Assembly (NCBI GenBank): GCA_030595715.1 | Contig: JAUVCN010000001.1 | Location: 1,418 to 65,417 of the forward strand | DNA: 64,000 nucleotides | From: Thermoplasmatales archaeon | GTDB taxonomy: Archaea > Thermoplasmatota > Penumbrarchaeia > Penumbrarchaeales > Penumbrarchaeaceae | Reading direction: 5' to 3' | Shown: piece after piece, positions 1 through 64,000 of the stretch | Position numbering within the stretch: position 1 is the first letter of the stretch | Layout: every line of letters starts with the position of its first letter | Made by a program: the position numbers and the translations under genes | The notes under the pieces: generated by a model | Databases searched by the model: none | What the model was told of the DNA's origin: nothing | Seen by the model: the letters and a program-made list of their open reading frames with translations, nothing else

Positions 1-353
1 ATCTCCACGATATCACCCTCGGTGATATCGGCTACGATAGGTTTCGGAGCAAGGTAATGCTCTATCTCTTTCAGGGATATATCGCGTTCTCCACCGACTA
101 TGCCCCTTACGTACTGCATTCCCTTGAGAAGCTCCTCGATCGCCTTCTCGTTCTTTTCTCCCTCGATCAGGACATATCCACGGAGCTTCATGGGCGAGAT
201 AATGGAAAAGATATGAGCCCCTTTCCTCTTGCCCTTCTGCCCCAGGTTCTCTGCAACTGTCTTCTCATGACCTAGTGCGGTCTTGATCGCAAATATGGTA
301 TGAGGGAAATCTACCTCTAGGAGATCCTCTCCATCAGCATTTTCTTCTTCCAT
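1..353 (-). CDS. spt5: Transcription elongation factor Spt5 (NusG homolog), N-terminal (NGN) part; gene runs off the window edge
   Basis: Reverse-strand translation from the ATG at 353 reads MEEENADGEDLLEVDFPHTIFAIKTALGHEKTVAENL...HYLAPKPIVADITEGDIVE, which matches the archaeal Spt5 NGN domain. It sits in the conserved ftsZ-secE-nusG(spt5) order. Confidence 0.8.
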   Translation of the reverse strand, partial: MEEENADGEDLLEVDFPHTIFAIKTALGHEKTVAENLGQKGKRKGAHIFSIISPMKLRGYVLIEGEKNEKAIEELLKGMQYVRGIVGGERDISLKEIEHYLAPKPIVADITEGDIVE

Positions 354-368
354 TTGATCACCTTCGGA

Positions 369-632
369 TCATAACGCTAGTGCCCAGGAGAGGAAATCCG
401 GGAAATATTCCCAGATCAGGAATATCCCGAATCCCATCCCACCGATGAGGACTATTCCGATACCTGTGATTATCAGGGTCTTGGAATACTCATCGCTTGA
501 GGGTTTCCGGGCCATCTTCAGGATCCTTCCGTACTTTCCCTTTCCAGTGGTCTTGATCTTGAACTCTAACCACCTCTGACCTTTCTGGCTTCTATCCCAG
601 GTCCAGCCCCATGTTTTTTTAAGCAGGTCCAT
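369..632 (-). CDS. secE: Preprotein translocase subunit SecE (Sec61 gamma)
   Basis: 87 aa with a basic N-terminus and a single C-terminal TM helix. It lies between ftsZ and spt5 as in many archaea. Confidence 0.7.
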   Translation of the reverse strand: MDLLKKTWGWTWDRSQKGQRWLEFKIKTTGKGKYGRILKMARKPSSDEYSKTLIITGIGIVLIGGMGFGIFLIWEYFPDFLSWALAL

Positions 633-638
633 CTCGTC

Positions 639-1841
639 TCACCTGATGAAATCTATTCCAAAGCGGGCCTCGCCCGTCTTCTTCAGGGACTTTCCGAATA
701 TCTGCTTGGATTTAACACCTGTGATAACAAGCATCACCCTGATGGTATCCTTGAGTTCAGGATCGATCTGAGCCCCCCAGATTATCCTTGCCATCGGGTT
801 GACCCTCTTGTGGATCTCCTCTGCGACAAGCTCGGCTTCCGAAACGGTCATTGACTCTCCTCCGCTGACGTTTATCAGCGCACCGGTAGCGTCACCGATA
901 TCCACTTCAAGAAGAGGTGAATCAAGAGCTGCGTTCACTGCCTTCATTGCCCTGTCATCATCATTGGATTCTCCGATGCCGATCATTGCAACACCGCCAC
1001 CCTTCATGATGGTCTTGAGGTCGGCAAAATCAAGATTCACAAGTCCGACCTTGGTGATGATCTCCGTGATGCCCTTGATAGACCTCATCAAGATCTCATC
1101 AGCCACCTTGAAGGCAGCGTTGAGTGGAAGTCTGGGGACGATCTCCAGAAGCTTGTCATTGGGTATCACGATAACGGTGTCGCTGTACTCCTGAAGCTTG
1201 TCAAGTCCATACTCGGCATTCTGCATTCTTACAACACCCTCGGCTGTGAAAGGCTGGGTCACTATCGAGATGGTAAGGGCCCCAAGTTCCCTGGCGATCC
1301 TTGCAACTTCCGGAGCGGAACCGGTTCCGGTTCCCCCTCCAAGTCCGCAGGTGATGAATACTATATCGGAGCTCATGAGTCCGGCCCTGATCTCTTCCTC
1401 TGCCTCCCTGGCTGCCTCTCCGCCTATCTGTGGAACGGAACCTGCACCGAGTCCCCTGGTGGACCTCCTTCCAATGAGGATCTTGTGGGGTGAATGGATC
1501 GTTAATAGATGCTGGGCATCAGTGTTGAGAGCAAAGATATCCGCTCCAACGATACCTTCTTCGACAACCCGGTTGATGGTATTGCCTCCTGCCCCCCCGC
1601 AACCGACGATCTTGATGTTGGTCCTGAGGCTTGCAAGGACCCTTCTGAGCTCTTCATCCTCAGGGTTTGAACCTGACATGGATTCGACCGGGACCCTCTC
1701 CGTGGTGGAAGAGACATTTGCCCCCTCCTGCTGGATCCTGGCAGCGAAACCACCTCCGGATGGGGCTGTCGGTTGAGATTGCGTATCTCCTTTGATCCTC
1801 TTTTCTTCGCGTTCCAATACACCCTTGATAATGGATTTCAT
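639..1841 (-). CDS. ftsZ: Cell division GTPase FtsZ
   Basis: 400 aa containing the tubulin signature [16 protein letters not shown] and the T7 loop. The N-terminus carries a low-complexity extension. Confidence 0.95.
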
Positions 1842-1904
1842 TCGAATTCCCCCGTATCTGAATCAGAATTGCTGGAGTTAAATAGAAACTACTTTGTCCT
1901 TAAA

Positions 1905-1925
1905 TGTATGTTTATATAAAAAGGT
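1905..1925 (-). promoter_or_regulatory. Candidate TATA box (TTTATATAAA) about 70 nt upstream of the ftsZ start
   Basis: AT-rich TTTATATAAAAAGG in the 140-bp L30e-ftsZ intergenic region. Confidence 0.3.
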
Positions 1926-1982
1926 TGCCGGATTAGTAATTTCCATCGATACTTTTGGTTCCTCCAGTCTCACATCCTGTGT

Positions 1983-7106
<5,124 letters not shown>

Positions 7107-7118
7107 CTTCTCACCTCC

Positions 7119-10100
7119 TCAGCGTAGATCCTCCAGATTCAATCTCATTGCAACACACATCGATTTCAACTCGTCCATGAGTAACTTGAATGCATAGCTT
7201 GTCTGGACAGGATGGATGTTCCCTGTTTCGCCGCAAACCGGACATCTGAGAACTCCCCTCTTGTCAAGCATGGCAACGTTCCCACACAGGGGGTTGCCAC
7301 AGACATACTCGATGGTCCCGTCCGACTCATCAAGGAGCCTGTCCTTGATGACCATGGAAACACCATGGGCGATCAGGCAGTCCCTCTCCATCTCTCCGAA
7401 CCTCAGACCACCCTGTCTTGACCGTCCTTCCGTGGGTTGTCTTGTCAGGATCTGGACAGGTCCCCTTGATCTGACATGCATCTTTCCTGACACCATATGA
7501 TGAAGTTTCTGATAATAGATGACACCCTTGAAGACGTCAACCCTGAGCTTCTTTCCGGTGAACGGGTCATACATTGTCTCTTTCCCGGTATGTTTGAAAC
7601 CGAGATCGTGGAGCTCGGCTCTGAGCTTTTCCTCCTTCTCACCGGAGAAGGCAGTTCCATCAATGAACCTACCGTTCATGGATCCTGCCTTTCCTCCGAT
7701 CATCTCGAGGACATGGGCCACGGTCATACGGGAAGGAATAGCGTGGGGGTTAGTGACCAGATCAGGGGGTATGCCCAGCTCGTTAAATGGCATATCCTCC
7801 GGATTTGCAATATGTCCGATAACACCCTTCTGCCCGTGTCTTGAAGCGAACTTATCACCAATTTCTGGGATCTTTTCGGACCTGACCGTTACCTTCACCA
7901 GCCTCAGTCCGTTCTCGGACTCGGTGATCATGACAGAATCCACATATCCCAACTCCCTTGGCCTGACGGTCAGTGAAGTCTCCCTTCTCCTCCTCGGGGT
8001 AAGGAAGTCCGTATGTTCCTCCAGGAACCTGGGAGGGGAGGTCCTGCCGATGAGGACATCCTTCCCGTTCACATCGAACTCGGGTGATATGATCCCATCC
8101 TCGTCGAGGTTGGTATATGCCTCTTCGGTCCTAGCACCCATGACTTCCGGGTCAGGGATCTCGATCCGATCTTCCTGGCCGCCGGGATACCTTCTTTCCT
8201 CGACAGAGTAGGTCCTGATGAACGTGGACCTTCCCAGACCCCTCTCGATGGAAGCCTTGTTGAAGATGAGTGCATCCTCCATGTTGTATCCTTGATAGGA
8301 CATTACAGCAACGACGAAGTTCTGACCGCCGGGTCTCTTGTTGAAGTTGACGAAATCCATGGTCTTCGTCTGCAACATGGGTTTCTGCGGATAATGGAGT
8401 AGATGTCCCCGTGTGTCGCATCTGATCCTGAAGTTGGAAGATCCCAGTCCGAGTGACTGTTTGGCCATTCCTGACCCCATTGTGATCCTTGGGGATGAGT
8501 TGTGATGAGGATAGCAGACAAGTCCCGAGCAGGTTCCCAGGATCACCATAGGGTCTATCTCCATATGCGTCATTCCGGACTCAATCCCGTTCTCATCCAC
8601 TGCGATCCAGAGATCCTCTTCCTCTTCAGCATCTATCCACTCGATGATGCCCTGCTGAACGAGGTCTTCCCATGTGATCTTGCCATCTACGAGGGACTGC
8701 TTCATACGATCCGTAAGCTTGTGCTGTCCCTTTTCAAGTACGAAGAGAGGCCTTCTAACCCTTCCATCATCGCTGTTGATGATGACCGAGTTCACCTGGG
8801 TATTGTATCTCACATTGATCTCGTTGGATTTCTCTTGAGGCATTGCAAGGAATCCCTGTCTCCTTCTTTTCCTCACGGAGTCCACAAGCCCTTCAGGGTC
8901 GTGATGTATGCCGATCAGGTTGCCGTTGAGGTATACCCTGGCTTCATCCGTGAGTTCCTTTTCGATCCTCCTTACACCCATGTCAAATAGAGTGGACTCC
9001 AGCTTTCTGTCGTCATAACCTTCGGAAATATCGACTATGAGAGCAAGGTTCTTCACAAGACCGCAGTTTTGACCCTCAGGGGTCTCGTTCGGGCAGAGCC
9101 TCCCCCACTGTGTGGGATGAAGATCTCTCGCTTCGAAATGGGGCTGTGACCTTGTCAGCGGTGATGTGATCCTCCTGAGATGAGAGATGGTTGACATGTT
9201 GCAGGTCCGATCAAGGAGCTGGGATACACCATCCCTGCCTCCAACCCAGTTGCCTGTCGCAAGCGCATGGATTATCCTTTGTGAAAGGACATCGGGCCTG
9301 ATGGAGGATGCGACCCTGAGCTTCCTTTTCCTGGTGATGGTCCTCTCGAGCTGATACTTGAGGTCCTTCATCAGAGAGGTGAAGGCTACCCTGAACAGGT
9401 CCTCACAGAGGTCTCCCGCAAGTGATATCCTCTTGTTTGCATAATGGTCCTTATCATCAGGGTCCCTCTGTTTGAGCTTGAGCTCGAGAACCGACCTTGC
9501 GATCCTTCCGAGGTAGATGGACTTCTTGATCCTCTGGTCCCTGTGATCTCCCAGATGGGGAAGGAGTGATTTGTCGATGATCGACTCGACCTTCTTCTCC
9601 CTGAACTCCTTGGCCTGACCGGTTGCAAACTTCTTTTCTAGGTAGTTCAGTGCATCCTCGATAGTGTTGACATTATGGGTCACTGCACATTCTTCAAGGT
9701 TTGCGAACACCACATTGTTCATCCTCTCATCGGAAACGATCGCCTTGGCGATATCCTCATCAGCGTCCATTCCAAGTGCTTTCATGAGGATCACAAGAGG
9801 TATCTGTGTAGGTGCCGCAGGTACCGACACCATGAGCATGCCGTCCTTCTTGTGCTCTACTGCTGTTAGGGCCCTGAAACCCTCTCTCTGCGAGAACACC
9901 TTTGCAACGGCCATGGGAGTGCCGTACTTCTCTTCCCATTCCACAAGCACCCTGTTGGGTGACAGGTCCTCAAGGGAGATCAGAGATCTCTCGGTCCCGT
10001 TTATTATGAAATATCCACCAGGGTCCAATGGGTCTTCCCTCATGTCCTGGAGCTTCCTGCCATATTGGTCATCTGTAAGGTTCCTGTCCTGGCTCAACAT

Positions 10101-10532
10101 CTCCCGATGAAGATTGCACCTCTTGGACTTGATCATGATGGGCAGGTCGCCGATCTTGACCTTCTCCGGTTCCCTGTCTATCCCATTCTCGATGATGGTG
10201 AACTCCAGGAAGATCGGAGAGGAATAGGTAAGGTCCCTCAGCCTTGCCTCCATGGGAGTAAGCTCATGGGTTGCGCCATTTGCTTCCTTGACTATCGGGG
10301 TCCCCACAGTGATCCTTCCAAGTTTGATATCTATGGAATCCTCATCAAGCTTGTCAACATCGAGCCTGATGATCCCCCTTTCATTGTCGACCTCACCGAT
10401 CCTTATGGAATCGATGATCCTCTGCATCCTTGATTTGGGATTATCATGGGTTGGCAGAAAATCATTGAACGATGCCATTTGATGGTTGATTATATTACGG
10501 CTACTGAAGAAAGCTTCGACTACTTCTTTCAT
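7119..10532 (-). CDS. rpoB: DNA-directed RNA polymerase subunit B (Rpo2, unsplit)
   Basis: 1137 aa, a single ORF containing both the B'' and B' portions. It ends with the Zn ribbon CGNPLCGNVAMLDKRGVLRCPVCGE. Confidence 0.95.
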   Translation of the reverse strand: MKEVVEAFFSSRNIINHQMASFNDFLPTHDNPKSRMQRIIDSIRIGEVDNERGIIRLDVDKLDEDSIDIKLGRITVGTPIVKEANGATHELTPMEARLRDLTYSSPIFLEFTIIENGIDREPEKVKIGDLPIMIKSKRCNLHREMLSQDRNLTDDQYGRKLQDMREDPLDPGGYFIINGTERSLISLEDLSPNRVLVEWEEKYGTPMAVAKVFSQREGFRALTAVEHKKDGMLMVSVPAAPTQIPLVILMKALGMDADEDIAKAIVSDERMNNVVFANLEECAVTHNVNTIEDALNYLEKKFATGQAKEFREKKVESIIDKSLLPHLGDHRDQRIKKSIYLGRIARSVLELKLKQRDPDDKDHYANKRISLAGDLCEDLFRVAFTSLMKDLKYQLERTITRKRKLRVASSIRPDVLSQRIIHALATGNWVGGRDGVSQLLDRTCNMSTISHLRRITSPLTRSQPHFEARDLHPTQWGRLCPNETPEGQNCGLVKNLALIVDISEGYDDRKLESTLFDMGVRRIEKELTDEARVYLNGNLIGIHHDPEGLVDSVRKRRRQGFLAMPQEKSNEINVRYNTQVNSVIINSDDGRVRRPLFVLEKGQHKLTDRMKQSLVDGKITWEDLVQQGIIEWIDAEEEEDLWIAVDENGIESGMTHMEIDPMVILGTCSGLVCYPHHNSSPRITMGSGMAKQSLGLGSSNFRIRCDTRGHLLHYPQKPMLQTKTMDFVNFNKRPGGQNFVVAVMSYQGYNMEDALIFNKASIERGLGRSTFIRTYSVEERRYPGGQEDRIEIPDPEVMGARTEEAYTNLDEDGIISPEFDVNGKDVLIGRTSPPRFLEEHTDFLTPRRRRETSLTVRPRELGYVDSVMITESENGLRLVKVTVRSEKIPEIGDKFASRHGQKGVIGHIANPEDMPFNELGIPPDLVTNPHAIPSRMTVAHVLEMIGGKAGSMNGRFIDGTAFSGEKEEKLRAELHDLGFKHTGKETMYDPFTGKKLRVDVFKGVIYYQKLHHMVSGKMHVRSRGPVQILTRQPTEGRSRQGGLRFGEMERDCLIAHGVSMVIKDRLLDESDGTIEYVCGNPLCGNVAMLDKRGVLRCPVCGETGNIHPVQTSYAFKLLMDELKSMCVAMRLNLEDLR

Positions 10533-10598
10533 TGGAGCACCTCCTTGAAAATATGACCTCTAGGTTCATGGGCATTGAACTGCATTTGTGATATCCCC

Positions 10599-10853
10599 CT
10601 ATAGACCGGTCTTCTCCTCAACAACAAGTCTGTAATAATTGGAAGCTCCCGCGGTCGGGCTCTCCCTCTCGATCTTGATCACCTGCCCGGGTTGAGCTGC
10701 CAGGGCTTTGGCACATGGATCTGCCATCAGGATCAAAGGGAGCTTTCCCTTTACGATCCCGTACTCCTTTAACAACTCATCGACCTCTTCTTCCGACATT
10801 ATCGAATGTCTCGGAACGAGGTAGTTCTCCATAACGTTGAACTGTGGCATCAT
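10599..10853 (-). CDS. rpoH: DNA-directed RNA polymerase subunit H (Rpo5)
   Basis: 84 aa with the typical RpoH motif HSIMSEEEVDELLKEYGIVKGKLPLILMADPCAKAL. A GGAGG sits 6 nt upstream of the ATG. Confidence 0.85.
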   Translation of the reverse strand: MMPQFNVMENYLVPRHSIMSEEEVDELLKEYGIVKGKLPLILMADPCAKALAAQPGQVIKIERESPTAGASNYYRLVVEEKTGL

Positions 10854-10904
10854 GAGGTCCTCCTGGGCCGGCGGGTAGACAGCGTTGTACCATATCAGGA
10901 GGAA

Positions 10905-11020
10905 GTGGCGGGTCCGAGGGGATTCGAACCCCCGGCCATCTGGTTAAAAGCCAGACGCTCTTTCTAGGGAAGGCGGCCTCAGAATAGACCGAGCATCCTA
11001 CCTAGCTGAGCTACGGACCC
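10905..11020 (-). tRNA. tRNA-Lys (anticodon UUU) with an approximately 38-nt intron at a non-canonical D-arm position; CCA is encoded
   Basis: The minus-strand read is GGGTCCG TA GCTC AGCTAGGTA[G GATGCTCGGTCTATTCTGAGGCCGCCTTCCCTAGAA A]GAGC G TCTGG CTTTTAA CCAGA TGGCC GGGGG TTCGAAT CCCCT CGGACCC G CCA. It has a 7-bp acceptor stem, a GCUC/GAGC D-stem, an anticodon loop CU-UUU-AA and a TTCGAAT T-loop. Intron CCUAG can pair with D-loop CUAGG, giving a BHB-like helix. Confidence 0.75.
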
Positions 11021-11322
11021 AGAATTACCCTTTCCGCTACCCGATACGGTCAAGACGAGAACGTGCATAATACCTTTATTATTTAACTGTTTGCATCAAT
11101 GTCCCCTATCGGGTAGGATAATGGGATATCAGCCCCAGATCTGTATATGTAAATCCCCGATATGAGGTGCAAGAGGACAAAAGCATTAAATGGTTAGAAA
11201 CGGAATTATCCTTACCGCATCCGAAGGTCAAGACACATGGGAAGAGGATAGCGGGGTCGTTCTTGCTTAGATCTGATTTTTGAGGATCTTCATATATCAG
11301 ACCATCGTTGTTGATCCTTACA

Positions 11323-12459
11323 TCAAACATATCCAGAATAATCCACTCCTTCTTCAACAAGGTGAACACCGGAACCATTCTCAACCCGGCCGATAACCCT
11401 GGCCCCATATTTCGCAAGGACGGTCAAGACATCATCCCTGGACCGGTTATCGATGACGATCACCATCCCAAGACCCATATTGAAGGTCTGGTACATCTCC
11501 TTCTCCTCGATCCTTCCGAGGACCTGGATCAATCTGAACACAGGAGGAACCTCGAACATGTCATCGATCACGTACGACAGGTCCTCCTTCATTCTGCTGA
11601 TGTTCCTCATCCCGCCGCCGGTGATATTTGCCATACCCTTGACCGATCCCTTCTTCACCGTCCTCAGGAGTTCCAGTATTTCCTTCACATAGATCCTGGT
11701 TGGTGTCAGCAGGACATCTCCAAGAACCTTTGGTTCGGTGGAACCTACCCAGTCCTCCACCGCCTTCATATGCTCGGGGTAGAGGGTCCTGGAACTCCAC
11801 TCCGTTGATCCGATGACCTCCTGGAGTGGTGAGATGTAGGAAAGACCATTCTCCTCCACGACCATTCTTACAAGGGTGAACCCGTTGGAATGTATCCCGG
11901 ATGACGGAAGACCGATGATCAGATCTCCGGGGGAAACATCCTTTCCGGTGATGACGGCATCCTTGTTCACCATCCCAAGGCAGGTCCCCGCGAGATCGAG
12001 TCCTTTGACTATCTCAGGAAGGGTGGCGGTCTCCCCGCCTATGATCGTTAGATTGGACCGCTTTGCACCTTCGTTCAGGCCCTTCCCGATCTCCGAGAGG
12101 ATACCCCTGTCAGGATCCTCGGTCGCAATGTAATCCACAAATGCCAAAGGTTCTGCCCCGACGCATATCATGTCGTTGACATTCATCGCCATGCAGTCGA
12201 TACCCACGGTATCCCATTTTTGCAGGGTCTCCGCGATCTTTATCTTGGACCCCACACCATCGGTACAAAGGGAAAGATACCTGTCCCCTATATCGATCAA
12301 TCCGGTGAAGCTTCCACCAAGGTCCACTGGAGAACCCACGCCTTTCCTCTTGAAACCAAGGGAGGAGACCAATCCGCGAATGGCATCTCCTTCACTCCGG
12401 ATATCAACACCTGCCTGTGCATATGTCATCCTTTTTTTCCCTACAGGATCTTTGGACAT
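11323..12459 (-). CDS. purM: Phosphoribosylformylglycinamidine cyclo-ligase (AIR synthetase)
   Basis: 378 aa showing the PurM N- and C-domains (AGVDIRSEGDAI..., CMAMNVNDMICVGAEPLAFVDYIA). The start is probably Met11 (MTYAQAGVDI). Confidence 0.9.
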   Translation of the reverse strand: MSKDPVGKKRMTYAQAGVDIRSEGDAIRGLVSSLGFKRKGVGSPVDLGGSFTGLIDIGDRYLSLCTDGVGSKIKIAETLQKWDTVGIDCMAMNVNDMICVGAEPLAFVDYIATEDPDRGILSEIGKGLNEGAKRSNLTIIGGETATLPEIVKGLDLAGTCLGMVNKDAVITGKDVSPGDLIIGLPSSGIHSNGFTLVRMVVEENGLSYISPLQEVIGSTEWSSRTLYPEHMKAVEDWVGSTEPKVLGDVLLTPTRIYVKEILELLRTVKKGSVKGMANITGGGMRNISRMKEDLSYVIDDMFEVPPVFRLIQVLGRIEEKEMYQTFNMGLGMVIVIDNRSRDDVLTVLAKYGARVIGRVENGSGVHLVEEGVDYSGYV

Positions 12460-12468
12460 TTCAATTCC

Positions 12469-13359
12469 TCAATATGTTAAGACCTTGCAACCGTTCTCGG
12501 TTACGTATAACGTATGTTCCCACTGGGCCACCATGCCGCCCGATGTTTCCTTCAATATCGGGTAGGAATAGACCGAACCGGCCCTGACCAATCCTTTTAA
12601 AGGTCTTTCAGATCTTTCGATCTTTCTTGAAAGCCATCTCTCGGAGAATGGCAGTCTGTTCATCTCCGATCTCAGGATCTCCATGGCTGCTATCTGATCT
12701 TCTTTCAACTTGCCCCTTGGTCGAACGAAGCGGTAGATATTGGACCTCTTTCCCGATGTTACCTCGCCGACACCTGTTGTAGCAAAGGGTTCTATTGCCA
12801 CTATGGTTCCAACTGGCAGGTAATCCCTTGATCTGTCATCATAGTTCGGTACCGAGAGGCCTGCATGAAGATTGTACCTCTCTATGGAATGACCGGTGAG
12901 ATTGACTATGGGTTTGAATCCTGACGAATTGATGGTCCTTTCCACAATGGATCCAATAGTTGAAAGTGAGATCCCACCCCTGATCACCTCGATGGCGGAT
13001 TCGAGCGATAACTTGGCCGCCAGTATCAGGCCATGGTAGGTGTTTGATCCGACCTCTACTGTCTTTGCGGTGTCACCTATCCTGCCATCTATATGAGCTC
13101 CGACATCTATCTTGACGAGGTCACCATACTGGAACTTACCCTTGTCATTCGGTTTGGGAGTGTAATGTGCCGCGATATCATTGATCGCAATATTGGTCGG
13201 GAAGGCCACCCTGGCCCCATGATCCCTGATAAGGTCCTCAACGGTATTGGCAACTTCAAGATAGGTGACCCCTTCCTCGACCATCCTGGCCCCGAGATCC
13301 CTTGCCTTTCCGGCTATTCCGCCTGCCCGCTTCCATTTGGAGAGTTCATCCTCATCCAT
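12469..13359 (-). CDS. map: Methionine aminopeptidase, type 2 (archaeal)
   Basis: 296 aa with a pita-bread fold and metal ligands (DLVKIDVGAHIDGRIGDTA ... HSIERYNLHAG ... AIEPFAT ... EHTLYVTE). Confidence 0.9.
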   Translation of the reverse strand: MDEDELSKWKRAGGIAGKARDLGARMVEEGVTYLEVANTVEDLIRDHGARVAFPTNIAINDIAAHYTPKPNDKGKFQYGDLVKIDVGAHIDGRIGDTAKTVEVGSNTYHGLILAAKLSLESAIEVIRGGISLSTIGSIVERTINSSGFKPIVNLTGHSIERYNLHAGLSVPNYDDRSRDYLPVGTIVAIEPFATTGVGEVTSGKRSNIYRFVRPRGKLKEDQIAAMEILRSEMNRLPFSERWLSRKIERSERPLKGLVRAGSVYSYPILKETSGGMVAQWEHTLYVTENGCKVLTY

Positions 13360-13987
13360 TGTGGCCCCTCATACGATCAAAGATATTTACCTTTCCCTTT
13401 CTTAGTAATATTGGTGGATATTCTGTAATATCTATCATCTCCGACGGCTCCGATGATATCGATGAAATGTCCTCTATCATTAGGAGGTCCGATCTCCCCA
13501 TCTGTCCTTCAAGGTCCTCCTCCCCCATGACGGGACCCTTCCCATGAACATTGGCGCTGGTCAGTGCGACCGGACCGAACTTCTCACAGATCGAATGGAA
13601 TATTGGATGTTCCGGGATCCTTATCGCAACCTTACCCTCCTGAACAACTTGGCCCGGAAGACCCCGATCAGCAGGAACAATGAATGTGACCGGACCCGGA
13701 AGGTTCTCTTTCAATATTTCCATCATTCCCATATCCGGTCTGGCAACCATTTCGATCATTTCAAGAGAACCTACAGCCACGGGGAGCTTCATCTCTTCAG
13801 GTCTCTTCTTCATGGAGAATATCTCGTTCAGGAGCCCAATATCTTCGATAGGTGCAGTGATGCCGTATACCGTATCGGTGGGAACTATTACAGGAATGCC
13901 CCTATCGAACTCATCCCTGATCGAACCCAGGATATCTTCCAATGCCCCCTTCTCCCATTTGATGGATCTCACACTTCCTTTTAACAT
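13352..13987 (-). CDS. tsaC: L-threonylcarbamoyladenylate synthase, YrdC/TsaC short form
   Basis: 211 aa with the YrdC domain signature PVIVPTDTVYGI ... GPVALTSANVHG. There is no Sua5 C-terminal domain. Confidence 0.8.
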   Translation of the reverse strand: MLKGSVRSIKWEKGALEDILGSIRDEFDRGIPVIVPTDTVYGITAPIEDIGLLNEIFSMKKRPEEMKLPVAVGSLEMIEMVARPDMGMMEILKENLPGPVTFIVPADRGLPGQVVQEGKVAIRIPEHPIFHSICEKFGPVALTSANVHGKGPVMGEEDLEGQMGRSDLLMIEDISSISSEPSEMIDITEYPPILLRKGKVNIFDRMRGHNG

Positions 13988-14022
13988 CTGATCGTATAAA
14001 TATTTGGGTCCTTGATGGCTTA

Positions 14023-15054
14023 TTAATCATCCATTATGAGAAGATGGTCACCTTCCCTCAGTTTCAATCTGTCCATCTTCTCCAGGGAAAGGACCTTTTC
14101 CGACCTGACCACACCCAGGACAACGATCCCCTTCAGTGACCTTGGATCCTTGCCAAGTTCCACTCCCATGACCTCCCTCTGGCTCAGGTACATCCCCTTC
14201 TCGGAGGTCATTACATCCTCAAGAAGATGGACGACATTCGGTTGGGATGTCGCAGTTGCCATCAATGAGCCTGATGTCACAGCAGGAGCGATGATGGTCT
14301 CCACTCCTGATTTCTTGAGCAGCTTGATGTTCTCAAGGTCGGTTACCTGTGATATCACCCTGATGCCGGGGTTCAGATATTTGGCCGTCAGGGTGATCAG
14401 TATATTGTTGTCATCCTTTCGAGTGGATATAACGATCGAAGAGGCCTTTTCGACCATCGCATCCATCAGGACCGTCTCTTTGGACGCGTCACCGTTGATG
14501 GATATGAACCCATCATCGGCTGCAAGCTGAGCCTCATCAGGATCTGTCGTGATCACTACGATATTCCTCTTCTTGGACCCCCGGGATACCAGTTCGTCAG
14601 CAGTTGTCTGTCCCGAAGTGGTATAGCCCACGATCAGTATATGGTCCTTGAGCGTTCTCTGAATGGTCTTCATCATCACTGCCTCCCGATATCTATCATA
14701 GATGAACTGATAGGTGGTCCCGACTATAACGAACCACATTGCGGCTCTACCGAACGTGATCAGGACCGTATCGAATATCCTGGCCGATTCCGATACCGGA
14801 ACGATATCCCCGTAACCCGTGGTCGTGATGGACATAACGGTGAAATATACGGCATCCGGATATGAGATCCCATCCCCCTGGGAGTCCTCGTAATGGTCCC
14901 TGAATGTATAAACCAGAGAAGCTATTATGATTATCATCAACAGCAGGAAGGATATCCTTACCAATACAGTGACGAGGTTGGCCCTTCTTTTCTTGTAAAT
15001 GAAATTGGACCTTTTCTTCTCCGAACCCCGCAATGGATGCCCCCTATCCTGCAT
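14023..15054 (-). CDS. MthK-like 2TM potassium channel with a C-terminal RCK (TrkA-N) domain
   Basis: Selectivity filter TTTGYGD flanked by two TM helices, followed by a Rossmann-type RCK domain (ILIVGYTTSGQTTADELVSRG...). Confidence 0.85.
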   Translation of the reverse strand: MQDRGHPLRGSEKKRSNFIYKKRRANLVTVLVRISFLLLMIIIIASLVYTFRDHYEDSQGDGISYPDAVYFTVMSITTTGYGDIVPVSESARIFDTVLITFGRAAMWFVIVGTTYQFIYDRYREAVMMKTIQRTLKDHILIVGYTTSGQTTADELVSRGSKKRNIVVITTDPDEAQLAADDGFISINGDASKETVLMDAMVEKASSIVISTRKDDNNILITLTAKYLNPGIRVISQVTDLENIKLLKKSGVETIIAPAVTSGSLMATATSQPNVVHLLEDVMTSEKGMYLSQREVMGVELGKDPRSLKGIVVLGVVRSEKVLSLEKMDRLKLREGDHLLIMDD

Positions 15055-15093
15055 ACAGGATATACGTAATGATTAAAAAGAATATGGAAAGGT

Positions 15094-15480
15094 TCATACA
15101 AGGCTCAGCTTCCCATTCGGGAAATCCAGGGTCATCCTGAAATGCTTCAGGAAATTCAATCCGAGCAGACCTTCGACCCTTGTTTCGGTGGGCAGGTCAA
15201 AACTCGCAACCTCGATGTTTTTCACGGTCTTTCCCATTATTTCAATAGAATCGACCCTTACAATATCAACATCAACCGTTCCACCTGCCGTCTGAATATG
15301 CACAGACCTTGCAGTGATAATAGTTGATGAGCCGATCTTCTGAATTACCTTACCCGGGATCATGGTGATGGATGCTCCAGTATCAAGGATGAATTGGACC
15401 ATCCTCTCTCCATCCGGACCGGAAACCGACCCATCCAGAACTATAGCTGTACAATCACGACTAATGGAGGCCTCTGACAT
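15094..15480 (-). CDS. Retropepsin-like (clan AA) aspartic protease
   Basis: 128 aa with the catalytic FILDTGAS motif. The size and layout fit a single-domain retropepsin that dimerises. Confidence 0.7.
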   Translation of the reverse strand: MSEASISRDCTAIVLDGSVSGPDGERMVQFILDTGASITMIPGKVIQKIGSSTIITARSVHIQTAGGTVDVDIVRVDSIEIMGKTVKNIEVASFDLPTETRVEGLLGLNFLKHFRMTLDFPNGKLSLV

Positions 15481-15490
15481 ATGATCACCA

Positions 15491-15838
15491 TCACAGTGCG
15501 AACGCGTGGCCTCTCTGGGGTATCTCGCCTGAAAAGAAAGTGAAGGTCAAACCTTCATGTTCCATCATGATCCTATCAATATTTTCCTTGTCCTTGGAAT
15601 GACCCAATATTTCAGCATCCGTTACCTTGCCCTGATCATTCCTGGCAAGGACCTCAACTATTATCCACTCATCGGGATATTTCTGTTTGTAACTTTCGAT
15701 GGTATCCACCTCCATCATTTGCATCATTGAAGGTATCTGTCGGGGTGATGATAAATAGTTTCCGATAACAGGGTGAACTGAAACAAAAATTGAGGAATGA
15801 TATTGAAAAGGGACGACCCCCTCTTTGGGGCCTATCAT
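15491..15838 (-). CDS. Small hypothetical protein; the likely true start is internal (MMQMMEVDTIESYK..., about 78 aa)
   Basis: The ORF is 10 nt upstream of, and co-directional with, the retropepsin gene. It has no recognisable motif. Confidence 0.4.
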   Translation of the reverse strand: MIGPKEGVVPFQYHSSIFVSVHPVIGNYLSSPRQIPSMMQMMEVDTIESYKQKYPDEWIIVEVLARNDQGKVTDAEILGHSKDKENIDRIMMEHEGLTFTFFSGEIPQRGHAFAL

Positions 15839-15862
15839 ATTTTCGGATCAGGTTATCAATGA

Positions 15863-17851
15863 TCACATATCATCGGGTCCGTTATGCCACGGATCATAGC
15901 CTGGTGTGGTATTCTCATCGATGGCGGGTCTGAAGGCCGGGTCCCCGTAAACTGCGAAGAACGTCACCTCGTACCAGTCTACCCCTCCATCAGGGTTCAT
16001 AGGAGACGGTTGATTGTTCGGCCCATAGTTCATGTATCTGTTCTCCGACCACTGGACCGCCTTCCCGATCGTCCCGTGCTCCGGGTGGTTCAGGATCCCA
16101 TCCCAGACGAATGCATACCATGCATCGTTGTGGTCCCATCTGTGATCATCGACGAAAGGAAGGTATTCGGCTGGAAGTGAGGTCAGGTCCTGACCGATGT
16201 TCGAGAAGGAAACCTCTGTAGCTCCCACCAGGACCGCGGGACCGGCTGCGAGATAGTTAAGTGTCAACAATTTGTCGAATGCAACATCGCTTCCCGGATC
16301 AGTTCCGGGACCATGTCCGTATATCTTTCCATTCAGACAGGATACGAAGAATGCTATTTGAGGTGGAACGTTCATTGCAGCTGCATCGGAGTACCTGAGC
16401 TGATGTTCATCACCATTGGGCCCGTAGACCCTTATACCATATAGGGACCCTGTATCGGATCCATGGCCCCTGTAGGCCACGTATCCAGCTCCCTCGCAGA
16501 TCTCCGTGAGATCGTTTTCCATGGAATTCACAGTTCCATCAAGGAACTTGTTTCCAGTATTGAAGGGGCCAATATAATCATAGGTGAATCCGGCATCCTC
16601 GAAATCTGTGCAGATCCATCTTGCAGGAGTTGCCTGCATTCTCTTGTAAGTAATGTCAAAACCAGAGAATGAAGCGCCATGCTCTCTCCATGTCTTTTCA
16701 TGGGTCCCACCGGCAACGTCCCTGTAATCCACTGTTACCGTCTCAGAGAAATCATCGAAAAGATAGGTTTTCAACAGCTGATTTGATGCAAGTGACACTT
16801 CATACTGGATTATCCTGCCAACAGCTGAATCCATCCGGGAATTATCGCTGTCCATGAATCCATACATGACATCGGAATTAACGATCTCGGTCGATCCTTC
16901 CTCGGGTTTGACAAGGAACTGTGGAACTGCCGTTGCGGACCCTGTGATAGCCACATATTCAAGTGGCCCGAAGTCGTTGTGGACATTGACAAGCTTCTCG
17001 TGATATCCAAGAGCTCTCCTATTCTGAGAGAGCTCCAGGTCCAGGACCCAATCGGTGTTATCCTGTGGTGTTGCATTGGTTATGACATATGCATCGTAAT
17101 ACGCCGACATCTGGGCCGCCATCAATGAGATATCGGGACAGAACCACGCATCATCATATGAGTCATATTCAGGCGTGCTACCGATGGATTCAAGCGAATG
17201 ATCGTTTGGATTTGCAACGATCGCATAGTTCGATGACACACCAATGTCCTTCAGGTAGGACCAGGTCTGTTCCTGATCGATAAAGGTCCTTTCCCCCTGG
17301 ATCACAGCCAGTCCCATATTCTTGGCATATGCAGCTGCCCAGAGGGACTCCTCGTAATCCTCCACGGTGAGGATATCATTGAAACCTATGAAACTCCTGG
17401 ATATGTCTGTGGTGAGTGGATATACATCTGTATCATTGACAGGGCTCAATCCCTCGGTGGAAAGCTGCTGATTGATATTTGCAAGGCCTGTTTCCTTGTT
17501 GGTAAAAAGAACCTTGGGTCTGTCGGTGTTCAGATGAGTGAGGGTGTAGATCTGCTGGCTTGAAATGCCGCCCTCGGGATCGCATATCACAAGAGGACGA
17601 TATATATCCCCCATGAACTGGACCGATGTTAGAGTCGATATGGCGAACAACTCATTTTCGGTTGTGGGATAATCCACGATCATCATGAAATCCTCGGGCA
17701 GGGCATTCACAGGAGAATATATATCCGGGTCCTTGTCGTCATCTCCCAGTAGCAGGACCGCAACGACCCCAATAAGTAGAAGTATCACAAAGGCAGCGGC
17801 TCCGATCTTCAATCCGGTTTTCCTCGATCGACCATCCATCCTGTTCGCCAT
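15863..17851 (-). CDS. Membrane-anchored extracellular protein with a predicted His/Cys peptidase domain (C25/gingipain- or clostripain-like caspase fold)
   Basis: 662 aa with an N-terminal signal-anchor (KIGAAAFVILLLIGVVAVLLL). Candidate catalytic dyad motifs are YVAYRGHGSDTGSLYG and QIAFFVSCLNGKIYG. A paralog is encoded at 59529..61928. Confidence 0.55.
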   Translation of the reverse strand: MANRMDGRSRKTGLKIGAAAFVILLLIGVVAVLLLGDDDKDPDIYSPVNALPEDFMMIVDYPTTENELFAISTLTSVQFMGDIYRPLVICDPEGGISSQQIYTLTHLNTDRPKVLFTNKETGLANINQQLSTEGLSPVNDTDVYPLTTDISRSFIGFNDILTVEDYEESLWAAAYAKNMGLAVIQGERTFIDQEQTWSYLKDIGVSSNYAIVANPNDHSLESIGSTPEYDSYDDAWFCPDISLMAAQMSAYYDAYVITNATPQDNTDWVLDLELSQNRRALGYHEKLVNVHNDFGPLEYVAITGSATAVPQFLVKPEEGSTEIVNSDVMYGFMDSDNSRMDSAVGRIIQYEVSLASNQLLKTYLFDDFSETVTVDYRDVAGGTHEKTWREHGASFSGFDITYKRMQATPARWICTDFEDAGFTYDYIGPFNTGNKFLDGTVNSMENDLTEICEGAGYVAYRGHGSDTGSLYGIRVYGPNGDEHQLRYSDAAAMNVPPQIAFFVSCLNGKIYGHGPGTDPGSDVAFDKLLTLNYLAAGPAVLVGATEVSFSNIGQDLTSLPAEYLPFVDDHRWDHNDAWYAFVWDGILNHPEHGTIGKAVQWSENRYMNYGPNNQPSPMNPDGGVDWYEVTFFAVYGDPAFRPAIDENTTPGYDPWHNGPDDM

Positions 17852-17876
17852 TTTGATAACTCCTATCGATCATTCA

Positions 17877-18782
17877 TCAATCATTATTCATCTTCCCAGA
17901 CTCCACGAGAAGACTGAGCTCCTCAAGAGAGAGGCTCTCACCACTTTTGTATTTTGCAAGAACATCCACCAAACGTCGATCGTTATCGGACCTTCTACGC
18001 TCCTGGGGTGACTTGTCGAACTCCTTCTTCAATTCATCTATCTTGCGATAGTAGGAAGTGACCTCCTTTTTGATCTTCCATCCATGCTTCTTCAGGGCCT
18101 TGACCTCGTTCAATGCATTGATGAATGCTTTGTGCTGGGCCTGGGCTTCATCCCTTACATCATCTCTCTTTGCCCAGAACTCCTTGGCGCTTATCAAACC
18201 TTCATGGGATTCGGATTTGAGATCACCGATCTCGTGTTCCATCTCGCCCATTTCCTTGTTGTATTTCTTGAGGTCGATCTCTTTGACCCTCACTATCTCC
18301 CTGTGGATCACGTCTGCCATGGATTTTACGATCAGGCGATCACGGAGCTCGAACAGGAAATCATAGAGGTATAGCTCGTTCTTCAGGCTGATATCGTCAT
18401 TTAGAAGATTATCCTTTGTCTGCTCGAAGTTCATCTTCAGTCGATCGAAGGTTCCCCGGGATGCATGATTATGAGAATCCCTCACCTTCCTGAGCTCACC
18501 GATCCTCTGAAGATATGGCTGCATCTCCTTGTAGATCGTTCTCTTTTCCGTATTCATCTCTTCGATATTCTCCCAGACAGCTTTCCTCTTCTCCAGGATC
18601 TGTTTTGGTTTCTGAGACAGGTCCTTGACCTTATCATTGAGCTCATCCCTCTTATCCTTGAATGAATCCACTTCGGAGAGCTTGTTCTTGATCTTGACGT
18701 GAATGATCTCCTCTTCATCCCGGAGCTCGTTGATCTTCTCCCTGACCTCGCGGATCTTTCCAGCGATCTCGAAGTTCTGCAT
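17877..18782 (-). CDS. Archaeal coiled-coil protein (COG1340-like)
   Basis: 301 aa, almost entirely heptad-rich, charged alpha-helical sequence. The start overlaps the stop of the upstream gene. Confidence 0.7.
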   Translation of the reverse strand: MQNFEIAGKIREVREKINELRDEEEIIHVKIKNKLSEVDSFKDKRDELNDKVKDLSQKPKQILEKRKAVWENIEEMNTEKRTIYKEMQPYLQRIGELRKVRDSHNHASRGTFDRLKMNFEQTKDNLLNDDISLKNELYLYDFLFELRDRLIVKSMADVIHREIVRVKEIDLKKYNKEMGEMEHEIGDLKSESHEGLISAKEFWAKRDDVRDEAQAQHKAFINALNEVKALKKHGWKIKKEVTSYYRKIDELKKEFDKSPQERRRSDNDRRLVDVLAKYKSGESLSLEELSLLVESGKMNND

Positions 18783-20602
18783 CAGGCCACCTCCTTCTTC
18801 TCTTCCACGATCTCCCCTTTCTTTCCATCCTCTATCTTCACCGGGGGATCCTCCTTCCTGCTCTCTTTTAGACCTTCTTCGGTCTTACTTTCTTTCTTCT
18901 GTTCTTGCTGGGGGGCCTTGTTATCCTTCTTCTTATCTTCCGGGATCTCCAGTTTCTTTCCATCCTCGATCTTCACCGAGGGATCCTCCTTATTGATCTC
19001 TCCATTACCCTCTCCGGTCTTGCTCTCTTCCTTCTTTTCGGAGGGGATCTTGTTATCCTTCCTCTTATCTTCCGGGATCTCCAGTTTCTTTCTGGGACCT
19101 GACCTTCTATCAGGCTTCGATCCCTCCTTCCTGCCGTCCCTGTTTTCGAAGACCTTCAAAAGTTTATCCCTGATCTGCTCATTCGATCTCTTGTCCTCTT
19201 CATCATCCATCTGGGCAGCCTTGTCTCTCTGCCCTTCCCAGAAAATTGCCATCTCTTCATGGAGCTGGGTCCTTCTCTCGAGCCATCCCTTTCTGCTCTC
19301 CTTTTCACGGATCTTTCTCTGGGCACCGATGAACTTTTCATGATGAAGATTTGACTCTTCCACCTTCTCGAGCAATTTCGAGTGGAGGTCCTCGATACTT
19401 ATCAGATTCTGTGATATCTTCTCCTCGATCTCGGTCAGACTCTGTTTTATCTCCTCGGGTGTGAGACCGTCGGTTATTGACCTGATCTTCTGCATCGTCT
19501 CTTTGACCTCATCAAGAAGTCTCCTTTCAGTGGCGATGTCAATGGCCTCGGTCTCCAACTTCCATTCCAGGTCCTGGATGTAAGATTGATGCATGCGAAT
19601 ATCTTGTTCATGGTCCTTGACCTTTTCTTCCTTCCTTATCAGATCGAAGAACTGCTGGCGAAGTTCCTTGTTCTCTCCCTTCAGCCTGGTCCTGCCATCT
19701 TTGAGATCAGCGACCTTCTTGTTTATCTGGTCGCGTTTTACTTTTTCTTCATCAGATTCCTCATCGGCCTTTTCGGGAGGTTTCTCAAGGTCCTTTTTCT
19801 CCTTGATATATTTCTTGATCAGGTCCTTGTGTTTCTTTACGATCCTATCGACCATCACCGCCCTCTTTTGGATCTCGATATCCTTCAGCATTTCCGAACC
19901 GTCTTCGGGGATTGGTGGGAATTCTATCTTCTTCGGAGGTTCCGATCGATCCGGTTCCTTCCGGTTTCCCTTCTCTTCATCCTTGGATATTTTCTTTGAT
20001 CCCTCTTGAGGTGCACCTGTCGATCCCTTTTCATCCTTCTTCTCTTCGGGTCCATCATCCTTTTTCTTGGAGGGGGCCTTCACCTTTTCTGCAGAAGGTT
20101 CTTCCATCTTCTCTTCAACAGGATCTTCTTCCTTCTTGGAAGGGGCCTTCACCTTTTCTGCAGAAGGTTCTTCTACCTTCTCCCCGGCAGGATCTTCTTC
20201 CTTCCTGGAGGGAACCTTCACCTTTTCTGCAGAAGGTTCTTCTACCTTCTCCCCGGCAGGATCTTCTTCCTTCTTGGAGGGAACCTTCACCTTTTCTGCA
20301 GAAGGTTCTTCTACCTTCTCTTCAACAGGATCTTTTTCCTTCTTGGAGGGAACCTTCACCTTTTCTGCAGAAGGTTCTTCAACCTTCTCCCCGGCAGGAT
20401 CTTCTTCCTTCTTGGGATCAGGTTCGGATATCTCATCGATATTCTCTTCTCCATTTTTCTCCTTTTCAGGAGTTTCGTTCTCTTTGATATCGGCCTCCGG
20501 GGCTGGAGCTGGCTTGACCTCGACGGAAGGGACATTGTCCTTTTCATCCTCTTTGGTCTCAACCTTGCTCGCCTCGGTCGTTACATCCTCTTTCTCTTTC
20601 AT
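18782..20602 (-). CDS. K/E-rich tandem-repeat protein with a central COG1340-like coiled-coil core
   Basis: 606 aa. The N-terminal region has 5 copies of a 23-aa repeat (KKEEDPAGEKVEEPSAEKVKVPS). The centre is a coiled coil. The C-terminal region has 2 copies of a roughly 44-aa repeat (KKLEIPEDKxKDNK...VKIEDG). Confidence 0.7.
   Translation of the reverse strand: MKEKEDVTTEASKVETKEDEKDNVPSVEVKPAPAPEADIKENETPEKEKNGEENIDEISEPDPKKEEDPAGEKVEEPSAEKVKVPSKKEKDPVEEKVEEPSAEKVKVPSKKEEDPAGEKVEEPSAEKVKVPSRKEEDPAGEKVEEPSAEKVKAPSKKEEDPVEEKMEEPSAEKVKAPSKKKDDGPEEKKDEKGSTGAPQEGSKKISKDEEKGNRKEPDRSEPPKKIEFPPIPEDGSEMLKDIEIQKRAVMVDRIVKKHKDLIKKYIKEKKDLEKPPEKADEESDEEKVKRDQINKKVADLKDGRTRLKGENKELRQQFFDLIRKEEKVKDHEQDIRMHQSYIQDLEWKLETEAIDIATERRLLDEVKETMQKIRSITDGLTPEEIKQSLTEIEEKISQNLISIEDLHSKLLEKVEESNLHHEKFIGAQRKIREKESRKGWLERRTQLHEEMAIFWEGQRDKAAQMDDEEDKRSNEQIRDKLLKVFENRDGRKEGSKPDRRSGPRKKLEIPEDKRKDNKIPSEKKEESKTGEGNGEINKEDPSVKIEDGKKLEIPEDKKKDNKAPQQEQKKESKTEEGLKESRKEDPPVKIEDGKKGEIVEEKKEVA
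18823..19090 (-). repeat. In-frame roughly 130-bp tandem repeat, 2 copies, in the C-terminal region of the K/E-rich protein
   Basis: The string ttatccttcttcttatcttccgggatctccagtttctttc occurs twice. The protein units are KKLEIPEDK(R/K)KDNK...PxVKIEDG. Confidence 0.7.
20070..20420 (-). repeat. In-frame 69-bp tandem repeat, 5 copies, coding for KKEEDPAGEKVEEPSAEKVKVPS units
   Basis: Direct repetition is visible in the DNA (cttggaaggggccttcaccttttctgcagaaggttcttc...) with a period of 69 nt. Confidence 0.8.
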
Positions 20603-20628
20603 ATCTCATTCCTACCTTGGATGCTGTA

Positions 20629-22221
20629 TCATTCGTATCCGACAATATCATCGGAATTCTCATTCCAGTAATTGTAAGGGGATGTCTGTTTGGACTGTGA
20701 TTCCGACATCTCTCCCATCACAGCTCCCTGAAATGCCCCAAACCTACCCCTTATCTGCTCTTCTGCAGTTTTTGATCTTCTAATGGCTTGGTCCACATCA
20801 TCTGATGTTATCAATTCATGCCCCTTGGTGACAGCAATATCGCCTGCGGCTCTGATCACTCCACCCATATCTCTCAATCTAAGGGTCAAAGCTTTCTTCT
20901 TCTTGTCCGTAACTAGCGCCCTTCTTCTGGCATCTTTCAGGAGTGCCAATATTGCAGTCATGTCTGCATGCGGTATCCTTCCATCCATCACTACCTCCTG
21001 GGCAATGAACTGGATGAATTTCTTCCTGTTCACATCATTATCCGGCATTGTGGTGGATACCAGTACCTCATAACCGGATCCCATGATCCTGGACCTGAGA
21101 GGAGAGATTATATGGTGCAGGTCCTGGATGTTGCATGCTCCCACGAAGACAAAATCACAGGGAACACTGTCCACCTTGACACTTGCACCGGCACTCTGAG
21201 GGTTCCTTCCAGATATCGAGAAGAGCTTCTCCTGCATGGCAGTGAGTATGAAACGCTGCATCTGACCGAGGTGTGGAAGTTCATCTATGAACAGGACCCC
21301 TTCATGGGCCTCATGGATCGCGCCCGGGACAACTCTTTCGTATGGCGGCGTTCCAAGTCCCTTGTGTCCGCCGTAGGGGTCATGTCTGACATCCCCTAGA
21401 AGTTCTGTTTCGGAGGCTCCCGTAGCCATCACGAAGTTCTGCCTTTTCAACGGTATCAGGATCTTCTTGGGAGAGGCTTTCTCCTTTTCCCTCTTTGCTT
21501 CAAGGGATCTTTGGTCAAGTACCCTGATCTTCGGCCCGGCCGATTCATAGACAACGACCTCCTCCTTGCCCTTGACAAGTCTTGTGGTCTGTATCCTGGG
21601 TTTCTGCCCACCCAGCTGATTGAGGGTCACTTTCAAAATATCCTCCAATCCCTGGAGCATGTTGTTCATTCCTATGTCGACCATGGCGACCTTTGGCTTC
21701 TTGTCGGGAGATTTGGCTGCCTGGCAGTTTGGACACACCAATTGTTCATTTGATGAATAGGTTCCGCACCTGGCACATCTGTATCCAAGTTTCTCTGCAA
21801 TGTCCACCGGTGCATCCACCGGGGATATTAATCTCTCCTTGACAATGAGGTTCCTGTTTTCGTCTTTCCTTACCTCTTCTTCCTTCTTGACCTGTATGAA
21901 CGGCCTTTCAGGATATTCCGGATTGGAAACCACATATATCTGAGACGTTGGAATCGGCAGATGCTTTGCCATGGCCTGGGCTATCATGGATTTTCCTGTC
22001 CCAGGAGGGCCAACAAGAAGTAGATGTCTTCTCTGCTTCGCTGCTACAAGGGATAGTGCAACTACAGCCTCCTGGCCGATGACCCGGTTCATCGGATCGG
22101 TGGGAATGATCACCTGAGATGTATCCTTGATACCATAGAGTTCTTTCCTGGATGCTTTCTTCGAACCCTTGGACGTTCCATTTAGGGTCTCCTTCTTGGA
22201 ACCCTTCTTTACAGGTGCCAT
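20629..22221 (-). CDS. LonB-like AAA+ ATPase lacking the protease domain, with a zinc ribbon in place of the LonB transmembrane insert
   Basis: 530 aa. Walker A RHLLLVGPPGTGKSM; LonB-specific blocks LGDVRHDPYGGHKGLGTPPYERVVPGAIHEAHEGVLFIDEL (Walker B) and VPCDFVFVGACN...SPLRSRI. CARCGTYSSNEQLVCPNCQ is inserted between Walker A and B. The protein ends after the AAA lid, with no Ser-Lys protease domain. Confidence 0.75.
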   Translation of the reverse strand: MAPVKKGSKKETLNGTSKGSKKASRKELYGIKDTSQVIIPTDPMNRVIGQEAVVALSLVAAKQRRHLLLVGPPGTGKSMIAQAMAKHLPIPTSQIYVVSNPEYPERPFIQVKKEEEVRKDENRNLIVKERLISPVDAPVDIAEKLGYRCARCGTYSSNEQLVCPNCQAAKSPDKKPKVAMVDIGMNNMLQGLEDILKVTLNQLGGQKPRIQTTRLVKGKEEVVVYESAGPKIRVLDQRSLEAKREKEKASPKKILIPLKRQNFVMATGASETELLGDVRHDPYGGHKGLGTPPYERVVPGAIHEAHEGVLFIDELPHLGQMQRFILTAMQEKLFSISGRNPQSAGASVKVDSVPCDFVFVGACNIQDLHHIISPLRSRIMGSGYEVLVSTTMPDNDVNRKKFIQFIAQEVVMDGRIPHADMTAILALLKDARRRALVTDKKKKALTLRLRDMGGVIRAAGDIAVTKGHELITSDDVDQAIRRSKTAEEQIRGRFGAFQGAVMGEMSESQSKQTSPYNYWNENSDDIVGYE

Positions 22222-22269
22222 TCTACCACCGATCCTCAGTAGGTTTTCTAATAGACGTTCGATCTTGCT

Positions 22270-23634
22270 TCATCCTGTCAGATCGTCCTTGGAAAGGACG
22301 GTCACTCCCTTTGGTTCCTTCGTAAGATTGCCTTTCTTGGAACCAACAAGGAACTTTATCTCCTGTTCTGCTGCAATATCCAATAGCCTCTGGGAGATTA
22401 TCCCATCGAAGACCACCGAATGTATACCCGTTGGAGGAGATTTGAGAGTGTCTGCCAGCTGCCTGACGGCAAGCTCCAGAACAACCTCACCCTTTGGATT
22501 GATCAACATTGCCCTAAGGGTCCCGGATAACTTCTTCAAGATATCACGATACCTTGCGATCTCTATATCCATCCTCTCTTCATTCTTGGGTTCGGCCTGT
22601 TTCACTGGAGCCTCTTCCTTGGGTGACGATGGCTTTTCGATCTCCTTCTTTACCGTCCTCTGTGGTTTCCTCTTCTCTATGCGTTCTTTGTGAACGTCCT
22701 TCTTCACCACTTCACTCGAGAACTTGTTCTTGTTGTTCTTTCCATTGTCGATCTTGTGCTTGAATTCGGATGTCAGGTCATTCATCTCAAGATACTGCTC
22801 AAATGGTATCTTGTTCCTCAATGCCTTGATGATCTGCTTCTGGGTCAATTCCTCAACCTCAAGAGCTTTTGGTGCCCTGGCAACGAAGTCGACCTCGGCT
22901 ACCTGGAAAAGCTCCTTCAGGATCAACTCTCCACCTCTATCTCCATCCACAAAGGCAGTGACCACCCTCTCTGATGATATCTTCTGCACCGAGGGAGGAA
23001 CATTCGTTCCACCAACAGCAATGGTGTTCTTTATCCCGAATTTCAATAGATTGATAACATCGGACCTTCCCTCAACGACGATGATCGCATCGGAGGTCTC
23101 CACGTTCGGACCTGCTGTACACTTATCGTCACCGAACAGGATGACCTCATCGATCTGGACTGCCTGTCTTACTGAATCTGTCAGGTCAAGACCGGATATC
23201 TTCGACTGGCCAACCATGCTCGTCAAAAGCTCCTTGGCTCGATCGATGATCTTCTGCTTCTTCGTGACCCTGACATCCTCGATCTTTTCGATCGTGATCT
23301 TTGCCCTGCAGGGTCCGATCCTGTCAATGGTCTCCAATGCTGCTGCCAGGATCGCGGTTTCCACCTGATCAAGGGAAGAGGGTATGAGGACCTTGCCTTC
23401 AGATTTTCCTTTCTTGGATGCGATCTCGACCTCTATCCTCCCCATCCTTCCTGTCTTCTGGAGGTCTCTAAGATCGAGTTCTTCACCGAGGAGTCCCTCG
23501 GTCTGGCCGAAGATGGCACCCACAACATCGGGTTTTTCCACTACACCATCTGCCACCAGTTTTGCTTCTATCAGATATTTTGTTGTTGCTGGATCAAGAT
23601 TCATTAATCTCACCTTTCCTATTTTGTGTTTCAA
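22270..23634 (-). CDS. dnaG: Archaeal DnaG primase (Toprim domain; exosome-associated)
   Basis: 454 aa with a conserved N-terminal domain, Toprim motifs IIVVEGRSDVINLLKFGIKNTIAVGGT and FVDGDRGGELI, and a K/E-rich C-terminal linker. Confidence 0.9.
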   Translation of the reverse strand: MKHKIGKVRLMNLDPATTKYLIEAKLVADGVVEKPDVVGAIFGQTEGLLGEELDLRDLQKTGRMGRIEVEIASKKGKSEGKVLIPSSLDQVETAILAAALETIDRIGPCRAKITIEKIEDVRVTKKQKIIDRAKELLTSMVGQSKISGLDLTDSVRQAVQIDEVILFGDDKCTAGPNVETSDAIIVVEGRSDVINLLKFGIKNTIAVGGTNVPPSVQKISSERVVTAFVDGDRGGELILKELFQVAEVDFVARAPKALEVEELTQKQIIKALRNKIPFEQYLEMNDLTSEFKHKIDNGKNNKNKFSSEVVKKDVHKERIEKRKPQRTVKKEIEKPSSPKEEAPVKQAEPKNEERMDIEIARYRDILKKLSGTLRAMLINPKGEVVLELAVRQLADTLKSPPTGIHSVVFDGIISQRLLDIAAEQEIKFLVGSKKGNLTKEPKGVTVLSKDDLTG

Positions 23635-23950
23635 CGTTACACGTGATCTGAAAAGGAAACCATTGACCTGTGAGGACCCTTTTGGTCCCTCCGCGCCAAA
23701 TCTACATTATTTGAGTTTAACCGCCTGAAGCGATATCGACTATCATCTGGTAATCGTGATGTGGATGGGATAGCGGACCCCGCAGGAACCGGTCCCTTTT
23801 CACATCTGGATGATGGATTGCATATATATTGGTTTCCCTTGATGTCATTGAATCTTATTGATCTCCCCCCCTTGTAGCCCGTGATAACAAGGGTCAATGT
23901 AGTTTGAATTCACCCATTCTACAGCCAGTTACGAACTTCCTGTGAAAAGG

Positions 23951-23960
23951 TTATTATAAT
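23951..23960 (+). promoter_or_regulatory. Candidate TATA box (TTATTATAAT, purine-rich BRE-like AAAAGG upstream) about 34 nt before the ATG at 23989
   Basis: The spacing fits a near-leaderless archaeal transcript. Confidence 0.35.
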
Positions 23961-23988
23961 CATTGTTTTAATACGGCATTCGTTCCCC

Positions 23989-24492
23989 ATGAAGCGAATT
24001 AAGGTCATCAATGAGCCAACGGACCTTGTGGCTCTACTCAGGGCAATGGACACTCCAGTAAAAAAGGATGTGTTCCAGGAAGCATCCAACGGATGGATAT
24101 CGAAAAAGGCAACTGAGGAAAAGTATGGCCGCGAAGGTGTCGAGGCCCTTGATTTCTTTGAGAAGATGCATCTTGTCGAGACATCATGGCAGATCGACTC
24201 GCAGTTCAACAAGGAAAAGATATACCATTCATACTACGTATCGGTCCATATCAATACCTCAGCATCCATCACGGAGATCTCCGATATCCTGTTCATTACC
24301 CAGATGAGTGAAAAGACTTATAAGGAACTTGAGTCAAAAGTGTTCGAAAAGGTCTCTGATGAAGGAACTTTCTCGGGTGAGTTCTTGAAGAATCTTGAAC
24401 TAACTCCCACCATGCTCAAATCCCTTGTGAAGAGGTCCAGTAGGCTGGCCATAAAGGGCCACAGGATCGAGAGGATCAAACAGGATGAATGA
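23989..24492 (+). CDS. Hypothetical protein, possibly carrying an N-terminal winged-helix DNA-binding domain
   Basis: 167 aa. It is the first gene of a plus-strand block, 9 nt upstream of the Trm56-HD gene, with no diagnostic motif. Confidence 0.5.
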   Translation: MKRIKVINEPTDLVALLRAMDTPVKKDVFQEASNGWISKKATEEKYGREGVEALDFFEKMHLVETSWQIDSQFNKEKIYHSYYVSVHINTSASITEISDILFITQMSEKTYKELESKVFEKVSDEGTFSGEFLKNLELTPTMLKSLVKRSSRLAIKGHRIERIKQDE

Positions 24493-24501
24493 GGTCGACC
24501 A

Positions 24502-25626
24502 ATGACCATGAATGACCAATGGGCCCATGTTGAGGTCCTGAGGCTTGGTCACAGACCTGAGAGAGATAAACGTATCACAACACATGTTGCACTTGTAGCG
24601 AGAGCCTTCGGAGCTTCTTCGATCCATATTGATACCAAGGATCCTTCCCTGGAGAGGAACATTGAGAGCGTCACCGATCGCTTTGGTGGTGATTTCAGGA
24701 TAGAGACAGGTGTCCCAAGAAAGAGAGTGATGGGAAGATGGGCCGGGACCATAGTTCATCTGACGATGTATGGAGCCCCACTTGACGATACGATCAGGGA
24801 GATCCCGGAAGGAGAGGATGTCCTCGTGATCGTTGGGGCGGAGAAGGTGCCTGCCGATGTCTATGACCTTGCCCATTTCAATATCGCCGTGGCAAATCAA
24901 CCCCATTCCGAGGTATCCGCACTTGCCCTGTTCCTTGATCGATTGTTCAAGGGAAAGGAGATAAAGCGTACCCTTGGCGGTGGAGAGGTAAAGATACATC
25001 CCACGAATGTGGGAAAGATCGTTGCTGACCATAACGATATTACTTTCGAACAGATCATCGATCCTTTTGAAATGGACATCGATCCCGTTCCTTCAAAGGA
25101 GGATTGCCTTGGACTTCTCCTGGCCCTTGGGATCTCGAGACCGGTCCTGACCCATCTGAAAGAAGTCCATAGACTCGGAATGGAAATGGTCAAGGCCTCC
25201 CGCAAGATCGGAACCCTGCCGGATCTGGACCTGGGCCTGCTCGAGGCCGGCCTTCTGTTGCATGATATCGGAAGGGCAAGGACCCATTCGATCAGGCATG
25301 TAACGCTGGGAGCGGAACTTGCCAGTAAATTGGGACTGGATGAAAGGATCGTCTCGATCATTCATAACCATATAGGGGCGGGCATCACAAAGGGTGAAGC
25401 ATCGGATATCGGCCTTCCAGCGGAGGATCATATCCCGTTGACACTGGAGGAGATGATAGTTTGCCACGCGGATAATCTGGTGGGCGATCACAAGCGCAGA
25501 CCACTATCTGCAGCATTGGAAAGATTGCGGATCAAGGGCGCGAATGCTGCGATAGCCAGAATGGAAGCGCTTCATGAAGAGCTCGAGACATTACTTGGAA
25601 TTGATATCGATGAATTGATAGGGTGA
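24502..25626 (+). CDS. tRNA (cytidine56-2'-O)-methyltransferase aTrm56 (SPOUT) fused to a C-terminal HD-domain phosphohydrolase
   Basis: The N-terminal roughly 180 aa carry the aTrm56 signature VLRLGHRPERDKRITTHVALVARAFGA. The C-terminal roughly 185 aa carry an HD motif LLLHDIGRARTHSIRH...IHNHIGAGI...CHADNLV. Confidence 0.8.
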   Translation: MTMNDQWAHVEVLRLGHRPERDKRITTHVALVARAFGASSIHIDTKDPSLERNIESVTDRFGGDFRIETGVPRKRVMGRWAGTIVHLTMYGAPLDDTIREIPEGEDVLVIVGAEKVPADVYDLAHFNIAVANQPHSEVSALALFLDRLFKGKEIKRTLGGGEVKIHPTNVGKIVADHNDITFEQIIDPFEMDIDPVPSKEDCLGLLLALGISRPVLTHLKEVHRLGMEMVKASRKIGTLPDLDLGLLEAGLLLHDIGRARTHSIRHVTLGAELASKLGLDERIVSIIHNHIGAGITKGEASDIGLPAEDHIPLTLEEMIVCHADNLVGDHKRRPLSAALERLRIKGANAAIARMEALHEELETLLGIDIDELIG

Positions 25627-25659
25627 CCATTCATCGCTCCTTATCCCAAGACAACCTAA

Positions 25660-25899
25660 ATGTTCTTATTACATTTCCTCCTTGCAGGTGTTGGTGTGCC
25701 AATGCAGAAGTACAATAAGGAAAGCCTGAAGCAAGAAAAAAGCAGGGTGAACCACCTCCTTGACGAAGAGAATAGACATTGTGCGAAGTGCAAGGATAAG
25801 AAGATCTTTGGTTGCGAGGGCTGTTTCCATGACAGGAGAAAGAAAGCCCTACTGATCAGGAAAGAGAACAACATTGCTGCAATGGCTGCACAGAAATGA
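25660..25899 (+). CDS. Small C4 zinc-ribbon protein (the start may be the ATG at 25702)
   Basis: CAKC...CEGC arrangement. The stop TGA overlaps the glyS ATG (ATGA), which suggests translational coupling. Confidence 0.4.
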   Translation: MFLLHFLLAGVGVPMQKYNKESLKQEKSRVNHLLDEENRHCAKCKDKKIFGCEGCFHDRRKKALLIRKENNIAAMAAQK

Positions 25900-27710
25900 T
25901 TTCCACCGGTGGTCAGATGTCCGGATCCCCTATTGACCCTGATAATGGGAAAGCGTCTGAACTCTCAGCTCTCCTGAAACGAAGAGGATTCTTCTTCCCT
26001 TCCTACGAGATCTACGGTGGAGTCGCCGGATTCTTCGACATGGGGCCGATGGGCTCTCTCCTCAAGGATAATATTATCAAAAAATGGAAGGATCGGTTTG
26101 TTATCGAGGAGGGATTCCTGCTTGTGGACTGTCCATCTATCGCCCCAGAGGTCGTTTTCAGACATTCAGGTCATCTTGACAAATTCTCTGACATGCTGAC
26201 AAGATGCACCGATTGCTCCGAACCTTTCAGGGCTGATCATCTGCTGGACGATATCATTGAAAATGCAGATTCCTTGTCAGAGGACGAATTATTTACTGCT
26301 CTGAAGGAAAATGATGTGAAATGCCCGAATTGCGGCGGATCGCTCGGCCCTCTTGAAGAGTTCAATCTTATGTTCAAGACATATATAGGTACAGGCTCAG
26401 ATCGTCCCGCTTTCCTCAGACCCGAGACGGCACAATCCATCTTCTTAGATTTCCCTCTGCTTTACAGAACGAACAGGGAAAAGATACCTTTCGGTGTTGC
26501 ACAGATCGGCAAGGGGTTCAGGAATGAGATATCACCAAGACAGGGACTCCTCAGACAGAGAGAGTTCCATATGGCCGAGGGAGAGTTCTTCTTCGACCCC
26601 GAAGCAGATGGATTTCCTGCCTTCGACACCTACAGGGACCTCAAGGTGAACCTTGTTGCCAACACCGATCCGGATAATTCCATTCGAAAAGAGCTATCCT
26701 CGGCAGTTTCCGAGGGAATGATCTGTTCAGAGGTCTTGGGATATTTCATGGGAGTGACCCATTCATTCGCCAGAGAGATCGGCATACCAGAGGACAGAAT
26801 GAGGTTCAGAGAGCATCTTGATACAGAGATGGCACATTACGCAAGGGATTGTTGGGACCTGGAGGTTCTAACATCCTATGGATGGATCGAAATGGTGGGA
26901 ATTGCCGATAGATCCGCATACGATCTCGAACAGCACACGAAGGGATCGGGACAGGAAATGACGGCAATGAGAAGATATCCGGAACCGATCCAGAAAGAGG
27001 TCACAACGATCTCCGTGAACATGAAGGTCCTTGGACCGATCTTCAGGGGAGCGGCAAAGGAAGTGAACGATGCTGTTTCTCTTCTTGACCCGGCCGCTGT
27101 CAAGGAATTGCTGGAGACAGGCGAACCTGTAAAAGTGGTCATTTCACAGGGTGAAGTAGAGGTACCTCCGGGATCACTTTCCATAGCGACCGAGGAGAAG
27201 AGAGTGGCGGGTGAAAGATTTACCCCACACGTTGTCGAACCATCGTTCGGTATAGATAGATTGATGGTAGCGGTGATCGAACACGCCTATTTTGAAGCGG
27301 AGAAGAGCCCCCTCAGGGAAGAGGCATCTGATGGGGAAGGTCCATACCGTGTTATGAGGCTGCTCCCGTCGATCTCACCCGTGAAATGCGGTGTATTCCC
27401 ATTGATGAACAAGGATGGGCTTCCGGAATTGGCCATCCCGATCGAAAAAGACCTCAGAAAGTGTGGTCTGATCACATATTACGATCATTCAGGTTCCATC
27501 GGCAGAAGATATGCGAGGATGGATGAGATAGGAACCCCCTTCAATGTGACCATCGATTACGAGTCAAAGGACGACGGCTGTGTTACCATCAGAGAGAGGG
27601 ATACAGGCATCCAGAAACGGGTACCTATTTCACGGATCGTTAACGTGATCAGTGACCTTGTTTCCGAGAAGATCATCTTTGATGATCTGGATCAGCCGGT
27701 CATCTCCTGA
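25896..27710 (+). CDS. glyS: Glycine--tRNA ligase (archaeal/eukaryotic-type class II)
   Basis: 604 aa with class II motifs, an inserted Zn-binding segment (CTDC...CPNCG) and a C-terminal anticodon-binding domain. Confidence 0.95.
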   Translation: MISTGGQMSGSPIDPDNGKASELSALLKRRGFFFPSYEIYGGVAGFFDMGPMGSLLKDNIIKKWKDRFVIEEGFLLVDCPSIAPEVVFRHSGHLDKFSDMLTRCTDCSEPFRADHLLDDIIENADSLSEDELFTALKENDVKCPNCGGSLGPLEEFNLMFKTYIGTGSDRPAFLRPETAQSIFLDFPLLYRTNREKIPFGVAQIGKGFRNEISPRQGLLRQREFHMAEGEFFFDPEADGFPAFDTYRDLKVNLVANTDPDNSIRKELSSAVSEGMICSEVLGYFMGVTHSFAREIGIPEDRMRFREHLDTEMAHYARDCWDLEVLTSYGWIEMVGIADRSAYDLEQHTKGSGQEMTAMRRYPEPIQKEVTTISVNMKVLGPIFRGAAKEVNDAVSLLDPAAVKELLETGEPVKVVISQGEVEVPPGSLSIATEEKRVAGERFTPHVVEPSFGIDRLMVAVIEHAYFEAEKSPLREEASDGEGPYRVMRLLPSISPVKCGVFPLMNKDGLPELAIPIEKDLRKCGLITYYDHSGSIGRRYARMDEIGTPFNVTIDYESKDDGCVTIRERDTGIQKRVPISRIVNVISDLVSEKIIFDDLDQPVIS

Positions 27711-28458
27711 TGATCTTCTTCAGAATGAAGAACGGCAGTGATAGGACCAGACCGAAAAGGCAAAGCACGAGTCCTATTGCAACGATCCATCCCATTGTAT
27801 CTATCAAGAAGTTACCCACAGGTGCATCCCATCCGAGGCCACTGAGCAGATTGTCCTGGACCAGTGCCCATACGATGATCAGGACCGTGAACAATGTCAG
27901 ACCCAACCATGAGTTCTTGAAATCCTGTTTGGAGGGGGCCATCGCAGTGGTCAACGATGCAGCCAGGTATAGGTAGAGAATGAACCAGAGGGACCTGTTA
28001 TCGAACAGATTTATCTTGATCAGGTCAAAAGCGGATCTGAATGTGCCGATCAGCATGGAACCCACATTCCATTCGATCGAATGGGTCCATGTGAGATCGC
28101 AGTTGAAGGACCCTACATTATCAAAAAGGAGTGCCAGCAAGATCAACAGAAGTGGGATCCCAAAGAAAGGGGCCATTGAAATGAAAGCCTGTGATAAAAC
28201 ACCACCCCTTTCGGGAGGACCATGCGTAACCGAACCTCCCTCACTACTTATCAATTTGACATTAGTTACATGAGCCCCTGTTATCTTGCAGGCAGCATAA
28301 TGGCTCAGTTCGTGAATGATTATACCTGGCGCCGCAAACACGAGATATATCCATCTACCCAGAGACATCGCCCACATCCTGTCAAGGAAATATGAACAGA
28401 CGATCAGAACGGCAAACCAGAATAGTAGGTCAATAACAGATGATAGCATTGCGATCAC
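27700..28458 (-). CDS. Polytopic membrane protein with an HExxH zinc-metalloprotease motif (M50/DUF3267-like)
   Basis: 252 aa with about 6 TM helices. HELSHY lies at the end of TM2. The gene is convergent with glyS and the two overlap by 11 nt. Confidence 0.6.
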   Translation of the reverse strand: MIAMLSSVIDLLFWFAVLIVCSYFLDRMWAMSLGRWIYLVFAAPGIIIHELSHYAACKITGAHVTNVKLISSEGGSVTHGPPERGGVLSQAFISMAPFFGIPLLLILLALLFDNVGSFNCDLTWTHSIEWNVGSMLIGTFRSAFDLIKINLFDNRSLWFILYLYLAASLTTAMAPSKQDFKNSWLGLTLFTVLIIVWALVQDNLLSGLGWDAPVGNFLIDTMGWIVAIGLVLCLFGLVLSLPFFILKKIIRR

Positions 28459-28530
28459 GATTACATCTTGAAAATATTAAAGTTTATCTAACGGGGAAGG
28501 AATGGATGGGATAGTATCGATCATCCTGCA

Positions 28531-28890
28531 ATACCGTTGTGCGCACTTTGGTTTTTTATAATAATCATATTCTAATCGATAAAACCAAAGTCAATAAAAA
28601 CAAAGAAAAAATGCCGAAATTTCTCGTAAATTGCTCACGTTACTTGTCGATATTCTCGCAATTTCGAGATGCTGCAGCAATGGATCGTCGATTCTACATT
28701 ACCATTGTGCGCACTTTGGTTTTTTACATTAATCATATTCTAGTCAATAAAACCAAAGTCAATAAAAACAAAGAAAAAATGCCGAAATTTCTCGTAAATT
28801 GCTCACGTTACTTGTCGATATTCTCGCAATTTCGAGATGCTGCAGCAATGGTTCGTCAATTATATACTACCATTGTGCGTGTCTTGAAAT
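28531..28890. repeat. Intergenic 168-bp tandem direct repeat, 2 full copies plus about 20 bp of a third, roughly 94% identical
   Basis: The units start at 28534, 28702 and 28870 (ccgttgtgcgcactttggtttttt...). Each unit holds an 11-bp inverted repeat (actttggtttt / aaaaccaaagt) around an AT-rich loop. Confidence 0.85.
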
Positions 28891-29039
28891 TCCATAACAG
28901 CTATAAATCGCTCAGCAATTTCAAGATCTCGTCAATTACATATTGATACGCAAGTTCGAGATCCCGTTCAATTAAACCGTCAATATCTCATTTCATTGAA
29001 CGGATTTTTATTTTCGACACTGATTATACATTGATCAAG

Positions 29040-29080
29040 AAAATAAAAAAAAGGGGAGCTGTTTCCAGCCCCCCATGGTC
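29040..29080 (-). terminator. Hairpin plus oligo-U terminator after the TSP3 surface-protein gene
   Basis: The minus-strand RNA is GGGGGGCUG-GAAA-CAGCUCCCC (9-bp stem, GAAA loop) followed by UUUUUUUUAUUUUC. Confidence 0.6.
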
Positions 29081-29095
29081 AGGTATTGTTATCCT

Positions 29096-32000
29096 TCAAT
29101 CCTTTCTGACCTGATCGATGGGAAAGACCAGCACAGGAAGGACCTCATCCAGACCGATCCTTGCGAGTATCTCATTGATGGTCTCCACCATTTCATCAAC
29201 ATCTATTTCCGGTGTCCCGACCGAGATCGTCAGGATCCTTGATGAGGTCTCCTCGACAGCACCGAATTCAATGGTGGACCTACTTGGTCCAGTTTTTGGA
29301 ACTAGTATGTTTCCCTTTCCAGGCCATGAATCCTTATCAGTGGGGTCCGTATGTCCGCGGTATTCGTAATTATTGTTGTATTTGTCAGAATCATCATCCT
29401 CCTCTGCATCGGTGATACCATTCATATTGGTATCTTTCCTGTCCCCATAGAGTTTGCCGATGTAGTAATCAGGATTGATGCTCAGACCAAACGGAATGAA
29501 GATCCTTCTGCCAACAGTATCGGATGTTGACCATGGGTCCCATGTGACGTTGGTATCCTCGTAGATATAACACTCCGGCTTGTTCCACATGGTCCCATTG
29601 AACAGTTCTTCCCACCCTCTCGGGAGTGAATCATTGTCCTCGAAAGGCTGCGGATCTGATACGTTTCCAATGTAGTCGGTAACCCATACTTCCCAACCAT
29701 CGGGCATCATATCACCATCGGTATCATATCCTCCATTGATGTTGTATTCCAGGTCCCTTGGAGCTGGAGATGTTGTTATCTCATTGATACCATCATTATC
29801 AGGATCGAGACCGAACTGGTATTCGTAGAGATTGATCCACGGGAAGTAATATTCCACCAGCTCGAATTCCGTCTTTGCAGTGTTGAGCGGCGTCCAGATG
29901 GAGTAGACGAAACCGTCATGGTCAGCGTCGAGGGCCCAATCGTCCCCGTCCAGAGGATCGAGGATCCAGGCATACTTCCTCTTCTCAGCATTGTAGAGAG
30001 GAGCACCCCTGTTCTCATCAGCCAGTTCCCAACCATCGGGCATACCATCGCCGTCCGTATCCCATTTCAGTGGGTCCGTACCGTTCTGGTATTCTTCCCA
30101 GTTGGTCAGACCATCGTTGTCCGGATCATCGAACACATCCGAAGGGATCCTGGGGTTGACTACCCAGAAGTGTCCGCCAGGCTGGAGGTTCTGCCAGTAG
30201 TTGGTGGAATAGGTCCTGTCATACCAGAGGATGATCGACTTCGTGTCGGATGATTTGATTATCTTACCATATCGATATTCCCAACCGTCCGGAAGTCCAT
30301 CATAGTCTGTATCGGGTATGGTTGGATTGACCCTGTCATCGGTGGACCAGACGTCACCAAGCTCCACATCGGAGTAGTCACCATCCTGATTGGCGTCATA
30401 GTTATCGTTCCTGTCCCAGTCCACCAGCGGGAAGAAGTCCACAGTGTTCTCAAGACCATCTTCCATACCATCGTTATCAGTATCAGGATCATTTGGATCG
30501 GTGATCCATTCCCTGTAGTTCGGTATCCTGAACAGCTCATCGAAATCGGACATCACATCATGGTCAGTATCCTTCTTGTTTGGATCTGTCCTTACAATAC
30601 CAAGCCTGGACTGTGACCAGATCTTGACGGTATCGATACCGAACAGTTCGTCCACATCATGCCATCCGTCAAGGTCAGTATCGGGGTTGGTTGCATTTGT
30701 CCTTTCAAAGAGAAGTACCTCCCCCTCTGCCTCATCGACCTCACCATCTCCGTCATCATCGAAGCCGTTGTCAGGAAGCACATATTTGGTCATTCCCCTT
30801 GTCTCTTCCCAGTCATCCAGTCTTCGTGATTGGTTACCCTGTTCTCCGCCGGCTTCGGATCCTCCGAAATCGTTATCGGAATCGGCAAGGGTCGCATTGG
30901 TGAAATAGATCGAGGCGATATCAGGATCATAGAAGTAATTGTCACCGATAAGCTCACCATAGAACCCGATCATCAACTCCTCACCATCGGTCAGCCCGTC
31001 ACCATCGGTGTCCGGGTCGTTGGGATTGGTCGATACCGGATACTGTAGTGTCCCCAGGAATTCCTGCAAGTTGGTCATACCATCAGGGATCCTGGTGAAT
31101 ACGACCTGTCCGGTCTCGGTGATGTTCCACCATCCATCATTGTCAGACTCGCCATCGGCGATCATTGGTGAAACGGTGTATATCGTTTTCCTTGAATCTG
31201 ATATCTTGTCCTCCAGGTCCTCCTTGGTGTTAAGAGCAGGTTCCTGCGAGATGATCTTGGCATTGTATGCCTCCCATCCGTCAAGCATCCCGTCACCATC
31301 GGTATCGGGGTTCTTAGGATCCGTCTGGAACCAGAGTGTATCCTTGTTGGGGAAGGCATTCTCGAGATAGTTCGGAAGACCATCGTTATCCAGATCCTTG
31401 AACCTGTCAGTGGAGTTCAACGGATCGAGACCGGTTTCCAGCTCCCAGCCGTCGAACATTCCATCACCATCGGAATCTGCCATATACGGGCAGGTCTTGA
31501 AATCGTTTATTCCGTCCCCGTTCCAGTCAACAGCCGACTTTGCATATTCAACGTTAAGCTCGATGAAGTCGTTGAGGATATATAGCTCACCTGTCAGGGC
31601 GTTGAAGTGGGAATCCCTATCAGTGTCCCAGAGCAAGGGTGAGGTATGGTTCTGATATTCTTCCCTGTTGGAGAGACCATCATTGAAGTAGATCATTATC
31701 TCTGTCTTCTGTCCACCGGAAACAGAGAATGCATACCTGATGTCAAGGTCGTATCCACCATCATTTGGATTGAGTGGTGATATCAGGTCCTTGCTCCATG
31801 CTACAGATGATGCAGAGGTCACTTCAAGTACCTGCTTCGGACCGATAACGGACGCTTCAAGCAGATTGTTGATGGATCCCTCATAGACCAGTGTATCCAA
31901 TCCTGTGAAGAACTCATCCTTGAATTCCTCGGCATAATGGATCTCCCAACCATCATCGATACCGTCGAGGTCAGTATCCCAGAGCGATGGATTCGTTGTG

Positions 32001-32707
32001 ACCGGTTTGTAGATCTGTGGAAGATAGGGATTGTATCTCAGATAATCATCTGCGATATCGTTGTCGATGTTCGTGGGATCGTTCATCAATCCATCGATGG
32101 GATCATCGTAAAGATGGAATCCACCTTTCATGCCGATCTCCTGCCAGTCAAGCACAGGATCCAGCTCACCAAAGGTAGGATCTCCCTTCTCGAAGGCCAT
32201 GGTGGTGAAGTTGAACTCCACTCCTCCCACATATTCCCTGAGATTGAACAGCTCCTCACTCTTGTCGATGACACCGTTGTTGTTCATATCGAATCCATCA
32301 CCATCAGGGTTTCCGTCCCAATCATTGGAGTTTGGATCAATGGTCAACCTCTCGGTGATCGGATTGGGTCTGCTGTAGAGAGCTTCCCACCCATCTTCCA
32401 TGCCATCATAGTCGGAGTCAGGTTTCCTCCAGTCTGTCCCGTAGATATAGTTCTCCTCGATATCGGAGAGCTTATCGGGCCAGTCCTGATATTCATTATC
32501 GATCAGCCTTACATCGGAGTCGGATTTCTTCACACCGACCCAGGAACGTTCAGCCTCCTCGTATGGTCCTCCTTCCTCGATCGCTCCGGTGTTCTCCCAG
32601 GGGACGAAAATATATATGAATATCATTCCGCCCACTGTGGCGATCACCAATCCTATCAAAACTGCTAGAAATTTTTGCATGTCAAGCTTGTCTGCTATGG
32701 ATCCCAT
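29096..32707 (-). CDS. N-terminally anchored giant surface protein with multiple thrombospondin type-3-like Ca-binding repeats
   Basis: 1203 aa with an N-terminal TM (FLAVLIGLVIATVGGMIFIYIF). There are at least 10 DxDxDGxxDGWE repeats, for example DTDGDGMLDGWE, DTDGDGMPDGWE and DPDNDGLTNWEE. Confidence 0.8.
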   Translation of the reverse strand: MGSIADKLDMQKFLAVLIGLVIATVGGMIFIYIFVPWENTGAIEEGGPYEEAERSWVGVKKSDSDVRLIDNEYQDWPDKLSDIEENYIYGTDWRKPDSDYDGMEDGWEALYSRPNPITERLTIDPNSNDWDGNPDGDGFDMNNNGVIDKSEELFNLREYVGGVEFNFTTMAFEKGDPTFGELDPVLDWQEIGMKGGFHLYDDPIDGLMNDPTNIDNDIADDYLRYNPYLPQIYKPVTTNPSLWDTDLDGIDDGWEIHYAEEFKDEFFTGLDTLVYEGSINNLLEASVIGPKQVLEVTSASSVAWSKDLISPLNPNDGGYDLDIRYAFSVSGGQKTEIMIYFNDGLSNREEYQNHTSPLLWDTDRDSHFNALTGELYILNDFIELNVEYAKSAVDWNGDGINDFKTCPYMADSDGDGMFDGWELETGLDPLNSTDRFKDLDNDGLPNYLENAFPNKDTLWFQTDPKNPDTDGDGMLDGWEAYNAKIISQEPALNTKEDLEDKISDSRKTIYTVSPMIADGESDNDGWWNITETGQVVFTRIPDGMTNLQEFLGTLQYPVSTNPNDPDTDGDGLTDGEELMIGFYGELIGDNYFYDPDIASIYFTNATLADSDNDFGGSEAGGEQGNQSRRLDDWEETRGMTKYVLPDNGFDDDGDGEVDEAEGEVLLFERTNATNPDTDLDGWHDVDELFGIDTVKIWSQSRLGIVRTDPNKKDTDHDVMSDFDELFRIPNYREWITDPNDPDTDNDGMEDGLENTVDFFPLVDWDRNDNYDANQDGDYSDVELGDVWSTDDRVNPTIPDTDYDGLPDGWEYRYGKIIKSSDTKSIILWYDRTYSTNYWQNLQPGGHFWVVNPRIPSDVFDDPDNDGLTNWEEYQNGTDPLKWDTDGDGMPDGWELADENRGAPLYNAEKRKYAWILDPLDGDDWALDADHDGFVYSIWTPLNTAKTEFELVEYYFPWINLYEYQFGLDPDNDGINEITTSPAPRDLEYNINGGYDTDGDMMPDGWEVWVTDYIGNVSDPQPFEDNDSLPRGWEELFNGTMWNKPECYIYEDTNVTWDPWSTSDTVGRRIFIPFGLSINPDYYIGKLYGDRKDTNMNGITDAEEDDDSDKYNNNYEYRGHTDPTDKDSWPGKGNILVPKTGPSRSTIEFGAVEETSSRILTISVGTPEIDVDEMVETINEILARIGLDEVLPVLVFPIDQVRKD

Positions 32708-32933
32708 TATATTGCCTCCACGGACAAAATGGCCGGCTCAATATATCGCCATGAAATAACCGTTCCTTTATTAAATCTTTTGGAGAACCTGGCCAGAGGC
32801 CAGGATCACCTGATAAACCGTTCCTTACCCTCAGGTTTGTCAATGGTAATTTGACACTTGTAACTATATAAGCTTGATCATCACATGAACAGGATATCCA
32901 GCTTTGAACAATGAAGCTCCAAAGGGGCCCGAC

Positions 32934-35900
32934 CTAAAGATCAGGGATGTCAGGAGGAGGTGGGAGTTTTGTCAACCCCCTGCTTTCCTGAGGTGATCCG
33001 ATGTCAGTGGCGGGGATCGTTCCTGGATCGGTAGGTCCTGCCTCGGGTTGTTGTTCCGATGGACCAGGTGGAACAAGTTCCGGGGAAACCCCATTCACAT
33101 CGGATAGAATCTCTTGAGGCTGCTGATCGTCGAATGTTGCCTTGTCGGGTTCTCCCATAGGGGAAACCTGATCGGTATCCGGTGGGGACGGAGGCTGCTG
33201 CCACTGTTCCTGATCTGCAGGGTGTGGATCCGTACCCTGCGGAGAATACTGCATCTGAACATCCTGGGAATAGGGATCGGTCACCTGCTGCTCGTATGCT
33301 CCCTGATCCACATAGGCCTCCTGATCCGAATACTGTCCCGTTCCTGGATCTGTATATTCCATCTCGGCCGGAGGAAGGCCCTCATATCCACCCGGGGGTA
33401 TCTCTTGATATCCCATCTCAGCCTGTGGAGGTAATACCGGAAACTCCATTCCGGGAAGCATTGGAGTAACAGACGCAACAGCTTTCGGCTTGTTCCTCTT
33501 CTTCATGACAAGAAACACAAAAATGAACATTACTGCCAGGAACATGACAAGAATAACACCAATATACATCATGATCGGGATGCCCGAATATTTGCTATCG
33601 GGATGATTGCCCGGATCCATCGGATCAAATGACATCGAGATCTCCTTTCCATCGGTCCAACCATCCTCATCCGTATCAGGATTGATAGGATTCAGGTTAC
33701 ATCTATGTTCCATGCAGTATCTGAATTCCTCAAGGTTGGTCAGGCCATCATTGTCCGGGTCGAGATCGGCATCGGATCTATCTGTGGGATCAAGCCCGTA
33801 TCTTCTCTCCCATGCATCATCCATCTCGTCACCATCCTGATCAGGATCCGGTTCAGGGGCAACGACCGATAGGAGGACGGTTACCTCGTCGGAATAGGCC
33901 TTTCCATCGAATATCCTCAAGGTTGCCGTATATGATCCGCCATCGACATAGGTATGCTCGACCCTGTTCATATCGATCCCTTGAACGAGGGGGGTCCCAT
34001 CCCCGAAGTCCCAGATATAGGTCAGGTCATCTCCATCTTCATCATCTCCTTCAGGAGTGTTGAAGAATACAGTAAGATTACCATCTGTAGCATCGAAATA
34101 GACATTCTCTATCTGCGGAACGTCATTGACGTTCTGAATTGTCACCTTGCACACCCCCCAATCCGATAGGAGGGACAGGTCACTTACTGTGATATTGATC
34201 TCCCATTCACCGTTCATCTCTTCCGTTATTGCTTTCAGTATCAATCTTCCGGTCTGCGGGTTGAAATCAATGGCATTTGGAGGCGCTGCAAGTGATAGTG
34301 CCCCAAGTTCGAAACCGAACATCAATTGATCACCGTTGTCGATATCAGGATCGGTTGCCACCGGATTGATGTAGAGATACTCGTCCTCTATGGTGGACTT
34401 TGATGCAGGAACGATGATCGTTGGAGGATCGTTGACATTCGAAACCTCCACAATAACGCTCATTTCAGCTTCTCCATCATTGCCATCTTCCACCCAGACC
34501 ATCAGTTCTACCTCTGGAATGTCGTCATCCCCTGGGATGAACCACATCTCACCGGATGTGTGATTGATCAAGAAGTTCACACCCGGAACAGGATCCGAAA
34601 GGACCTCCTCTATATTCCAGTCGAATGATAGAATATCCCACTCATCAATATCTTCTGCTACCATGCTCAGAACGACCTTTTCATCCTGTTCTTTCTGGAA
34701 CCGGATAAGAACATCCTGTTCATCAACAGACCTTGTGCCTATCCTCTTTATCACAGGTGGATCGTTCACCTCTCGAACCTGAAGCCAGATATCGAGTTCG
34801 GCAAATTTCCTAAATGTCCCGTCATCAGTGGCATTTATTGTAAGAACGAATGTCCCGAACTTGTTCGCCTTCGGGGTCACGATCAACAGATTTGGTTCAC
34901 CTGATGTCTGTGGAGGTTTGATAAAGGCCGTAATATTATCATCTCTGTAGGATTGAATCCATTCACCGTTTGGTGCAAGTATCGAGAACTCGAATTTTGT
35001 TGTGGGATCCGGATCTGTGAACAGAGGATCAAGATCGATCTCGTAAGTGGGTGAATCTTCCTCAAGTTCCACCAGATATACCTCACCAACGGCTGATGAT
35101 GGAGGAAGATTATCATCAATAATGACAGTGAACGTTTCCAGTGCATCGAGGGAGTGGAAAGCCCAATCCTTACCATCGAACGCGGAGAAGTTCAACGTAT
35201 GAACCGCATCCTTTCCCAGGATGGAACCGGGAACATCCACACCATAGATGACGCCTGCTGCGTGATCTGACCCACTTCCGGATATTGGGGATAGTTCCCT
35301 GAAAGGTTCCTCATCATTCCAGACCCATATCTGCCTGGGGGTCTCATTGTTGGCATCGACATATTCGACCCTGAATTCGAATATATCGGTCGACCTGCCC
35401 CTCTCAAGATTTACCGTGGGGTTTTTCAGGATGGGGCGGTTGTTCGGGATATCAGGATATATCGAGCCGGTGAACGAATAAGATGTGGACCCCTGTATAT
35501 CGCTGTATGTCTTCTGATTTATATTGGGGGTAATACCATTTATACCAAATGTCTGGATCACCATACCTATCACCATGCGGGTGCAGTTCTTCCGGAGGTA
35601 AAGATGATAGGGTTCTGCTTCCAGACCTGCAGACTGGAAGGTCGGATTGGGAGATATTCTCTTTATTTCATTGGTGTATTGACCCGGATTCGATCTGGAA
35701 TTATAACTGATATACAGGTCGACCTCGATCCCGTAATCTATTGTTCCTCCGCTGGTGTTCGGCGTAGGATTGCTGAAAGATAACATCATATCAACGACGG
35801 TAGGATGGATCGGGTTTGGAGCATTTATCTCATACCAGTCCATCAGGTCCCGGTCCTGGTCAAGGCCACCGATCAAGCCTCCTGTCATCGGGGTTGGGAG

Positions 35901-36491
35901 GGCCTCATCATTGCTTGGATCCATGGGCGGAACTGAAGATATCGTCACTGTGAAATTGTAGGATACTGTTCCAGAGACAGATGATCCGGTCCCGTTCTGA
36001 GCAAGGATCCTCACACCATATATTCCTGAATAGGAAGCATCAGCCGTGCAAATCTGGGGAAACCATGGATCCTCCTGGTAGGCTTTCAGGTTGAGGACTA
36101 TCTCATCATTGGTCCCGTGGTTAAGATTATTATTTGGATAGAATGCATAGATCAGGACGAAAACATAGTCGTAAAAGTAATTGGTGTCCAGATAGAGATA
36201 GGAGATCTCCAGCCTGTCAACCAAGGGACCATTTCCCCCATTCAGAACGATGTAGAAAAGATCATTATCCCCCTGGGTCAGATTCCCATGAAGTTCATAG
36301 TTACCATGGGTATTCGGAAGAAGATCTGCGCTAGTCCAGGCATCATTGCTTTCCGATTCCTCCACTATGGTCCTTGTTGGTGTTGATGATAGAGGCTCCG
36401 CATCATGGGACTCTGTTGCCACTACCATGAAGACCGATGACAGAAGCAGCAAGACCATGATGATCGACGGTATATTCTTTCCAGGGAACAT
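32934..36491 (-). CDS. Type-I surface protein with cadherin-like repeats, a PKD domain, TSP3 repeats, a TM helix and an acidic Pro/Gln-rich cytoplasmic tail
   Basis: 1185 aa with a signal peptide. Cadherin-type boundaries VREVNDPPVI, VSNVNDPPTI and IQNVNDVPQI. PKD motif WDFGDGT...HTY. TSP3 motifs DPDQDGDEMDDAWE and DTDEDGWTDGKE. TM helix IGVILVMFLAVMFIFVFLV. The tail is roughly 190 aa, rich in D, E, P and Q. Confidence 0.8.
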   Translation of the reverse strand: MFPGKNIPSIIMVLLLLSSVFMVVATESHDAEPLSSTPTRTIVEESESNDAWTSADLLPNTHGNYELHGNLTQGDNDLFYIVLNGGNGPLVDRLEISYLYLDTNYFYDYVFVLIYAFYPNNNLNHGTNDEIVLNLKAYQEDPWFPQICTADASYSGIYGVRILAQNGTGSSVSGTVSYNFTVTISSVPPMDPSNDEALPTPMTGGLIGGLDQDRDLMDWYEINAPNPIHPTVVDMMLSFSNPTPNTSGGTIDYGIEVDLYISYNSRSNPGQYTNEIKRISPNPTFQSAGLEAEPYHLYLRKNCTRMVIGMVIQTFGINGITPNINQKTYSDIQGSTSYSFTGSIYPDIPNNRPILKNPTVNLERGRSTDIFEFRVEYVDANNETPRQIWVWNDEEPFRELSPISGSGSDHAAGVIYGVDVPGSILGKDAVHTLNFSAFDGKDWAFHSLDALETFTVIIDDNLPPSSAVGEVYLVELEEDSPTYEIDLDPLFTDPDPTTKFEFSILAPNGEWIQSYRDDNITAFIKPPQTSGEPNLLIVTPKANKFGTFVLTINATDDGTFRKFAELDIWLQVREVNDPPVIKRIGTRSVDEQDVLIRFQKEQDEKVVLSMVAEDIDEWDILSFDWNIEEVLSDPVPGVNFLINHTSGEMWFIPGDDDIPEVELMVWVEDGNDGEAEMSVIVEVSNVNDPPTIIVPASKSTIEDEYLYINPVATDPDIDNGDQLMFGFELGALSLAAPPNAIDFNPQTGRLILKAITEEMNGEWEINITVSDLSLLSDWGVCKVTIQNVNDVPQIENVYFDATDGNLTVFFNTPEGDDEDGDDLTYIWDFGDGTPLVQGIDMNRVEHTYVDGGSYTATLRIFDGKAYSDEVTVLLSVVAPEPDPDQDGDEMDDAWERRYGLDPTDRSDADLDPDNDGLTNLEEFRYCMEHRCNLNPINPDTDEDGWTDGKEISMSFDPMDPGNHPDSKYSGIPIMMYIGVILVMFLAVMFIFVFLVMKKRNKPKAVASVTPMLPGMEFPVLPPQAEMGYQEIPPGGYEGLPPAEMEYTDPGTGQYSDQEAYVDQGAYEQQVTDPYSQDVQMQYSPQGTDPHPADQEQWQQPPSPPDTDQVSPMGEPDKATFDDQQPQEILSDVNGVSPELVPPGPSEQQPEAGPTDPGTIPATDIGSPQESRGLTKLPPPPDIPDL

Positions 36492-36619
36492 AGGGACACC
36501 CTCTACTGGATAATATTCCAGTTACATACGATATCGATTATAAGAGTTGTGATAGAATATTACCATTGGCATATTAGATGTGATCCTGAATACCCGGCTC
36601 TTCAAGGACCATGCCAGAC

Positions 36620-37936
36620 TCAGGGATATGCCCTTGTCATGGTCCTCGGGAAAGGAATGGCATCCTTGATGTTTTCCAGCTTGCATATCCATGCTATCAA
36701 TCTCTCGACACCGAGTCCATATCCCGAATGCTGGACCGAACCGTATCTCCTTAGATCAAGATACCAGTCATAGCTCTCGACGCTCTCTCCTTCCTTTTCG
36801 AGGGCCATGGAAAGTGACTCGATATCGGTATCCCTCTCGGATCCTCCAACGATCTCCCCATAACCCTCCGGCGCAAGGATATCGAAACATTTGGCAACAG
36901 GCCCTGGTGCATCCGCCCCTTCAAGGACCGGCTTGTAGAAGGCCATTGCTTCTTTTGGATATTCAACAACTCCAACAGGAGTGTCGAAAAGCTTCATCAG
37001 CTCCTCCTCCTCGACCGTCCTCAGGTCCTTGCCCCATTGCACATCCATCCCTGCCTTATCATTGAGAATTCCAAGTGCCTCTGTATACGTGATGACAGGC
37101 CATTCCTTCTCAAGAATATGGACCAATCCATCCGGGTCCACTTCCAGGATCTCAAGGTCACCTATGTTGTTCTCGAGAACCTTCTTGATGATGAACCTGA
37201 TCTCGTCCATTGCTATCTGAACAGCTTCCCTGTATCCGATCCATGCGGCTTCCATCTCTGCCATCCAGAACTCACTGAGATGCCTGGATGTCTTCGACCT
37301 CTCTGCCCGGAAGGTTGGTGAGACATCATATATCTTCTCCAGTGAGAATATGGCTGCTTCTGCATAGAGTTGCCAGGTCTGGGTCAGATAAATGGACCTA
37401 TCGTAATACTTAACTTCGAAAAGTGTCGATCCGCCTTCTGCCTGATTGGGTGTGAAAATTGGAGGTGTGAACTCGTGATATCCTTTCTTTCTGAAGAACT
37501 CATGGATGGCACCGGTAACGGTGGATCTTACCTTCAAGATGGCATTCATCTTTCTTGATCTGATCCATAGATGCCTGTTCTCCCTGAGGAATTCCTCCGA
37601 CTGGTCCTTTGTGATCGGGAACCTATCAGCCTTCGATATGGTCCTGACATCGTTCATGTGGACCTCGTATCCTCCGGGGGCCCTGTCATCTTTGTTCACA
37701 TTTCCTATGACGATGACAGAAGACTCCACCGGAAGATCCTTGGCGACGGTGAACAGATCATCTCCGAGGTCCGATCTGGATGCCACACATTGTATAATGC
37801 CTGTTGAATCCCTGATGACCATGAAAAGCATCTTGTTGCTACCTCTGGTCCGATAGATCCAACCTCTCAACCGTACCTCTGCTCCCTGGTAGCCTGGGTC
37901 CTTTGCTTCCTGAATGCTGATCGGTTCCTCATCCAT
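36620..37936 (-). CDS. aspS: Class IIb aminoacyl-tRNA synthetase, aspartate--tRNA ligase-like (Asp versus Asn specificity not resolved)
   Basis: 438 aa with an OB anticodon-binding N-domain and class II motifs (FRAERSKTSRHLSEFWMAEME, GLGVERL). The flipping-loop motif reads TQTWQLY rather than QSPQ. Confidence 0.75.
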   Translation of the reverse strand: MDEEPISIQEAKDPGYQGAEVRLRGWIYRTRGSNKMLFMVIRDSTGIIQCVASRSDLGDDLFTVAKDLPVESSVIVIGNVNKDDRAPGGYEVHMNDVRTISKADRFPITKDQSEEFLRENRHLWIRSRKMNAILKVRSTVTGAIHEFFRKKGYHEFTPPIFTPNQAEGGSTLFEVKYYDRSIYLTQTWQLYAEAAIFSLEKIYDVSPTFRAERSKTSRHLSEFWMAEMEAAWIGYREAVQIAMDEIRFIIKKVLENNIGDLEILEVDPDGLVHILEKEWPVITYTEALGILNDKAGMDVQWGKDLRTVEEEELMKLFDTPVGVVEYPKEAMAFYKPVLEGADAPGPVAKCFDILAPEGYGEIVGGSERDTDIESLSMALEKEGESVESYDWYLDLRRYGSVQHSGYGLGVERLIAWICKLENIKDAIPFPRTMTRAYP

Positions 37937-38001
37937 ATCACGGCCTCCATACGCTCAGGCGCCTTGAAGGAATGCCCCCTATATTAGGTTTAAGAGCGGG
38001 A

Positions 38002-41000
38002 TCATGGCCTTCTTCCGACCGGACGTCTCCTGCCACCTGGCCCATCATCCTCGATCTCGGCCATTCTAGATGAAGCATTTCGGTCCATATGCGATCTCCT
38101 TCTCTCCCTCGGGACCCTTTCCCTGCTTTCCCCGGCACCCGGCCTTCTGGACCCGGGTGACCTGGACCTACCTCTTCCGAACTCCCTTTCACTCTCGATC
38201 ACCTGCTTTTGCTGGATCCACTCCTCTCTCAATCTCTGGTTCCTTATTAGCAGGAAAACGACTATGATGATCGCGATCACGATCAAGATCATAATGAAAA
38301 TGGTCATGGGGACGTCGAGATCGTTCTTCTCCTTCTCTCCGGGATCATCCTGGACAAGGACAACTGTTATCTGGATCTCCTCGAGTTCCCAGTTACCCGA
38401 AATATCCTCTGCAATGACCTGAATGATATACATGCCGATATCCAGGGTCAGGATCAGGTGCCATGAGGTGGTACCTTCCGCTACAATCCAATCGCCTCCT
38501 TTCACCCTCACCCGGACCTGAAGCCATCCTGAATCGTCCAATGCGGTCCCTGTTATGGTGATATTGCCGTTCTCATGCCTTGAATTGTTCGCCGGTGACA
38601 GGATGGTCAACGTGGGAGGTTCATTATCCACCATTGAAGAAGTGTCGTATGTATAATGGATATCCATCTCCCTTATGTTTCCAGCAACGTCTTCTGCCTC
38701 GATCGTGAAGATATTCTCACCGGGTTCGAGAGTGACCACCCATTCGAAGGTCATGTTTCTCGAGAGCAATCGCGAGGCACCCGTTGAATTCGATCCTCTG
38801 ACAGCTTTTATTCCGCTGTTATCATACACTTCCCCCTGGATAAGGATGACAACTGTCCTGAAAGTAGACCGGTCAAGGGGCAGGATCCGATCGAACGTCG
38901 GTTTCTCGGTATCGTATATCACATCAAAAAAGATATCATTGACATTTCCTGCCCGATCCCTGGATGATATCGATATATTGTTCCTTCCCATGTAAAGTTC
39001 CACAACAGTGGAGAAGAGGCCATCTTGTTCGACATCGACCGGAATACCGTTCACCATCATATCAGCATCAGCTTCGGTCCATCCAGATATTGCCATATCC
39101 TTGTTGTTCGTGTACATGGGAGGTCTTATCATTTCGATGGATGGGGCAAGCGTGTCCACGAAGATATTCACAGAGGATGAGCCTACACTGCCGGTCTTAT
39201 CGAGGACCTCGACAGATATCCTGTTGATCCCTTCCTTCATGTCTTCAAGACGATATGAAAAACCCCTGAGGTCAAAATCGATCTCCACACCATTCAAAAT
39301 TACCATCACCGTATCATGTGAGATCGCTCCTTCCACAATGATCCAATCATTCTTCGTCCTTGTTCCATTTGCGGGGGACAGGATCATCACTGTTGGAGGT
39401 GTGGTATCGAGATCGATGGTCCTGATGATCCGAACGGTATTACCAGCCTGGTCCACCGCCTCGATCACTATGGAATTCCTTCCTTCTTTCAGGTATATAT
39501 CGAATGAGAATGTCCCATCCGAATGTGGTGCCAGATTCTCATCTATGTACAATCTGGCATCGACATCACACGATCCCTCAACCTTGATCGGGGTGAGGTT
39601 CGTGTATATGCCCTCGATTGGAGAGGTGACCGTCAATGATGGATCCACCGTGTCGATACCAAAATGGGTGAATGCCTCTGAAAACTTTCCATCATCGTTC
39701 ATTGTCCTCAATCTCAGATCATGTTCACGGTCGGATCCGAAATCAAGGTGGATCTCGAAGTTCTTGCTGGGTGTCATGAGGATCTCATTTCCACCATCAA
39801 GGAACATCGAAAAACTGACCAGTGGTCTCGGATCTGTGATCGTACCGGTTATCACAATGGACCTGGTATCGAACCATGTATTGTTCAGAGGTGAGCCGAT
39901 CTTGATCATCGGTTCTGATATGAGGACCTCTATCGTCTCGAATGTCCTTTCGAGAACGTTGAAGGACTTTGACCTCACAGCACCCTCATAAAGAACAGCC
40001 AACTGATGAGGATCATTACTATATTTACCGGTCGAATTGTAGTGGAATGCTATCAGAGGAAGGTCCGTTATCCATCCATTATCATCGGTCAGGGCCTGTC
40101 TCTCTACCTTCCCATCGGAACCTGATATCTCAACATCTGCCAACTTTGCCGGGAATCCGTTGTTCGTTGTTACCCCGATGTCGAACCTGTAAGCCTCGGT
40201 GACAACACTACTACCCTCGACCTCAACACCGCTCAGGGTCGTATTGAGGAGATGAATGATGGAAGGACCGGATCCAGACGTGACCAGAAGGAGATCATTG
40301 CCGATCTGCATGGGGTAGCAATCCATCAGTTCAATATTTGAAGAAATTGATTCCATCGCGAACATATACATACCATGGAGCCCGCTGTTTCTCATTTCAA
40401 TGTTCGATCGCTTGGAAAGAAGGGAAAGACCCGATTCCTGGAAGAAGTTCATATCTGCCATGACATTGGAATCCTCGGCATAGATAGCATTTCCCGGGAT
40501 GTTCGTTATGTTCACCCTGTTCGAGAGCAGGTATGAATCCTCGATCAGATGGATACCTTCGTCGTTACAGTTGGATATGGATGAATCCCTGATGGACATG
40601 TTCGCTCCATCTCCGATCAGTCCGATATTGCAAAATTGAATTGTACTGCAGTTCATGTAGAAATTGTCTGTTTCTATGTAGGGCCCGCTTTCTCGCAGCG
40701 GCCGCATGGGCAGACCACATCCATTTATGGTTGACCCGTTTATCTCGACATAAGAACCATCATGAGCCTCGAAAAAGAATATGGAACCATTGAGACCCAT
40801 GAGTTCGGAGCCGTTCCTGAGAACGAATGTCGCGTCATTGAGTACATAGATAGTGTTGGAAGCCATGCCGGATATGTTCATTCTGAGCGTAATATTATCC
40901 AGGATCAACGATCCTGAAACTGTCAGGTTCCCGTGTACATCTATGATGGAATCCTTATATGTCTCTGTCCCTGTGACAGACCAGTCTCCCGATATCGGTG

Positions 41001-41136
41001 GTGAGATTGGAACATTATCCATTTCAAGTTCATGACCATTTGCCCCAATCAACGGCAGGAATGACATTGAAAGAAGAGCAACTAATATCATGGTGACGAT
41101 CAGTAACTTTTGATCCGAACCCCGAAAACCGAACAT
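38002..41136 (-). CDS. Type-I surface protein with a right-handed beta-helix (pectate-lyase-like) region and Ig-like domains, a TM helix and an Arg-rich cytoplasmic tail
   Basis: 1044 aa with a signal peptide. Parallel beta-helix repeats (NCSTIQFCNIGLIGDGANMSIRDSSISNCNDEGIHLIED). TM helix IFIMILIVIAIIIVVFLLI. The C-terminus is RSRSPGSRRPG...RRRPVGRRP. Confidence 0.75.
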   Translation of the reverse strand: MFGFRGSDQKLLIVTMILVALLSMSFLPLIGANGHELEMDNVPISPPISGDWSVTGTETYKDSIIDVHGNLTVSGSLILDNITLRMNISGMASNTIYVLNDATFVLRNGSELMGLNGSIFFFEAHDGSYVEINGSTINGCGLPMRPLRESGPYIETDNFYMNCSTIQFCNIGLIGDGANMSIRDSSISNCNDEGIHLIEDSYLLSNRVNITNIPGNAIYAEDSNVMADMNFFQESGLSLLSKRSNIEMRNSGLHGMYMFAMESISSNIELMDCYPMQIGNDLLLVTSGSGPSIIHLLNTTLSGVEVEGSSVVTEAYRFDIGVTTNNGFPAKLADVEISGSDGKVERQALTDDNGWITDLPLIAFHYNSTGKYSNDPHQLAVLYEGAVRSKSFNVLERTFETIEVLISEPMIKIGSPLNNTWFDTRSIVITGTITDPRPLVSFSMFLDGGNEILMTPSKNFEIHLDFGSDREHDLRLRTMNDDGKFSEAFTHFGIDTVDPSLTVTSPIEGIYTNLTPIKVEGSCDVDARLYIDENLAPHSDGTFSFDIYLKEGRNSIVIEAVDQAGNTVRIIRTIDLDTTPPTVMILSPANGTRTKNDWIIVEGAISHDTVMVILNGVEIDFDLRGFSYRLEDMKEGINRISVEVLDKTGSVGSSSVNIFVDTLAPSIEMIRPPMYTNNKDMAISGWTEADADMMVNGIPVDVEQDGLFSTVVELYMGRNNISISSRDRAGNVNDIFFDVIYDTEKPTFDRILPLDRSTFRTVVILIQGEVYDNSGIKAVRGSNSTGASRLLSRNMTFEWVVTLEPGENIFTIEAEDVAGNIREMDIHYTYDTSSMVDNEPPTLTILSPANNSRHENGNITITGTALDDSGWLQVRVRVKGGDWIVAEGTTSWHLILTLDIGMYIIQVIAEDISGNWELEEIQITVVLVQDDPGEKEKNDLDVPMTIFIMILIVIAIIIVVFLLIRNQRLREEWIQQKQVIESEREFGRGRSRSPGSRRPGAGESRERVPRERRRSHMDRNASSRMAEIEDDGPGGRRRPVGRRP

Positions 41137-41182
41137 ATGACTTCATTGCTTCACTTTATTAAATAGGTTTCAGGTGGACATC

Positions 41183-42382
41183 TCATTCCTGCCCCGCTGG
41201 TTCTTCCACATGAGGTTCCGTTCCTGGAAGAGGTTCATCTTCAGTTATCTTTGAAGATCCATCGTTCGAAGGAGGTGGGGTAGAGATGTCGGAGGGGGCC
41301 TCCTCTGCAGGGGCTTGTTCCTCCATAACCTCCTCCTTATGATCTTGTTCCAGTGTGTCCGATGAAGGATCAGATCCCTCTGGAACTTCCTGTTGATGCT
41401 CTCCATACAGGTCCTCCTGTGTAAGGACCTCCTGCAGGGGTTCTTCCACGCTACCCTGTTCCGGGTAATCTTCGATCGGGGAAGGTGCTACAGGCATTGC
41501 TTCCATCGATGCTATGTCAACTTGCTCCTGTTCGCCCTCCAATGGAACTGCCATCATCAACTGTCCCTCCATTGGCATGGATGTTATTGCTTCCATTCCT
41601 ATGCTATCAGGTGATGTGATCGGGCCTCCGATCCTCGTTGCAGTTCCCAAGAAATCATATTCGTCCATGGAAGTTGAATTGTACAATTGTGCATACTGCT
41701 CAGGGTCCAGATAGTAGACCTTGTCCTCGATTATGGACCTGAACGCATAGTAAGGTCCATCTTCAGGGTTGAAGAACAAATTTGCATCCTTTGACCTTCG
41801 CCTGAAGAACATTATTGTCGCAACTATTGTGAGGATAATTGCAATGATGATGGCAAATGCCATAATAATGGGTAATAAATTCATCCCCTCATCCTCTGGA
41901 ACATTGTTCACATTATAGACTATCCTCAAACGAACGGTAGCATTTTCCCAGGCTCCGGGAACAGTATCGCTTTCCTGCTGAGGATTGAAGAACATGATCG
42001 ATTTGTCTTTATTGTTGGGGTTCTCAACATCTACTGACATCAAGGTAGATACATTCGTCCTTACGAAAATTGATTGTTCCTCAGCGATCTCATAACTTCG
42101 TACGTTGATCGACCGGGATGAGTCCAGGATCAATATGTTGATACCCCGGGGTATAAAATCATCGGAAGATGCTGACTTGAAGACTATTGTCAGTTCCAGG
42201 ATATCTCCTTTGGAATCAAAATCTTCCAATGTCAAAGGAATAGGGACCCCTGGTGGAACCGGATATGGATCGATAGTGACCTTACCTTCGGAATCTTCCG
42301 AGATGAACGCTATGAATGCTACAGCAAATATCACTGATACTGCTAATATTGGAAAGATCTTCCTCATACAGGACACCCCCAA
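41183..42382 (-). CDS. Type-I membrane protein with an acidic cytoplasmic tail
   Basis: 399 aa with a signal peptide, a roughly 150-aa ectodomain and the TM helix LLPIIMAFAIIIAIILTIVATIMFF. The tail is E/P/Q-rich and resembles the tail of 32934..36491. Confidence 0.6.
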   Translation of the reverse strand: MGVSCMRKIFPILAVSVIFAVAFIAFISEDSEGKVTIDPYPVPPGVPIPLTLEDFDSKGDILELTIVFKSASSDDFIPRGINILILDSSRSINVRSYEIAEEQSIFVRTNVSTLMSVDVENPNNKDKSIMFFNPQQESDTVPGAWENATVRLRIVYNVNNVPEDEGMNLLPIIMAFAIIIAIILTIVATIMFFRRRSKDANLFFNPEDGPYYAFRSIIEDKVYYLDPEQYAQLYNSTSMDEYDFLGTATRIGGPITSPDSIGMEAITSMPMEGQLMMAVPLEGEQEQVDIASMEAMPVAPSPIEDYPEQGSVEEPLQEVLTQEDLYGEHQQEVPEGSDPSSDTLEQDHKEEVMEEQAPAEEAPSDISTPPPSNDGSSKITEDEPLPGTEPHVEEPAGQE

Positions 42383-42417
42383 AGGACATGTCCCCTATGA
42401 ATTATCTTTCATTTATA

Positions 42418-42478
42418 ATTTAATGATAAAATAAAGGGAAAATAAAGGATAACAGGAAGATCTCATCGACCTTCCTGT
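42418..42478 (-). terminator. Hairpin plus U-rich terminator after secY
   Basis: The minus-strand RNA is AACAGGAAG-GUCGAUGAGAUC-CUUCCUGUU (9-bp stem) followed by AUCCUUUAUUUUCCCUUUAUUUU. Confidence 0.5.
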
Positions 42479-42485
42479 TCCATCA

Positions 42486-44249
42486 TCACTCCCTGCCGAA
42501 GAATCCTCTTAGAACAGGATGCATCTCCATCATCTGTTCCTTTCCGATCTGTTCGTACAGTCTGATGATGATACCCACGGTTAGCAGCACCCCTGTTCCC
42601 GAGGTGGAACCCACCGTTCCTACCATGTCAGCCAGGGCTGCAAGCAAACCCACAAAAGCTCCTGATATCACGGTCACGGTTGGTATATACCTGTTCAGAA
42701 CCTTCTTCAGGACCCTGGGATCCCTCCTGAAACCGGGTATTCTCATCCCTGAGCTCTGGATCTGCTGGGCCACGGATTCCGGACCCATGTTGGTTGTCTC
42801 TATCCAGAACTTTGCGAAAAGTATCGAGCCGATGGCCATTATTCCGACGTAGACGACAACGTGAACGGCTATCTGCCAGTACTCGTGATCACCCACATAT
42901 CCGCTGTACCTGTCCCAGTTTATCAACGGTAGAAGCCATGCCTGGAGACCGTTCACCCTTGAAACATACCAGGCTAGACCTCCGGCCGGCGCTGTAGAGC
43001 CCACATCATAGAATCCCAACCGCCAGTTATGGCCAAGGACCGGGATGGTGGATATCTTTGCGTGATTCCAGAGTAAAAGAGAGAACATATTGATGTTTGC
43101 GAGTAACGCTGACATCAGGATAACAGGGATGTTGGATGCATAGATCAGTCTGATCGGATATCTTCCCCTGGCGCCCCTCGCTTTTGCATGGGACAATGGA
43201 AGCTCGATCTGGGTCGATTCGGCGAATGCCACCACAAAGAATATCACAATCGTCGATAGCAGTGCCACCAGAGGATTCGGCGGAGACAGGAATATGGTTT
43301 CAAATCCCCCCGATGTAAGGTCCCGTATCCCTCCCGAAAGATTGTCAAGGATATACCAGGTCTTTGGAAGCGTCCCCGCAGGGATCGCTCCAGCATTATC
43401 CACCAGTCGATCCAGGTTGTACTGCTCGGCGGTTTTCGTTCCCAGGGGGATCCATGATAGCGTCCCCTGGAATATCGATTGGGAAACACCCGCTGCAATG
43501 AACATGGATATTCCCGACCCTATACCCCATTTGGAGATCACCTCATCCATCAAGAAGACGAGATAGGATCCGAACACAAGCTGGCCAATGATGACTATCC
43601 TGGCCCATCCCTCACCTATGCTTCCCATCCATTTGTCGCTGGATGGTTCAAGGTAGCCATACACCTGTGGAATGGCTTCGACGAAGATCATCACAAGGAC
43701 CAATACCTTCTGGACACCCTGATAGATCGCCTTGTCATCAGACTTCTTGAGATCGAGATTGATGATCTTGGCTCCCGAGAACAGCTGCATTATGATCGAA
43801 CCCGTAACTATAGGTCCGATACCAAGATGCATCAGTGAGCCGTTGGCTCCGGCCAGGATCGCCCTGAACTCGGAGAATATATCAAGACTTTCTCCGGACA
43901 AGCCGTAAAGTGTTACATTGCTTAGGAAGAAATACAGGATCAATATCCCGAAGGTCCAGAGCATCTTCGTCCTGAACCTTACATGACCTTCAGGTTTCTT
44001 GACAGCTGGCCATCGATCTGATAATGGTTTGAGGCCGTATAGTTTTGACCCCTCGCCAGCATATGTGATGGTCATACCAATGAGGAAGAAAGATATTCCG
44101 ATCGCTAGTGCTATCAATATGAACAGCGAGATATCAGCGAACTTCGTGAAGTCCGCATCTCTCCACTGCCAGAAGTACAAGATGACCATGGTTGCCAAGT
44201 AGGCAATGGCCACCCAAATGGCCTTTCTGTAATCACGCTCAATAGCCAT
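42486..44249 (-). CDS. secY: Preprotein translocase subunit SecY
   Basis: 587-aa ORF. The conserved SecY N-terminus (WPAVKKPEGHVRFRTKMLWTFGILILYFF) begins around residue 78, and GIGPIVTGSIIMQLF is present. The first roughly 75 aa are either a 2-TM extension or lie upstream of the true start (Met59). Confidence 0.9.
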   Translation of the reverse strand: MAIERDYRKAIWVAIAYLATMVILYFWQWRDADFTKFADISLFILIALAIGISFFLIGMTITYAGEGSKLYGLKPLSDRWPAVKKPEGHVRFRTKMLWTFGILILYFFLSNVTLYGLSGESLDIFSEFRAILAGANGSLMHLGIGPIVTGSIIMQLFSGAKIINLDLKKSDDKAIYQGVQKVLVLVMIFVEAIPQVYGYLEPSSDKWMGSIGEGWARIVIIGQLVFGSYLVFLMDEVISKWGIGSGISMFIAAGVSQSIFQGTLSWIPLGTKTAEQYNLDRLVDNAGAIPAGTLPKTWYILDNLSGGIRDLTSGGFETIFLSPPNPLVALLSTIVIFFVVAFAESTQIELPLSHAKARGARGRYPIRLIYASNIPVILMSALLANINMFSLLLWNHAKISTIPVLGHNWRLGFYDVGSTAPAGGLAWYVSRVNGLQAWLLPLINWDRYSGYVGDHEYWQIAVHVVVYVGIMAIGSILFAKFWIETTNMGPESVAQQIQSSGMRIPGFRRDPRVLKKVLNRYIPTVTVISGAFVGLLAALADMVGTVGSTSGTGVLLTVGIIIRLYEQIGKEQMMEMHPVLRGFFGRE

Positions 44250-44329
44250 GAAACATACACCGTTCCGAGCCCTGGATGGATTTGCTCCCCGATTAGTGTT
44301 CTTCTATTAAAGGATTAAGAAGAATCGGG

Positions 44330-44779
44330 TCACTCCTCTTTGATTGTTACTGTTCCGCCGGCAGCTTCTATCTTCTCAACAGCCTTCTGGGATACGGCCG
44401 GGGCCAGGATATGGACCTTCATGCCCCCTATATCGCCCCCGCCGAGAAGCTTGGTGCAACCGAGCTTCTCGATATCGAGATCATAGCCATCGCCTTTCTT
44501 CTTGGCTGCTCCTGCTTCCACCATCCGGTTAATATACTCTCTGATGGTGGACAGGTTGAGGACAATGTTCGCCTTGACGACTGATTGTGGCCTCTTGAAG
44601 CCGTGTCTTCCAAAGTAATCCTTGCCGTAATATTTGATAACATGGATATACCTGTGCTTGTGGTTACCGGCCATTCCCCGGCCTCCCCTCTTTCCCGCAC
44701 CCCTTCTGGCCTTTATGCCGTGTCCCCTGGTCTTCAGACCTCTGAACTTTGCATTTCTTTTCTTTGCCATGTAACTCAC
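44330..44779 (-). CDS. rpl15: Ribosomal protein uL15
   Basis: 149 aa with the KTRGHGIKARRGAGKRGGRGMAG signature. Confidence 0.9.
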   Translation of the reverse strand: MSYMAKKRNAKFRGLKTRGHGIKARRGAGKRGGRGMAGNHKHRYIHVIKYYGKDYFGRHGFKRPQSVVKANIVLNLSTIREYINRMVEAGAAKKKGDGYDLDIEKLGCTKLLGGGDIGGMKVHILAPAVSQKAVEKIEAAGGTVTIKEE

Positions 44780-44780
44780 C

Positions 44781-45248
44781 CTATATCATCCTCGCCAAAA
44801 GGTCATTTATTGCTTGACCCCGATATCCGAGAGCCCCGCCGATCGTAAAATGCCTCTTTATGCCCTCATAGCCCCCTTTGACAGGAGGTGATAGTCTGAA
44901 CAACGGTTTCACACCATCGATATCCTTGTAGTTGGTCTCATCCTTTATGAGGGAGACGGCTAGTTCATCGACACCCTTGAAAGTGGACCTGGACTTGATA
45001 TATTCGTCAGTTATCGGTTTGTTCCCGATCACCATTCCCCTGGATGAAATGAGGTTCTTCAATGATCCTTCATCGATCTCTCCCCAGGTAATGTAATCCT
45101 TTGTCTTTTGAAGCATACCCTTGTATTCAACGGACTCGGGTATGATAACACAATGGTTGACCTGATTCAGTCTGAGCAACTTGAGTGTCTCCTTTATGCC
45201 AGGTTTTACCCTCAATGTTCCTCTGACCCTTATCACTGCAAATGTCAC
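44781..45248 (-). CDS. rpl30: Ribosomal protein uL30 (GTG start overlapping the uS5 stop)
   Basis: The C-terminal 155 aa of the 271-aa ORF are uL30 ([26 protein letters not shown]...). The rest of the ORF overlaps uS5 in another frame. A GTG at 45248 gives [10 protein letters not shown]. Confidence 0.8.
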
Positions 45249-46120
45249 TCCTGTCCACCCCCTGTCTCTGAAACGGGTTCTACTGCCGGGGCCACAGGGC
45301 CTGAATGATGCTTGAGCATGATCCCCTGGCTCTTTTGGACCTTCATAAGGGTCGTCCCCTTGAGAGCGTCCATGACAGATTTTGCATTGTTCACGGTGGT
45401 CTTTGTCTGACCCCTTGAGAAACCCCAGACATCGTGTATACCAGCCAGCTTCAGGATCTTCTTGGCCACATCGCCAACTGCAAGCCCGACCCCTCTGGGT
45501 GCAGGTCTGAGCGTGACGGTTGTGGAACCGGACTTCCCCAAAACCTGATAAGGGAGACTGTGCGGCGTCATGCAACCGCATTCCCAGGAACCGCATCCTC
45601 TGGTAAGCTCGATTATATTGAGCTTGGCATTGTCTATGGCCTTCTTGATGGTTGGCCCGACCTCCTTTCCTCTTGCCGTGCCCAGACCAACATATCCGTT
45701 GCTGTTTCCGACAACCACTGTGATGGAGAACCTTGTCCTTCTACCTGAATCGGTCATCCTCTGGACCATGTTGACCTTGAGGACCTCGTCCACGAGATCC
45801 TCACCCATGAGAGTGTCCACGATCTGTGGTTCCCTAAGAGGAAGACCTGAGTTCAGTGCTGAATGCATATTGGTTATCTTTCCGGCCTTAACAAGGTTAC
45901 CAAGATTTGTCTTGGGGACCCATTCCTCCTCCTGATATCTGTCCTTTCTCGGAGGTCTCCTGTTTCCCTTTGTCATCTGGGGCCTCTTGCCTTTCTCGGT
46001 CTCTTCTTGGGCCTTGACGGCGTCTTCGTCACTCTTGTTCTTCGGGATGTCGACCTTGGCCAGTTCCTTATCAGAGGTTTTTTCATCCTTCTTATCTGGG
46101 ATCTTATTTTCTTCGGTCAT
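45245..46120 (-). CDS. rps5: Ribosomal protein uS5 with a K/E-rich N-terminal extension
   Basis: 291 aa. The dsRBD and S5 C-domains are conserved ([25 protein letters not shown] ... [19 protein letters not shown]). Confidence 0.9.
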
Positions 46121-46626
46121 GATCGCATCTCCAGGATCTTCTTCTTCATTGCTTCGAAATCCTTTTCGAAGTCCTTGATCTCTTTATTCTTTCCAAGGAT
46201 CCTGTCCTCATCCGGGAATATCTTGTTCCCGTGGGGTATATCCATACCTGTGTCGAGCATACCTTTCAGGGAAGCAAATATCCTGCTTCCCTTGGAAGGC
46301 TCGTTGAGCCCGATGTCAAGGACAGCCTCTTTGACATCCGCCTTGACAGCCCTGTTACCTGCGAGAAGGCCGACCAGATATGATGCGGAAACATCCTTCA
46401 AAGAATGTTTCCAGCCGAGCTTCTTCAGATCCTTGTAACTGGCCTGGGATAATATCCTATCGCCCTCTGTGTAATAGGCCACCAGTTGAACAGTAGTTCC
46501 GGAAAGGCTCTTCCTCACAACGGCTCTTGGTTTATTGGACTTGATCAAGGCCAATCTGGCCTTATAATCCGTCTTTCCTTCCTTCCTTCTTCGGAAGGGT
46601 GTATGATATCTCGGACCTGTTGCCAT
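46117..46626 (-). CDS. rpl18: Ribosomal protein uL18
   Basis: 169 aa, [25 protein letters not shown]... Confidence 0.9.
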
Positions 46627-46627
46627 A

Positions 46628-47101
46628 TCACTTCACCTCCTGTTCAGGAAGCTTGATGTAGGCCTTTTCGGCCTCCATGTGTGACCTCATGTGGGAGACC
46701 GATCTGAAGATCCCACCCCCAGCATGCTTGTAATAACGTCTGTATGTCTCGATGGTGATGTTCCCATCGTCCCTGTAGGTCTTCAATGTCCTCCTGATGG
46801 GTCTGATGGTGTTTATCCATCTCCTCTTTTTGGGGAACCTTGCATATTTCGATCCTTTTCTGGAACCGTGACCTTTCCTCTTTCCGACCGCCTTCTGGGC
46901 CATCTTGGCCTTTTTTCTCCCTGAGGAGATCCCATGGATGGGTCTGGCCTTGATCACACCTTCGTTAACGAGCCTTCTGATATCCCCCCTGGTCACTGCA
47001 TCGGAGATATCCTCGATGTTATTGGGGTTCATACGAACCCTGTTCGCACCGCATTTGAGGACCACTGCTGCCATCCTCCTCTGATTCACAAGGTTCATCA
47101 C
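46628..47101 (-). CDS. rpl19e: Ribosomal protein eL19
   Basis: 157 aa, basic, with an L19e signature. Confidence 0.9.
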   Translation of the reverse strand: MMNLVNQRRMAAVVLKCGANRVRMNPNNIEDISDAVTRGDIRRLVNEGVIKARPIHGISSGRKKAKMAQKAVGKRKGHGSRKGSKYARFPKKRRWINTIRPIRRTLKTYRDDGNITIETYRRYYKHAGGGIFRSVSHMRSHMEAEKAYIKLPEQEVK

Positions 47102-47676
47102 AGAGCCCCCCTGTTAAGGATACGAATACCCTTATCATCTGCTGCCTGGACGATATCCTTGCGTTTCCTGGTTCCCACAGTGGATCCTATCCTGGCTGCC
47201 TGGACTTTGGGATCTATGATCTCAAGGTCCTTTTTATTGAATACCATTACCTCCCGGAAACCGGATGGATGATAGTTCCTGACCTCTGCAGGTTTTCCGA
47301 AACCGATCCGGACCTTCGGTGGCCTGTAGCGCCTGTTGAGCCTCATCTTGTTGGTAACTGCCCTGGGTCTTCTCCATGCGGTGCCGAGGTTCTTGTATCG
47401 GAACCATTCTCCCCTTCTGAAGGCGGGCTGTTTCTCATATCTCTCTTTGCGGATCCCGAGGAGCCTCTTTGTATCGTCATCAAGTTCCGGTTTCTGCTTC
47501 CTTGGAACTGCCTTCTTGGCCGGGGTCTTAGCTTTCTTGACCTTCTCTTTGACCTGTTCCTTGACCTCTTCCCTTTCCGGTTTCTGTTTCCTTGGAACTG
47601 TCTTCTTGACGGGGGTCTTAGCTTTTTTGACCTTCTCTTTGGCCTGTTCCTTGACTTCTTCACTTGCCATTATCAA
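47098..47676 (-). CDS. rpl32e: Ribosomal protein eL32 with a duplicated K/E-rich N-terminal extension
   Basis: 192 aa. The core is FRRGEWFRYKNLGTAWRRPRAVTNKMR. The N-terminus holds two copies of EVKEQxKEKVKKAKTPxKKxVPRKQKPE. Confidence 0.85.
   Translation of the reverse strand: MIMASEEVKEQAKEKVKKAKTPVKKTVPRKQKPEREEVKEQVKEKVKKAKTPAKKAVPRKQKPELDDDTKRLLGIRKERYEKQPAFRRGEWFRYKNLGTAWRRPRAVTNKMRLNRRYRPPKVRIGFGKPAEVRNYHPSGFREVMVFNKKDLEIIDPKVQAARIGSTVGTRKRKDIVQAADDKGIRILNRGAL
47487..47661 (-). repeat. 87-bp in-frame tandem duplication inside rpl32e
   Basis: ccggtttctg(c/t)ttccttggaactg(c/t)cttcttg...gaccttctcttt occurs twice. Confidence 0.7.
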
Positions 47677-48233
47677 TCACCCCTACTCGTGAGGTAGATA
47701 CCATCTTGGAAGACCCTGGTGTCATAGTTCTTGACAATTGTGGCCTTCTCGATGTTGGCGGATGTCTGTCCTACCATTTCCTTGTTGATCCCTTCGAGGT
47801 TGATGACATCCCCGGAGATCTTGATCGTGACACCCTCGAGGATCTTGGCCCTCCTTGGATGTCTCTCACCCAGGAAGTTCTCGATCACCAGTTCATTTCC
47901 CTTGACGGATGTCTTTATTGGAAAATGAGAGAATATTATCCTCATCTGATAATGAAAACCATCTGTAACACCTTTGATCATGTTGTTGATGTGAGCCCAC
48001 CAGGTTCCGGTCAAACCAAGTTCTGCCCTCTTGGGTTTATCACAATGGATAATGACCTTGCCATTGTCGATCTTCACATTGACCCTGGGATGAGGGAACT
48101 TTCTGGTAAGTTCCCCCTTTGGTCCCTTTACTTTGAGGACCGTCTCATCGAGACCGATGGTGATCCCCTCGGGGACCTCGATCATCCGCTTTACAAATTC
48201 GACCTTGCCCATATCAATCACCTCAATAGACAA
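47673..48233 (-). CDS. rpl6: Ribosomal protein uL6
   Basis: 186 aa with two-domain uL6 motifs. Confidence 0.9.
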
Positions 48234-48612
48234 AGGCCAGCAGCCTTCCTCCGGTATGCATCTCCTTGGCTTTCACATTGGAGACGACACCCTTTGTTGT
48301 TGTAAGGATGAGCACTCCGAAGTCCTGGGCGGGAAGATATCTTGATTCAATTCCTTCCATGTCTGCCCTGCTGACGGCAAAGCGGGGTTTGATAACACCG
48401 CAATCATTGATATTGCCGTTCAGATGGATATTGAACCAGCCGGCCCTGCCGTCCTCACTGTACTCGAATTCCTTTATGTAGCCATTCTCCTGAATTACCT
48501 TGAGGACCCTTCCGATCAGCTTGGAAGCTGGTCTTACAACGCATTCATTCTTACCTGCCCTCTCTGCATTCTTCATGACGGATAGAGCATCCGATAGTGG
48601 ATCGTTCTGCAT
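48223..48612 (-). CDS. rps8: Ribosomal protein uS8
   Basis: 129 aa, [21 protein letters not shown]... Confidence 0.9.
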
Positions 48613-48624
48613 CTTCAGACCTCC

Positions 48625-48783
48625 TCAGGAGTATTTCTTGAACCCTATTTCGGGAGCGATCTCACGGAAGCACTGCCTGCACAAATGCATGCCGTTCCTC
48701 CTGATGATACCCCTCTTGCGTCCACATCTCTGGCACCCGACCTTCCTTCCGAAGGTTTTCCTTTTAACTTCATTTTCGGTCAT
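48625..48783 (-). CDS. rps14: Ribosomal protein uS14 (zinc-binding type Z)
   Basis: [25 protein letters not shown]. The start is probably the ATG at 48783, which shares one nt with the uL5 stop (TAATG). Confidence 0.8.
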
Positions 48784-49322
48784 TATTCCAACACCTCCAC
48801 GTTGAAGGTTTTGGAAATCCACTCGATGGCCTCCCTCTGGGATACCCTATGCTCCCGAGGGATACGGCCAGGAGCTCTTTTCCTGGTCTTCACTCTCTTG
48901 CCGGCCCTTGAAAGGACAACAGAGATATCGAGACCGAATATCCCGATATCGGGATTGTATCTCATACCTTCGAAGTCCGTATAATCCGATATCCCAAAGG
49001 AGAAGCTTCCCTGGGGATCGAACGAATAGGCCATGATCTTGTTCTCTTTGACCCAGAAGGCCCTCTTCAGGAAATCTGAAGCGTCATCCTTCCTTATGGT
49101 CACCTTGCAACCTAGAGGCATTCCATCACGTATACCAAGATCCTTGTTGGTAACTGTTGATATGGTCTGGGTCGATTCCTTGTTGGTGATCAGTTTGATC
49201 ACATTCTGAGCCCTGGTGAGCTTCTCACCAGCTTCCCCCACTCCGATGTTCAAAACGATCTTGTCGATGCGGATCTCCCGGTTGGGGTTGCTATTCTTAC
49301 TGGCTGACTCTTCCCCGGTCAT
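48783..49322 (-). CDS. rpl5: Ribosomal protein uL5
   Basis: 179 aa. Confidence 0.9.
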
Positions 49323-50035
49323 AGAACGGTCACCTCTGATGTTTCGATCTCGGAATTCTTGATGCCTACGATGAAAACGTGATCGATGATGGTGTTGAAA
49401 CCCTCATGGAACTCCACGATATTGGAATCGGGGTTCCTCGTCTTGTTGATCTTTTTGATCCTGCAGATGGTTCCGATGTGGGCTCCACCTGTCAGGATGG
49501 CAAGGGATTCCTCTTGCATCGGGAGCCTCTCCAGGACCTTCTGGTCAGGAAGGGATAGTTTCAGGACATCTCCTGTCTTGAACCCACCCTTCTCGACAAG
49601 GATGTTCCTTCCATCATGCATGTTAAGCTGTACTTTTCCACCCTTGATGATGGTCTTGTCCATGATCCTTGCCAGCTTCCACTTGGATTCCGGTTCCTGG
49701 ACCATTTTCAATGTGATCTTTCCTCTTGGGTTCAGCATGACCCTGTAATGGGATTTTACCTTTGGTATGGACACCATGTCCATGACACCAACAGGGTGCT
49801 TTGGATCTGTCCGTATCTTTCCATCAACGAATACCTCTCTCTTTGCCAGGACCTTCCTGATCTCGGATGCGGTTTCGCCAATATGGAGAATGTCCCTCAG
49901 GGCCACCATCAGCGGTATCGACTTCTCCTTCGGGTGGGCACCTGGATTGGGCCTCACCGCCCAGACATGCGTCTTCCTTTGGATGGCCCATGATCTCGGT
50001 GCTGCGTATCTTTTAAGATGCTTTGAATCGACCAT
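49319..50035 (-). CDS. rps4e: Ribosomal protein eS4
   Basis: 238 aa with S4/KOW domains (HLKRYAAPRSWAI...). Confidence 0.9.
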   Translation of the reverse strand: MVDSKHLKRYAAPRSWAIQRKTHVWAVRPNPGAHPKEKSIPLMVALRDILHIGETASEIRKVLAKREVFVDGKIRTDPKHPVGVMDMVSIPKVKSHYRVMLNPRGKITLKMVQEPESKWKLARIMDKTIIKGGKVQLNMHDGRNILVEKGGFKTGDVLKLSLPDQKVLERLPMQEESLAILTGGAHIGTICRIKKINKTRNPDSNIVEFHEGFNTIIDHVFIVGIKNSEIETSEVTVL

Positions 50036-50046
50036 GTTATCCCTCC

Positions 50047-50415
50047 TTAATCGTCAGCGAGGTTCCTGAACCTCTCTTTTCTTACTGGATCGGACAGATC
50101 GACCTTGGTTACCACAAGGTTCGAGGCATCGAACCAGAGTGATACCTCCTTGTTGTCCGCTTTGTTCAGCAGGGCCTTCTCAATGGAGACCTTCCTCTTC
50201 TTGAGGTCGATCTTTGCCACCTTGCCCTCGTGTCCTGTCCTGGCCCCCCTTACGATCTTCACGGTGTCTCCCGTCCTGAGGGTCACCCTCTTTACCCCAG
50301 AGTGTCCGTATCTGGTAGGGTCCAGAGGTGCCCTGACCAATTTGCTTCCCCTGTGGAGTGGAAGTGTTGACTGGGACTTGCGTTGTTTTCTGGGCTTGCT
50401 TGATATGGTGTCCAT
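50047..50415 (-). CDS. rpl24: Ribosomal protein uL24
   Basis: 122 aa with a KOW motif (GDTVKIVRGARTGHEGKVAKID). Confidence 0.9.
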   Translation of the reverse strand: MDTISSKPRKQRKSQSTLPLHRGSKLVRAPLDPTRYGHSGVKRVTLRTGDTVKIVRGARTGHEGKVAKIDLKKRKVSIEKALLNKADNKEVSLWFDASNLVVTKVDLSDPVRKERFRNLADD

Positions 50416-50427
50416 CCTTGTCCCTCC

Positions 50428-50826
50428 TCATACGATCGTTGATGCCGTGGCAGCGATCCTGGAGAATCTTTCTGCGGCCTCTTTTGCCACTGGTCCTTTG
50501 ATAACGGACCCCTTGGTCTCACCCGTTTTGGTTGTAAGGACAACGGCGTTGTCCTCGAAGGACACCATCGTTCCATCGGGCCTTCTGAAAGGCCTTTTCT
50601 GCCTTACAATGACAGCGGGGAAGAGCTGTTTTCTCAGCTCCGGGGTTCCCTTTTTCACACTAACTATCACGATATCGCCGATACCGGCGGAAGGCACCCT
50701 TCTTTTGGTGCCATGATACCTGAGAACCTGGATTATCTCAACGACCTTTGCGCCGGTGTTATCGACGCAGTCGATCCTGGAACCGATGAGAAGTCCCCTG
50801 GTCTGATTTCCTGCGAGTCCCTTCAT
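50428..50826 (-). CDS. rpl14: Ribosomal protein uL14
   Basis: 132 aa. Confidence 0.9.
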
Positions 50827-50827
50827 C

Positions 50828-51343
50828 TCAGGACCTCCCGATCACTACCATGGTGGTCCCCTTGGAGATGGGTCTGCATTCCATTATCTTGACCATCTCT
50901 CCAACCTGGACTTCCATGCATGGGGGAAGATGGGCAAGATACCTGGAGGACCTCTTTTCGTACCTCTGGTATTTTTCGATCTTGTGTCTTCTTTCCCTCA
51001 TTACCACTACGGTCCTGTCCATTTTCTTGTTGACAACCTGGACGTCCAGGATGATACCTCTCACGGAAAGTGAACCGTGAAAAGGACAATTCTCATCCTT
51101 GCACTCCTTTTCAGGAGGAGCAATATCGATCCCGATGTCCCTTGCCTTCGGCTTTTTTACCTTTTTGGTCCTCACCGTCTTCTTTACAGGTGCTGCTCTC
51201 TTCACAGGAAGCGTTTTCTTTCCCTGGACGGTATCGATGTCCGCTGCTGCTTCGGTCTTCTTTGTGACCCTCTTTGCTTCGGACGCCTTTGGCTGTTTCT
51301 TGACCATTGGGACCTCTTCAACCTTATCTGCCATTCCTACCAC
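50828..51343 (-). CDS. rps17: Ribosomal protein uS17 with a roughly 60-aa Lys-rich N-terminal extension
   Basis: 171 aa. The OB-fold core is [25 protein letters not shown]... Confidence 0.85.
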
Positions 51344-51390
51344 CTTGTTGGTTATTGTATTGATCTTTATGTGAGGATATTATTTGGACC

Positions 51391-51720
51391 TTAACCGTGA
51401 TCGATATTTCTTGAAGGGGGAATTTTCCTCTCGCATTTCTTCGTCCTGTCAACGGGCCTGAACAATATGTCATTCCCATCGATCAAGACCTTGGAGATCT
51501 CCTTTCCCTTCTTCACTTCGATCTGGAATCTTCCATTCTTTTTCGGTATCATGCACCTATTTCCATTGGTTTCCAGATGGATCGTTCCCCTGGTCTCATC
51601 CACCACGATCCCATGCCTTCCTACAAGGCCAGGATCACTGTGTTCAAGGACCTCAAATGAGGTTCCGATGAGCTCAAGCATGTAAACGTTCCTTACTGGG
51701 TCAGGTCCTTTGATATTCAT
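51391..51720 (-). CDS. rnp1: Ribonuclease P protein component 1 (Rpp29/Pop4)
   Basis: Conserved LIGTSFEVLEHSDPGLVGRHGIVVDETRGTIHLETNGN. The start is taken at Met40 of the ORF (ATG at 51720, with GGAGG immediately upstream). The 5' part of the ORF overlaps SUI1. Confidence 0.8.
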   Translation of the reverse strand: MNIKGPDPVRNVYMLELIGTSFEVLEHSDPGLVGRHGIVVDETRGTIHLETNGNRCMIPKKNGRFQIEVKKGKEISKVLIDGNDILFRPVDRTKKCERKIPPSRNIDHG

Positions 51721-51725
51721 CCTCC

Positions 51726-52025
51726 TCACTCGGAAATGTTCGTATATCCTTTCTCCTTTAGCGCTCTGATGGCCTTTTTCTTGTGATCGCCCTGCAGTTC
51801 GATGATACCATCTTTGACGGTTCCACCGGCAGCACATTTATTCTTCAAGAAGCGGGCCAGATCGTCGAGGTCAATATCGGTTGGGTCGATACCGGTTATG
51901 ATGGTCACTACCTTTCCATATCTCCTCTTCGTGGTGGCGATCCTGATATCCTGTTGCTCCCTGGCGATATTCTCGCAGGCACACAGTTCATCGGGGAGGC
52001 CACATACGCTGCAGATCTCTGCCAT
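51726..52025 (-). CDS. Translation initiation factor aSUI1 (eIF1 homolog)
   Basis: 99 aa with an N-terminal CxxC...CxC and the SUI1 fold ([14 protein letters not shown] ... [15 protein letters not shown]). Confidence 0.85.
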
Positions 52026-52234
52026 TAAAGTTCTCCCTCCTCTCTCATGACCGTTGCCAATCTGGCAATGTTGATCCTGAGAGCTTTGATCTTACCTGGA
52101 CTCGGGGGCGCACCACCCATAGCGGACACTCCCCTTTCCCTCAATAGATCATCACGGATCTCTTTCATCTTTTGGACCCTCTCTTCGGAATTGAAGGCCC
52201 TTATCTCTCTAAGTCTTAGAAGGGCCATGATCAC
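52025..52234 (-). CDS. rpl29: Ribosomal protein uL29
   Basis: 69 aa. Confidence 0.85.
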
Positions 52235-53211
52235 TCACCATCCTTTTTAGGAGCCTCTTCCTTGACCTCTTCCGGTTTGGCATCATCAGGCTTCTGGTCC
52301 TCATCGGCTTTCTTGTCTGGCACGGCAGGTGGATCATCTTTCGGTATGTCGGAGGAAACTTCCTTTTCCATTTCCTTCTTCTTCTCCTCTTTCTTGGCCT
52401 TCCTCTTCGAGGTCTTCTTCTCCTTCACAGGAGCTTCAACCTCGACCTTCTCCGTAGATCCTTCGGTCTCCTTTTCCTCGGCGATCCCGGCATCGACAGG
52501 TTCCTCGGTTCCGGGAACAGCCTCTGCATCTGCTTCGGCCTTCTCTGCCTCGAGCTCGTATTCACCCTTGATCTGGGCTACGTCCATCAGTTCCGGAATA
52601 TCCAGGATTGTGACCTCATCAGGGAGCTTTGCATCAGATCTCATGATATCAACGGATACACCGATAAGGCCAAGTTTCTTCTTCGCAATGGCATAACCCC
52701 TGTCCATGGTGGTCAGGGCCGGTTCTCCGCAGAACTTGATATGGCCCCACTTGAACTTCTCTGTCCTGTGCCTCTGTCCTGTCAACTTTCCAGAGAGCTT
52801 GACCTGGCAACCCTTCACATCGGTATCCATAACCCTTCTGAGGGTTGAATGACCGGCCCTTCTGAAATGCCAGCCTCTTTCAAGTGCAAGGGCGAGCTTC
52901 TGGGCCATGATCTGTGGATTCTTTGCACTGTTCCTGCATTCTTGGACCTCTATCTGTGGATTGTCGAAGCCGTATGTCTCGGAAACGGTCCTTGTGAGCT
53001 CCTTGATCTTGGATCCCTTTCTTCCTATGACCATCCCGGGCCTCTCGACGACAAGGGTCACCCTCGTCCCCATAGGGGTCCTCTGGATATCAATACCACC
53101 GAATCCGGCCATCTCGGTCTCCTTCTGGAAATATTCCTTGAGAAGGACCCTTCTGATGTTCTCACTGACGAACTTCCTTTCACTGGCCATTGTCATCACT
53201 CCTTTCCTCAA
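52231..53211 (-). CDS. rps3: Ribosomal protein uS3 with a roughly 110-aa K/E/A-rich C-terminal tail
   Basis: 326 aa with KH and S3-C domains. Confidence 0.9.
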   Translation of the reverse strand: MRKGVMTMASERKFVSENIRRVLLKEYFQKETEMAGFGGIDIQRTPMGTRVTLVVERPGMVIGRKGSKIKELTRTVSETYGFDNPQIEVQECRNSAKNPQIMAQKLALALERGWHFRRAGHSTLRRVMDTDVKGCQVKLSGKLTGQRHRTEKFKWGHIKFCGEPALTTMDRGYAIAKKKLGLIGVSVDIMRSDAKLPDEVTILDIPELMDVAQIKGEYELEAEKAEADAEAVPGTEEPVDAGIAEEKETEGSTEKVEVEAPVKEKKTSKRKAKKEEKKKEMEKEVSSDIPKDDPPAVPDKKADEDQKPDDAKPEEVKEEAPKKDGE

Positions 53212-53656
53212 GTATCAATTCCAGGTTGACAGTATAAGCATCCCAATCAGTGGCCCTTCCGTGGGCCCTTGGCATCCATCCTCTGAATACCTTCCCCTGA
53301 TTGGACGCGATGTGCTTTATTGTAAGTTGATCGGTGTCCAGACCGCTGTATTCCGCATTGGCCTCGCAGTCCTCAAGAAGCTTGAGGATCTTCGATGCTG
53401 CCTTCTGCGGGAATCTTCCCGGTCCGAAGCCTTTTCCCTTCCTATGGGGGACGCACCCTTTGAATCTCTTGAAGGGTACGGCTCTTTTCAGATCTATCAC
53501 ATCCTGAAGATAATCCTTTGCCTTCTTAAGGTCCATCCCTCTTATCTCTCTGCATATCTCCACAGAGTGCTTTGGTGAGATGTTCACCTCGATGGCCTGG
53601 GCCCTTGCGGATGTGTCTGGATCGGATTCCTTTGAATACCTCATGATATCCCTCAC
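53180..53656 (-). CDS. rpl22: Ribosomal protein uL22
   Basis: 158 aa. Confidence 0.9.
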   Translation of the reverse strand: MRDIMRYSKESDPDTSARAQAIEVNISPKHSVEICREIRGMDLKKAKDYLQDVIDLKRAVPFKRFKGCVPHRKGKGFGPGRFPQKAASKILKLLEDCEANAEYSGLDTDQLTIKHIASNQGKVFRGWMPRAHGRATDWDAYTVNLELILEERSDDNGQ

Positions 53657-54108
53657 TTCAGTGGCATGTACTTGGACGACCTTGTCGCCCCGACGCCCAC
53701 GCCTGTATGTTTGACGGTCTTCCTTGTCGGTGAGAACTCACCAACCAGGTGGCCTACCATCTCGATGGTCACCGGGACTTCCTTGAAGGCCCTACCGTCA
53801 TAGATTGCGATCGTCTTGCTGATCATATGTGGAAGGATCACGAGCTCACGGGAATGGGTCCTGATAACCTCATCTCCCCTTTCCAGATGTCTGAAGAACC
53901 GGGGATTCTTGTTGACCATTCCTCTGCTGACGGACCTTCTTGCCCTTGCAGAGAGAAGACCCATGAATTCATCGAGGGACATGGCCTGAAGCTCCTCAAG
54001 GGACTTGCCCCTGTAGAGGAACTCCTTCTTCTTCTTGGCGGCGATACGCCCCTTGAGCTTCCTCGCTTTCCTTCTTGCAGCCTTTGCTGTAGTTTTACCT
54101 CTTGCCAT
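53653..54108 (-). CDS. rps19: Ribosomal protein uS19
   Basis: 151 aa (ISKTIAIYDGRAFKEVPVTIEMVGHLVGEF). Confidence 0.9.
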   Translation of the reverse strand: MARGKTTAKAARRKARKLKGRIAAKKKKEFLYRGKSLEELQAMSLDEFMGLLSARARRSVSRGMVNKNPRFFRHLERGDEVIRTHSRELVILPHMISKTIAIYDGRAFKEVPVTIEMVGHLVGEFSPTRKTVKHTGVGVGATRSSKYMPLK

Positions 54109-54112
54109 TTAA

Positions 54113-54832
54113 TCACCCCCCCCTCTTCTTCTTGTCCTTGTTCTTCTTCCTGGAACTCATCCTTCCTACCTTCTGTCCAGGTGGGGCATGCTTGGAAACA
54201 GTACTTGGTTTTCCAACATGCTGGTGACCTCCACCTCCGTGGGGATGGTTCACCGGACTCATTGCAACACCTGAGACAACTGGATAATAGATAGCCTTCG
54301 ACCTGATAGCGTGGACCTTATTTCCTGCCTTGGCGAATGGAAGATCGGGCCTTCCACCACCGCCGGCCATACCTACAATGGCCCTGCATTGTCCTGATAG
54401 ATTCTTGAAGCTACCGGATGGCAGTTGGATGGTCACATCCTTACCCCTGGACACGATAATGGCGGATGTCCCGCCAGCTCTGACGAACTTTCCGCCGTCC
54501 AGAGGTTTTGCCTCTATATGGTAGATCGGAGTTCCCTCGGGGATCTCTTTCAGGGGGAGGATGTTACCTATCTTGATGGGTGCATCATCTCCCATGAGGA
54601 CCTCTTGACCTACCCTGAGACCCTCGGATGCGATCATGTATCTTACCCTTCCATCGTTCCAGGTCATCTTTGCCATGGGGGCCGAATGGCCCGGATCGTG
54701 GACGAGATCCACTACCCTGCCCCTGCCGGATTTCAATTTGGGCAGCTGGGCCGGGGTGAGGTGTCTGTGACTCGGGGACCTGTATACGGTAGTCCCCTTT
54801 CCTCTTCTTCTTGACTTGATTCTTTTTCCCAT
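54113..54832 (-). CDS. rpl2: Ribosomal protein uL2
   Basis: 239 aa (GGGRPDLPFAKAGNKVHAIRSKAIYYP ... HPHGGGGHQHVG). Confidence 0.9.
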   Translation of the reverse strand: MGKRIKSRRRGKGTTVYRSPSHRHLTPAQLPKLKSGRGRVVDLVHDPGHSAPMAKMTWNDGRVRYMIASEGLRVGQEVLMGDDAPIKIGNILPLKEIPEGTPIYHIEAKPLDGGKFVRAGGTSAIIVSRGKDVTIQLPSGSFKNLSGQCRAIVGMAGGGGRPDLPFAKAGNKVHAIRSKAIYYPVVSGVAMSPVNHPHGGGGHQHVGKPSTVSKHAPPGQKVGRMSSRKKNKDKKKRGG

Positions 54833-54845
54833 GATCAGACCCCCC

Positions 54846-55112
54846 TTAGAATATTCCTATCCTCATGCCCACGTCATCGGCTTTGTATTCCTTTGTGAGC
54901 TTAATGATCGCCTGCTTTCCAAATCGGGTGTGTTTTACGTTCACCCTCTCCACCTTGACCTCGAATAGCTCTTCGAAGGCTTTCTTCACTTCCGGCTTGG
55001 TGGACCCTTCCTTCACTATGAACATGATGGAATTGTGGACCTCCATAAGGTTGAGGGTCTTTTCGGTCACATAGGGATGGAGAAGGATGGTGTGAGGCAT
55101 ATTCCTTATCAT
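54846..55112 (-). CDS. rpl23: Ribosomal protein uL23
   Basis: 88 aa. Confidence 0.9.
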   Translation of the reverse strand: MIRNMPHTILLHPYVTEKTLNLMEVHNSIMFIVKEGSTKPEVKKAFEELFEVKVERVNVKHTRFGKQAIIKLTKEYKADDVGMRIGIF

Positions 55113-55936
55113 CAGTTCTCACCTCCCAATGTGTCGAATGCTTTCTTTGTGAAAAGCACGAGCCTGCCCGGGTCACCACCCGGAGCGAGAAGCTCCGTGT
55201 TGATCTCCCTGGGGCTGACGGTGTTCACACCAGGAAGGTTCTTGGCGCCAACAAGGACAGCTGATCCTTCTGTCGCAACGATAAGAATGGATTTCGGTTG
55301 TCTATACCGTCTTCCTCTCATCTTTCCCCTGCCTGCCCTGATATGTTTTCCATCATGGGCCCTTATGATATCATCTTCGACACCAACCGATCTGAGAACA
55401 GAGAGGATCTCCTGTGTTCTGGCCATCGATTCGATCTTGTCATCGAGAACCACTGGAAGGGTAAGCCCCTCCTTGAACCGATGTCCTCTTGCCCTGACCA
55501 TCTCTTCGGAAGAGACGGCTGCAAGTGCAGAGGCTTTGGCTATCCTCTTTTCCTTGGTGTTGATCTTCTTTTCGAAGGAATGTTCCGGCCTCGGAGGGTG
55601 GGCCCTTCTTCCGCCCACATTGTTTGGAGACTCGGCACCCTTTCTTCCCTGAGAAAGCCTCTGGACACGAGCGACGCCCCTTCCTTTTCCCCAGGTAGAT
55701 GTTGCATGTCTCATACCTGCGGACCTATTTGGGCCGTATCTCTGTCTCCTGTTAGCCTGGGCCGATACTACGGCCCTTCTTATGAGATCGGGTCTGAAAG
55801 ATGTCGTGAAGACCTCGGGGAGGTCTACTTTTCCTTTCACCTTACCATTGATCCCGTAAACGTTCACCGATGCTCCAGCAGGAGCCTTCTTCTTGGTGGC
55901 GGTCCGAACAGTTTTCTTTTCAGCCATATGGATCAC
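55112..55936 (-). CDS. rpl4: Ribosomal protein uL4
   Basis: 274 aa. Confidence 0.9.
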   Translation of the reverse strand: MIHMAEKKTVRTATKKKAPAGASVNVYGINGKVKGKVDLPEVFTTSFRPDLIRRAVVSAQANRRQRYGPNRSAGMRHATSTWGKGRGVARVQRLSQGRKGAESPNNVGGRRAHPPRPEHSFEKKINTKEKRIAKASALAAVSSEEMVRARGHRFKEGLTLPVVLDDKIESMARTQEILSVLRSVGVEDDIIRAHDGKHIRAGRGKMRGRRYRQPKSILIVATEGSAVLVGAKNLPGVNTVSPREINTELLAPGGDPGRLVLFTKKAFDTLGGEN

Positions 55937-55937
55937 C

Positions 55938-56933
55938 TCATTTCCCCTGTTTTGATGATGTGCTCACATAGGTGATCTCGGGAACCTTGACCTCGACACC
56001 CTTTCTCCTTACAGCGTCCCTGAACCTGATAAGCCTCTTGGTAACACCAGGTATGGACCCATGAATGAGCACATAGTTGTTCGTTACATCACCATAATGA
56101 AGGAACCCACCCTTGGGATTGATCTCTGAAGGGTCCTTTCCGACCTTCAGGATCCTCTTGTTGAATTCCGTCCTTTTATGATATCCCATTTGACCGGAGT
56201 TCGGAACAGTGGCCATGATCCAGGCAGGATGCCATGGACCCTGTGTCCCTATCATCCTTCTGTGCTTGGAGTTCTTGTGGGTAAGGAGCTTAACTCCGAA
56301 CCTTTTATTCAGTCCCTGAAATCCTTTCCCCTTTGATGTGGATATGATATCGACCATGGCGCCTTCCACCTGGAACTCGTTGAAATCAACGTCCTTTCCA
56401 ATGAGGCCTTTTGCGTATTCCACCCTTTCCTTGATGGTTCCGCCACCGATATTCATCTCCATGATCTCAGGTTTCTTCTTTGGGACCGACTTGACATCAA
56501 AAGGTTTTGAATGGACGATCACCCTGACCTCATCGACACCATCATCGGTGATGGACTTCAGATCGGGTTTCTTTCCCTTCAAAGGCACCGGTAAGGTCCT
56601 CAGAAGCTCCTTATCGAGCTTGTCGGTCCAAACCTCTTTGAGTGTGGTCAATCCGTAAGTAGTTTCCTCGTATAGTCTCATCCCAACGACCTTCATTGGA
56701 GGTACTTCAACCACCGTGACCGGGGCCATAACTTCCTGTCCAGATGTAGTGGATGTCGGCCTGTAATCGATCATGAAAACATGGGTCATTCCTGCTTTGT
56801 ATCCTGCGAATCCCTGCAGTTTGGGTTCCGATCCCCCTTCTGGCCAATGTTTGACGATAGGGGTTTCCCTCTTTGTCCTCTTTCGAGGATAGTGGGCCAT
56901 GGACCCTCTCCTTGGGTTGTGTTTCTTTCCCAT
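55938..56933 (-). CDS. rpl3: Ribosomal protein uL3
   Basis: 331 aa. This is the first gene of the superoperon, with GGAGG 8 nt upstream of the ATG. Confidence 0.9.
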   Translation of the reverse strand: MGKKHNPRRGSMAHYPRKRTKRETPIVKHWPEGGSEPKLQGFAGYKAGMTHVFMIDYRPTSTTSGQEVMAPVTVVEVPPMKVVGMRLYEETTYGLTTLKEVWTDKLDKELLRTLPVPLKGKKPDLKSITDDGVDEVRVIVHSKPFDVKSVPKKKPEIMEMNIGGGTIKERVEYAKGLIGKDVDFNEFQVEGAMVDIISTSKGKGFQGLNKRFGVKLLTHKNSKHRRMIGTQGPWHPAWIMATVPNSGQMGYHKRTEFNKRILKVGKDPSEINPKGGFLHYGDVTNNYVLIHGSIPGVTKRLIRFRDAVRRKGVEVKVPEITYVSTSSKQGK

Positions 56934-56944
56934 ATCATTCCTCC

Positions 56945-57160
56945 GAGCTTATCTCCGAGTAAATGCCGGTTGTTGGCGGAGCTATACCTGCCCTGCGTGT
57001 TTTACACAAGAGGTTGCTCCTTCGCCTATCCGACCGTTACGTCCTTTCCGGAGCCGACAAGTCTCCCCCTTGGGGGCTTATCTCCAGATATAGGGTCCCG
57101 GGTGGGTTGCCCTTGACGTTTGGCCGGAGGGCCTCTATGCGCTTTGGCACCCGGCCATAA
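56945..57160 (-). ncRNA. Candidate structured RNA: a GC-rich 5' leader of the rpl3 operon or an independent ncRNA such as SRP RNA (unverified)
   Basis: A roughly 215-nt stretch of high GC content carries several stable hairpins on the minus strand: GGCCGG...CCGGCC, CCCCCAAGGGGG, and GCUCC...GGAGC enclosing CCGGAAAGGACGUAACGG. TTTATATAT lies at 57167-57180 upstream. The region is non-coding in all frames. Confidence 0.3.
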
Positions 57161-57265
57161 AAGAAATGATATATAAATGTTATCCAAATATTGGGACCTG
57201 TCCCCCCATATAGAACTATTTTTTTTCATCCTTGGGGTTATATACGATCATTGGATAGCCGATCA

Positions 57266-57505
57266 TCATTCATTGGAGTTCGTGGATGCTGCGGCCTCGT
57301 TGAGGTCCTTCATAAGAGCATCGATGTCCATTCCATGGGCTCCAGCTCCCTGTTCAATGGATTCGAAATTTGCCATTGCACAACCGATGCATCCGAGTCC
57401 GTGCTGGATGAATACCGGCACCAGTTCCGGATGTTTTTGTATCACGTCGGATATTCCCATATCCCTTGTTATCAGATCTGTCATGATCTCACCTTGACAA
57501 GCCAT
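57266..57505 (-). CDS. DUF1858-type small redox/disulfide domain protein (hybrid-cluster-protein-associated domain family)
   Basis: 79 aa with the pattern DVIQKHPELVPVFIQHGLGCIGCAMANFESIEQGAGAHGMDIDALMKDLN. Confidence 0.6.
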   Translation of the reverse strand: MACQGEIMTDLITRDMGISDVIQKHPELVPVFIQHGLGCIGCAMANFESIEQGAGAHGMDIDALMKDLNEAAASTNSNE

Positions 57506-57594
57506 GTCTACTTTTGATATAAATCTTGAGCCTGTAAATGACGTGAAAAGGTTAATACACCGAGCTCATATCCCGGTCCATCGGAGGCTTGTAG

Positions 57595-59337
57595 GTGCCC
57601 GTGATCAACCTTGGCATAGAAGACCTGGAAAGGCTCGTTGGAGAAGGATTCTGCCTTGAAGAGTTCAACACAGAGATCCCCATGATAGGCGCTACCATCG
57701 AGAAAGTGGAAGGTGATGACCTGGCGGTGGAGTTCTTTCCGAACCGACCCGACCTTTTCTCGGTCGAGGGCATTGCCAGAGCATACCGGAGGTTCAAAGG
57801 TACTGAGGACAGGGACCTCTCTTCCACCCACAGGATCAGAGGAAGTTCCGGGATAGAGCTCATTGTCGACATTGGAGTGAAGGATATCAGACCTGTTATC
57901 GGGGCTGCCTTCGTAAGAGGCGTCAAGATCGATGAGGATTCCCTTATCTCGATAATGAACCTCCAGGAGAAGCTTCATATCACGGTCGGTCGAAAGAGAA
58001 AGAAGGTTGCGATCGGCATACATGATGCAGGTCCACTTTCACCACCATTCAGATACTGGGCGGCATCACCTGATGAGATCAGCTTCGTTCCGCTTCAGAA
58101 GGATGAGGAATGGGACCTGAACAGGATCCTCGAAGAGCATGAAAAAGGAACAGCATATGCATGGATCCTCGAAGGAATGGAAAAATATCCCATGATCACG
58201 GATTCGAGGAAGCAGGTACTATCATTCCCTCCTGTCATCAACGGGGAACTGACAAAGGTAACAGAGGAAACGAAGGATATCTTTGTTGACTGCACGGGAT
58301 GGGACCTGAAAGCTGTGACCCTTGCTGTCAACATTGTTTGTGCCCAACTCATTGACAGAGGTGGAACGGTAGAGGATGTGAAGGTGACCTATCCCGACAA
58401 TGAAGAGTTCAAGGATCTTGGACTTGAAACAGAGATGTGGCCGAGGATGGATTGGAGGGAAACTTCGATCGACATCGATTGGGCCAGGAATTGGCTTGGG
58501 AAGGAACTCTCTTCGGAGGAACTGGCCCACTCGCTTCGAACAATGGGGTTCGAGAAGATCAATGAGGAAAAGGGAGCCATCAAATGCCTTATTCCACCCT
58601 GGAGAAATGACATACTCCATCAGGCGGACCTTGTAGAGGACATTGCAATAGGATACGGATTCCAGAGGTTCAGCGGAGAGAGCTCAAGATCCGTAACCAT
58701 CGGTTCCGAGAGGAAGCTATCCACCATCTCCAGATATATCCGGCAAACAATGACTGGACTGGGATTCCTGGAGGTAAGGACGATCTCGCTGTCCAACGAG
58801 AAGGTCCAGTTCAACCTGATGGAAAGGAACGAGGTAGAACATATCAGGCTTACCAATCCTATCACCATCGACCATACGATGATCAGAATGTCGGTCATAC
58901 CAAGCCTTCTTTCCCTTCTCAGGTCCAACAAACACAGGGATCTCCCACAGAGGATCTTCGAGAACGCCGATATCATGGTTGGAAACCACAGCAAGAACAT
59001 GTTCTGCGCACTGAGCGAGGATAACAGGGCATCCTTTACCGAAGCAAAGGGTTATCTCCAGAGGATCCTGCAGGACCTCGGGATAGCATTCATCCTAGAG
59101 CCGGCGGACCTTGGATGGTATATCAAAGGAAGGGGAGCTGCGATAATGGTGGAAGTACCTGAAGGAAAGCGGGACGGTCATGTCGGCCCTTTCCCCGAGT
59201 TGGAGGGTGGAAAAATGGTCCCCCTCGGTCATTTCGGTGAGGTCCATCCCGGATCGATCTCCGCATATGAACTTTCAGCTCCGGTGTCCGCAATAGAGAT
59301 GGACCTGGACCTGATCATGGAATTGACCGGATTGTGA
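57595..59337 (+). CDS. pheT: Phenylalanine--tRNA ligase beta subunit (archaeal type), GTG start
   Basis: 580 aa with B3/4 and B5 domains and a class II-like catalytic-fold remnant at the C-terminus. Confidence 0.9.
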   Translation: MPVINLGIEDLERLVGEGFCLEEFNTEIPMIGATIEKVEGDDLAVEFFPNRPDLFSVEGIARAYRRFKGTEDRDLSSTHRIRGSSGIELIVDIGVKDIRPVIGAAFVRGVKIDEDSLISIMNLQEKLHITVGRKRKKVAIGIHDAGPLSPPFRYWAASPDEISFVPLQKDEEWDLNRILEEHEKGTAYAWILEGMEKYPMITDSRKQVLSFPPVINGELTKVTEETKDIFVDCTGWDLKAVTLAVNIVCAQLIDRGGTVEDVKVTYPDNEEFKDLGLETEMWPRMDWRETSIDIDWARNWLGKELSSEELAHSLRTMGFEKINEEKGAIKCLIPPWRNDILHQADLVEDIAIGYGFQRFSGESSRSVTIGSERKLSTISRYIRQTMTGLGFLEVRTISLSNEKVQFNLMERNEVEHIRLTNPITIDHTMIRMSVIPSLLSLLRSNKHRDLPQRIFENADIMVGNHSKNMFCALSEDNRASFTEAKGYLQRILQDLGIAFILEPADLGWYIKGRGAAIMVEVPEGKRDGHVGPFPELEGGKMVPLGHFGEVHPGSISAYELSAPVSAIEMDLDLIMELTGL

Positions 59338-59490
59338 TCCGAATATCATTGAAAATGCAAAGAATATTGCCATCCCCTCACACTCGTCATGAGGCCCCCT
59401 TCCGGACTTCAATTTATCAGAACATACAGGATATATCGGTCAATATTTTTATTTTGGATGAATTGAAGGTTCCAGTATTATAGAGACCCG

Positions 59491-59505
59491 ATAAATGTTA
59501 ATAAT
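59491..59505 (+). promoter_or_regulatory. Candidate TATA box (ATAAATGTTAATAAT) about 30 nt upstream of the 59529 ATG
   Basis: An AT-rich box at the correct spacing for a leaderless transcript. Confidence 0.3.
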
Positions 59506-59528
59506 CCGCATATCCATAGGAAAAAACG

Positions 59529-61928
59529 ATGGGTTTCAGTTTCAAGGGTAAAGATGAAAAGAAAGTAAAAATTGCATTTGCAGTAATTGCGATATCCCTT
59601 CTCATCATTTCCGGGATCCTCGTAATAAAAGGATTCATCGGATCCGATGGTGGAGGTCTTGTCCTCGAGATCACCGATGTTCTTGACCTTGTTTCGGAGA
59701 GACGAACAGGATCATATGACCACATTATCCTGGAGAGCGATGATAGGATGGGGGCGCTTGTGGCTGTACCTCTTGCCTGCTGGTATGATATTACAGACGG
59801 GTCATCCGAACTCTTCCCGCTGCTTGTGGGAAAGAACGATGCCACGGAGAGATTCACCTCATATACTCAACCTGCAGATGAATTGTATATAGAGGACCTT
59901 CCCGAAAAAACGGCAGAAAGGTTCCATAACAGCGCTGAACTTGCCAGGATGGCATTCGTAGGATCTGCTGGTTTCATGCTGATCTCCGATTCCGACGAGG
60001 GGTACGAACTCGGTCTGATATCGGCTCCAATGGCATCCTATCTGAACATACCAGCCCTTGTGGCTGATGATAGGATCCATACGTATGAGGTCAGTTCTTT
60101 TTCCAACGATCTTGGATGTACATACGTGATAGCCGTGGGGGAAGAAGCAGTTGACATTGCCAGGAATGCGGGATTGAACAGGATAGAGATAATGAATGGA
60201 ACAGAAGCATTCCTCGATACTGCAACGGTTGTCGAGGATCGATTCTCCAGACTCGATTACATGACCCTGACAAATCCAATGGACACCATTGCTCCCTATC
60301 TCGAGAATGATATCATGGACGAACGTTCCCAGGATGTCGATTCCATCCTGGTAGATACCGGTTCAAGGGACCTCGACCTTCTTGGTGAATCCGTAATGAC
60401 GCATGACATCGAGGTTCTCGAGGGTATCGTGAACCTCCGGATCAACGTCAATTTCACGGATATCCAGGCTCATCCACTTGACCCCTTCAAGGATCGATTG
60501 AACGTCGATCCCATGAGTTTCCTGACCCTGACGGATACGGAGGGAAACCTCGTGGCATCCTCCCCGAGCTTTGCGGTTGGATACGGGAAGAACTTCGTGG
60601 AGAGCCTCGTCGTTGATCACCCTGGAACCTACCGGTTGGAGGTCAAGGTCTATTACGGGGTGAAAGGTCTCTCAACGATGATGGGAACCTCCTTCGGCAT
60701 CTCCAGATTGGAAGGGACCTACTCCATAGAGACGCATAACAGGGTCCTGTCACAATCTCATCTTCCGATGTACGAGGACCTGTCCATGATGGCACCATAC
60801 CTGTCTGCTTCCAGGGGTGGCCTCGTAATAGCTTCTTCGGATCTTTCCTTGTATAGACCGGAGGATATCGATGAGTATAGGGGTTACAGTAGTGGACCTT
60901 GGTACCAGAAAGACCTTCTCGAGTTCGGGAAGAACAGGGCTGAGAACAATGCCGAGATACTGAGGTCTAGGATCGATATGCTTCCCGAGGAATTGAAGAA
61001 TACCTATATCAGTGAACATGGGTGGCTGGCACTTCTTGGTGGAGGGAATATGATCCCCATGTCATACGAGGAGAAGGACCCGTCCTGGGTGGAAAATGAG
61101 ATCTGGGGAACCGGTTGGGCTACGGACCTGCCGTATTCACTTGACCTCGTCCTATCAGTGGGGAGACCTCTCGGGAGGGACCTATCCGATGTTTCGGCCC
61201 TCATTGCAAGGACCCTCTTCTACGAGGAATACACCGAAGGTCACATCGAAGCGATGAGCATCAAATACGGAAACTCGGGAACGTTCAAGGACCATTTCCA
61301 TTTCCTGGCGGGAGAGGGCGGCGGAAGGACTGGGTGGCTGTTCCACCAGAGGGAATTCTCTGCCATCGCCGAGGACCACGGTTTCATTTCCGAGGTCTAC
61401 ATGCAGGACTACGAGAATGGAAGGGAATACATGGTATCCCAGGGAGCTTTCGAGAGGGCCAATTACTTCGAGATGATCCTTCACGGTGACTGGTCCTGGT
61501 TCTCTCCAGAGCTTAACGGTTGGGACAGATATTCCACGGGTGTCAGGGTGACGGATATCATGAGGGAACCTCTTGACTGGCAGCTTGGACCATCAGTGTT
61601 CAATTCCGGTGTCTGCCTTCTGGGTAGGCTCGGAGGCCTTAGGCCGGAACAATCCATCACCCAGGCATTCTTCCATGCAGGGATCAACGCGTTCTTCTGC
61701 TCCACGAGGTCCACAGGATCAGAAGCAAAGGCAGGTCCCATCGAAGAGGCTTTGTTGTTCGAGGACCTATCCACAGGTGAAGCGATAAGGAAGGATAAGA
61801 GGGACAATCCCGCACCACCCACATTCTTTGTGAGGACCCTTTATGGAGATCCGGCTTTCAACCCGTATGAACCTGAAAATGGTTATGGTGACCAGGGAAG
61901 ACCTCAGACTGTAAGGTCACTTGCATAA
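59529..61928 (+). CDS. Membrane-anchored extracellular protein, paralog of 15863..17851 (C25/clostripain-like His/Cys peptidase fold predicted)
   Basis: 799 aa with an N-terminal TM (IAFAVIAISLLIISGILVI). Candidate dyad motifs are MILHGDWSWFSP and FNSGVCLLGRLGG. The C-terminal motif YGDPAFNPYEP is shared with the paralog (YGDPAFRPAID). Confidence 0.55.
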   Translation: MGFSFKGKDEKKVKIAFAVIAISLLIISGILVIKGFIGSDGGGLVLEITDVLDLVSERRTGSYDHIILESDDRMGALVAVPLACWYDITDGSSELFPLLVGKNDATERFTSYTQPADELYIEDLPEKTAERFHNSAELARMAFVGSAGFMLISDSDEGYELGLISAPMASYLNIPALVADDRIHTYEVSSFSNDLGCTYVIAVGEEAVDIARNAGLNRIEIMNGTEAFLDTATVVEDRFSRLDYMTLTNPMDTIAPYLENDIMDERSQDVDSILVDTGSRDLDLLGESVMTHDIEVLEGIVNLRINVNFTDIQAHPLDPFKDRLNVDPMSFLTLTDTEGNLVASSPSFAVGYGKNFVESLVVDHPGTYRLEVKVYYGVKGLSTMMGTSFGISRLEGTYSIETHNRVLSQSHLPMYEDLSMMAPYLSASRGGLVIASSDLSLYRPEDIDEYRGYSSGPWYQKDLLEFGKNRAENNAEILRSRIDMLPEELKNTYISEHGWLALLGGGNMIPMSYEEKDPSWVENEIWGTGWATDLPYSLDLVLSVGRPLGRDLSDVSALIARTLFYEEYTEGHIEAMSIKYGNSGTFKDHFHFLAGEGGGRTGWLFHQREFSAIAEDHGFISEVYMQDYENGREYMVSQGAFERANYFEMILHGDWSWFSPELNGWDRYSTGVRVTDIMREPLDWQLGPSVFNSGVCLLGRLGGLRPEQSITQAFFHAGINAFFCSTRSTGSEAKAGPIEEALLFEDLSTGEAIRKDKRDNPAPPTFFVRTLYGDPAFNPYEPENGYGDQGRPQTVRSLA

Positions 61929-62032
61929 AAGATCGATCTAAGCAAGTTTCACTTTAAACGAATTAGATATTCTCTATCGGGATCATGGAATACATCCTCT
62001 GCTAATGTGAACGAGCTACATGTAGAAACAAA

Positions 62033-63388
62033 GTGGATATAGTCGTTGAGGAATACAATTGTAATATGAAATCCAGAAGCAGGGGAGCTGCAATTTCTTT
62101 GATCTTTCTATTTCTTCTGACCTTCGGTTCAATGGGAGCCCTCGGAGATGGCGTGGTCATCAATTACGAGTCTGTTGACCTTCTCAAGGAGGAGAACCAG
62201 ATCACGATCATCCACCATGAAAATGGGCTGCAGAGGATGGTAGTATCCATTCAAACTGAGGAAGTTGGAACATCAAGGTCCGTCTGGATATTCCCAGTCC
62301 CCGCATTACCCAGCAGCATCAACATCTCTATTGAAAAGACATTCCCCATCCTTAAGGGAGAGAACATAGAGAAAGCTGCAGACAAGGAGTTGAATGATCT
62401 TAAGAGGAGCATACACATGATGCATTTCGCCTCGCTCATTCCAATGGGAAGGATCCTTCTGGGCATGGATTCCATGTCAGACTCTACTGGATCACTTGGT
62501 GAGAAAGGCAGTGTCAGCATTCATAAGGTGATCGAAGCGGATGGAGTTCACTCGGAGGTGGTCTCATCCTTGAGCGGAACAGATATCCTGGACCACCTGA
62601 AGAACAATGGACTCGACATATCGACCGACCTCCTGCCCCAGCTTGACCATTACATCGATGGAGATTTCACATTCATTCTATCCTGGATCGTGAATATTTC
62701 AGAGCTTGGTGCTAGACCAGGTATCTATCTTGAGTTCCCCACAGAACAGATATTCTATCCGATGTATCTCACAAGCGCCTACGGAGATACAAGGATCCCA
62801 GTTGACATCATAATACTGGACCATGTCATACCAGATAACAGGGAGGAACTTGGATATTCGATCAAATGCACATATTTTGGGTCCGCGTATATGTATGTAA
62901 TAGATAATGAAGGTACAACCTACTCGACCTGGGAAGAAAATTGTGGTGAGATCTCATGTTTTCTCGGTGCTGTCTCCGGTGACATGTATCGTTTCACCTT
63001 GATGGAAATCGATACAGAAGCTCAAAATTTCGATAGGGACCTGACCTTTAGTTCATATCAACCAAAGGTCAGGGAATTGAATTGGGATGATGAATGGGGA
63101 TCCGCTGTCTTCACGATGTTCCTTTTCTCATTATTATCCTCTATCCTGCTTTCGACATCCATCAGCTACATTCTCTTCAAGGATGACAAGAAGCAGATGG
63201 GAAGGTATGCCCTGATGGGACTTCTCAATCCATTCTGGATCTTCCTTTTTGTTATTACCTTCACATTGGTCTCGGTGATATCAAAGTCTGATTGGAAGAG
63301 ATCACTTGTATATCTGTTCTGCTTTCTTGTCCTTCATTCACTTTCAATAGTAATGTTCGTGGAACTCTATTTCCATATCAAGTTCTAA
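62033..63388 (+). CDS. Secreted protein with a C-terminal polytopic membrane anchor (hypothetical)
   Basis: 451 aa with a signal peptide, a roughly 330-aa ectodomain and about 3 C-terminal TM helices. It lies directly downstream of the peptidase paralog. Confidence 0.55.
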   Translation: MDIVVEEYNCNMKSRSRGAAISLIFLFLLTFGSMGALGDGVVINYESVDLLKEENQITIIHHENGLQRMVVSIQTEEVGTSRSVWIFPVPALPSSINISIEKTFPILKGENIEKAADKELNDLKRSIHMMHFASLIPMGRILLGMDSMSDSTGSLGEKGSVSIHKVIEADGVHSEVVSSLSGTDILDHLKNNGLDISTDLLPQLDHYIDGDFTFILSWIVNISELGARPGIYLEFPTEQIFYPMYLTSAYGDTRIPVDIIILDHVIPDNREELGYSIKCTYFGSAYMYVIDNEGTTYSTWEENCGEISCFLGAVSGDMYRFTLMEIDTEAQNFDRDLTFSSYQPKVRELNWDDEWGSAVFTMFLFSLLSSILLSTSISYILFKDDKKQMGRYALMGLLNPFWIFLFVITFTLVSVISKSDWKRSLVYLFCFLVLHSLSIVMFVELYFHIKF

Positions 63389-63727
63389 CATGAATGCAAT
63401 ATAACTGCTGTGTTGCATAACTAGATCATATTCCGCGTGAAATGTATGATCTCAACTAATTTATTAGCATCTCGATACCTTTTCAGGGAACCAAGATGTC
63501 TATTGGAGAAAAAATGATCTGGAATATATGGAAAAAACACAATATTTATCATTTGATGATAGGATAACACAGATAGGATATCACGGACAGTAGATTACAA
63601 ATAGGATTACCTGTTAGGTTTCTATGCGAACGGCGTTTTGAGCCTGAGGGATCAAATTTACTTCTACTTTGTAATCCATAACACTCTTTCGTCGTTCGTT
63701 ATTTTCCTTCTATCTTTTCTGATAACA

Positions 63728-64000
63728 TTATTTCTTCTTCAGCAGGTCCTTCACATTGAAGATCCTCTCCACATGGTCTTCGACCATCAATATTATATAT
63801 TCACTCCTTTCCACCCCTTCCTTGAGGGTCGCATGACCGATAATACTGATCTTGGAACCTGTTTCCAGCGTCTTGTCGGCAATGTCCCCTGTGACAACCA
63901 TACTTTCATCAATGAACTCCCGGGCCAGATCCCTTGAGTCCTTCCTCACGCCTGTCATTACATTCAATATCCTGTCATCCACCGTATCCAGGACCTTCAG
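63728..64000 (-). CDS. Hypothetical protein; the ORF reaches the window edge (in-frame GTG at 63982; a possible upstream start lies outside the window)
   Basis: An open frame of at least 84 aa that extends past the window, with no diagnostic motif. Confidence 0.3.
   Translation of the reverse strand: MKVLDTVDDRILNVMTGVRKDSRDLAREFIDESMVVTGDIADKTLETGSKISIIGHATLKEGVERSEYIILMVEDHVERIFNVKDLLKKK

Follow-up and report, generated by a model that had tools for sequence, protein, structure and literature searches.

A tRNA-Lys(UUU) gene interrupted in its D-loop at the rpoH locus of an uncultured Thermoplasmatota archaeon

Close upstream of rpoH in the window, the 64-kb stretch of DNA analyzed here, lies a sequence that takes on the shape of a tRNA once a segment of its D arm is taken out. 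Does this locus hold a functional tRNA gene, is the segment an intron, and what could remove it? An earlier note on this DNA had read the locus as a tRNA-Lys(UUU) gene with an insert of about 38 nt in the D arm rather than at position 37/38, and both points stand. Deleting a 38-nt insert leaves a 77-mer that ARAGORN identifies as tRNA-Lys(ttt), with a perfect cloverleaf and every stem intact; the anticodon loop is uninterrupted, and orthologues at the same locus agree. The case draws its interest from the host lineage, from deep conservation at a single locus and from relatives that carry several introns in the same gene.

The interrupted gene and its surroundings

The gene, its parts and its neighbors are as follows.

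10906..11020, minus strand: complete tRNA-Lys(UUU) gene including the intron and the encoded CCA, 115 nt (112 nt to the discriminator)
11000..11020, minus strand: exon 1, positions 1-20 (GGGUCCGUAGCUCAGCUAGGU), with the 5′ strands of the acceptor stem and the D stem and the D-loop through U20
10962..10999, minus strand: intron of 38 nt (AGGAUGCUCGGUCUAUUCUGAGGCCGCCUUCCCUAGAA), with predicted ends at Sprinzl 20/21
10909..10961, minus strand: exon 2, from A21 through discriminator G73, with the 3′ strands of the D stem and the acceptor stem, the anticodon arm, the variable loop and the T arm
10947..10949, minus strand: anticodon UUU, in the uninterrupted loop CUUUUAA
11075..11086, minus strand: TATA-like box UUAAAUAAUAAA, a candidate promoter by inferred function, 55-66 nt upstream of the tRNA
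10599..10853, minus strand: rpoH, 84 aa, Pfam RNA_pol_Rpb5_C, 52 nt downstream of the tRNA
7119..10532, minus strand: rpoB, unsplit, 1137 aa, after rpoH

Read on the minus strand from 11020 to 10906, the gene is GGGUCCGUAGCUCAGCUAGGUAGGAUGCUCGGUCUAUUCUGAGGCCGCCUUCCCUAGAAAGAGCGUCUGGCUUUUAACCAGAUGGCCGGGGGUUCGAAUCCCCUCGGACCCGCCA. The earlier note had given it a span of 10905-11020 (116 nt), which does contain the gene but runs one base past the CCA, leaving a true length of 115 nt. That CCA is encoded in the genome, as the note had also claimed. It is shared with three close relatives (L005, L007 and L032 in our numbering of loci), while two others (L003 and L004) have CUA at this place and different 3′ trailers occur farther out among the relatives. 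Conservation of the gene therefore does not extend to the encoded CCA.

After removal of the insert the sequence has the features of a tRNA-Lys(UUU): an anticodon loop of 7 nt, U33, the anticodon UUU and a purine at position 37. Because the loop CUUUUAA is uninterrupted, the window gene has no intron at the canonical 37/38 position. Even unspliced, the RNA of 10906-11020 (minus strand) is predicted by RNAfold to form all four tRNA arms, namely the acceptor stem, the D stem GCUC/GAGC, the anticodon arm (UUU, loop CUUUUAA) and the T arm, with the insert folded into a CUAG(G)/(C)CUAG helix and an inner hairpin. The energy of this fold is -51.1 kcal/mol (z = -2.58), and 3 of 200 shuffled sequences fold equally well.

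Standard searches nevertheless pass the gene over. ARAGORN in its default mode called no tRNA anywhere in the 64-kb window, and Rfam at gathering thresholds gave no match to the gene. In E-value mode the Rfam tRNA model (RF00005) matches only 10917-10966 (minus strand); at 28.3 bits this match falls below the family's gathering score of 29, and it spans model positions 8-63 and skips the D arm. Such a score is expected of a gene that is interrupted in its D-loop. The E-value scan of the whole window also returned a tmRNA match of 16 bits at exactly 10906-11020 (minus strand). We reject a tmRNA identity as an artefact of the tRNA-like ends of the tmRNA model, although these ends are consistent with the boundaries of the gene.

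Downstream, the rpoH start codon is 52 nt away, close to the 50 nt proposed previously. The spacer (10854-10905, minus strand) holds no oligo-T run and has a GGAGG ribosome-binding site at its end before the rpoH ATG. The tRNA may be co-transcribed with rpoH, rpoB and rpoA. Upstream, the box UUAAAUAAUAAA is the only conserved A/T-rich block in an alignment of six sequences from the clade to which the window belongs. The leader of ∼54 nt that follows this TATA-like box (11021-11086, minus strand) is well conserved in the same six sequences, and the DNA farther upstream is not alignable. In addition, a CRISPR-DR57 match of 23.7 bits occurs at 2969-3004, inside rpoA, and is most likely due to chance.

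The insert among syntenic orthologues

A search with RpoB, taking one genome per GTDB species, yielded 80 loci for comparison. Labels of the Thermoplasmatota type (Thermoplasmatota, Thermoplasmata, Methanomassiliicoccales, “Methanobacteriota” and similar), together with a few plain “archaeon” labels, account for 77 of them. The other three, labeled “Halobacteriales” (two) and “Firmicutes bacterium” (one), are probably bins that carry a wrong label. Closest to the window are L002-L007 and L032, which are metagenome-assembled genomes of uncultured “Thermoplasmatota archaeon” with 87-92% RpoB identity, and the rest share 56-66%. With the two exon halves as BLAST queries and direct parsing afterwards, we located a syntenic tRNA-Lys(UUU) upstream of rpoH in ∼70 loci, with some of the parsed tRNA 3′ ends corrected by eye. 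Linkage between the tRNA and rpoH is conserved over most of the 80 loci.

Both exons are readily recognized in these orthologues, and this comparison is the strongest argument that the gene did not arise by chance. Exon 1 is 100% identical to that of L005, L007 and L032 and matches many more distant orthologues at 18 of 18 positions, and exon 2 shows 87-100% identity by BLAST. An insert at the same site, 24-51 nt long, is present in 47 of the 68 parsed syntenic orthologues, including clades at only 56-66% RpoB identity to the window. The remaining 21 have no D-loop insert: 18 are intron-free, plain 73-nt tRNA-Lys(UUU) genes and 3 carry a T-loop intron only. In most insert-free orthologues the D arm reads GCUC-AGCUAGGUA-GAGC, and the spliced product of the window gene is identical to its intron-free syntenic orthologues at 61-67 of 73 positions.

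Within the window clade (the window gene with L003, L004, L005, L007 and L032), the ends of the insert, AGGA at its start and UCCCUAGAA at its finish, are conserved, while the interior differs freely. Metagenome-assembled genomes that belong to this clade include JAFGJI01, JAWOCK01, JBLIRL01, CAZLVP01, JAUVLN01 and JAGLEG01. Conserved ends around a free interior are the pattern expected of an intron that is constrained only by its splice motif.

We placed these genes on a neighbor-joining tree of RpoB, which as a single-gene tree is indicative and in which the placement of L030, L036, L043 and L045 was ignored, the longest open reading frame of these loci probably not being rpoB. Several deep clades have the D-loop intron, among them the window clade and loci labeled Methanomassiliicoccus, and it is absent from the clades of loci labeled Methanomethylophilaceae, DHVE2 and “Thermoplasmatales”. 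The intron sits at one site in most of the Thermoplasmatota lineages sampled, a distribution which suggests that it is old and was lost several times.

Additional introns interrupt the same gene in other lineages. Many relatives have a T-loop intron at 59/60, between GGUUCGAA and UCC, which forms a good bulge-helix-bulge with the T stem as outer helix. In Methanomassiliicoccus, of which a cultured member exists, the orthologous gene combines D-loop and T-loop introns. A 37/38 intron is additionally present in 13 relatives. Ten genes (L011, L019, L021, L022, L024-L028 and L031) have all three introns, at 20/21, 37/38 and 59/60, and ∼25 further relatives combine the D-loop and T-loop introns. 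The window gene has the D-loop intron only. The three-intron genes lie at about positions 1870-2230 of their respective loci.

Pairing, junction and covariation

The elements of the predicted splice motif are listed below.

11002..11005, minus strand: 5′ strand of the central 4-bp helix H, formed by exon C16, U17, A17a and G18, pairing with 10964-10967
10964..10967, minus strand: 3′ strand of helix H, formed by intron CUAG
10999..11001, minus strand: 3-nt bulge at the 5′ splice site, made up of G19, U20 and intron A, with the predicted cut after U20
10961..10963, minus strand: strand of the 3′ splice site, A, A and A21, with the predicted cut before A21
10996..10998, minus strand: 5′ strand of the inner helix h′, GGA, pairing with UCC at 10968-10970
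10978..10993, minus strand: intron-internal hairpin CUCGG-UCUAUU-CUGAG, present in the RNAfold minimum free energy (MFE) and centroid structures; its sequence is not conserved in relatives

The junction cannot be read from the window gene alone, which because of repeated A and G residues is ambiguous between 20/21, 21/22 and 22/23: deleting 10961-10998 or 10960-10997 gives a product identical to that obtained by deleting 10962-10999. In each case the D arm becomes GCUC-AGCUAGGUA-GAGC, identical to that of intron-free orthologues. A scan of deletions with ARAGORN accepted far too many of them on such short sequences, and the junction was placed instead by orthologues and by the geometry of the bulge-helix-bulge. 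Across relatives the first base of the intron varies between A, U and C, whereas the base preceding GAGC is always A. Introns that start with U or C restore the conserved A21 only if the junction is 20/21. The geometry of known introns leads to the same site. Anticodon positions 34 and 35 lie within the central helix of 37/38 introns (PMC4090602), and therefore the cut follows the second nucleotide of the bulge; by this rule, cleavage here would occur after U20 and before A21. The predicted splice site is thus 20/21, inside the D-loop, where a single base separates it from the 3′ half of the D stem. The earlier note had correctly assigned the insert to the D arm, and its placement between the D-loop and the 3′ half of the D stem is refined accordingly.

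The note had also proposed that D-loop CUAGG pairs with intron CCUAG as the helix of a bulge-helix-bulge. This pairing is real in the sense that it covaries in relatives, where CUAG/CUAG is replaced by CCAG/CUGG, GUAG/CUAC or CCCG/CGGG. Two refinements concern the length of the central helix and the form of the 3′ site. A fifth pair, G19:C, competes with the first pair of the inner helix, G:C. In L016, L035 and L070 this inner pair has become A:U, the intron base next to H being U rather than C. The compensatory change assigns this base to h′ and not to a pair with G19, leaving a central helix of 4 bp and G19-U20-N as a bulge of 3 nt. H and the inner helix are separated by this bulge of 3 nt in 48 of 48 intron-bearing genes, with A, U or C as its third base. 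The inner helix itself has a median of ∼5 consecutive pairs across genes and 3 in the window gene.

On the other side of the helix, the strand holding the 3′ splice site lies opposite unpaired A14 and G15 (11006-11007), creating a 3 × 2 internal loop in place of a strict bulge. Since these two bases face the site in the window gene and in 48 of 48 intron-bearing genes, the motif is of the relaxed HBh′ type rather than strict hBHBh′, in the nomenclature of Marck and Grosjean as used in PMC5829648 and PMC4090602. It has one complete helix-bulge-helix unit with one splice site, and the other site falls in a non-canonical loop. Two features of EndA substrates are present, a 4-bp helix between exon and intron and a 3-nt 5′ bulge closed by a helix of at least 2 bp, and the bulge-helix-bulge register is only 3.2 kcal/mol above the MFE structure.

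We assessed the pairing in an alignment of 34 columns from 37 distinct sequences, built from fixed offsets from the exon boundaries and hence anchored on exon homology, not on pairing. Standard pairs fill 95.4% of the cells, compared with 26-47% after a shift of the 3′ partners by one to three columns. The covariation score is 0.412 versus 0.141 for shuffled alignments, and none of 500 shuffles reached 0.412. In helix H, where 96.6% of cells pair, three of the four pairs show compensatory change, as do all five counted pairs of the inner helix h′. The D stem, by comparison, is invariant save for one G-U pair.

Other kinds of insert were considered and set aside. At 38 nt the segment is too short for a box C/D guide RNA and lacks C/D boxes, and group I and group II introns are excluded by its size and by the lack of any Rfam match.

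Removal of the intron and known D-loop introns

The following course of splicing would account for these features. In the primary transcript, D-loop C16-G18 would pair with intron CUAG to make the central helix, 4 bp long, of a motif resembling a bulge-helix-bulge. G19, U20 and the adjoining A would form the 5′ bulge of 3 nt, which the intron-internal helix GGA/UCC would close, and the 3′ site would fall just before A21, on the stretch that links the central helix to the D stem and opposite unpaired A14 and G15, as a relaxed HBh′ site. The archaeal splicing endonuclease EndA would presumably cut after U20 and before A21, and a ligase of the RtcB type would join the exons. Splicing would free G18 and G19 for the normal interaction of D-loop and T-loop and give a standard tRNA of 76 nt. 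We consider it very probable that 10906-11020 (minus strand), in an uncultured Thermoplasmatota archaeon, is a functional, intron-bearing gene for tRNA-Lys(UUU) whose transcript is processed in this way, with cleavage, ligation and the exact cuts deduced from the motif.

Introns in the D-loop are already known as a kind in archaea, and splicing has been demonstrated for two, in tRNA-Glu of Methanopyrus kandleri (20b/21, HBh′; PMC5829648) and in tRNA-Thr2 of Aeropyrum pernix (PMC3241643). The pre-tRNA-Glu(UUC) of M. kandleri (Kaneta et al. 2018, PMC5829648) is a close parallel. Its host is likewise of the euryarchaeal type, its intron lies in the D-loop just before position 21, and its central helix is formed by the D-loop and the 3′ end of the intron, with one well-formed bulge and a relaxed second site. 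The present gene differs in being a Lys rather than a Glu isoacceptor, in having the D-loop intron only, whereas the M. kandleri gene has a canonical intron too, and in the conservation of its intron over a phylum-level group at one syntenic locus. The EndA of M. kandleri is of the (αβ)2 form. In the pre-tRNA-Thr2(UGU) of A. pernix (Hirata et al. 2011, PMC3241643) the intron is again in the D-loop; EndA removes it, its splicing has been shown in vivo as well as in vitro, and its cleavage is slower than that of 37/38 introns, whereas splicing of the intron described here is predicted. A. pernix is a crenarchaeon with an (αβ)2 EndA that carries a Crenarchaea-specific loop, and its motif is described as a canonical bulge-helix-bulge, unlike that of the window gene, where the 3′ site faces two unpaired bases.

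Bulge-helix-bulge introns away from 37/38 are also known from the multi-intron tRNA genes of Thermoproteales and from the non-canonical introns collected with tRNAscan-SE 2.0. Table S7 of the latter work (PMC8450103) gives 6 non-canonical introns for 3 genomes of Methanomassiliicoccales and a single one for 5 of Thermoplasmatales. These Thermoplasmata cases are counted but not described, and the uncultured clade of the window is outside that set. Our literature search found no paper describing non-canonical introns in Thermoplasmata, the counts of Table S7 being the sole trace. The same table lists tRNA genes with three introns only in Thermoproteales (PMC8450103), unlike the ten Thermoplasmatota relatives with three introns in tRNA-Lys(UUU). 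The earlier note had called non-canonical introns typical of particular archaeal lineages. The D-loop intron is indeed there, but its host belongs to Thermoplasmatota, outside the intron-rich lineages to which such introns are classically linked. In many members of a group that is usually described as having 37/38 introns only, selection maintains an intron in the D-loop whose 3′ site is relaxed.

Which enzyme could remove it? The note held that an endonuclease of relaxed specificity is required, which may reasonably be expected from the literature on D-loop introns (PMC5829648, PMC3241643). According to reviews, only (αβ)2 and ε2 enzymes handle relaxed or non-standard introns efficiently (PMC4090602, PMC4033280, PMC6379350), and Euryarchaeota with α4 or α′2 enzymes have single introns at 37/38 only (PMC4090602, PMC4033280). 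The only characterized Thermoplasmatota endonuclease, the 289-aa EndA of Thermoplasma acidophilum, is an α′2 enzyme classed as “narrow” in specificity (PMC6379350). The α′2 EndA of Archaeoglobus fulgidus hardly cleaves a D-loop intron in vitro unless the Crenarchaea-specific loop is grafted onto it (PMC3241643).

Pfam scans of 48 open reading frames found no endA in the 64-kb window, and tblastn with Methanocaldococcus jannaschii EndA gave no match in the window or in any of the other loci. Among the best 120 of 5349 matches in a profile search for EndA, the named organisms were Methanococcales, Methanopyrus, Thermococcus, Geoglobus and similar; none of these 120 was labeled Thermoplasmata or lay on the complete chromosomes CP070732, CP070736 or CP070751.

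It is possible, if doubtful, that the intron is real but is removed otherwise than by a conventional narrow-specificity EndA, whether by an EndA variant that has a specificity loop, by another subunit architecture or after the 3′ site has been remodeled by a helper factor or a modification. The relaxed form of that site, the poor performance of α′2 enzymes on D-loop introns (PMC3241643, PMC5829648) and the α′2 architecture of the T. acidophilum enzyme (PMC6379350) all point in this direction. The distribution of introns in other euryarchaeal orders points the other way. Methanosarcinales and Methanocellales have α′2-type enzymes. The tRNAscan-SE 2.0 tabulation lists non-canonical introns in other euryarchaeal orders, these two among them, and if these orders do have α′2 enzymes, the rule linking endonuclease to intron is already leaky. 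On a broader and rather unlikely view, which we offer tentatively, the 20/21 intron would be an ancient, phylum-wide feature of Thermoplasmatota, joined in some lineages by introns at 59/60 and 37/38 and processed either by an ordinary α′2 EndA or by an undescribed variant of broad specificity. If an ordinary α′2 EndA does process it, this would contradict the rule that relaxed introns at non-standard positions are left to (αβ)2 and ε2 enzymes. The present case offers a natural test of the proposed co-evolution of endonuclease architecture and intron position.

Three further readings deny that a spliced tRNA-Lys is made at all. The locus could be a tRNA pseudogene that was disrupted by an insertion, is not spliced and has no function, in keeping with the silence of standard tRNA finders and of Rfam at gathering thresholds, and with a 3′ splice site that is not a canonical bulge. 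We regard this as very improbable. Across deeply diverged lineages, 47 orthologues share the position of the insert; this, with exon stems that are all intact and a splice motif maintained by compensatory changes, forms a pattern that a dead gene would not hold, and the locus retains a conserved promoter-like box and leader.

Retention of the insert, as an extra arm of an unusual mature tRNA of 112 nt, would fit the stable fold of the unspliced RNA, with its four arms and additional hairpin. In that fold, however, G18 and G19 are sequestered. Moreover, even loci at 87-92% RpoB identity show no conservation in the interior of the insert, the length of the insert varies between 24 and 51 nt, constraint falls only on the ends that form the bulge-helix-bulge, and sister lineages lack the insert, making this reading hardly credible.

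The chance is negligible that the gene is instead the tRNA-Ser(AGA) with a long variable arm reported by ARAGORN -i (tRNA-Ser(aga), 96 nt, 19-nt intron in the anticodon loop at 35/36). The D stem of that structure is defective, and what it takes for a variable arm, with mismatches, is the true Lys anticodon arm. Orthologues of this locus that are intron-free are ordinary tRNA-Lys(UUU) genes of 73 nt made up of exon 1 and exon 2, and covariation backs the helices of the D-loop intron instead.

The preferred reading, a D-loop intron in a working tRNA-Lys(UUU) gene, has a practical consequence. With default tRNA finders and Rfam missing the gene, the presumably essential tRNA-Lys(UUU) would seem to be absent from genomes of this lineage. 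Two calls at 10906-11020 (minus strand) are pitfalls for annotation: the tRNA-Ser(AGA) of ARAGORN -i and the 16-bit tmRNA of Rfam.

Elsewhere in the 64 kb, neither ARAGORN nor Rfam, even in E-value mode, detected a second tRNA gene. Several long open reading frames lack a Pfam match, two at E ≤ 0.001 (41183-42382, minus strand, 399 aa; 62033-63388, plus strand, 451 aa) and two at E ≤ 1e-5 (18782-20602, minus strand, 606 aa; 59529-61928, plus strand, 799 aa). A 128-aa protein with a retroviral-type aspartyl protease domain (15094-15480, minus strand) is encoded near a 662-aa peptidase of family C25, gingipain-like (15863-17851, minus strand). The window also contains an open reading frame of 374 aa (24502-25626, plus strand) that combines an aTrm56 domain, that of the tRNA C56 2′-O-methyltransferase, with a C-terminal HD domain.

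Follow-up and report, generated by a model that had tools for sequence, protein, structure and literature searches.

A soluble, protease-less LonB-like ATPase encoded beside dnaG in Thermoplasmatota and other archaea

The 64,000-nucleotide (nt) stretch of Thermoplasmatales DNA analysed here (hereafter, the window) encodes, next to dnaG, a 530-residue AAA+ ATPase that is almost certainly a soluble paralogue of LonB, the membrane-bound protease of archaea, with a zinc ribbon replacing the transmembrane anchor. Protease-less ATPases of this type form their own clade, and the genomes that encode them have a canonical LonB as well. We found no description of them in the literature, in keeping with the initial annotation of this DNA, which had called the system undescribed; the protease-less, DnaG-linked LonB-like family appears to be new to the literature.

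The locus comprises four co-directional genes, namely dnaG, the ATPase gene and two genes for K/E-rich coiled-coil proteins (CC1 and CC2), laid out as follows in window coordinates:

22270-23634, minus strand: longest dnaG open reading frame (ORF), opening at TTG 23634
22270..23604, minus strand: dnaG from its likelier start, ATG 23604, preceded by a GGTGA-like ribosome-binding site
22222..22269, minus strand: 48-nt dnaG–ATPase spacer, with a GGTGG ribosome-binding-like site ahead of the ATG
20629..22221, minus strand: protease-less soluble LonB-paralogue AAA+ ATPase, 530 aa, assigned from profile and structure matches
18782..20602, minus strand: CC1, K/E-rich, 606 aa, recognized from its ORF, repeats and conserved core
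20064-20415, minus strand: 23-aa repeats (69 nt, 5.1 copies) within the disordered N-terminal region of CC1
19073-19957, minus strand: CC1 conserved helical core, residues 216-510
18790-19092, minus strand: 45-aa repeats (135 nt, 2.3 copies) within the C-terminal region of CC1
17877..18782, minus strand: CC2, DUF7121/COG1340-type coiled coil, 301 aa, from its DUF7121 match and homologues

The junctions dnaG/ATPase, ATPase/CC1 and CC1/CC2 measure 48 nt, 26 nt and −1 nt (a 1-nt overlap), so that the ORF coordinates bear out the tight co-directional arrangement first noted, which is found again in relatives with an ATPase identity of 65% or more. No T-run occurs in the sequence of the 48-nt spacer. 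The true dnaG start is probably ATG 23604 and not TTG 23634; alignments with DnaG homologues start at residue 11. The encoded protein matches NCBIfam NF003108 at 528 bits (cut-off 300), as well as Toprim Pfam entries, and is organized as an N-terminal domain, a Toprim domain, a low-complexity K/E linker and a C-terminal domain. Seven more genes, spaced at −8 to 39 nt, extend the co-directional run beyond CC2 to position 11323, and close spacing is the norm across this 12-gene run, not a peculiarity of the four genes. A gene for a C25-family peptidase lies 25 nt downstream of CC2.

The LonB derivation originally claimed for the ATPase holds in profile, sequence and structure comparisons, and all of the motifs quoted for it are present. 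Against the LonB profile TIGR00764 the protein scores 343.8 bits (cut-off 516.6), its best stretch covering only profile positions 170-400 of 608, and its alignment with Thermococcus onnurineus LonB (3k1j, E = 1.6e-83) stops where the protease domain would be expected to start. A domain scan finds no Lon_C protease domain in the ATPase, whereas canonical relatives do match Lon_C in the same scan, which agrees with the reported loss of the Ser-Lys protease. The best Foldseek matches of its AlphaFold model (pLDDT 85.3) are 3k1j and 4zpx, with MtaLonC next after LonB (Foldseek E = 5e-36 for LonB), and the TM-score against the isolated LonB ATPase domain is 0.87. The ATPase core is 45–50% identical to bona fide LonB proteases, pore-loop block included. 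Its features are:

21988..22011, minus strand: Walker A GPPGTGKS, residues 71-78, invariant in the family
21436..21939, minus strand: insert between Walker A and Walker B, residues 95-262, in the position of the LonB membrane anchor
21724..21777, minus strand: C4 zinc ribbon CARCGTYSSNEQLVCPNC, residues 149-166, with cysteines C149/C152/C163/C166
21352..21402, minus strand: LonB-type pore-loop-1 block LLGDVRHDPYGGHKGLG with aromatic Y283, aligning with the T. onnurineus LonB block
21280..21300, minus strand: Walker B GVLFIDE, residues 308-314, from the family alignment
20632..20748, minus strand: C-terminal tail past the lid domain, residues 492-530, containing a conserved SPYxYWN motif
20632-20640, minus strand: terminal G-Y-E, which fits the HbYX pattern

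Four elements make up the insert: a helix, the zinc ribbon, a charged linker that is disordered (roughly residues 170-206) and a beta unit of three strands. All four ribbon cysteines are invariant in a 12-sequence family alignment, and the CxxC...CxxC spacing persists in the distant relatives examined; the Pfam Zn_ribbon_3 match is sub-threshold (E = 0.0033). No transmembrane segment is found in the ATPase, in which every 19-residue Kyte–Doolittle window scores 1.19 or less, compared with 1.8–2.9 at the equivalent insertion point of canonical LonBs. The initial picture of a soluble protein with a C4 zinc ribbon in the place of the membrane anchor is thus upheld. We assign the pore-loop role of the LLGDVRHDPYGGHKGLG block from established knowledge of Lon; Y283 is invariant within the family, and the columns of the block rank with the best conserved once canonical LonBs join the alignment. 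Downstream of Walker B lie sensor-1 N364 and the arginines of SPLRSRI and LTLRLRD. Judged by these motifs, the AAA+ motor is complete (Walker A and B, pore-loop aromatic, sensors and arginine finger) and apparently active. Set beside archaeal LonB (T. onnurineus TON_0529, PDB 3k1j/4zpx; Thermoplasma acidophilum Ta1081), whose AAA+ module is homologous, the ATPase shares the motif set, the pore-loop block, the LonB-type lid and the insertion site between Walker A and Walker B, but has neither the S16 Ser-Lys protease domain nor transmembrane helices. It also differs in its insert of zinc ribbon, linker and small beta unit, in a 40-residue C-terminal tail with an HbYX-like end, and in belonging to a separate clade that is genomically coupled to dnaG and co-exists with canonical LonB.

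Truncation of a LonB gene by frameshift or misassembly, or its decay into a pseudogene, has a negligible probability as the source of the missing protease: the absent domain itself is the one thing in its favour. CC1 begins 26 nt past the ATPase stop codon and no Lon_C remnant is detected; homologues of 490–545 aa with identical architecture number in the thousands, every one of the best 120 has 491–549 aa, and the conserved C-terminal tail is peculiar to the family. A canonical LonB of 676 aa, the kind of protein that the initial annotation had suggested looking for elsewhere in the genome, is encoded on two closed chromosomes that also carry the dnaG–ATPase pair (CP070739.1 and CP070751.1). 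In a rough neighbour-joining tree, the zinc-ribbon, protease-less proteins form a single clade with the LonBs separate. Neither of the two observations that the initial annotation named as refuting it is made: the protease domain is absent, and the gene cluster is conserved in relatives.

Far from being a passenger, as it had first been treated, dnaG is the sole near-universal neighbour of the ATPase, lying directly upstream of it in 75 of 78 assessable loci (Thermoplasmatota). In relatives the gap is estimated at a median of about 5 nt, and 4-nt overlaps are frequent; the conserved core of the ATPase begins at most 166 nt from the dnaG stop codon in every case. Other flanking genes vary by lineage: unbiased neighbour clustering of about 80 loci yields no second near-universal family, and genes for the proteasome or the exosome core do not recur beside the pair in these loci. 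The gene that follows the ATPase in the 80 species-level loci is most often a convergent one of about 144 aa (31 loci), with acetyltransferase domains in the single locus that has Pfam annotation. A Thorarchaeota relative has the order DnaG (42.6% identical, E = 2.5e-104), OsmC, ATPase, Pelota; the relatives from two metagenomic lineages have a short DnaG (36% identical, E = 6.5e-56), whose gene either runs 8 nt into that of the ATPase or lies one 90-aa gene away from it. The genes found nearby in distant lineages (Pelota, Hjc, archease and a beta-CASP nuclease) point to nucleic-acid transactions no less than to proteolysis. DnaG is a Toprim protein and the RNA-binding subunit of the archaeal exosome, with primase activity in vitro. 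Consistent pairing with the gene for such an exosome and primase protein argues that dnaG and the ATPase gene make up a functional unit, and on this genomic evidence the ATPase quite likely partners DnaG. Linkage of archaeal exosome and proteasome genes is already known (Koonin 2001, as cited in PMC3095777).

The C-terminal tail, in which AlphaFold confidence drops, was scored for a [small/hydrophobic][Y/F]x pattern in its last three residues. HbYX-like ends occur in 118/120 and 78/80 family members and in 0/119 canonical LonBs; the motif is a permissive one, with a background of 19/630 (3%) among neighbouring ORFs. The HbYX motif has been defined and used for predicting proteasomal ATPases, and Thermoplasmata are reported to have no PAN (PMC3493965). 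The initial statement that the module has no peptidase overlooks both this tail of proteasome-docking type and the C25-family gene beyond CC2. The motif is missing from the more distant DnaG-linked relatives in the two metagenomic lineages, from Anstonellales forms and from forms with a degenerate Walker B, and the tail is therefore not required for what the DnaG link signifies. The ‘Hb’ position is Gly in about 87% of members. Since recent work attributes binding to ‘YX’ and gate opening to a bulky Hb side chain (PMC12352868), the tail of most members might bind the proteasome without opening its gate, or might bind another partner. Aciduliprofundum has a PAN-like gene at the same locus as its dnaG–ATPase pair, so the family is no simple PAN replacement. 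That the ATPase of Thermoplasmatota docks on the 20S proteasome through its tail is thus a tentative proposal, and one we hold with some doubt.

The coiled-coil genes, which the initial annotation had joined to the ATPase as an unfoldase and scaffold unit, do not belong to the conserved core. Their description fared well in part: the K/E-rich tandem repeats, put at about 600 nt, total about 655 nt in two arrays, one at each end of CC1. The label ‘COG1340-like’ suits CC2, which matches DUF7121 below threshold (E = 2.3e-5; 24.4 bits, cut-off 29) and has 38/38 homologues with a precomputed PF23435 match and COG1340-style JGI names; for CC1 of the window the case is weak, its tie to DUF7121 running through orthologues only. 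A chaperone or remodeller–scaffold module of ATPase, CC1 and CC2, for instance for filament or cytoskeleton assembly and with dnaG merely co-transcribed, would fit the contiguity of the three genes (both junctions overlap in one relative, L091), the persistence of this order down to 65% ATPase identity and the occurrence of CC2 and ATPase homologues on shared contigs. Most of the 80 species-level loci, however, and every distant lineage lack the CC genes beside the ATPase, so that conservation of an ATPase–COG1340 neighbourhood is confined to the window's clade (ATPase at least 65% identical). Where they do occur, the entire block (ArsR, Trm56, dnaG, ATPase, CC1, CC2, Sua5, M24, AIRS and RNA polymerase) is syntenic, and their linkage is therefore indistinguishable from plain inheritance; close spacing, moreover, typifies the whole 12-gene run. 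COG1340/DUF7121 proteins are described as a family conserved in archaea, with a T. acidophilum protein as its representative (PMC1322226), a species that is not among the recovered ATPase loci. CC1 and CC2 are lineage-specific neighbours, the cell-wall or cytoskeleton idea finds no support in the data, and we consider such a module improbable.

Two further readings retain the ATPase as a ring. It may form with DnaG a nucleic-acid or nucleoprotein machine unconnected to proteolysis, which could feed or clear exosome substrates, serve DnaG primase as a loader or translocase by analogy with bacterial DnaB–DnaG, or act in recombination with Hjc; the aromatic tail motif would then bind DnaG, the exosome or an adjacent subunit. 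This would suit a dnaG link that reaches past the lineages conserving the HbYX-like tail, the nucleic-acid-related genes adjoining in distant lineages and the zinc ribbon, a common nucleic-acid-binding fold. Lon and RuvB share an AAA+ clade, the ATPase has weak local matches to RuvB, MCM and ComM, and LonB of haloarchaea has DNA-binding activity in vitro (PMC4343526). Against such a machine, the core shares with LonB proteases not just 45–50% identity but the block that engages polypeptides, the RuvB and MCM matches are confined to the P-loop region, and an exact proteasome-docking pattern at the C-terminus of 98% of members would go unexplained; we judge it rather unlikely. A stand-alone soluble chaperone or disaggregase, its adjacency to dnaG reflecting shared housekeeping expression and its C-terminal motif being structural, is very improbable, despite the intact ATPase motifs and the existence of Lon-family chaperones such as MtaLonC, described as a dual chaperone–protease (PMC13069640). 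The dnaG order and its stop/start overlaps are stable in Thermoplasmatota, Thorarchaeota and further lineages, that is, across at least two phyla, while other neighbours change, and co-expression alone is therefore hard to accept.

Known systems offer partial parallels. HslU, of the same AAA+ clade as Lon, inserts its C-terminal tails into proteasome-like HslV and activates it; the ATPase is likewise a separate polypeptide of the Lon clade with an inserted domain in its AAA+ module, but HslU is bacterial, has another tail sequence and lacks a zinc ribbon and a DnaG link. ClpX, an unfoldase whose C4 zinc-binding domain recognizes substrates and adaptors, resembles the putative unfoldase described here in having no in-cis protease, but belongs to a separate subfamily, carries its zinc domain at the N-terminus and not as an insert, and reaches ClpP by IGF loops, not by a C-terminal tail. 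Bacterial DnaG–DnaB is a functional pairing of a Toprim DnaG with a ring ATPase, although DnaB is a RecA-fold helicase and not an AAA+ Lon-type protein (analogy without homology) and the best documented role of archaeal DnaG is that of exosome subunit. MtaLonC of Meiothermus taiwanensis is a Lon-family member minus one of Lon's two activities, but it is the reverse of the present family, retaining the protease and having lost the ATPase activity. With PAN, Cdc48/VAT and AMA the family shares the lack of an own protease, a hexamer (predicted here) and the C-terminal small/hydrophobic-Tyr/Phe-any pattern that serves as the criterion for predicting proteasome regulators; it occurs in the class reported to be without PAN (PMC3493965). 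It differs from them in belonging to the Lon (HCLR) clade and not the classical AAA clade, in having no OB/coiled-coil or double-psi-barrel N-domain, and in its mostly Gly Hb position and putative 20S binding.

The reading we favour, still short of an even chance, is a DnaG-coupled unfoldase that docks on the 20S proteasome in Thermoplasmatota. The ATPase would assemble as a hexameric ring that threads polypeptides, with a zinc-ribbon crown at the entry face, matching the membrane-facing side of LonB, that may recognize DnaG or proteins of DnaG-bound nucleoprotein complexes. The C-terminal tails would exit on the face where LonB bears its own protease, and those ending in [G/M/A]-[Y/F]-x in Thermoplasmatota would attach the ATPase to the alpha ring of the 20S proteasome; the proteasome may thereby substitute for the lost built-in protease.

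The dnaG gene heads four co-directional genes on the minus strand, followed by the gene for the 530-residue protease-less LonB-like AAA+ protein (hereafter, the ATPase) and by two genes for coiled-coil proteins, CC1 and CC2. Our ORF calls exactly reproduced the arrangement described in the initial annotation, with gaps of 48 nt and 26 nt and a 1-nt overlap:

22270-23634, minus strand, dnaG ORF, 454 aa
20629-22221, minus strand, ATPase ORF, 530 aa
18782-20602, minus strand, CC1 ORF, 606 aa
17877-18782, minus strand, CC2 ORF, 301 aa

Judged by its sequence, the ATPase is unmistakably LonB-derived. Among solved structures, it strongly matches only Thermococcus onnurineus LonB (PDB 3k1j, E 1.6e-83) and the isolated ATPase domain of that protein, and the alignment ends at residue 383 of the 3k1j chain, where the protease domain starts. 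The best stretch against the NCBIfam LonB model (TIGR00764) covers profile positions 170-400 of 608 with 343.8 bits, below the cut-off of 516.6, and the Pfam LonB_AAA-LID match is weak (E 0.0016). Lon_C, the S16 Ser-Lys domain, is absent from the ATPase in a Pfam scan that detected it in canonical relatives with E values of 1e-25 to 1e-37, and the chain ends 40 residues past the lid. AlphaFold with a 12-sequence alignment left the core unresolved (pLDDT 57); an 88-sequence alignment including canonical LonBs was used instead and gave a model with a pLDDT of 85.3 and a pTM of 0.76. A Foldseek search with this model, a check proposed in the initial annotation, returned 3k1j first (E 5e-36), then the T. 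onnurineus structure 4zpx (target TM-score 0.87) and Lon-like MtaLonC, in agreement with LonB ancestry.

The Walker A (GPPGTGKS) and Walker B (GVLFIDE) motifs and the LonB pore-loop block (LLGDVRHDPYGG, with Y283) are conserved, as are sensor-1 N364 and the arginines of SPLRSRI and LTLRLRD. The insert between Walker A and Walker B occupies the position of the LonB transmembrane anchor and comprises a helix, a C4 zinc ribbon with invariant cysteines (C149, C152, C163 and C166), a disordered charged linker (approximately residues 170-206) and a small beta unit. The maximal 19-residue hydropathy of the ATPase is 1.19, too low for a membrane helix and below the 1.8-2.9 reached at the same position in canonical LonB representatives. 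The earlier description of a soluble, LonB-derived protein that has lost its protease domain and carries a zinc-ribbon insert therefore stands. Compared with the LonB protease (TIGR00764; MEROPS S16.005), the ATPase shares the AAA+ module, including Walker A/B, the pore-loop block and the LonB lid, but lacks both the Ser-Lys S16 domain and the transmembrane insert. It is also distinct from PAN, Cdc48 and AMA, which belong to the classical AAA clade and have a substrate-binding N-domain, whereas the ATPase is Lon-type: PAN models match it only at the P-loop (residues 65-87), and its best matches are all Lon-type. A defence system of the OLD/Gabija/PARIS Toprim-plus-ATPase type was rejected, as PADLOC gave no match to DnaG and matched the ATPase only locally, over 30-45 residues at the P-loop and Walker B, and the surroundings are housekeeping genes (FtsZ, RNA polymerase B/A'/A'', SecY, ribosomal proteins and tRNA synthetases).

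A protein search with the ATPase returned thousands of matches, of which the best 120 are all 491-549 aa long, lack Lon_C, come mainly from Thermoplasmata and carry only the source names 'ATP-binding protein' or 'Lon protease family protein'. Scanning a single genome for each species yielded 483 loci, and the best 80, excluding Thermoplasmatales proper and Poseidoniales, were analysed; they include Methanomassiliicoccales, Methanomethylophilaceae, Aciduliprofundum/DHVE2, Proteinoplasmatales and many other Thermoplasmata. The cultured Aciduliprofundum boonei T469, with a complete genome, encodes a family member (ADD09201.1) paired with dnaG, and metagenome-assembled genomes (MAGs) classified as Methanomassiliicoccales, some of them as Methanomethylophilaceae, also contain the pair. 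Searching the cluster representatives exhaustively with HMMER added more distant protease-less relatives (34-44% identity) from Thorarchaeota, Anstonellales and further lineages, all retaining the ribbon cysteines and two with a degenerate Walker B. These two distant relatives, P0137 and P0149 (locus L088), are zinc-ribbon proteins of approximately 442 aa whose Walker B reads YISDL or YLPDL and whose pore loop has GDIAIIQ in place of GDVRHDPY; neither has a dnaG neighbour, one lies close to a phage-type integrase, and both are possibly inactive derivatives. Two other LonB-like proteins, P0145 and P0153 (437-469 aa), keep a transmembrane-like hydrophobic insert and apparently miss the protease domain; they may represent either gene fragments or a second protease-less form that arose independently.

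The initial annotation had left room for a full-length LonB protease domain at this locus, and none is present; it had also suggested looking for a canonical LonB elsewhere in the genome. No second LonB-type paralogue was found in the 64-kb window, and canonical LonB coexists with the dnaG-ATPase pair on the closed chromosomes of two relatives: CP070739.1, with a 676-aa LonB containing Lon_C at 0.42 Mb and the pair at 3.15 Mb, and CP070751.1. In a rough neighbour-joining tree (390 shared columns, without bootstrap, and indicative only), the zinc-ribbon protease-less proteins appear as one clade, with canonical LonBs, including those of Thermoplasmata, outside it. The family is a distinct, widespread soluble LonB paralogue that retains an intact motor, lacks the protease domain and carries a zinc-ribbon insert. 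No DnaG-ATPase fusion was found; among the relatives of 800-1150 aa that were checked are canonical LonBs, some with inteins.

The most constant feature of the surroundings is dnaG. The DnaG of the window scores 528.2 bits against NF003108 (cut-off 300) over profile positions 1-418 of 419 and has Toprim Pfam matches; translation probably starts at the ATG at 23604, as a GGTGA-like site precedes this codon and homologue alignments begin there. Among the best 80 of 483 loci, compared by tblastn coordinates of the window proteins, 78 have sufficient upstream sequence, and dnaG is the gene directly upstream, in the same orientation, in 75 of these (the exceptions being L028, L031 and L042). In this set, the dnaG stop codon lies at most 166 nt from the conserved core of the ATPase, and the estimated gap between the genes has a median of approximately 5 nt, with many 4-nt overlaps. 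The other flanking genes vary by lineage, among them ArsR/Trm56, ribosomal protein genes, hemerythrin, acetyltransferase, cytidine deaminase and PLD-like genes. Unbiased clustering of neighbouring ORFs in the same 80 loci found no other family in more than 31 loci, counts that are lower bounds because the simple gene caller errs in GC-rich loci, where long antisense ORFs win, and it found no recurrent proteasome or exosome-core genes near the pair.

The association extends beyond Thermoplasmatota. Thorarchaeota have the order DnaG, OsmC, ATPase, Pelota, with a DnaG 42.6% identical to that of the window (E 2.5e-104). One further metagenomic lineage has a short DnaG (N-terminal domain and Toprim; 36% identical, E 6.5e-56) whose gene overlaps the ATPase gene by 8 nt, and another has, one small gene away from the ATPase, a Toprim protein of 285 aa that we regard as its short DnaG; Hjc comes next in both. 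In the Anstonellales version, dnaG is not adjacent. As to genes on the other side, Pelota directly follows the ATPase in the thorarchaeotal locus L086 (6516-7565), and the Holliday-junction resolvase Hjc does so at L094 (3080-3448, overlapping) and at the locus of the distant relative P0136, hinting at RNA-surveillance or DNA-repair contexts.

A stable gene order amid changing surroundings is a classic signature of proteins that work together, and the dnaG-ATPase order behaves in this way, from which we infer that the function of the ATPase is tied to DnaG. Within the LonB family of AAA+ proteins, the ATPase has a new architecture, and its strongly conserved pairing with dnaG gives it a genomic partner that is also new. 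The contexts of archaeal replication genes were surveyed in 2008, before these genomes were available; that survey lists other neighbours of DnaG and not the ATPase (PMC2643942). In a literature search, neither the family nor its dnaG linkage was described; most subscription journals lay outside its coverage, and absence there is not proof.

The coiled-coil genes behave differently from dnaG. CC2 belongs to a compact family of approximately 300 aa, with a precomputed DUF7121 (PF23435) match in CC2 itself and in 38 of 38 homologues found, although in a direct Pfam scan CC2 scores 24.4 bits against a cut-off of 29. JGI gives CC2 homologues the COG1340-style name 'uncharacterized coiled-coil DUF342 family protein', and COG1340 is described only as a highly conserved archaeal coiled-coil group with function unassigned (PMC1322226). 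CC1 has a conserved helical core of approximately 290 aa between a variable, disordered, K/E/P-rich N-terminal part, with five 23-aa repeats in the window protein, and a variable C-terminal part, with 2.3 repeats of 45 aa. The core has no Pfam match in the window protein; DUF7121 was matched in one of five orthologous cores (E 3.1e-10) and, as precomputed matches, in the orthologues of L090 and L091. Comparing CC1 with CC2 as candidate paralogues gave a BLAST E value of 1.2 and a weak profile match (10.7% probability over 26 columns), which does not establish paralogy.

The order dnaG-ATPase-CC1-CC2 recurs where the ATPase is at least 65% identical to that of the window (loci L004, L005, L006, which is partial, L090 and L091), so that the cluster is conserved in relatives, a point on which its initial reading had been made to depend. 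In those genomes, the entire block from ArsR/Trm56 to Sua5/M24/AIRS/RNA polymerase is syntenic, and in all other loci compared (the best 80 of 483 and the distant lineages) CC1 and CC2 genes are absent from the neighbourhood. Because the coiled coils occur only in close relatives within a syntenic block, the proposed unfoldase and coiled-coil scaffold module is at best a clade-specific addition; the conserved unit is dnaG-ATPase. Separately, a DHVE2 genome has two K/E-rich coiled-coil genes convergent to the ATPase (L054, 7814-11318, minus strand), encoding 853 aa with 46% K+E and 321 aa with an N-terminal CxxC...CxxC ribbon; they are unrelated to CC1 and CC2, and tblastn with both window proteins found no match in that locus.

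Downstream of CC2 come seven further minus-strand genes, spaced by -8 to 39 nt (a C25-like peptidase, a 115-aa ORF, an aspartyl protease, a K+ channel, Sua5, an M24 peptidase and an AIR-synthase-like protein). Since tight gaps run beyond the four genes, spacing alone is weak evidence of a functional module. The following features of the region and of the wider window were observed:

11323-23634, minus strand, twelve co-directional genes from dnaG to AIR-synthase-like, gaps of -8 to 48 nt; order largely kept in L090 and L091; operon limits cannot be read from gene spacing
15863-17851, minus strand, 662-aa protein with a gingipain-like Peptidase_C25 domain (E 4.5e-19) and a transmembrane helix at its N terminus, probably extracellular
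23605-23988, intergenic region between dnaG and a divergent ArsR-family (PF09824) gene, approximately 350-380 nt, unusually long for this compact region and presumably containing the promoters of both genes
2284-4449, minus strand, RNA polymerase A'' ORF, 721 aa
24502-25626, plus strand, aTrm56 (tRNA 2'-O-methyltransferase) fused to an HD-domain phosphohydrolase, a fusion also in L090 and L091
29096-41136, minus strand, three very large proteins, likely secreted or surface-located, of 1203 aa (TSP3 repeat), 1185 aa (PKD/Big) and 1044 aa (four Glucodextranase_B repeats), their genes interrupted by that of an aspartyl/asparaginyl-type class II tRNA synthetase
59529-61928 and 62033-63388, both plus strand, large ORFs of 799 and 451 aa without a Pfam match at E<=1e-5

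The C25 peptidase gene begins 25 nt past CC2 and may share a transcript with the four-gene cluster; it lies downstream of the cluster in L004, L005 and L090 as well, and L091 lacks it at this position. The Rpb1 domain-5 model matches A'' only from residue 339, which indicates an N-terminal extension or insertion of approximately 340 residues without a Pfam match. Rfam and tRNA scans of the entire window, including the 350 nt upstream of dnaG, gave no match. GC content dips to 0.43-0.44 at 28-30 kb and 62-64 kb, compared with approximately 0.49 elsewhere.

The other conserved element of the ATPase is its C terminus. Past the lid, family members have a tail of approximately 40 residues with a conserved SPYxYWN motif and a strictly aromatic penultimate residue; the endings are G-Y-[E/Q/G], M-F-[H/N/R/S], A-Y-x and M-Y-x (G-Y-E in the window). 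Such endings fit the operational definition of the proteasome-docking HbYX motif, namely a small or hydrophobic residue, Phe or Tyr and any residue at the very C terminus (PMC3493965). The pattern is present in 118/120 family cluster representatives and in 78 of the best 80 of 483 species loci, compared with 19/630 neighbouring ORFs (3%), 0/119 canonical Thermoplasmata LonBs and 0/38 CC2 homologues. A conserved HbYX-type tail therefore ends the ATPase family in Thermoplasmatota, a feature shared with PAN, Cdc48 and AMA. The thorarchaeotal form, ending Y-F-F, also fits; the pattern is missing from the forms of the two metagenomic DnaG-linked lineages, from the Anstonellales form and from the degenerate-Walker-B forms. 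In LonB (3k1j), the protease ring lies beneath the motor and receives the chain that leaves the lid, which would put the tail on the substrate-exit face, where a docking element would be needed. The Hb position is Gly in approximately 87% of family members. According to recent structural work, YX is responsible for binding, and the gate opens when Hb occupies a hydrophobic pocket (PMC12352868), so the Gly argues for caution about 20S binding or gate opening by these tails. PAN is absent from Thermoplasmata according to a survey that counts Cdc48 as the one proteasomal ATPase there and does not consider Lon-type proteins (PMC3493965); a PAN-like protein is encoded in an Aciduliprofundum locus of the family.

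Because the ATPase has the core and pore loop of a functional protease motor, it would act as a hexameric polypeptide translocase, and its tail may dock the ring on the 20S proteasome. A DnaG-coupled motor with such a tail would fit the archaeal exosome-proteasome genomic connection, which, as cited in PMC3095777, has been on record since 2001 and is there still unexplained. In its furthest form, which we regard as quite improbable, the ring would physically link the 20S proteasome to the DnaG-capped RNA exosome: the zinc-ribbon crown would engage DnaG or proteins on DnaG-bound RNA, the motor would strip and unfold the engaged proteins, and the HbYX-type tails would pass them into the proteasome. 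The chief alternative, in which the ATPase serves a nucleic-acid or nucleoprotein function without proteolysis, is favoured by a dnaG link that reaches lineages without the tail motif and by distant-lineage neighbours that include Pelota, Hjc, archease and a beta-CASP nuclease.

The initial annotation therefore described the protein well, but the module it proposed is not the conserved one. If the exosome-proteasome bridge were true, RNA decay and protein decay would be coupled in one machine, the gene linkage noted in 2001 would have a mechanism, and lineages reported to lack PAN would have a Lon-derived class of proteasomal ATPase. A widespread, conserved and soluble Lon-type motor that lost its protease and gained a proteasome-docking-type tail would revise the Cdc48-only view of Thermoplasmata (PMC3493965), and its near-obligate operon with dnaG offers a new, concrete handle on the role of archaeal DnaG as exosome subunit, primase or both. 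Because the pair occurs in cultured A. boonei T469 and in Methanomassiliicoccales MAGs, these hypotheses are directly testable. Our results suggest an additional class of proteasome-associated or DnaG-associated motor.

Follow-up and report, generated by a model that had tools for sequence, protein, structure and literature searches.

The 637-nt non-coding spacer between the genes for an M50B-like peptidase and a TSP3-repeat surface protein carries an array of hairpins, within which a 168-nt repeat is a recent local tandem duplication. The core of the array, a module of two hairpins (B and H3), is conserved in related Thermoplasmatota, with stems that, as judged from aligned sequences, appear to be kept by compensatory changes. 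The array belongs to no described family among those tested, and probably represents an undescribed family, either of structured RNAs or of hairpin DNA repeats. Very few structured non-coding elements have, to our knowledge, been described in uncultivated Thermoplasmatota, and Rfam contains none from this lineage.

Organization of the spacer and its hairpin array

The window, by which we mean the whole 64-kb stretch of DNA that was analysed, belongs to an uncultivated archaeon of the Thermoplasmatota, as shown by its archaeal gene set (aTrm56, split RpoA, L19e, L32e and others) and by the names given by sources to homologues of the flanking peptidase. The spacer was delimited from the ORF map, its GC content (0.35 versus 0.49 for the window) and Pfam searches of the flanking genes. 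Both of these genes lie on the minus strand, as the initial annotation had stated, and its further claim that they have their own promoter and terminator is supported by signals that lie outside the repeat. For the peptidase gene (M50), the ATG at 28451 agrees with database protein P0001 and is the probable start, giving a product of 249 aa. Its TATA-like box is of the same type as other promoters of the window and is kept in L033 and L034, two loci from close relatives. A scan for bacterial-type promoters, which is ill-suited to an archaeon, returned 0 sites.

28459..29095, AT-rich non-coding spacer that holds the whole hairpin array
27700-28458, minus strand, M50B-like peptidase gene (Pfam; GTG start)
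28474..28481, minus strand, TATA-like box TTTAATAT, located outside the repeat and followed after about 22 nt by the ATG of the M50 gene (28451)
29096-32707, minus strand, gene for the TSP3-repeat surface protein, 1203 aa (Pfam)
29043..29074, minus strand, terminator-like hairpin (29053-29074) and T8 run of the surface-protein gene

The presence of a 168-bp tandem direct repeat with 2.1 copies and about 94% identity, as first annotated, was corroborated by Tandem Repeats Finder (28532-28879, period 168, 2.1 copies, 94% matches, 0 indels, score 626) and by our own comparison of the copies. The unit starts given earlier (28534, 28702 and 28870) describe the same array in a different phase.

28516..28683, plus strand, copy 1 of the 168-nt repeat (repeat search and direct comparison of copies)
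28684..28851, plus strand, copy 2, 93.5% identical to copy 1 (11 mismatches)
28852..28879, plus strand, partial third copy of 28 nt, about 85% identical, which gives the loop and 3' arm of hairpin H3-2

The mismatches between copies 1 and 2 are strongly clustered. All 11 fall within unit positions 5-63, and the last part of the unit is identical over 105 nt (28579-28683 and 28747-28851). By our own arithmetic, the chance of such clustering at a uniform rate is (63/168)^11, or approximately 2e-5.

About nine hairpins, each 40-48 nt long, cover the spacer; they belong to three types and follow each other in the order C-B-H3. Folds of the whole spacer are more stable than those of shuffled sequences on either strand (z = -3.4 and -3.3). 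Each unit consists of hairpin C, an A-rich linker, hairpin B and hairpin H3, of which B and H3 abut and form a module core of about 95 nt. In hairpin B, a stem of 12 pairs, with a bulged T that is invariant, closes a loop of about 23 nt; H3 has about 12 pairs and a loop of 17-22 nt that carries the motif CGTC(A/G)AT.

28545..28591, plus strand, hairpin C1, arms ACTTTGGTTTT / AAAACCAAAGT, 25-nt AT-rich loop with TTTTATAATAA
28593..28600, plus strand, A/T box AATAAAAA, candidate TATA box, ending 21 nt before B1
28613..28726, plus strand, module 1 as matched by the covariance model
28622..28669, plus strand, hairpin B1, TCTCG-T-AAATTGC / GCAATTT-CGAGA, 12 pairs, bulged T, 23-nt loop
28670..28713, plus strand, hairpin H3-1, TGC-T-GCA-G-CAATGG / CCATTG-TGC-GCA, 18-nt loop with CGTCGAT
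28713..28759, plus strand, hairpin C2, second copy of the C inverted repeat, 25-nt AT-rich loop
28720..28725, plus strand, T6 run 7 nt past H3-1, possible plus-strand terminator, also in the 5' arm region of C2
28781..28894, plus strand, module 2 as matched by the covariance model
28790..28837, plus strand, hairpin B2, identical to B1
28838..28881, plus strand, hairpin H3-2, loop with CGTCAAT, its outer two pairs being U.G and G.U on the plus strand
28882..28926, plus strand, hairpin C3, a diverged C-type inverted repeat, TCTTGAAATT / AATTTCAAGA, 25-nt loop with CTATAAAT
28902..28908, plus strand, TATAAAT box in the C3 loop, ending 19 nt before B3
28918..29017, plus strand, third, degenerate B-H3 module (covariance-model search; fold)
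28925-28963, plus strand, B3, a degenerate B
28962-29004, plus strand, hairpin H3-3, CCGTTCAAT / ATTGAACGG (arms 28964-28976 / 28991-29003), loop with CGTCAAT

The 11-bp inverted repeats around an AT-rich loop that had been noted before correspond to hairpin C, the arms of which are exact and have the same sequences in both copies (28545-28555/28581-28591 in C1 and 28713-28723/28749-28759 in C2). The C3 hairpin type is also found in L033 (CCTTGAAATT / AATTTCAAGG) and in L032, a further homologous locus. H3-1 follows B1 with zero linker, and box AATAAAAA recurs at 28761-28768 ahead of B2. The weak plus-strand hairpin with a T-run reported at about 28976-29015 exists as well: it is the H3 of the third module, and is directly followed by TTTTT-A-TTTT at 29005-29014. 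The initial annotation had described the C-type inverted repeat only, and had missed the conserved pair of B and H3 as well as the third module.

A two-hairpin module shared with related genomes

In relatives, the order of the genes for GlyRS, M50 and the surface protein is kept, and the slot between the latter two is variable: it contains a gene of HTH_HVO_0163 type in L001-L005 and a 153-nt spacer in L006, and in L007 the spacer is absent. A homologue of the array was first found in L028, in a metagenome scan that used the arms of B and left the loop free. The first 240 nt of this contig are AT-rich, show homology to the unit along about 150 nt, and have a tandem arrangement of their own with a period of 143. 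L028 carries one module; it is a sediment contig of uncertain origin, the bacterial part of which (a Desulfobacterales sensor gene, 92% identical to L029) begins abruptly at approximately 359, inside the gene. Spread of the element across domains was considered for L028 and not accepted, as the contig is possibly chimeric (0.76x coverage).

The first covariance model of the B-H3 pair (R1) took its training sequences from both window copies and from L028. Among sequences that were not in its training set, it matched the third window module (33 bits, E 2e-6), L005 at 4650-4761 (76 bits, E 5e-18) and L032 at 12-121 (39 bits, E 3e-8). The rebuilt model (R2) picks up L033 and L034, which were reached via the 90% cluster of the peptidase, with 79.5 bits, and recovers each known copy at E < 1e-14; it scores the third window module at 78.7 bits, with that module included in its seed alignment. 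In the window and in three related lineages (L005, L032 and L033/L034), the module is located upstream of M50, on the other strand and facing away from that gene. In L032 an ORF for a 196-aa membrane protein stands between M50 and the module, and elsewhere the module is directly upstream of M50.

No further module was found in the 64-kb window or in about 67 kb of the relatives' loci with the covariance model. The BLASTN check for dispersed copies that the initial annotation had named revealed no second copy within the 64 kb, nor did the covariance model with filters off. The associated idea, namely that a lack of other copies would point to a neutral duplication, has been overtaken by the copies present at the same locus in other genomes. 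A scan of genome contigs with a degenerate motif, in a collection to which the window's genome does not belong, gave 15 single matches, all in unrelated bacteria and judged to be due to chance. Motif scans of viral contigs gave nothing, or two chance matches inside phage genes, and blastn against plasmids and phages gave no match.

Covariation was analysed in seven modules from five loci, in an alignment that was fitted to the model and in which modules 1 and 2 of the window (W1 and W2) are near-duplicates. Standard pairs account for 95.1% of the pair cells, and 14 of 24 pairs show changes on both sides; none of 500 shuffles equalled these pairing values, and slid controls had 23-45% of cells paired with 0-2 covarying pairs. 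RNAalifold predicts the same two helices independently, and minimum-energy folds of single sequences display both helices in every module. Compensatory substitutions across homologues, by which a structured RNA is recognized, are thus seen in seven model-fitted sequences, a pattern that DNA palindromes would match. Indeed, templated (quasi-palindrome) mutation can keep palindromes perfect without selection.

The changes are distributed over all three hairpin types. The B arms of L005 (TTTCGTAACTTCG / CGAAGTTCGAAA) differ from those of the window by four double changes, which no search pattern forced, and those of L033 (TATCG.../...CGATA) add a change from C-G to A-U. The sequence of the H3 stems changes almost completely from copy to copy (GCAGCAATGG, GCATAACAG, CCGTTCAAT, GCTGAAT), and the H3 loop motif and the bulged T of B are constant across modules. 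Hairpin C covaries as well, with ACTTTGGTTTT / AAAACCAAAGT in the window versus TTTGTTTTTCT / AGAAAAACAAA in L033 (inverted repeat I5), a change from G-C to T-A.

From the GlyRS gene across M50 to position 28607, L033 and L034 share 87.5-88% identity with the window. Further on, their array is rearranged, with piecewise matches at 72-80%. The 168-nt duplication is considered recent because it is missing from these closest relatives (88% nucleotide identity in the flanks), which have a 73-nt repeat of their own with a spacing of 305 nt; the duplication in the window is therefore younger than that split. Past the array, L034 and the window share nothing, which places the array at a break in synteny. 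A 161-nt segment of L005 that bears the module lies between 59-nt direct repeats of the M50 start, and the sister contig L001, the M50 of which is 86% identical to that of L005, looks like an empty site. Hairpin B of L032 is enclosed by a perfect inverted repeat of 48 nt, which extends to the end of the contig.

Comparison with proteins and described families of elements

An ORF of 135 codons crosses the repeat and was judged to be non-coding:

28539..28946, plus strand, 135-codon ORF across the repeat

A small repeat-containing protein made from this ORF (28539/28611-28946) is hardly credible, even if its frame stays open through the repeat (168 = 56 x 3, or 56 codons) and if the frame of L028 is also open over the same arms. 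A search of 5.8 billion proteins gave no homologue at E up to 10, and comparison to Pfam yielded sub-threshold noise only. The codon-usage score of the ORF, -0.32 per codon, is far outside the range of the genome, in which 111-codon stretches of genes score at least +0.04; its GC3 is 0.41 versus 0.58. Between the conserved arms, 9 of 24 bases match between the window and L028 (hand count) and the residues are radically different, and the frame is broken in L005, L032 and L033. The earlier suspicion that the ORF is probably not a protein is thus supported by the missing homologues and the foreign codon usage, and the ORF should not be called a gene in annotation.

Searches for known RNAs gave no assignment. 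At gathering thresholds, Rfam 15 had no match in the whole window, and at E up to 10 the spacer produced sub-threshold noise, the best hit reaching 24.6 bits versus a threshold of 60; no tRNA or tmRNA was found. Two further candidates were rejected. A pseudogene of the HTH gene that fills the slot in L001-L005 shows no similarity by tblastn or blastn. As for a replication origin, there is no Orc1/Cdc6 domain among 29 neighbouring proteins and there are no origin hallmarks; the skew follows the gene strand and has no turning point at 28.7 kb. A literature search on small RNAs and tandem repeats in Thermoplasmatota found nothing relevant.

Tandem arrays of paralogous small RNA genes are known, such as NsiR1 in Nostoc/Anabaena and LhrC1-5 in Listeria. 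The array, as seen in its sequence alone, resembles these in being composed of short, head-to-tail non-coding units in one intergenic region, in its variable copy number, and in having units with a promoter-like candidate box, a stable hairpin and, in some of them, a T-run. It differs from them in its two to three large-loop hairpins per unit, in that candidate promoter boxes lie inside hairpin loops, and in that there is no sequence or Rfam match.

REPs are sequences of 20-40 bp present in tens to thousands of copies per genome; those of CGTC type have stems of 8-9 bp, loops of 4-5 nt and the CGTC tag unpaired at one end, and tagged REPs have been assigned to eight bacterial phyla, with no archaeal one named (PMC3733652, Di Nocera et al. 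2013). The array shares with REPs and BIMEs its extragenic palindromic hairpins arranged in arrays, the compensatory stems, the CGTC tetranucleotide, a location mostly downstream of genes, and possible transcription. However, its hairpins measure 40-48 nt, its loops measure 17-25 nt, CGTC is within the loop and one locus was seen. Membership in the CGTC/GTAG REPs was rejected on this geometry.

Like BOX elements of Streptococcus pneumoniae and MITEs, the array is modular, hairpin-forming, AT-rich and patchy, with a variable number of internal modules. Unlike them, it has no terminal inverted repeats, short target duplication or dispersed copies in the 64 kb. A MITE-like element had been offered as an option in the initial annotation, and finds no support in the window: no terminal inverted repeats span the ends of 28516-29040, where internal hairpins only were found, and there is neither a short target-site duplication at the window array nor a second copy in 64 kb. 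Relatives show some signs of mobility or recombination despite the absence of MITE hallmarks in the window, and the 59-nt direct repeat of L005 is far longer than usual target duplications.

With integron attC sites, the array has in common that structure is kept while sequence is free, that there are conserved extrahelical bases (the bulged T in B and a bulged G in H3), and that it adjoins variable gene 'cassettes'; attC sites, however, occur one per cassette, whereas here there are several hairpins per inter-gene gap. The array does not fit this class: the core sites RYYYAAC / GTTRRRY are absent, the arms being TCTCGTAAATTGC / GCAATTTCGAGA and variants, and no integrase domain was found among the scanned neighbour proteins, which represent part of the window's ORFs.

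Possible roles of the array

We favour, at slightly less than an even chance, the reading that the array is a plus-strand structured small RNA divergent from M50. The duplicated small RNA or regulatory cassette proposed in the initial annotation gains from the conserved, covarying two-hairpin module in related genomes, and was incomplete in that it included the C hairpin only. The array would be transcribed divergently from M50, either as one transcript of approximately 100-135 nt per B-H3 module, starting about 20 nt past the A/T box and stopping at the oligo-T run after H3, or as a single long multi-hairpin transcript with its end at 29005-29014. The conserved H3 loop may be a site recognized by a protein or a target, and the duplication would have added a second, nearly identical copy of the RNA. 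The identity over 105 bases would be due to purifying selection or, with greater probability, to gene conversion that acted between the adjacent copies.

Signals on the module strand are in part consistent with plus-strand transcription. A/T-rich boxes end 19-21 nt before B in four of six modules (W1, W2, the third window module W3, and L005), a count to be read with the caveat that such matches arise easily in AT-rich DNA. L005 shows no A/T box ahead of H3 when the other strand is read, which we counted in favour of the plus strand. Of the five modules in which H3 was scored, two (W1 and W3) have a T-run after it, as does the cut first module of L028; the absence of T-runs in W2, L005 and L028 module 2 was counted against an RNA. 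The only wobble pairs, in the H3 extension of W2, are G.U on the plus strand, and counts of G.U versus A.C (2 versus 1) do not settle the strand. Also counted against an RNA is that single modules and the spacer fold equally well on both strands, and on the minus strand there are strong T-runs after B in the window and in L033 (TTTTTTCTTTGTTTTT), which suit the opposite reading. The C hairpins keep their pairing by compensatory change though their loops hold candidate TATA boxes, a finding better matched by a single long transcript or a structure at the DNA level than by small separate genes.

A possible but more doubtful explanation is that the array is a DNA-level hairpin repeat, namely palindromic DNA, selfish or recombinogenic, of a kind with REP/BIME, BOX or MITE elements. 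Its hairpin units would then propagate and rearrange, be it by slippage, by unequal crossing-over, by template switching or through an unknown enzyme that binds hairpins. The array would be a marker of the border of a variable region of cell-surface genes, and any transcription would be incidental. All three hairpin types stay paired and the strands fold alike, as DNA palindromes would. The patchy distribution is in line with such a repeat: L001-L004 have the HTH gene without the module, L005 has both, L032 combines the module with its unrelated 196-aa membrane ORF, and L006 and L007 have neither gene nor module. The 59-nt direct repeat that flanks the module segment in L005, with L001 resembling an empty site, and the 48-nt inverted repeat of L032, at the edge of which the contig ends as contigs do at repeats, point the same way, and so do the rearrangement of the array between genomes with 88% identical flanks, the end of window-L034 homology at the far end of the array and the tandem duplications in the window, L028 (period 143) and L033 (period 305). 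A freely moving element, however, would not be expected to keep the same position and orientation to M50 in four lineages, and the conserved loop motif and invariant bulged base point to specific recognition. Moreover, no second copy exists in the 64 kb or elsewhere in the roughly 67 kb of relatives' loci, the window array is without terminal inverted repeats or a short target duplication, no transposase, RAYT or integrase was seen among the scanned neighbours, and collections of plasmids, phages and viruses gave no match.

It is unlikely that the array acts on the minus strand as a transcription block between a strongly expressed surface-protein gene and the M50 promoter, its hairpins and T-runs forming a multi-terminator, an insulator or a structured 3' tail. 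The array does come directly after the surface-protein terminator, each B hairpin of the window is followed on the minus strand by TTTTTT-C-TTTG-TTTTT, the linker of L033 also has T-runs on that strand, and the window, L005, L032 and L033 agree in the orientation of the array to the downstream gene. Nevertheless, B is not followed by a T-run on this strand in L005 and L028, the surface-protein gene is already followed by a hairpin and T8 of its own, and the spacer is short or missing in L006, L007 and L030. Archaeal termination needs oligo-T and does not require conserved hairpins with conserved loop motifs, which argues against such a block. Equally improbable is a neutral recent duplication in functionless spacer DNA. 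The duplication is young and missing in the nearest relatives, and copy number varies among genomes; however, the module is conserved with compensatory changes where M50 proteins are only 69-76% identical, a distance at which neutral intergenic DNA would no longer align, and the mismatches between copies are strongly non-uniform. For the module, the neutral reading is largely refuted.

Tentatively, and with considerable reserve, we propose that the C-B-H3 array represents an undescribed class of structured non-coding element in archaea, being either a multi-hairpin RNA with CGUC(A/G)AU recognition loops, encoded divergently from the intramembrane M50 peptidase, or a hairpin site of recombination or mobility that bounds a rapidly exchanged island of cell-surface genes in Thermoplasmatota of sediments. 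The element is small and can be modelled, and it combines compensatory evolution and a fixed place by M50 with fast change in copy number and arrangement among close relatives. If it is an RNA, it would provide a new family for archaeal annotation and a candidate regulator. If it acts at the DNA level, it would be a REP-like hairpin repeat in Archaea located exactly at a synteny break with close relatives, and would bear on the exchange of cell-surface gene islands.

Pairing of the module with the 5' region of M50 was considered and rejected, since duplex energies were no better than those of shuffled sequences (z -0.75 to +1.2). The H3 loop sequence GUCAAU is complementary to AUUGAC at M50 codons 7-8, a hexamer that follows from conserved Ile-Asp codons.

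A variable slot beside the M50 gene

We compared the non-coding spacer that holds the hairpin array, at 28459-29095 of the window, with the corresponding slot between the surface-protein gene and the M50B-like peptidase gene (M50) in contigs L001, L005, L006, L007, L032 and L034, and its content was found to differ. An HTH_HVO_0163/MarR-like gene occupies the slot in L001-L005 and an unrelated 196-aa membrane ORF in L032, and the slot is empty in L006 and L007. In L034, whose flanks share 88% nucleotide identity with the window, homology extends to the array's distal edge and stops there.

L005 carries a 59-nt direct repeat (4563-4621 and 4783-4841) that includes the M50 start codon and the first 14 M50 codons, and a 161-nt segment bearing the module (the B and H3 hairpin pair) sits between the two copies. 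The upstream copy would yield a truncated 21-aa peptide. In the sister contig L001, the 59-nt sequence is single-copy and the module is absent.

Contig ends and the L028 junction

Two contigs terminate in long perfect inverted repeats, of 48 nt around hairpin B, the first hairpin of the module, in L032 (1-178), and of 37 nt in L030 (1-110), which lacks the module. Since both contigs stop at the outer edge of the inverted repeat, these ends point to fold-back artefacts or to repeats at which the assembly broke off.

The sediment contig L028 (1-1603; coverage 0.76) has a junction at approximately 359. Positions 363-1602 match a Desulfobacterales PAS/dCache sensor gene in contig L029 with 92% identity, the match beginning within the gene and not at its start. 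Positions 1-358 are AT-rich and carry the hairpin modules. A new ORF also starts there (MTIREIREAYDENYRK...), accompanied by GAGGTG, which resembles a Shine-Dalgarno sequence. Only TGGGTGGAGAAAA is common to both sides of the join, and the contig reflects either chimeric assembly or a genuine insertion.

Other tandem repeats in the window

Tandem repeats in addition to the 168-nt copies of the array are as follows:

18790-19092, minus-strand ORF: in-frame repeat, period 135, 2.3 copies
20064-20415, same ORF: in-frame repeat, period 69, 5.1 copies
28742-28773: 15-nt mini-repeat AGTCAATAAAA(A/C)CAA, 2.1 copies
47485-47665: 90-nt repeat, 2.0 copies, 91%

The mini-repeat is found only in unit 2 of the 168-nt copies, and arises from two mismatches between them (28575 and 28578). 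The ORF with both in-frame repeats (18782-20602, minus strand, 606 aa) has no Pfam match, and the 90-nt repeat lies within the part of the gene for ribosomal protein L32e (47098-47676) that forms its N-terminal extension.

Gene neighbourhood

The M50 and GlyRS genes of the window are convergent, and their 3' ends overlap by 11 nt (27700-27710), an overlap likewise present in L006-L010 and L032-L034. Between the aTrm56-HD gene and GlyRS lies one further feature:

25660-25899, plus strand: small ORF, 79 aa

This ORF probably encodes a small protein that is conserved, because a gene of 64-67 aa, with no Pfam match, is called at the equivalent position in L001, L002, L005-L008 and L031.

A peptidase C25 (gingipain-like) gene is located at 15863-17851, near several genes (29096-41136) whose products are very large surface proteins with PKD, TSP3 and Big domains, and this gene content suggests that the source organism is a protein-degrading sediment archaeon.

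Follow-up and report, generated by a model that had tools for sequence, protein, structure and literature searches.

We consider it an evenly balanced proposition that four genes downstream of secY, in the 64,000-nucleotide stretch of DNA analysed here (the window), encode core, vertically inherited cell-envelope proteins that make up a coat of protein tethered to the outside of the membrane, for which p1203 is the scaffold. According to this model, the four proteins would be exported via Sec, and each would be anchored in the cytoplasmic membrane through a single helix. The polyanionic body of p1203, of about 1,170 residues with 14 Ca-binding motifs of the thrombospondin type 3 (TSP3), would be the main calcium-rigidified scaffold. 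p1185 and p1044 would carry arrays of ligand-binding beta-sandwich and beta-helix domains that pass through the coat or rise above it, with p1185 raised on a TSP3 stalk that has its homologue in p1203, and p399 would be a small type I accessory protein. Long disordered cytoplasmic tails would reach inward, in which the C-terminal PPPPxLPDL of p1185 and an aromatic hairpin module of p399 may be docking sites, either for cytoplasmic proteins or for the tails of each other. The coat role, the high expression and any interaction of the tails are what we infer from the features described below.

Gene layout and conservation of the block

The block is encoded on the minus strand and contains, in the order of reading, p399 (ORF of 399 aa, 41183-42382), p1044 (1044 aa, 38002-41136), asparaginyl-tRNA synthetase (AsnRS, 36620-37936; NCBIfam asparagine--tRNA ligase, 462.6 bits against a cut-off of 414), p1185 (1185 aa, 32934-36491) and p1203 (1203 aa, 29096-32707). 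An earlier note on this DNA had counted four proteins here; the four surface ORFs are real and have the lengths that it gave, but AsnRS, a fifth gene lying among them, had been overlooked. Each surface gene is a single open frame with a length as in its orthologues (1200-1225 aa for p1203, 1166-1229 for p1185, 1016-1047 for p1044 and 369-417 for p399), and the pseudogenisation by which the earlier proposal could have failed was not seen. The most likely start of p399 is the ATG at 42367 (probable gene 41183-42367, minus strand), which gives 394 aa, equal to the deposited protein P0001. The former description of p399 as a 399-aa single-pass protein is thus retained for the single pass and the long tail, with a length of probably 394 aa.

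Sites with a hairpin and a T run flank the five-gene set on both sides. The upstream boundary is a hairpin with a T-rich tract after secY (42451-42479, minus strand), the second-best terminator-like site in the scan, and the downstream boundary is a hairpin with T8 after p1203 (29045-29074, minus strand), the best one. Six or more consecutive T were found 3' of p1203 in five of six orthologous loci, and the spacers inside the block are mostly free of T runs of five or more. The five genes are presumably co-transcribed. The scan for bacterial-type promoters gave 24 sites against 25.9 in shuffled sequences, and this lack of excess is expected for an archaeon. No RNA genes were detected in the window by the Rfam and tRNA scans. 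The ribosomal operon and SecY are located upstream of the block, and genes for RNA polymerase, FtsZ and aminoacyl-tRNA synthetases are nearby. Two proteins with C25-type peptidase domains are also encoded within the window.

The host is an uncultured archaeon of the Thermoplasmatota class EX4484-6 ('Ca. Penumbrarchaeia'), a class that rose to about 90% in an enrichment amended with protein (PMC12220078). The order SecY-p399-p1044-AsnRS-p1185-p1203 was found in 16 of 16 species loci of the clade (those whose AsnRS shares 71% identity or more), up to the point where each contig ends, and the position of AsnRS was kept in all 16. None of the four surface genes was present in 64 more distant loci. 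Because the block occurs in every clade locus reached, the four genes look like core parts of the cell envelope. The collinearity in the clade, however, runs through all of the surrounding region, beginning with the ribosomal proteins and reaching an M50B peptidase and a class II aminoacyl-tRNA synthetase, and therefore the synteny indicates orthology and persistence, and not functional coupling. With this region-wide collinearity and a tRNA synthetase gene amid the block, co-location need not mean co-function, and the earlier idea of one apparatus was not borne out. Paralogues of p1203 and p1044 are present elsewhere in the genome of a relative.

The four proteins did not evolve at one pace. 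Across the clade, p1203 is 62-84% identical (nine species loci), compared with 71-81% for AsnRS, whereas p1185, p1044 and p399 evolve fairly fast with 27-56% identity. p1203 thus differs from the other three in conservation, as it does in codon usage and family breadth. These data bear on a competing explanation, rather unlikely in our estimate, in which the four are independent adhesins or substrate-capture proteins of a sediment heterotroph, each binding particles, polymers or other cells by itself. Their tails would be inert, acting as spacers or determining topology, and the genes would be neighbours only through the collinearity of the region. The collinearity running beyond the block agrees with this explanation, and so does the fast divergence of three of the four proteins with low codon adaptation, as adhesins would show. 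On the other hand, p1203 is conserved like housekeeping genes from end to end, as adhesins usually are not, and all four genes occupy the same position in every clade locus reached, the paralogues of p1203 and p1044 elsewhere notwithstanding.

p1203 as a candidate scaffold of the coat

p1203 is an N-anchored (type II) protein with 14.5% Asp and a net charge of -184. Its membrane anchor, a stretch of 23 apolar residues predicted from hydropathy (residues 13-35; 32603-32671, minus strand), is preceded by a short N-terminal stub ending in Lys and followed by an acidic C-side, and both flanks are conserved in the orthologues. A regular-expression count with the strict motif D-x-[DN]-x-[DN]-G-x-x-[DN]-x-x-[ED] found an array of 14 TSP3-type motifs at residues 97-1103 (29399-32419, minus strand), and TSP3_bac (Pfam PF18884) matched in four stretches with 34.7 bits against a cut-off of 25. 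These values bear out the at least ten TSP3 repeats claimed before. The Asp residues of the motifs are invariant in a 54-sequence alignment of the family, and the motifs presumably bind Ca2+, judging from their sequence. The family extends across Thermoplasmatota including marine group II, with an N-terminal anchor, 10-16 TSP3 motifs and 14-18% Asp, and the same N-anchored architecture was found in 102 of 120 members. Conservation of p1203 is even over residues 50-1050. The AF2 model has a mean pLDDT of 85, and no solved-structure counterpart of it was found in the PDB.

The codon adaptation of p1203 was z = +3.4 with the amino-acid composition controlled, whereas the other three proteins gave -1.9 to -4.3. 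Its codon usage is like that of ribosomal proteins and groups with RpoB, RpoA and FtsZ, within a narrow range of codon usage in the window. This suggests that p1203 is probably well expressed. The label 'adhesin-like', which the earlier note applied to the giant proteins, fits p1203 poorly because of its slow evolution, as in housekeeping genes. Distant p1203 relatives are followed by a common 450-aa type I protein, which is unrelated to anything in the window; a conserved neighbour as the p1203 partner was considered on this account and rejected, since that protein has no relative here.

An acidic, probably abundant, membrane-anchored protein that is universal in the clade could also belong to a true paracrystalline S-layer, in which p1203, or p1044 together with p1185, would self-assemble as a regular lattice and form the cell wall of the class. 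The arrangement is reminiscent of an N-anchored stalk protein under a canopy, as in SlaB/SlaA of Sulfolobus. We regard the lattice as quite improbable: the coil-rich TSP3 wire is not among the folds known to form lattices, and S-layers are absent in cultured Thermoplasmatales (PMC12448462). No S-layer family matched any of the four proteins at E <= 0.01 in Pfam or NCBIfam, and PGF-CTERM gave no NCBIfam match, the C-termini being charged tails of 78-210 aa after the TM helix or, in p1203, having no TM helix. Searches for solved-structure relatives returned nothing beyond generic PKD domains. The earlier statement that no characterised archaeal surface system matches is in agreement with these results, as far as S-layer families, PGF-CTERM and specific solved structures are concerned.

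The three type I proteins and their cytoplasmic tails

p1185, p1044 and p399 each have a signal-like stretch at the N-terminus and, towards the C-terminus, a single apolar span about 24 residues long, with 4-5 K/R in the 15 residues after the span and 1-1.6 before it. This pattern of apolar span and flanking charges was consistent in 11-17 orthologues per family. Based on hydropathy and the positive-inside rule, the proposed topology is supported, in that all four proteins are predicted to be exported by the Sec route and to sit on the cell surface, each with a large acidic ectodomain and an anchor that crosses the membrane once; the orthologues agree with the original assignment of one TM helix each, N-terminal in p1203 and C-terminal in the others.

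p1185 consists of a 556-aa N-terminal region, cadherin-like/Big_9 and PKD domains, a TSP3 stalk, a TM helix and an acidic tail. In Pfam, PKD_4 (48.4 bits against 27), PKD (44 against 23.5) and Big_9 (28.1 against 23.6) were above their cut-offs, and the domain composition reported before was recovered, only the Cadherin_4 profile being just under its cut-off (23.5 against 25.1). There are three VND(P/V)P motifs and two strict TSP3 motifs. The membrane-proximal TSP3 stalk (residues 882-950; 33642-33848, minus strand) is 46% identical to residues 411-479 of p1203 (E 6e-11), and is followed by the TM helix predicted from hydropathy and the positive-inside rule (residues 971-996; 33504-33581, minus strand). 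The p1185 family comprises 12 full-length orthologues and is restricted to one archaeal class. p1044 combines a beta-helix with arrayed Ig-like domains, and has a TM helix (38245-38313, minus strand) and an Arg-rich tail, as had been described. Glucodextran_B matched four Ig-like stretches with 155.9 bits against 27, and Big_7 gave 64.8 against 24.1; Beta_helix is just below its cut-off here (23.2 against 25.9) and was recorded without the mark of a weak match for the L001 orthologue. p399 has a jelly-roll ectodomain, a TM helix (41804-41878, minus strand) and a long acidic tail. The AF2 model of its ectodomain is a beta-sandwich with pLDDT of about 70-79, and Foldseek found generic jelly-rolls alone (capsids, GOLD, CBMs; TM about 0.45-0.55 relative to the target), from which no function follows. 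The p399 family is small, with 28 clusters in a set of 1.84 billion representatives.

The modules of these ectodomains, i.e., PKD, cadherin-like, Ig-like, beta-helix and TSP3, are those commonly met in adhesins of prokaryotes, as the independent-adhesin explanation would have it. They may also be accessory parts of a surface-anchored degradative machinery, in which the p1044 beta-helix and the N-terminal region of p1185 would be a lyase, hydrolase or protease. The PKD domains match those in collagenases and other secreted hydrolases, polysaccharide lyases are among the beta-helix folds, members of the class use protein for growth and have genes for extracellular peptidases (PMC12220078), and the two C25-type peptidase-domain proteins are in the window. 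Nevertheless, we judge such a machinery very improbable, since no catalytic family was found in the four proteins, p1203 and p399 have no enzyme-like features, and the 556-aa N-terminal region of p1185 gave no Pfam match even at E up to 10.

In the coat model, the tails are the inward-facing part. The tail of p1185 (residues 999-1185; 32937-33497, minus strand) is rich in Pro, Gln and acidic residues, with 187-190 aa, 19% Pro, 12% Gln and a net charge of -24, and the tails of its orthologues (11 of 11) have 142-219 aa and net charges of -12 to -39. The p399 tail has about 206-212 aa and a net charge of -39. The p1044 tail (38005-38238, minus strand) has 78-80 aa, a net charge of +10 and 29% K+R, and is basic in the orthologues as well (net +1 to +13); the seeming exception, L014, is a frameshift, and the Arg-rich tail goes on in another frame. 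Tail length and charge sign are conserved, the charge sign across about 11-17 orthologues each. The p1185 and p399 tails had been described as matching. They are alike in composition, but BLASTP between them gave E = 0.5, and homology was rejected; only composition is common to both.

A comparison of tail motifs across genomes, as the earlier note proposed, detected conserved motifs in both acidic tails. In p1185 these are RNKPKA, YQxxPP..GY..LPPA and the C-terminal LPPPPDIPDL-COOH (32937-32966, minus strand), conserved as PPPPxLPDL. In a pattern search over about 300 kb of six-frame translation, [LIVM]P[PSAT][PL]Px[LIVM]P occurred only at the C-terminal position of p1185, in seven p1185 proteins (that of the window and six orthologues), and in six of the seven it lies 2-3 residues from the C-terminus. 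In p399, a conserved cytoplasmic juxtamembrane module of about 55 residues (residues 194-258; 41609-41803, minus strand) has the consensus FFNPExGPYYAFR..YY.D..QY..LY....LG..R.GG, with ten invariant positions in an alignment of 10 of the 12 proteins. The module gave no Pfam match even at E = 10, profile matches to PDB sequences were marginal (hemopexin-like LS-24, E 0.002; cell-wall-binding repeats of clostridial toxins, 0.02), and AF2 modelled it with pLDDT below 50. A GYF-like identity was dropped on these grounds. Selection on the charge sign and the short motifs of the tails argues against independent adhesins with inert tails. The complementary tails of the earlier note are an electrostatic idea, and coupling of tail to tail is speculative. 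It appears improbable, though a little less so than a lattice, that the coat of S-layer-less Thermoplasmatota is built from a p1203-family TSP3 scaffold of unseen fold and is wired inward by Penumbrarchaeia type I proteins, whose oppositely charged disordered tails would, by way of short linear motifs (PPPPxLPDL of p1185 and the hairpin module of p399), recruit cytoplasmic partners or cluster the receptors.

Significance and relation to known systems

For most members of the phylum (Thermoplasmatota), among them the highly abundant marine group II, it has never been established which proteins form the envelope. p1203, being slow-evolving, probably well expressed and phylum-wide, is a concrete candidate for a main component of an exterior layer, and its confidently predicted fold is matched by none of the solved structures. 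Archaeal proteins with conserved charged tails and proline motifs at the C-terminus are seldom described, and the type I tails may give a handle on what underlies the membrane of possibly wall-less cells. If the four are ordinary adhesins, they are still useful annotation for a poorly known class. No description of these four proteins was found in the literature: the paper on Penumbrarchaeia (PMC12220078) has no mention of S-layer, adhesins, PKD or thrombospondin, and a paper on MGII transcription has no expression data for the TSP3 family.

The nearest likeness to p1203 is found in the TSP3_bac proteins, among them the products of the MGII 'thrombospondin' genes, which are widespread in Marine Group II, carry the same repeated DxDxDGxxDxxE motifs and were interpreted as adhesion genes (PMC6461757), in favour of independent adhesins. 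Marine relatives of 974 aa can be aligned with 66-76% of p1203 and have the N-terminal anchor in common with it. Unlike these relatives, p1203 is a strongly conserved, single-copy orthologue of 1,200 aa fixed beside the secY block. In the searches with p1203, neither sequence nor fold gave a match to the signature domain of eukaryotic thrombospondin/COMP. The best NCBIfam matches, CglD and MtsD of Myxococcus (NF033765 and NF047639), are likewise large, acidic, TSP3-rich surface proteins, but the scores (82.2 against 400 and 19.8 against 800) are far under the equivalog cut-offs and indicate likeness at the repeat level only. Moreover, CglD and MtsD are bacterial outer-membrane lipoproteins for gliding and cohesion, in contrast to the N-anchored archaeal p1203.

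Cultured S-layer-less Thermoplasmatales of the same phylum have an exterior protein layer (EPL), a dense, unordered, membrane-associated glycoprotein coat of about 20 nm seen by cryo-tomography, such as one would expect from large single-pass anchored ectodomains (PMC12448462). These organisms belong to a different class and the EPL proteins are unnamed there, and we infer the link to the four proteins described here.

p1185 and p1044 have in common with Ig-like, PKD and cadherin-like adhesins (Big_9, Cadherin_4, PKD, Glucodextran_B, Big_7) a modular beta-sandwich architecture. Unlike in such adhesins, the arrays here end in a TM helix and cytoplasmic tails of 50-220 aa with conserved charge sign and short motifs. 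Cytadherence proteins of Mycoplasma are single-pass surface adhesins with acidic proline-rich (APR) intracellular regions, which are thought to join internal scaffolds. The likeness to them is one of analogy, in which a possibly wall-less cell, single-pass anchoring and acidic Pro-rich regions inside the cell are the common features and no sequence relationship is expected. If the coat is indeed wired inward, prokaryotes would have in it an analogue of the signalling through the tails of adhesion receptors.

A gene block beside secY

Five consecutive minus-strand ORFs occupy positions 29096-42382, where the earlier note had described a cell-surface locus of four proteins; those four ORFs were found there, and an asparaginyl-tRNA synthetase gene (AsnRS) among them had been overlooked. 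The surface-protein genes, named by their length in amino acids, are p399 (41183-42382), p1044 (38002-41136), p1185 (32934-36491) and p1203 (29096-32707), and AsnRS (36620-37936; 438 aa; NCBIfam 462.6 bits against a cut-off of 414) lies between p1044 and p1185. None of the four is broken by pseudogenisation, each being a single frame of orthologue-like length. The start of p399 is probably the ATG at 42367, because the identical deposited protein P0001 has 394 aa and a Shine-Dalgarno-like box, GGGGTGA, was read directly in the sequence 5' of this codon. SecY (42486-44249) is encoded directly upstream of the block, followed further upstream by an archaeal ribosomal-protein operon, and the window elsewhere carries core housekeeping genes for FtsZ, RNA polymerase subunits, a DnaG-type primase, Trm56, a class II aaRS and PheRS beta.

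The conservation of this block was analyzed using AsnRS as an unbiased anchor with one genome per species, followed by tblastn with all six proteins. In 16 of 16 species loci with an AsnRS at least 71% identical, AsnRS was located between p1044 and p1185, and the order SecY-p399-p1044-AsnRS-p1185-p1203 was kept as far as the contigs extend. These loci all belong to uncultured Thermoplasmatota, including 'ex4484_6' and MAG M17C-73-04, which is classified as EX4484-6 (PMC10477458), the class given the name Ca. Penumbrarchaeia (PMC12220078). At all 64 loci with AsnRS identity of 69% or less, tblastn detected none of the four genes. Identity to the window proteins across the clade was 81-89% for SecY, 71-81% for AsnRS, 62-84% for p1203, 38-55% for p1185, 31-46% for p1044 and 27-46% for p399. 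Collinearity continued past p1203, with an M50B-like peptidase and a class II aaRS in four further species, and therefore the synteny proves orthology and persistence of the block, and is weak evidence for functional coupling.

The two best minus-strand hairpin-plus-T-run sites enclose the five genes of the block and no others: one at 42451-42479, just after secY, and the other at 29045-29074, just after p1203, where a hairpin (29074-29053) is followed by T8. The total number of such sites in the scan was not above that in shuffled sequences (15 vs 11.2 +/- 3.3). A T run of at least six follows p1203 in five of six orthologous loci, the spacers inside the block mostly have no T runs of five or more, and TATA-like boxes are found upstream of AsnRS, p1185 and p1203. 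A single transcription unit from p399 to p1203 with internal promoters is plausible from these signals.

Just past the p1203 terminator, a 168-nt sequence is duplicated in tandem (28516-28851; two copies, 93% identical). For the 135-aa ORF over it (28539-28946, plus strand), which is unlikely to be a real gene, tblastn gave no match in related loci. The gene directly downstream of p1203 (27700-28458, minus strand) encodes an M50B/DUF3267-like polytopic zinc metalloprotease with an intact HELSH, and is kept at this place in the related-genome loci L005, L007, L011 and L013. Speculatively, this intramembrane protease could process the anchors of the four single-pass proteins.

Ectodomains and cytoplasmic tails

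Hydropathy and the positive-inside rule gave spans and flanking charges that agree with the topology proposed in the earlier note for all four proteins. In p1185, p1044 and p399, a signal-like segment at the N-terminus is combined with a single C-terminal apolar span, ~24 residues long, with 4-5 K/R in the 15 residues after the span vs 1-1.6 before it. p1203 has a single 23-residue N-terminal span, preceded by a short stub ending in Lys and followed by acidic sequence. The four ectodomains contain 12, 12, 19 and 2 N-glycosylation sequons vs 9.4, 8.7, 10.6 and 1.5 expected, and the tails contain 0-1.

p1203 matched Pfam TSP3_bac above the cut-off, and 14 strict TSP3 calcium-binding motifs were counted, consistent with the earlier count of at least 10 repeats; Asp makes up 14.5% of the protein and its net charge is -184. 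Its ectodomain model (residues 36-1203, 54-sequence alignment) was confident (mean pLDDT 85.4, pTM 0.58) and mostly coil with small sheets and short helices, and a profile search of PDB sequences gave only motif-level calcium-binding matches (C2 toxin component II, lanmodulin). For p1185, described previously as cadherin-like with PKD and TSP3 domains, PKD and Big_9 were above the cut-off and Cadherin_4 fell just below it. Its TSP3 stalk, of three motifs, lies near the membrane and is a homologue of residues 411-479 of p1203 (46% identity, E 6e-11). Pfam gave no match to the first 556 residues of the ectodomain at E values up to 10. The Ig-like part of p1044 held up, as four Glucodextran_B-type stretches and Big_7, and the beta-helix reached only near-threshold scores. 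p399 had no match in Pfam or NCBIfam; AF2 predicted its ectodomain as a jelly-roll beta-sandwich (pLDDT ~70-79), with generic matches to capsid proteins, the p24 GOLD domain, CBMs and TNF-like lectins.

The tails have the acidic and Arg-rich features noted before, but the two acidic tails, thought to match, are not homologous (BLASTP E = 0.5). The p1185 tail has 142-219 aa and a net charge of -12 to -39 in 11 of 11 orthologues, the p399 tail 127-220 aa and -2 to -39 (12 of 12), and the p1044 tail 47-115 aa and +1 to +13 (16 of 17). The sole exception is L014 (L001 ~14040-14350), where a frameshift interrupts the part of the p1044 orthologue that encodes the TM helix, and an Arg-rich tail follows in a different frame. 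On the L001 contig there is also a frameshift in the p1203 orthologue, near its C-terminus, and both are probably assembly errors rather than pseudogenes.

Tail sequences are mostly unalignable across orthologues, with some short elements kept. p1185 retains a juxtamembrane RNKPKA, YQxxPP...GY...LPPA, and a C-terminal motif, [LIVM]P[PSAT][PL]Px[LIVM]P(D/E)(L/I), which occurs in seven p1185 proteins (the window's and six orthologues; 2-3 residues from the C-terminus in six) and, when the window and clade loci (~300 kb) were translated in six frames, at this position only. In p399, a module of 55-65 residues directly follows the TM helix; ten of its positions are invariant, and most of these are aromatic or Gly. 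SMEAxPVAxP forms a second conserved patch. AF2 modeled the module as a hairpin plus helix with pLDDT below 50, and profile searches gave marginal similarity only, to hemopexin-type and clostridial cell-wall-binding hairpin repeats. Because charge sign and motifs are conserved, we argue that the tails are functional, and the Arg-rich tail could pair electrostatically with the acidic ones.

Codon usage and family breadth

With the 15 ribosomal-protein genes of the window as reference, p1203 showed the top CAI among the 26 other genes (0.743 vs a ribosomal mean of 0.722). After correction for amino-acid composition it grouped with RpoB, RpoA and FtsZ (z +3.4), and p1185 (-2.4), p1044 (-1.9) and p399 (-4.3) were outside this group. 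The CAI range is small, so codon usage is supportive evidence only.

p399 represents an orphan family (6 matches in a word-indexed search; 28 clusters among 1.84 billion representatives) with the same architecture in all members found. p1185 has 12 full-length orthologues, beyond which only PKD-domain matches appeared. The p1203 family is wide, comprising orthologues, paralogues ~50% identical in the same genomes in unrelated gene contexts, relatives of 1,100-1,450 aa at ~35-45% identity, and a large marine set of 974-aa proteins (26-29% identity over ~70% of the length). By our own inference, the latter probably belong to the 'thrombospondin genes' that have been reported to be widespread in Marine Group II (PMC6461757). 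One N-terminal apolar segment, none at the C-terminus, 10-16 TSP3 motifs and 14-18% Asp recur in 102 of the best 120 matches.

In two distant lineages (L085 14292-15626; L087 14450-15817), the gene after the p1203-family one encodes a shared type I membrane protein (~450 aa; 32% identity, E 2e-60) that ends in a very short basic tail. This protein is unrelated to the four window proteins and may be an alternative partner of that scaffold family. At L082 8001-18925, a marine 974-aa relative (25 contigs) has as neighbours a 1974-aa Big_3_5/DUF4129 protein, a DUF4350 protein and a MoxR-type AAA ATPase.

Two other window proteins, at 15863-17851 (minus) and 59529-61928 (plus; weak match, E 2.5e-4, below the cut-off), combine a membrane anchor at the N-terminus with a Peptidase_C25 (gingipain-type) domain, and add to the surface proteins of this protein-degrading lineage. 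The strong AT skew at 18-20 kb is due to the region 17877-20602 (minus), which encodes a 606-aa Lys/Glu-rich protein with ~24-aa tandem repeats (EEDPAGEKVEEPSAEKVKVPSKK) on either side of a coiled-coil core, followed by a 301-aa coiled-coil DUF7121 protein; both may be cytoskeleton-like or scaffold proteins.

A candidate exterior coat

The safest statement is that the four genes encode core envelope proteins, class-specific or phylum-wide, in a housekeeping neighbourhood. They could be independent adhesins, but p1203 behaves differently from an adhesin, because it evolves slowly, has well-adapted codons, is spread phylum-wide and has a large ordered polyanionic body with putative calcium sites. 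A true S-layer is another rival reading; cultured Thermoplasmatales have no S-layer, and carry a dense, unordered exterior protein layer ~20 nm thick, the proteins of which were left unnamed (PMC12448462). Surface degradative machinery is a third rival. From the p1203 traits and this S-layer-less coat, we propose p1203 as a candidate calcium-stabilised scaffold of a coat of this type. The type I proteins p1185 and p1044 would extend through it and bind ligands, and p399 would have an accessory part in it.

Database entries for these sequences already exist, with the labels hypothetical or 'PKD domain-containing' protein, and modular archaeal surface proteins are a known kind. Beyond the deposited annotations are the fixation next to secY throughout the clade, an N-anchored TSP3 protein with near-housekeeping conservation and an unmatched predicted fold, cytoplasmic tails that are long, charged and conserved and carry a polyproline motif at the C-terminus, and the orphan juxtamembrane module.
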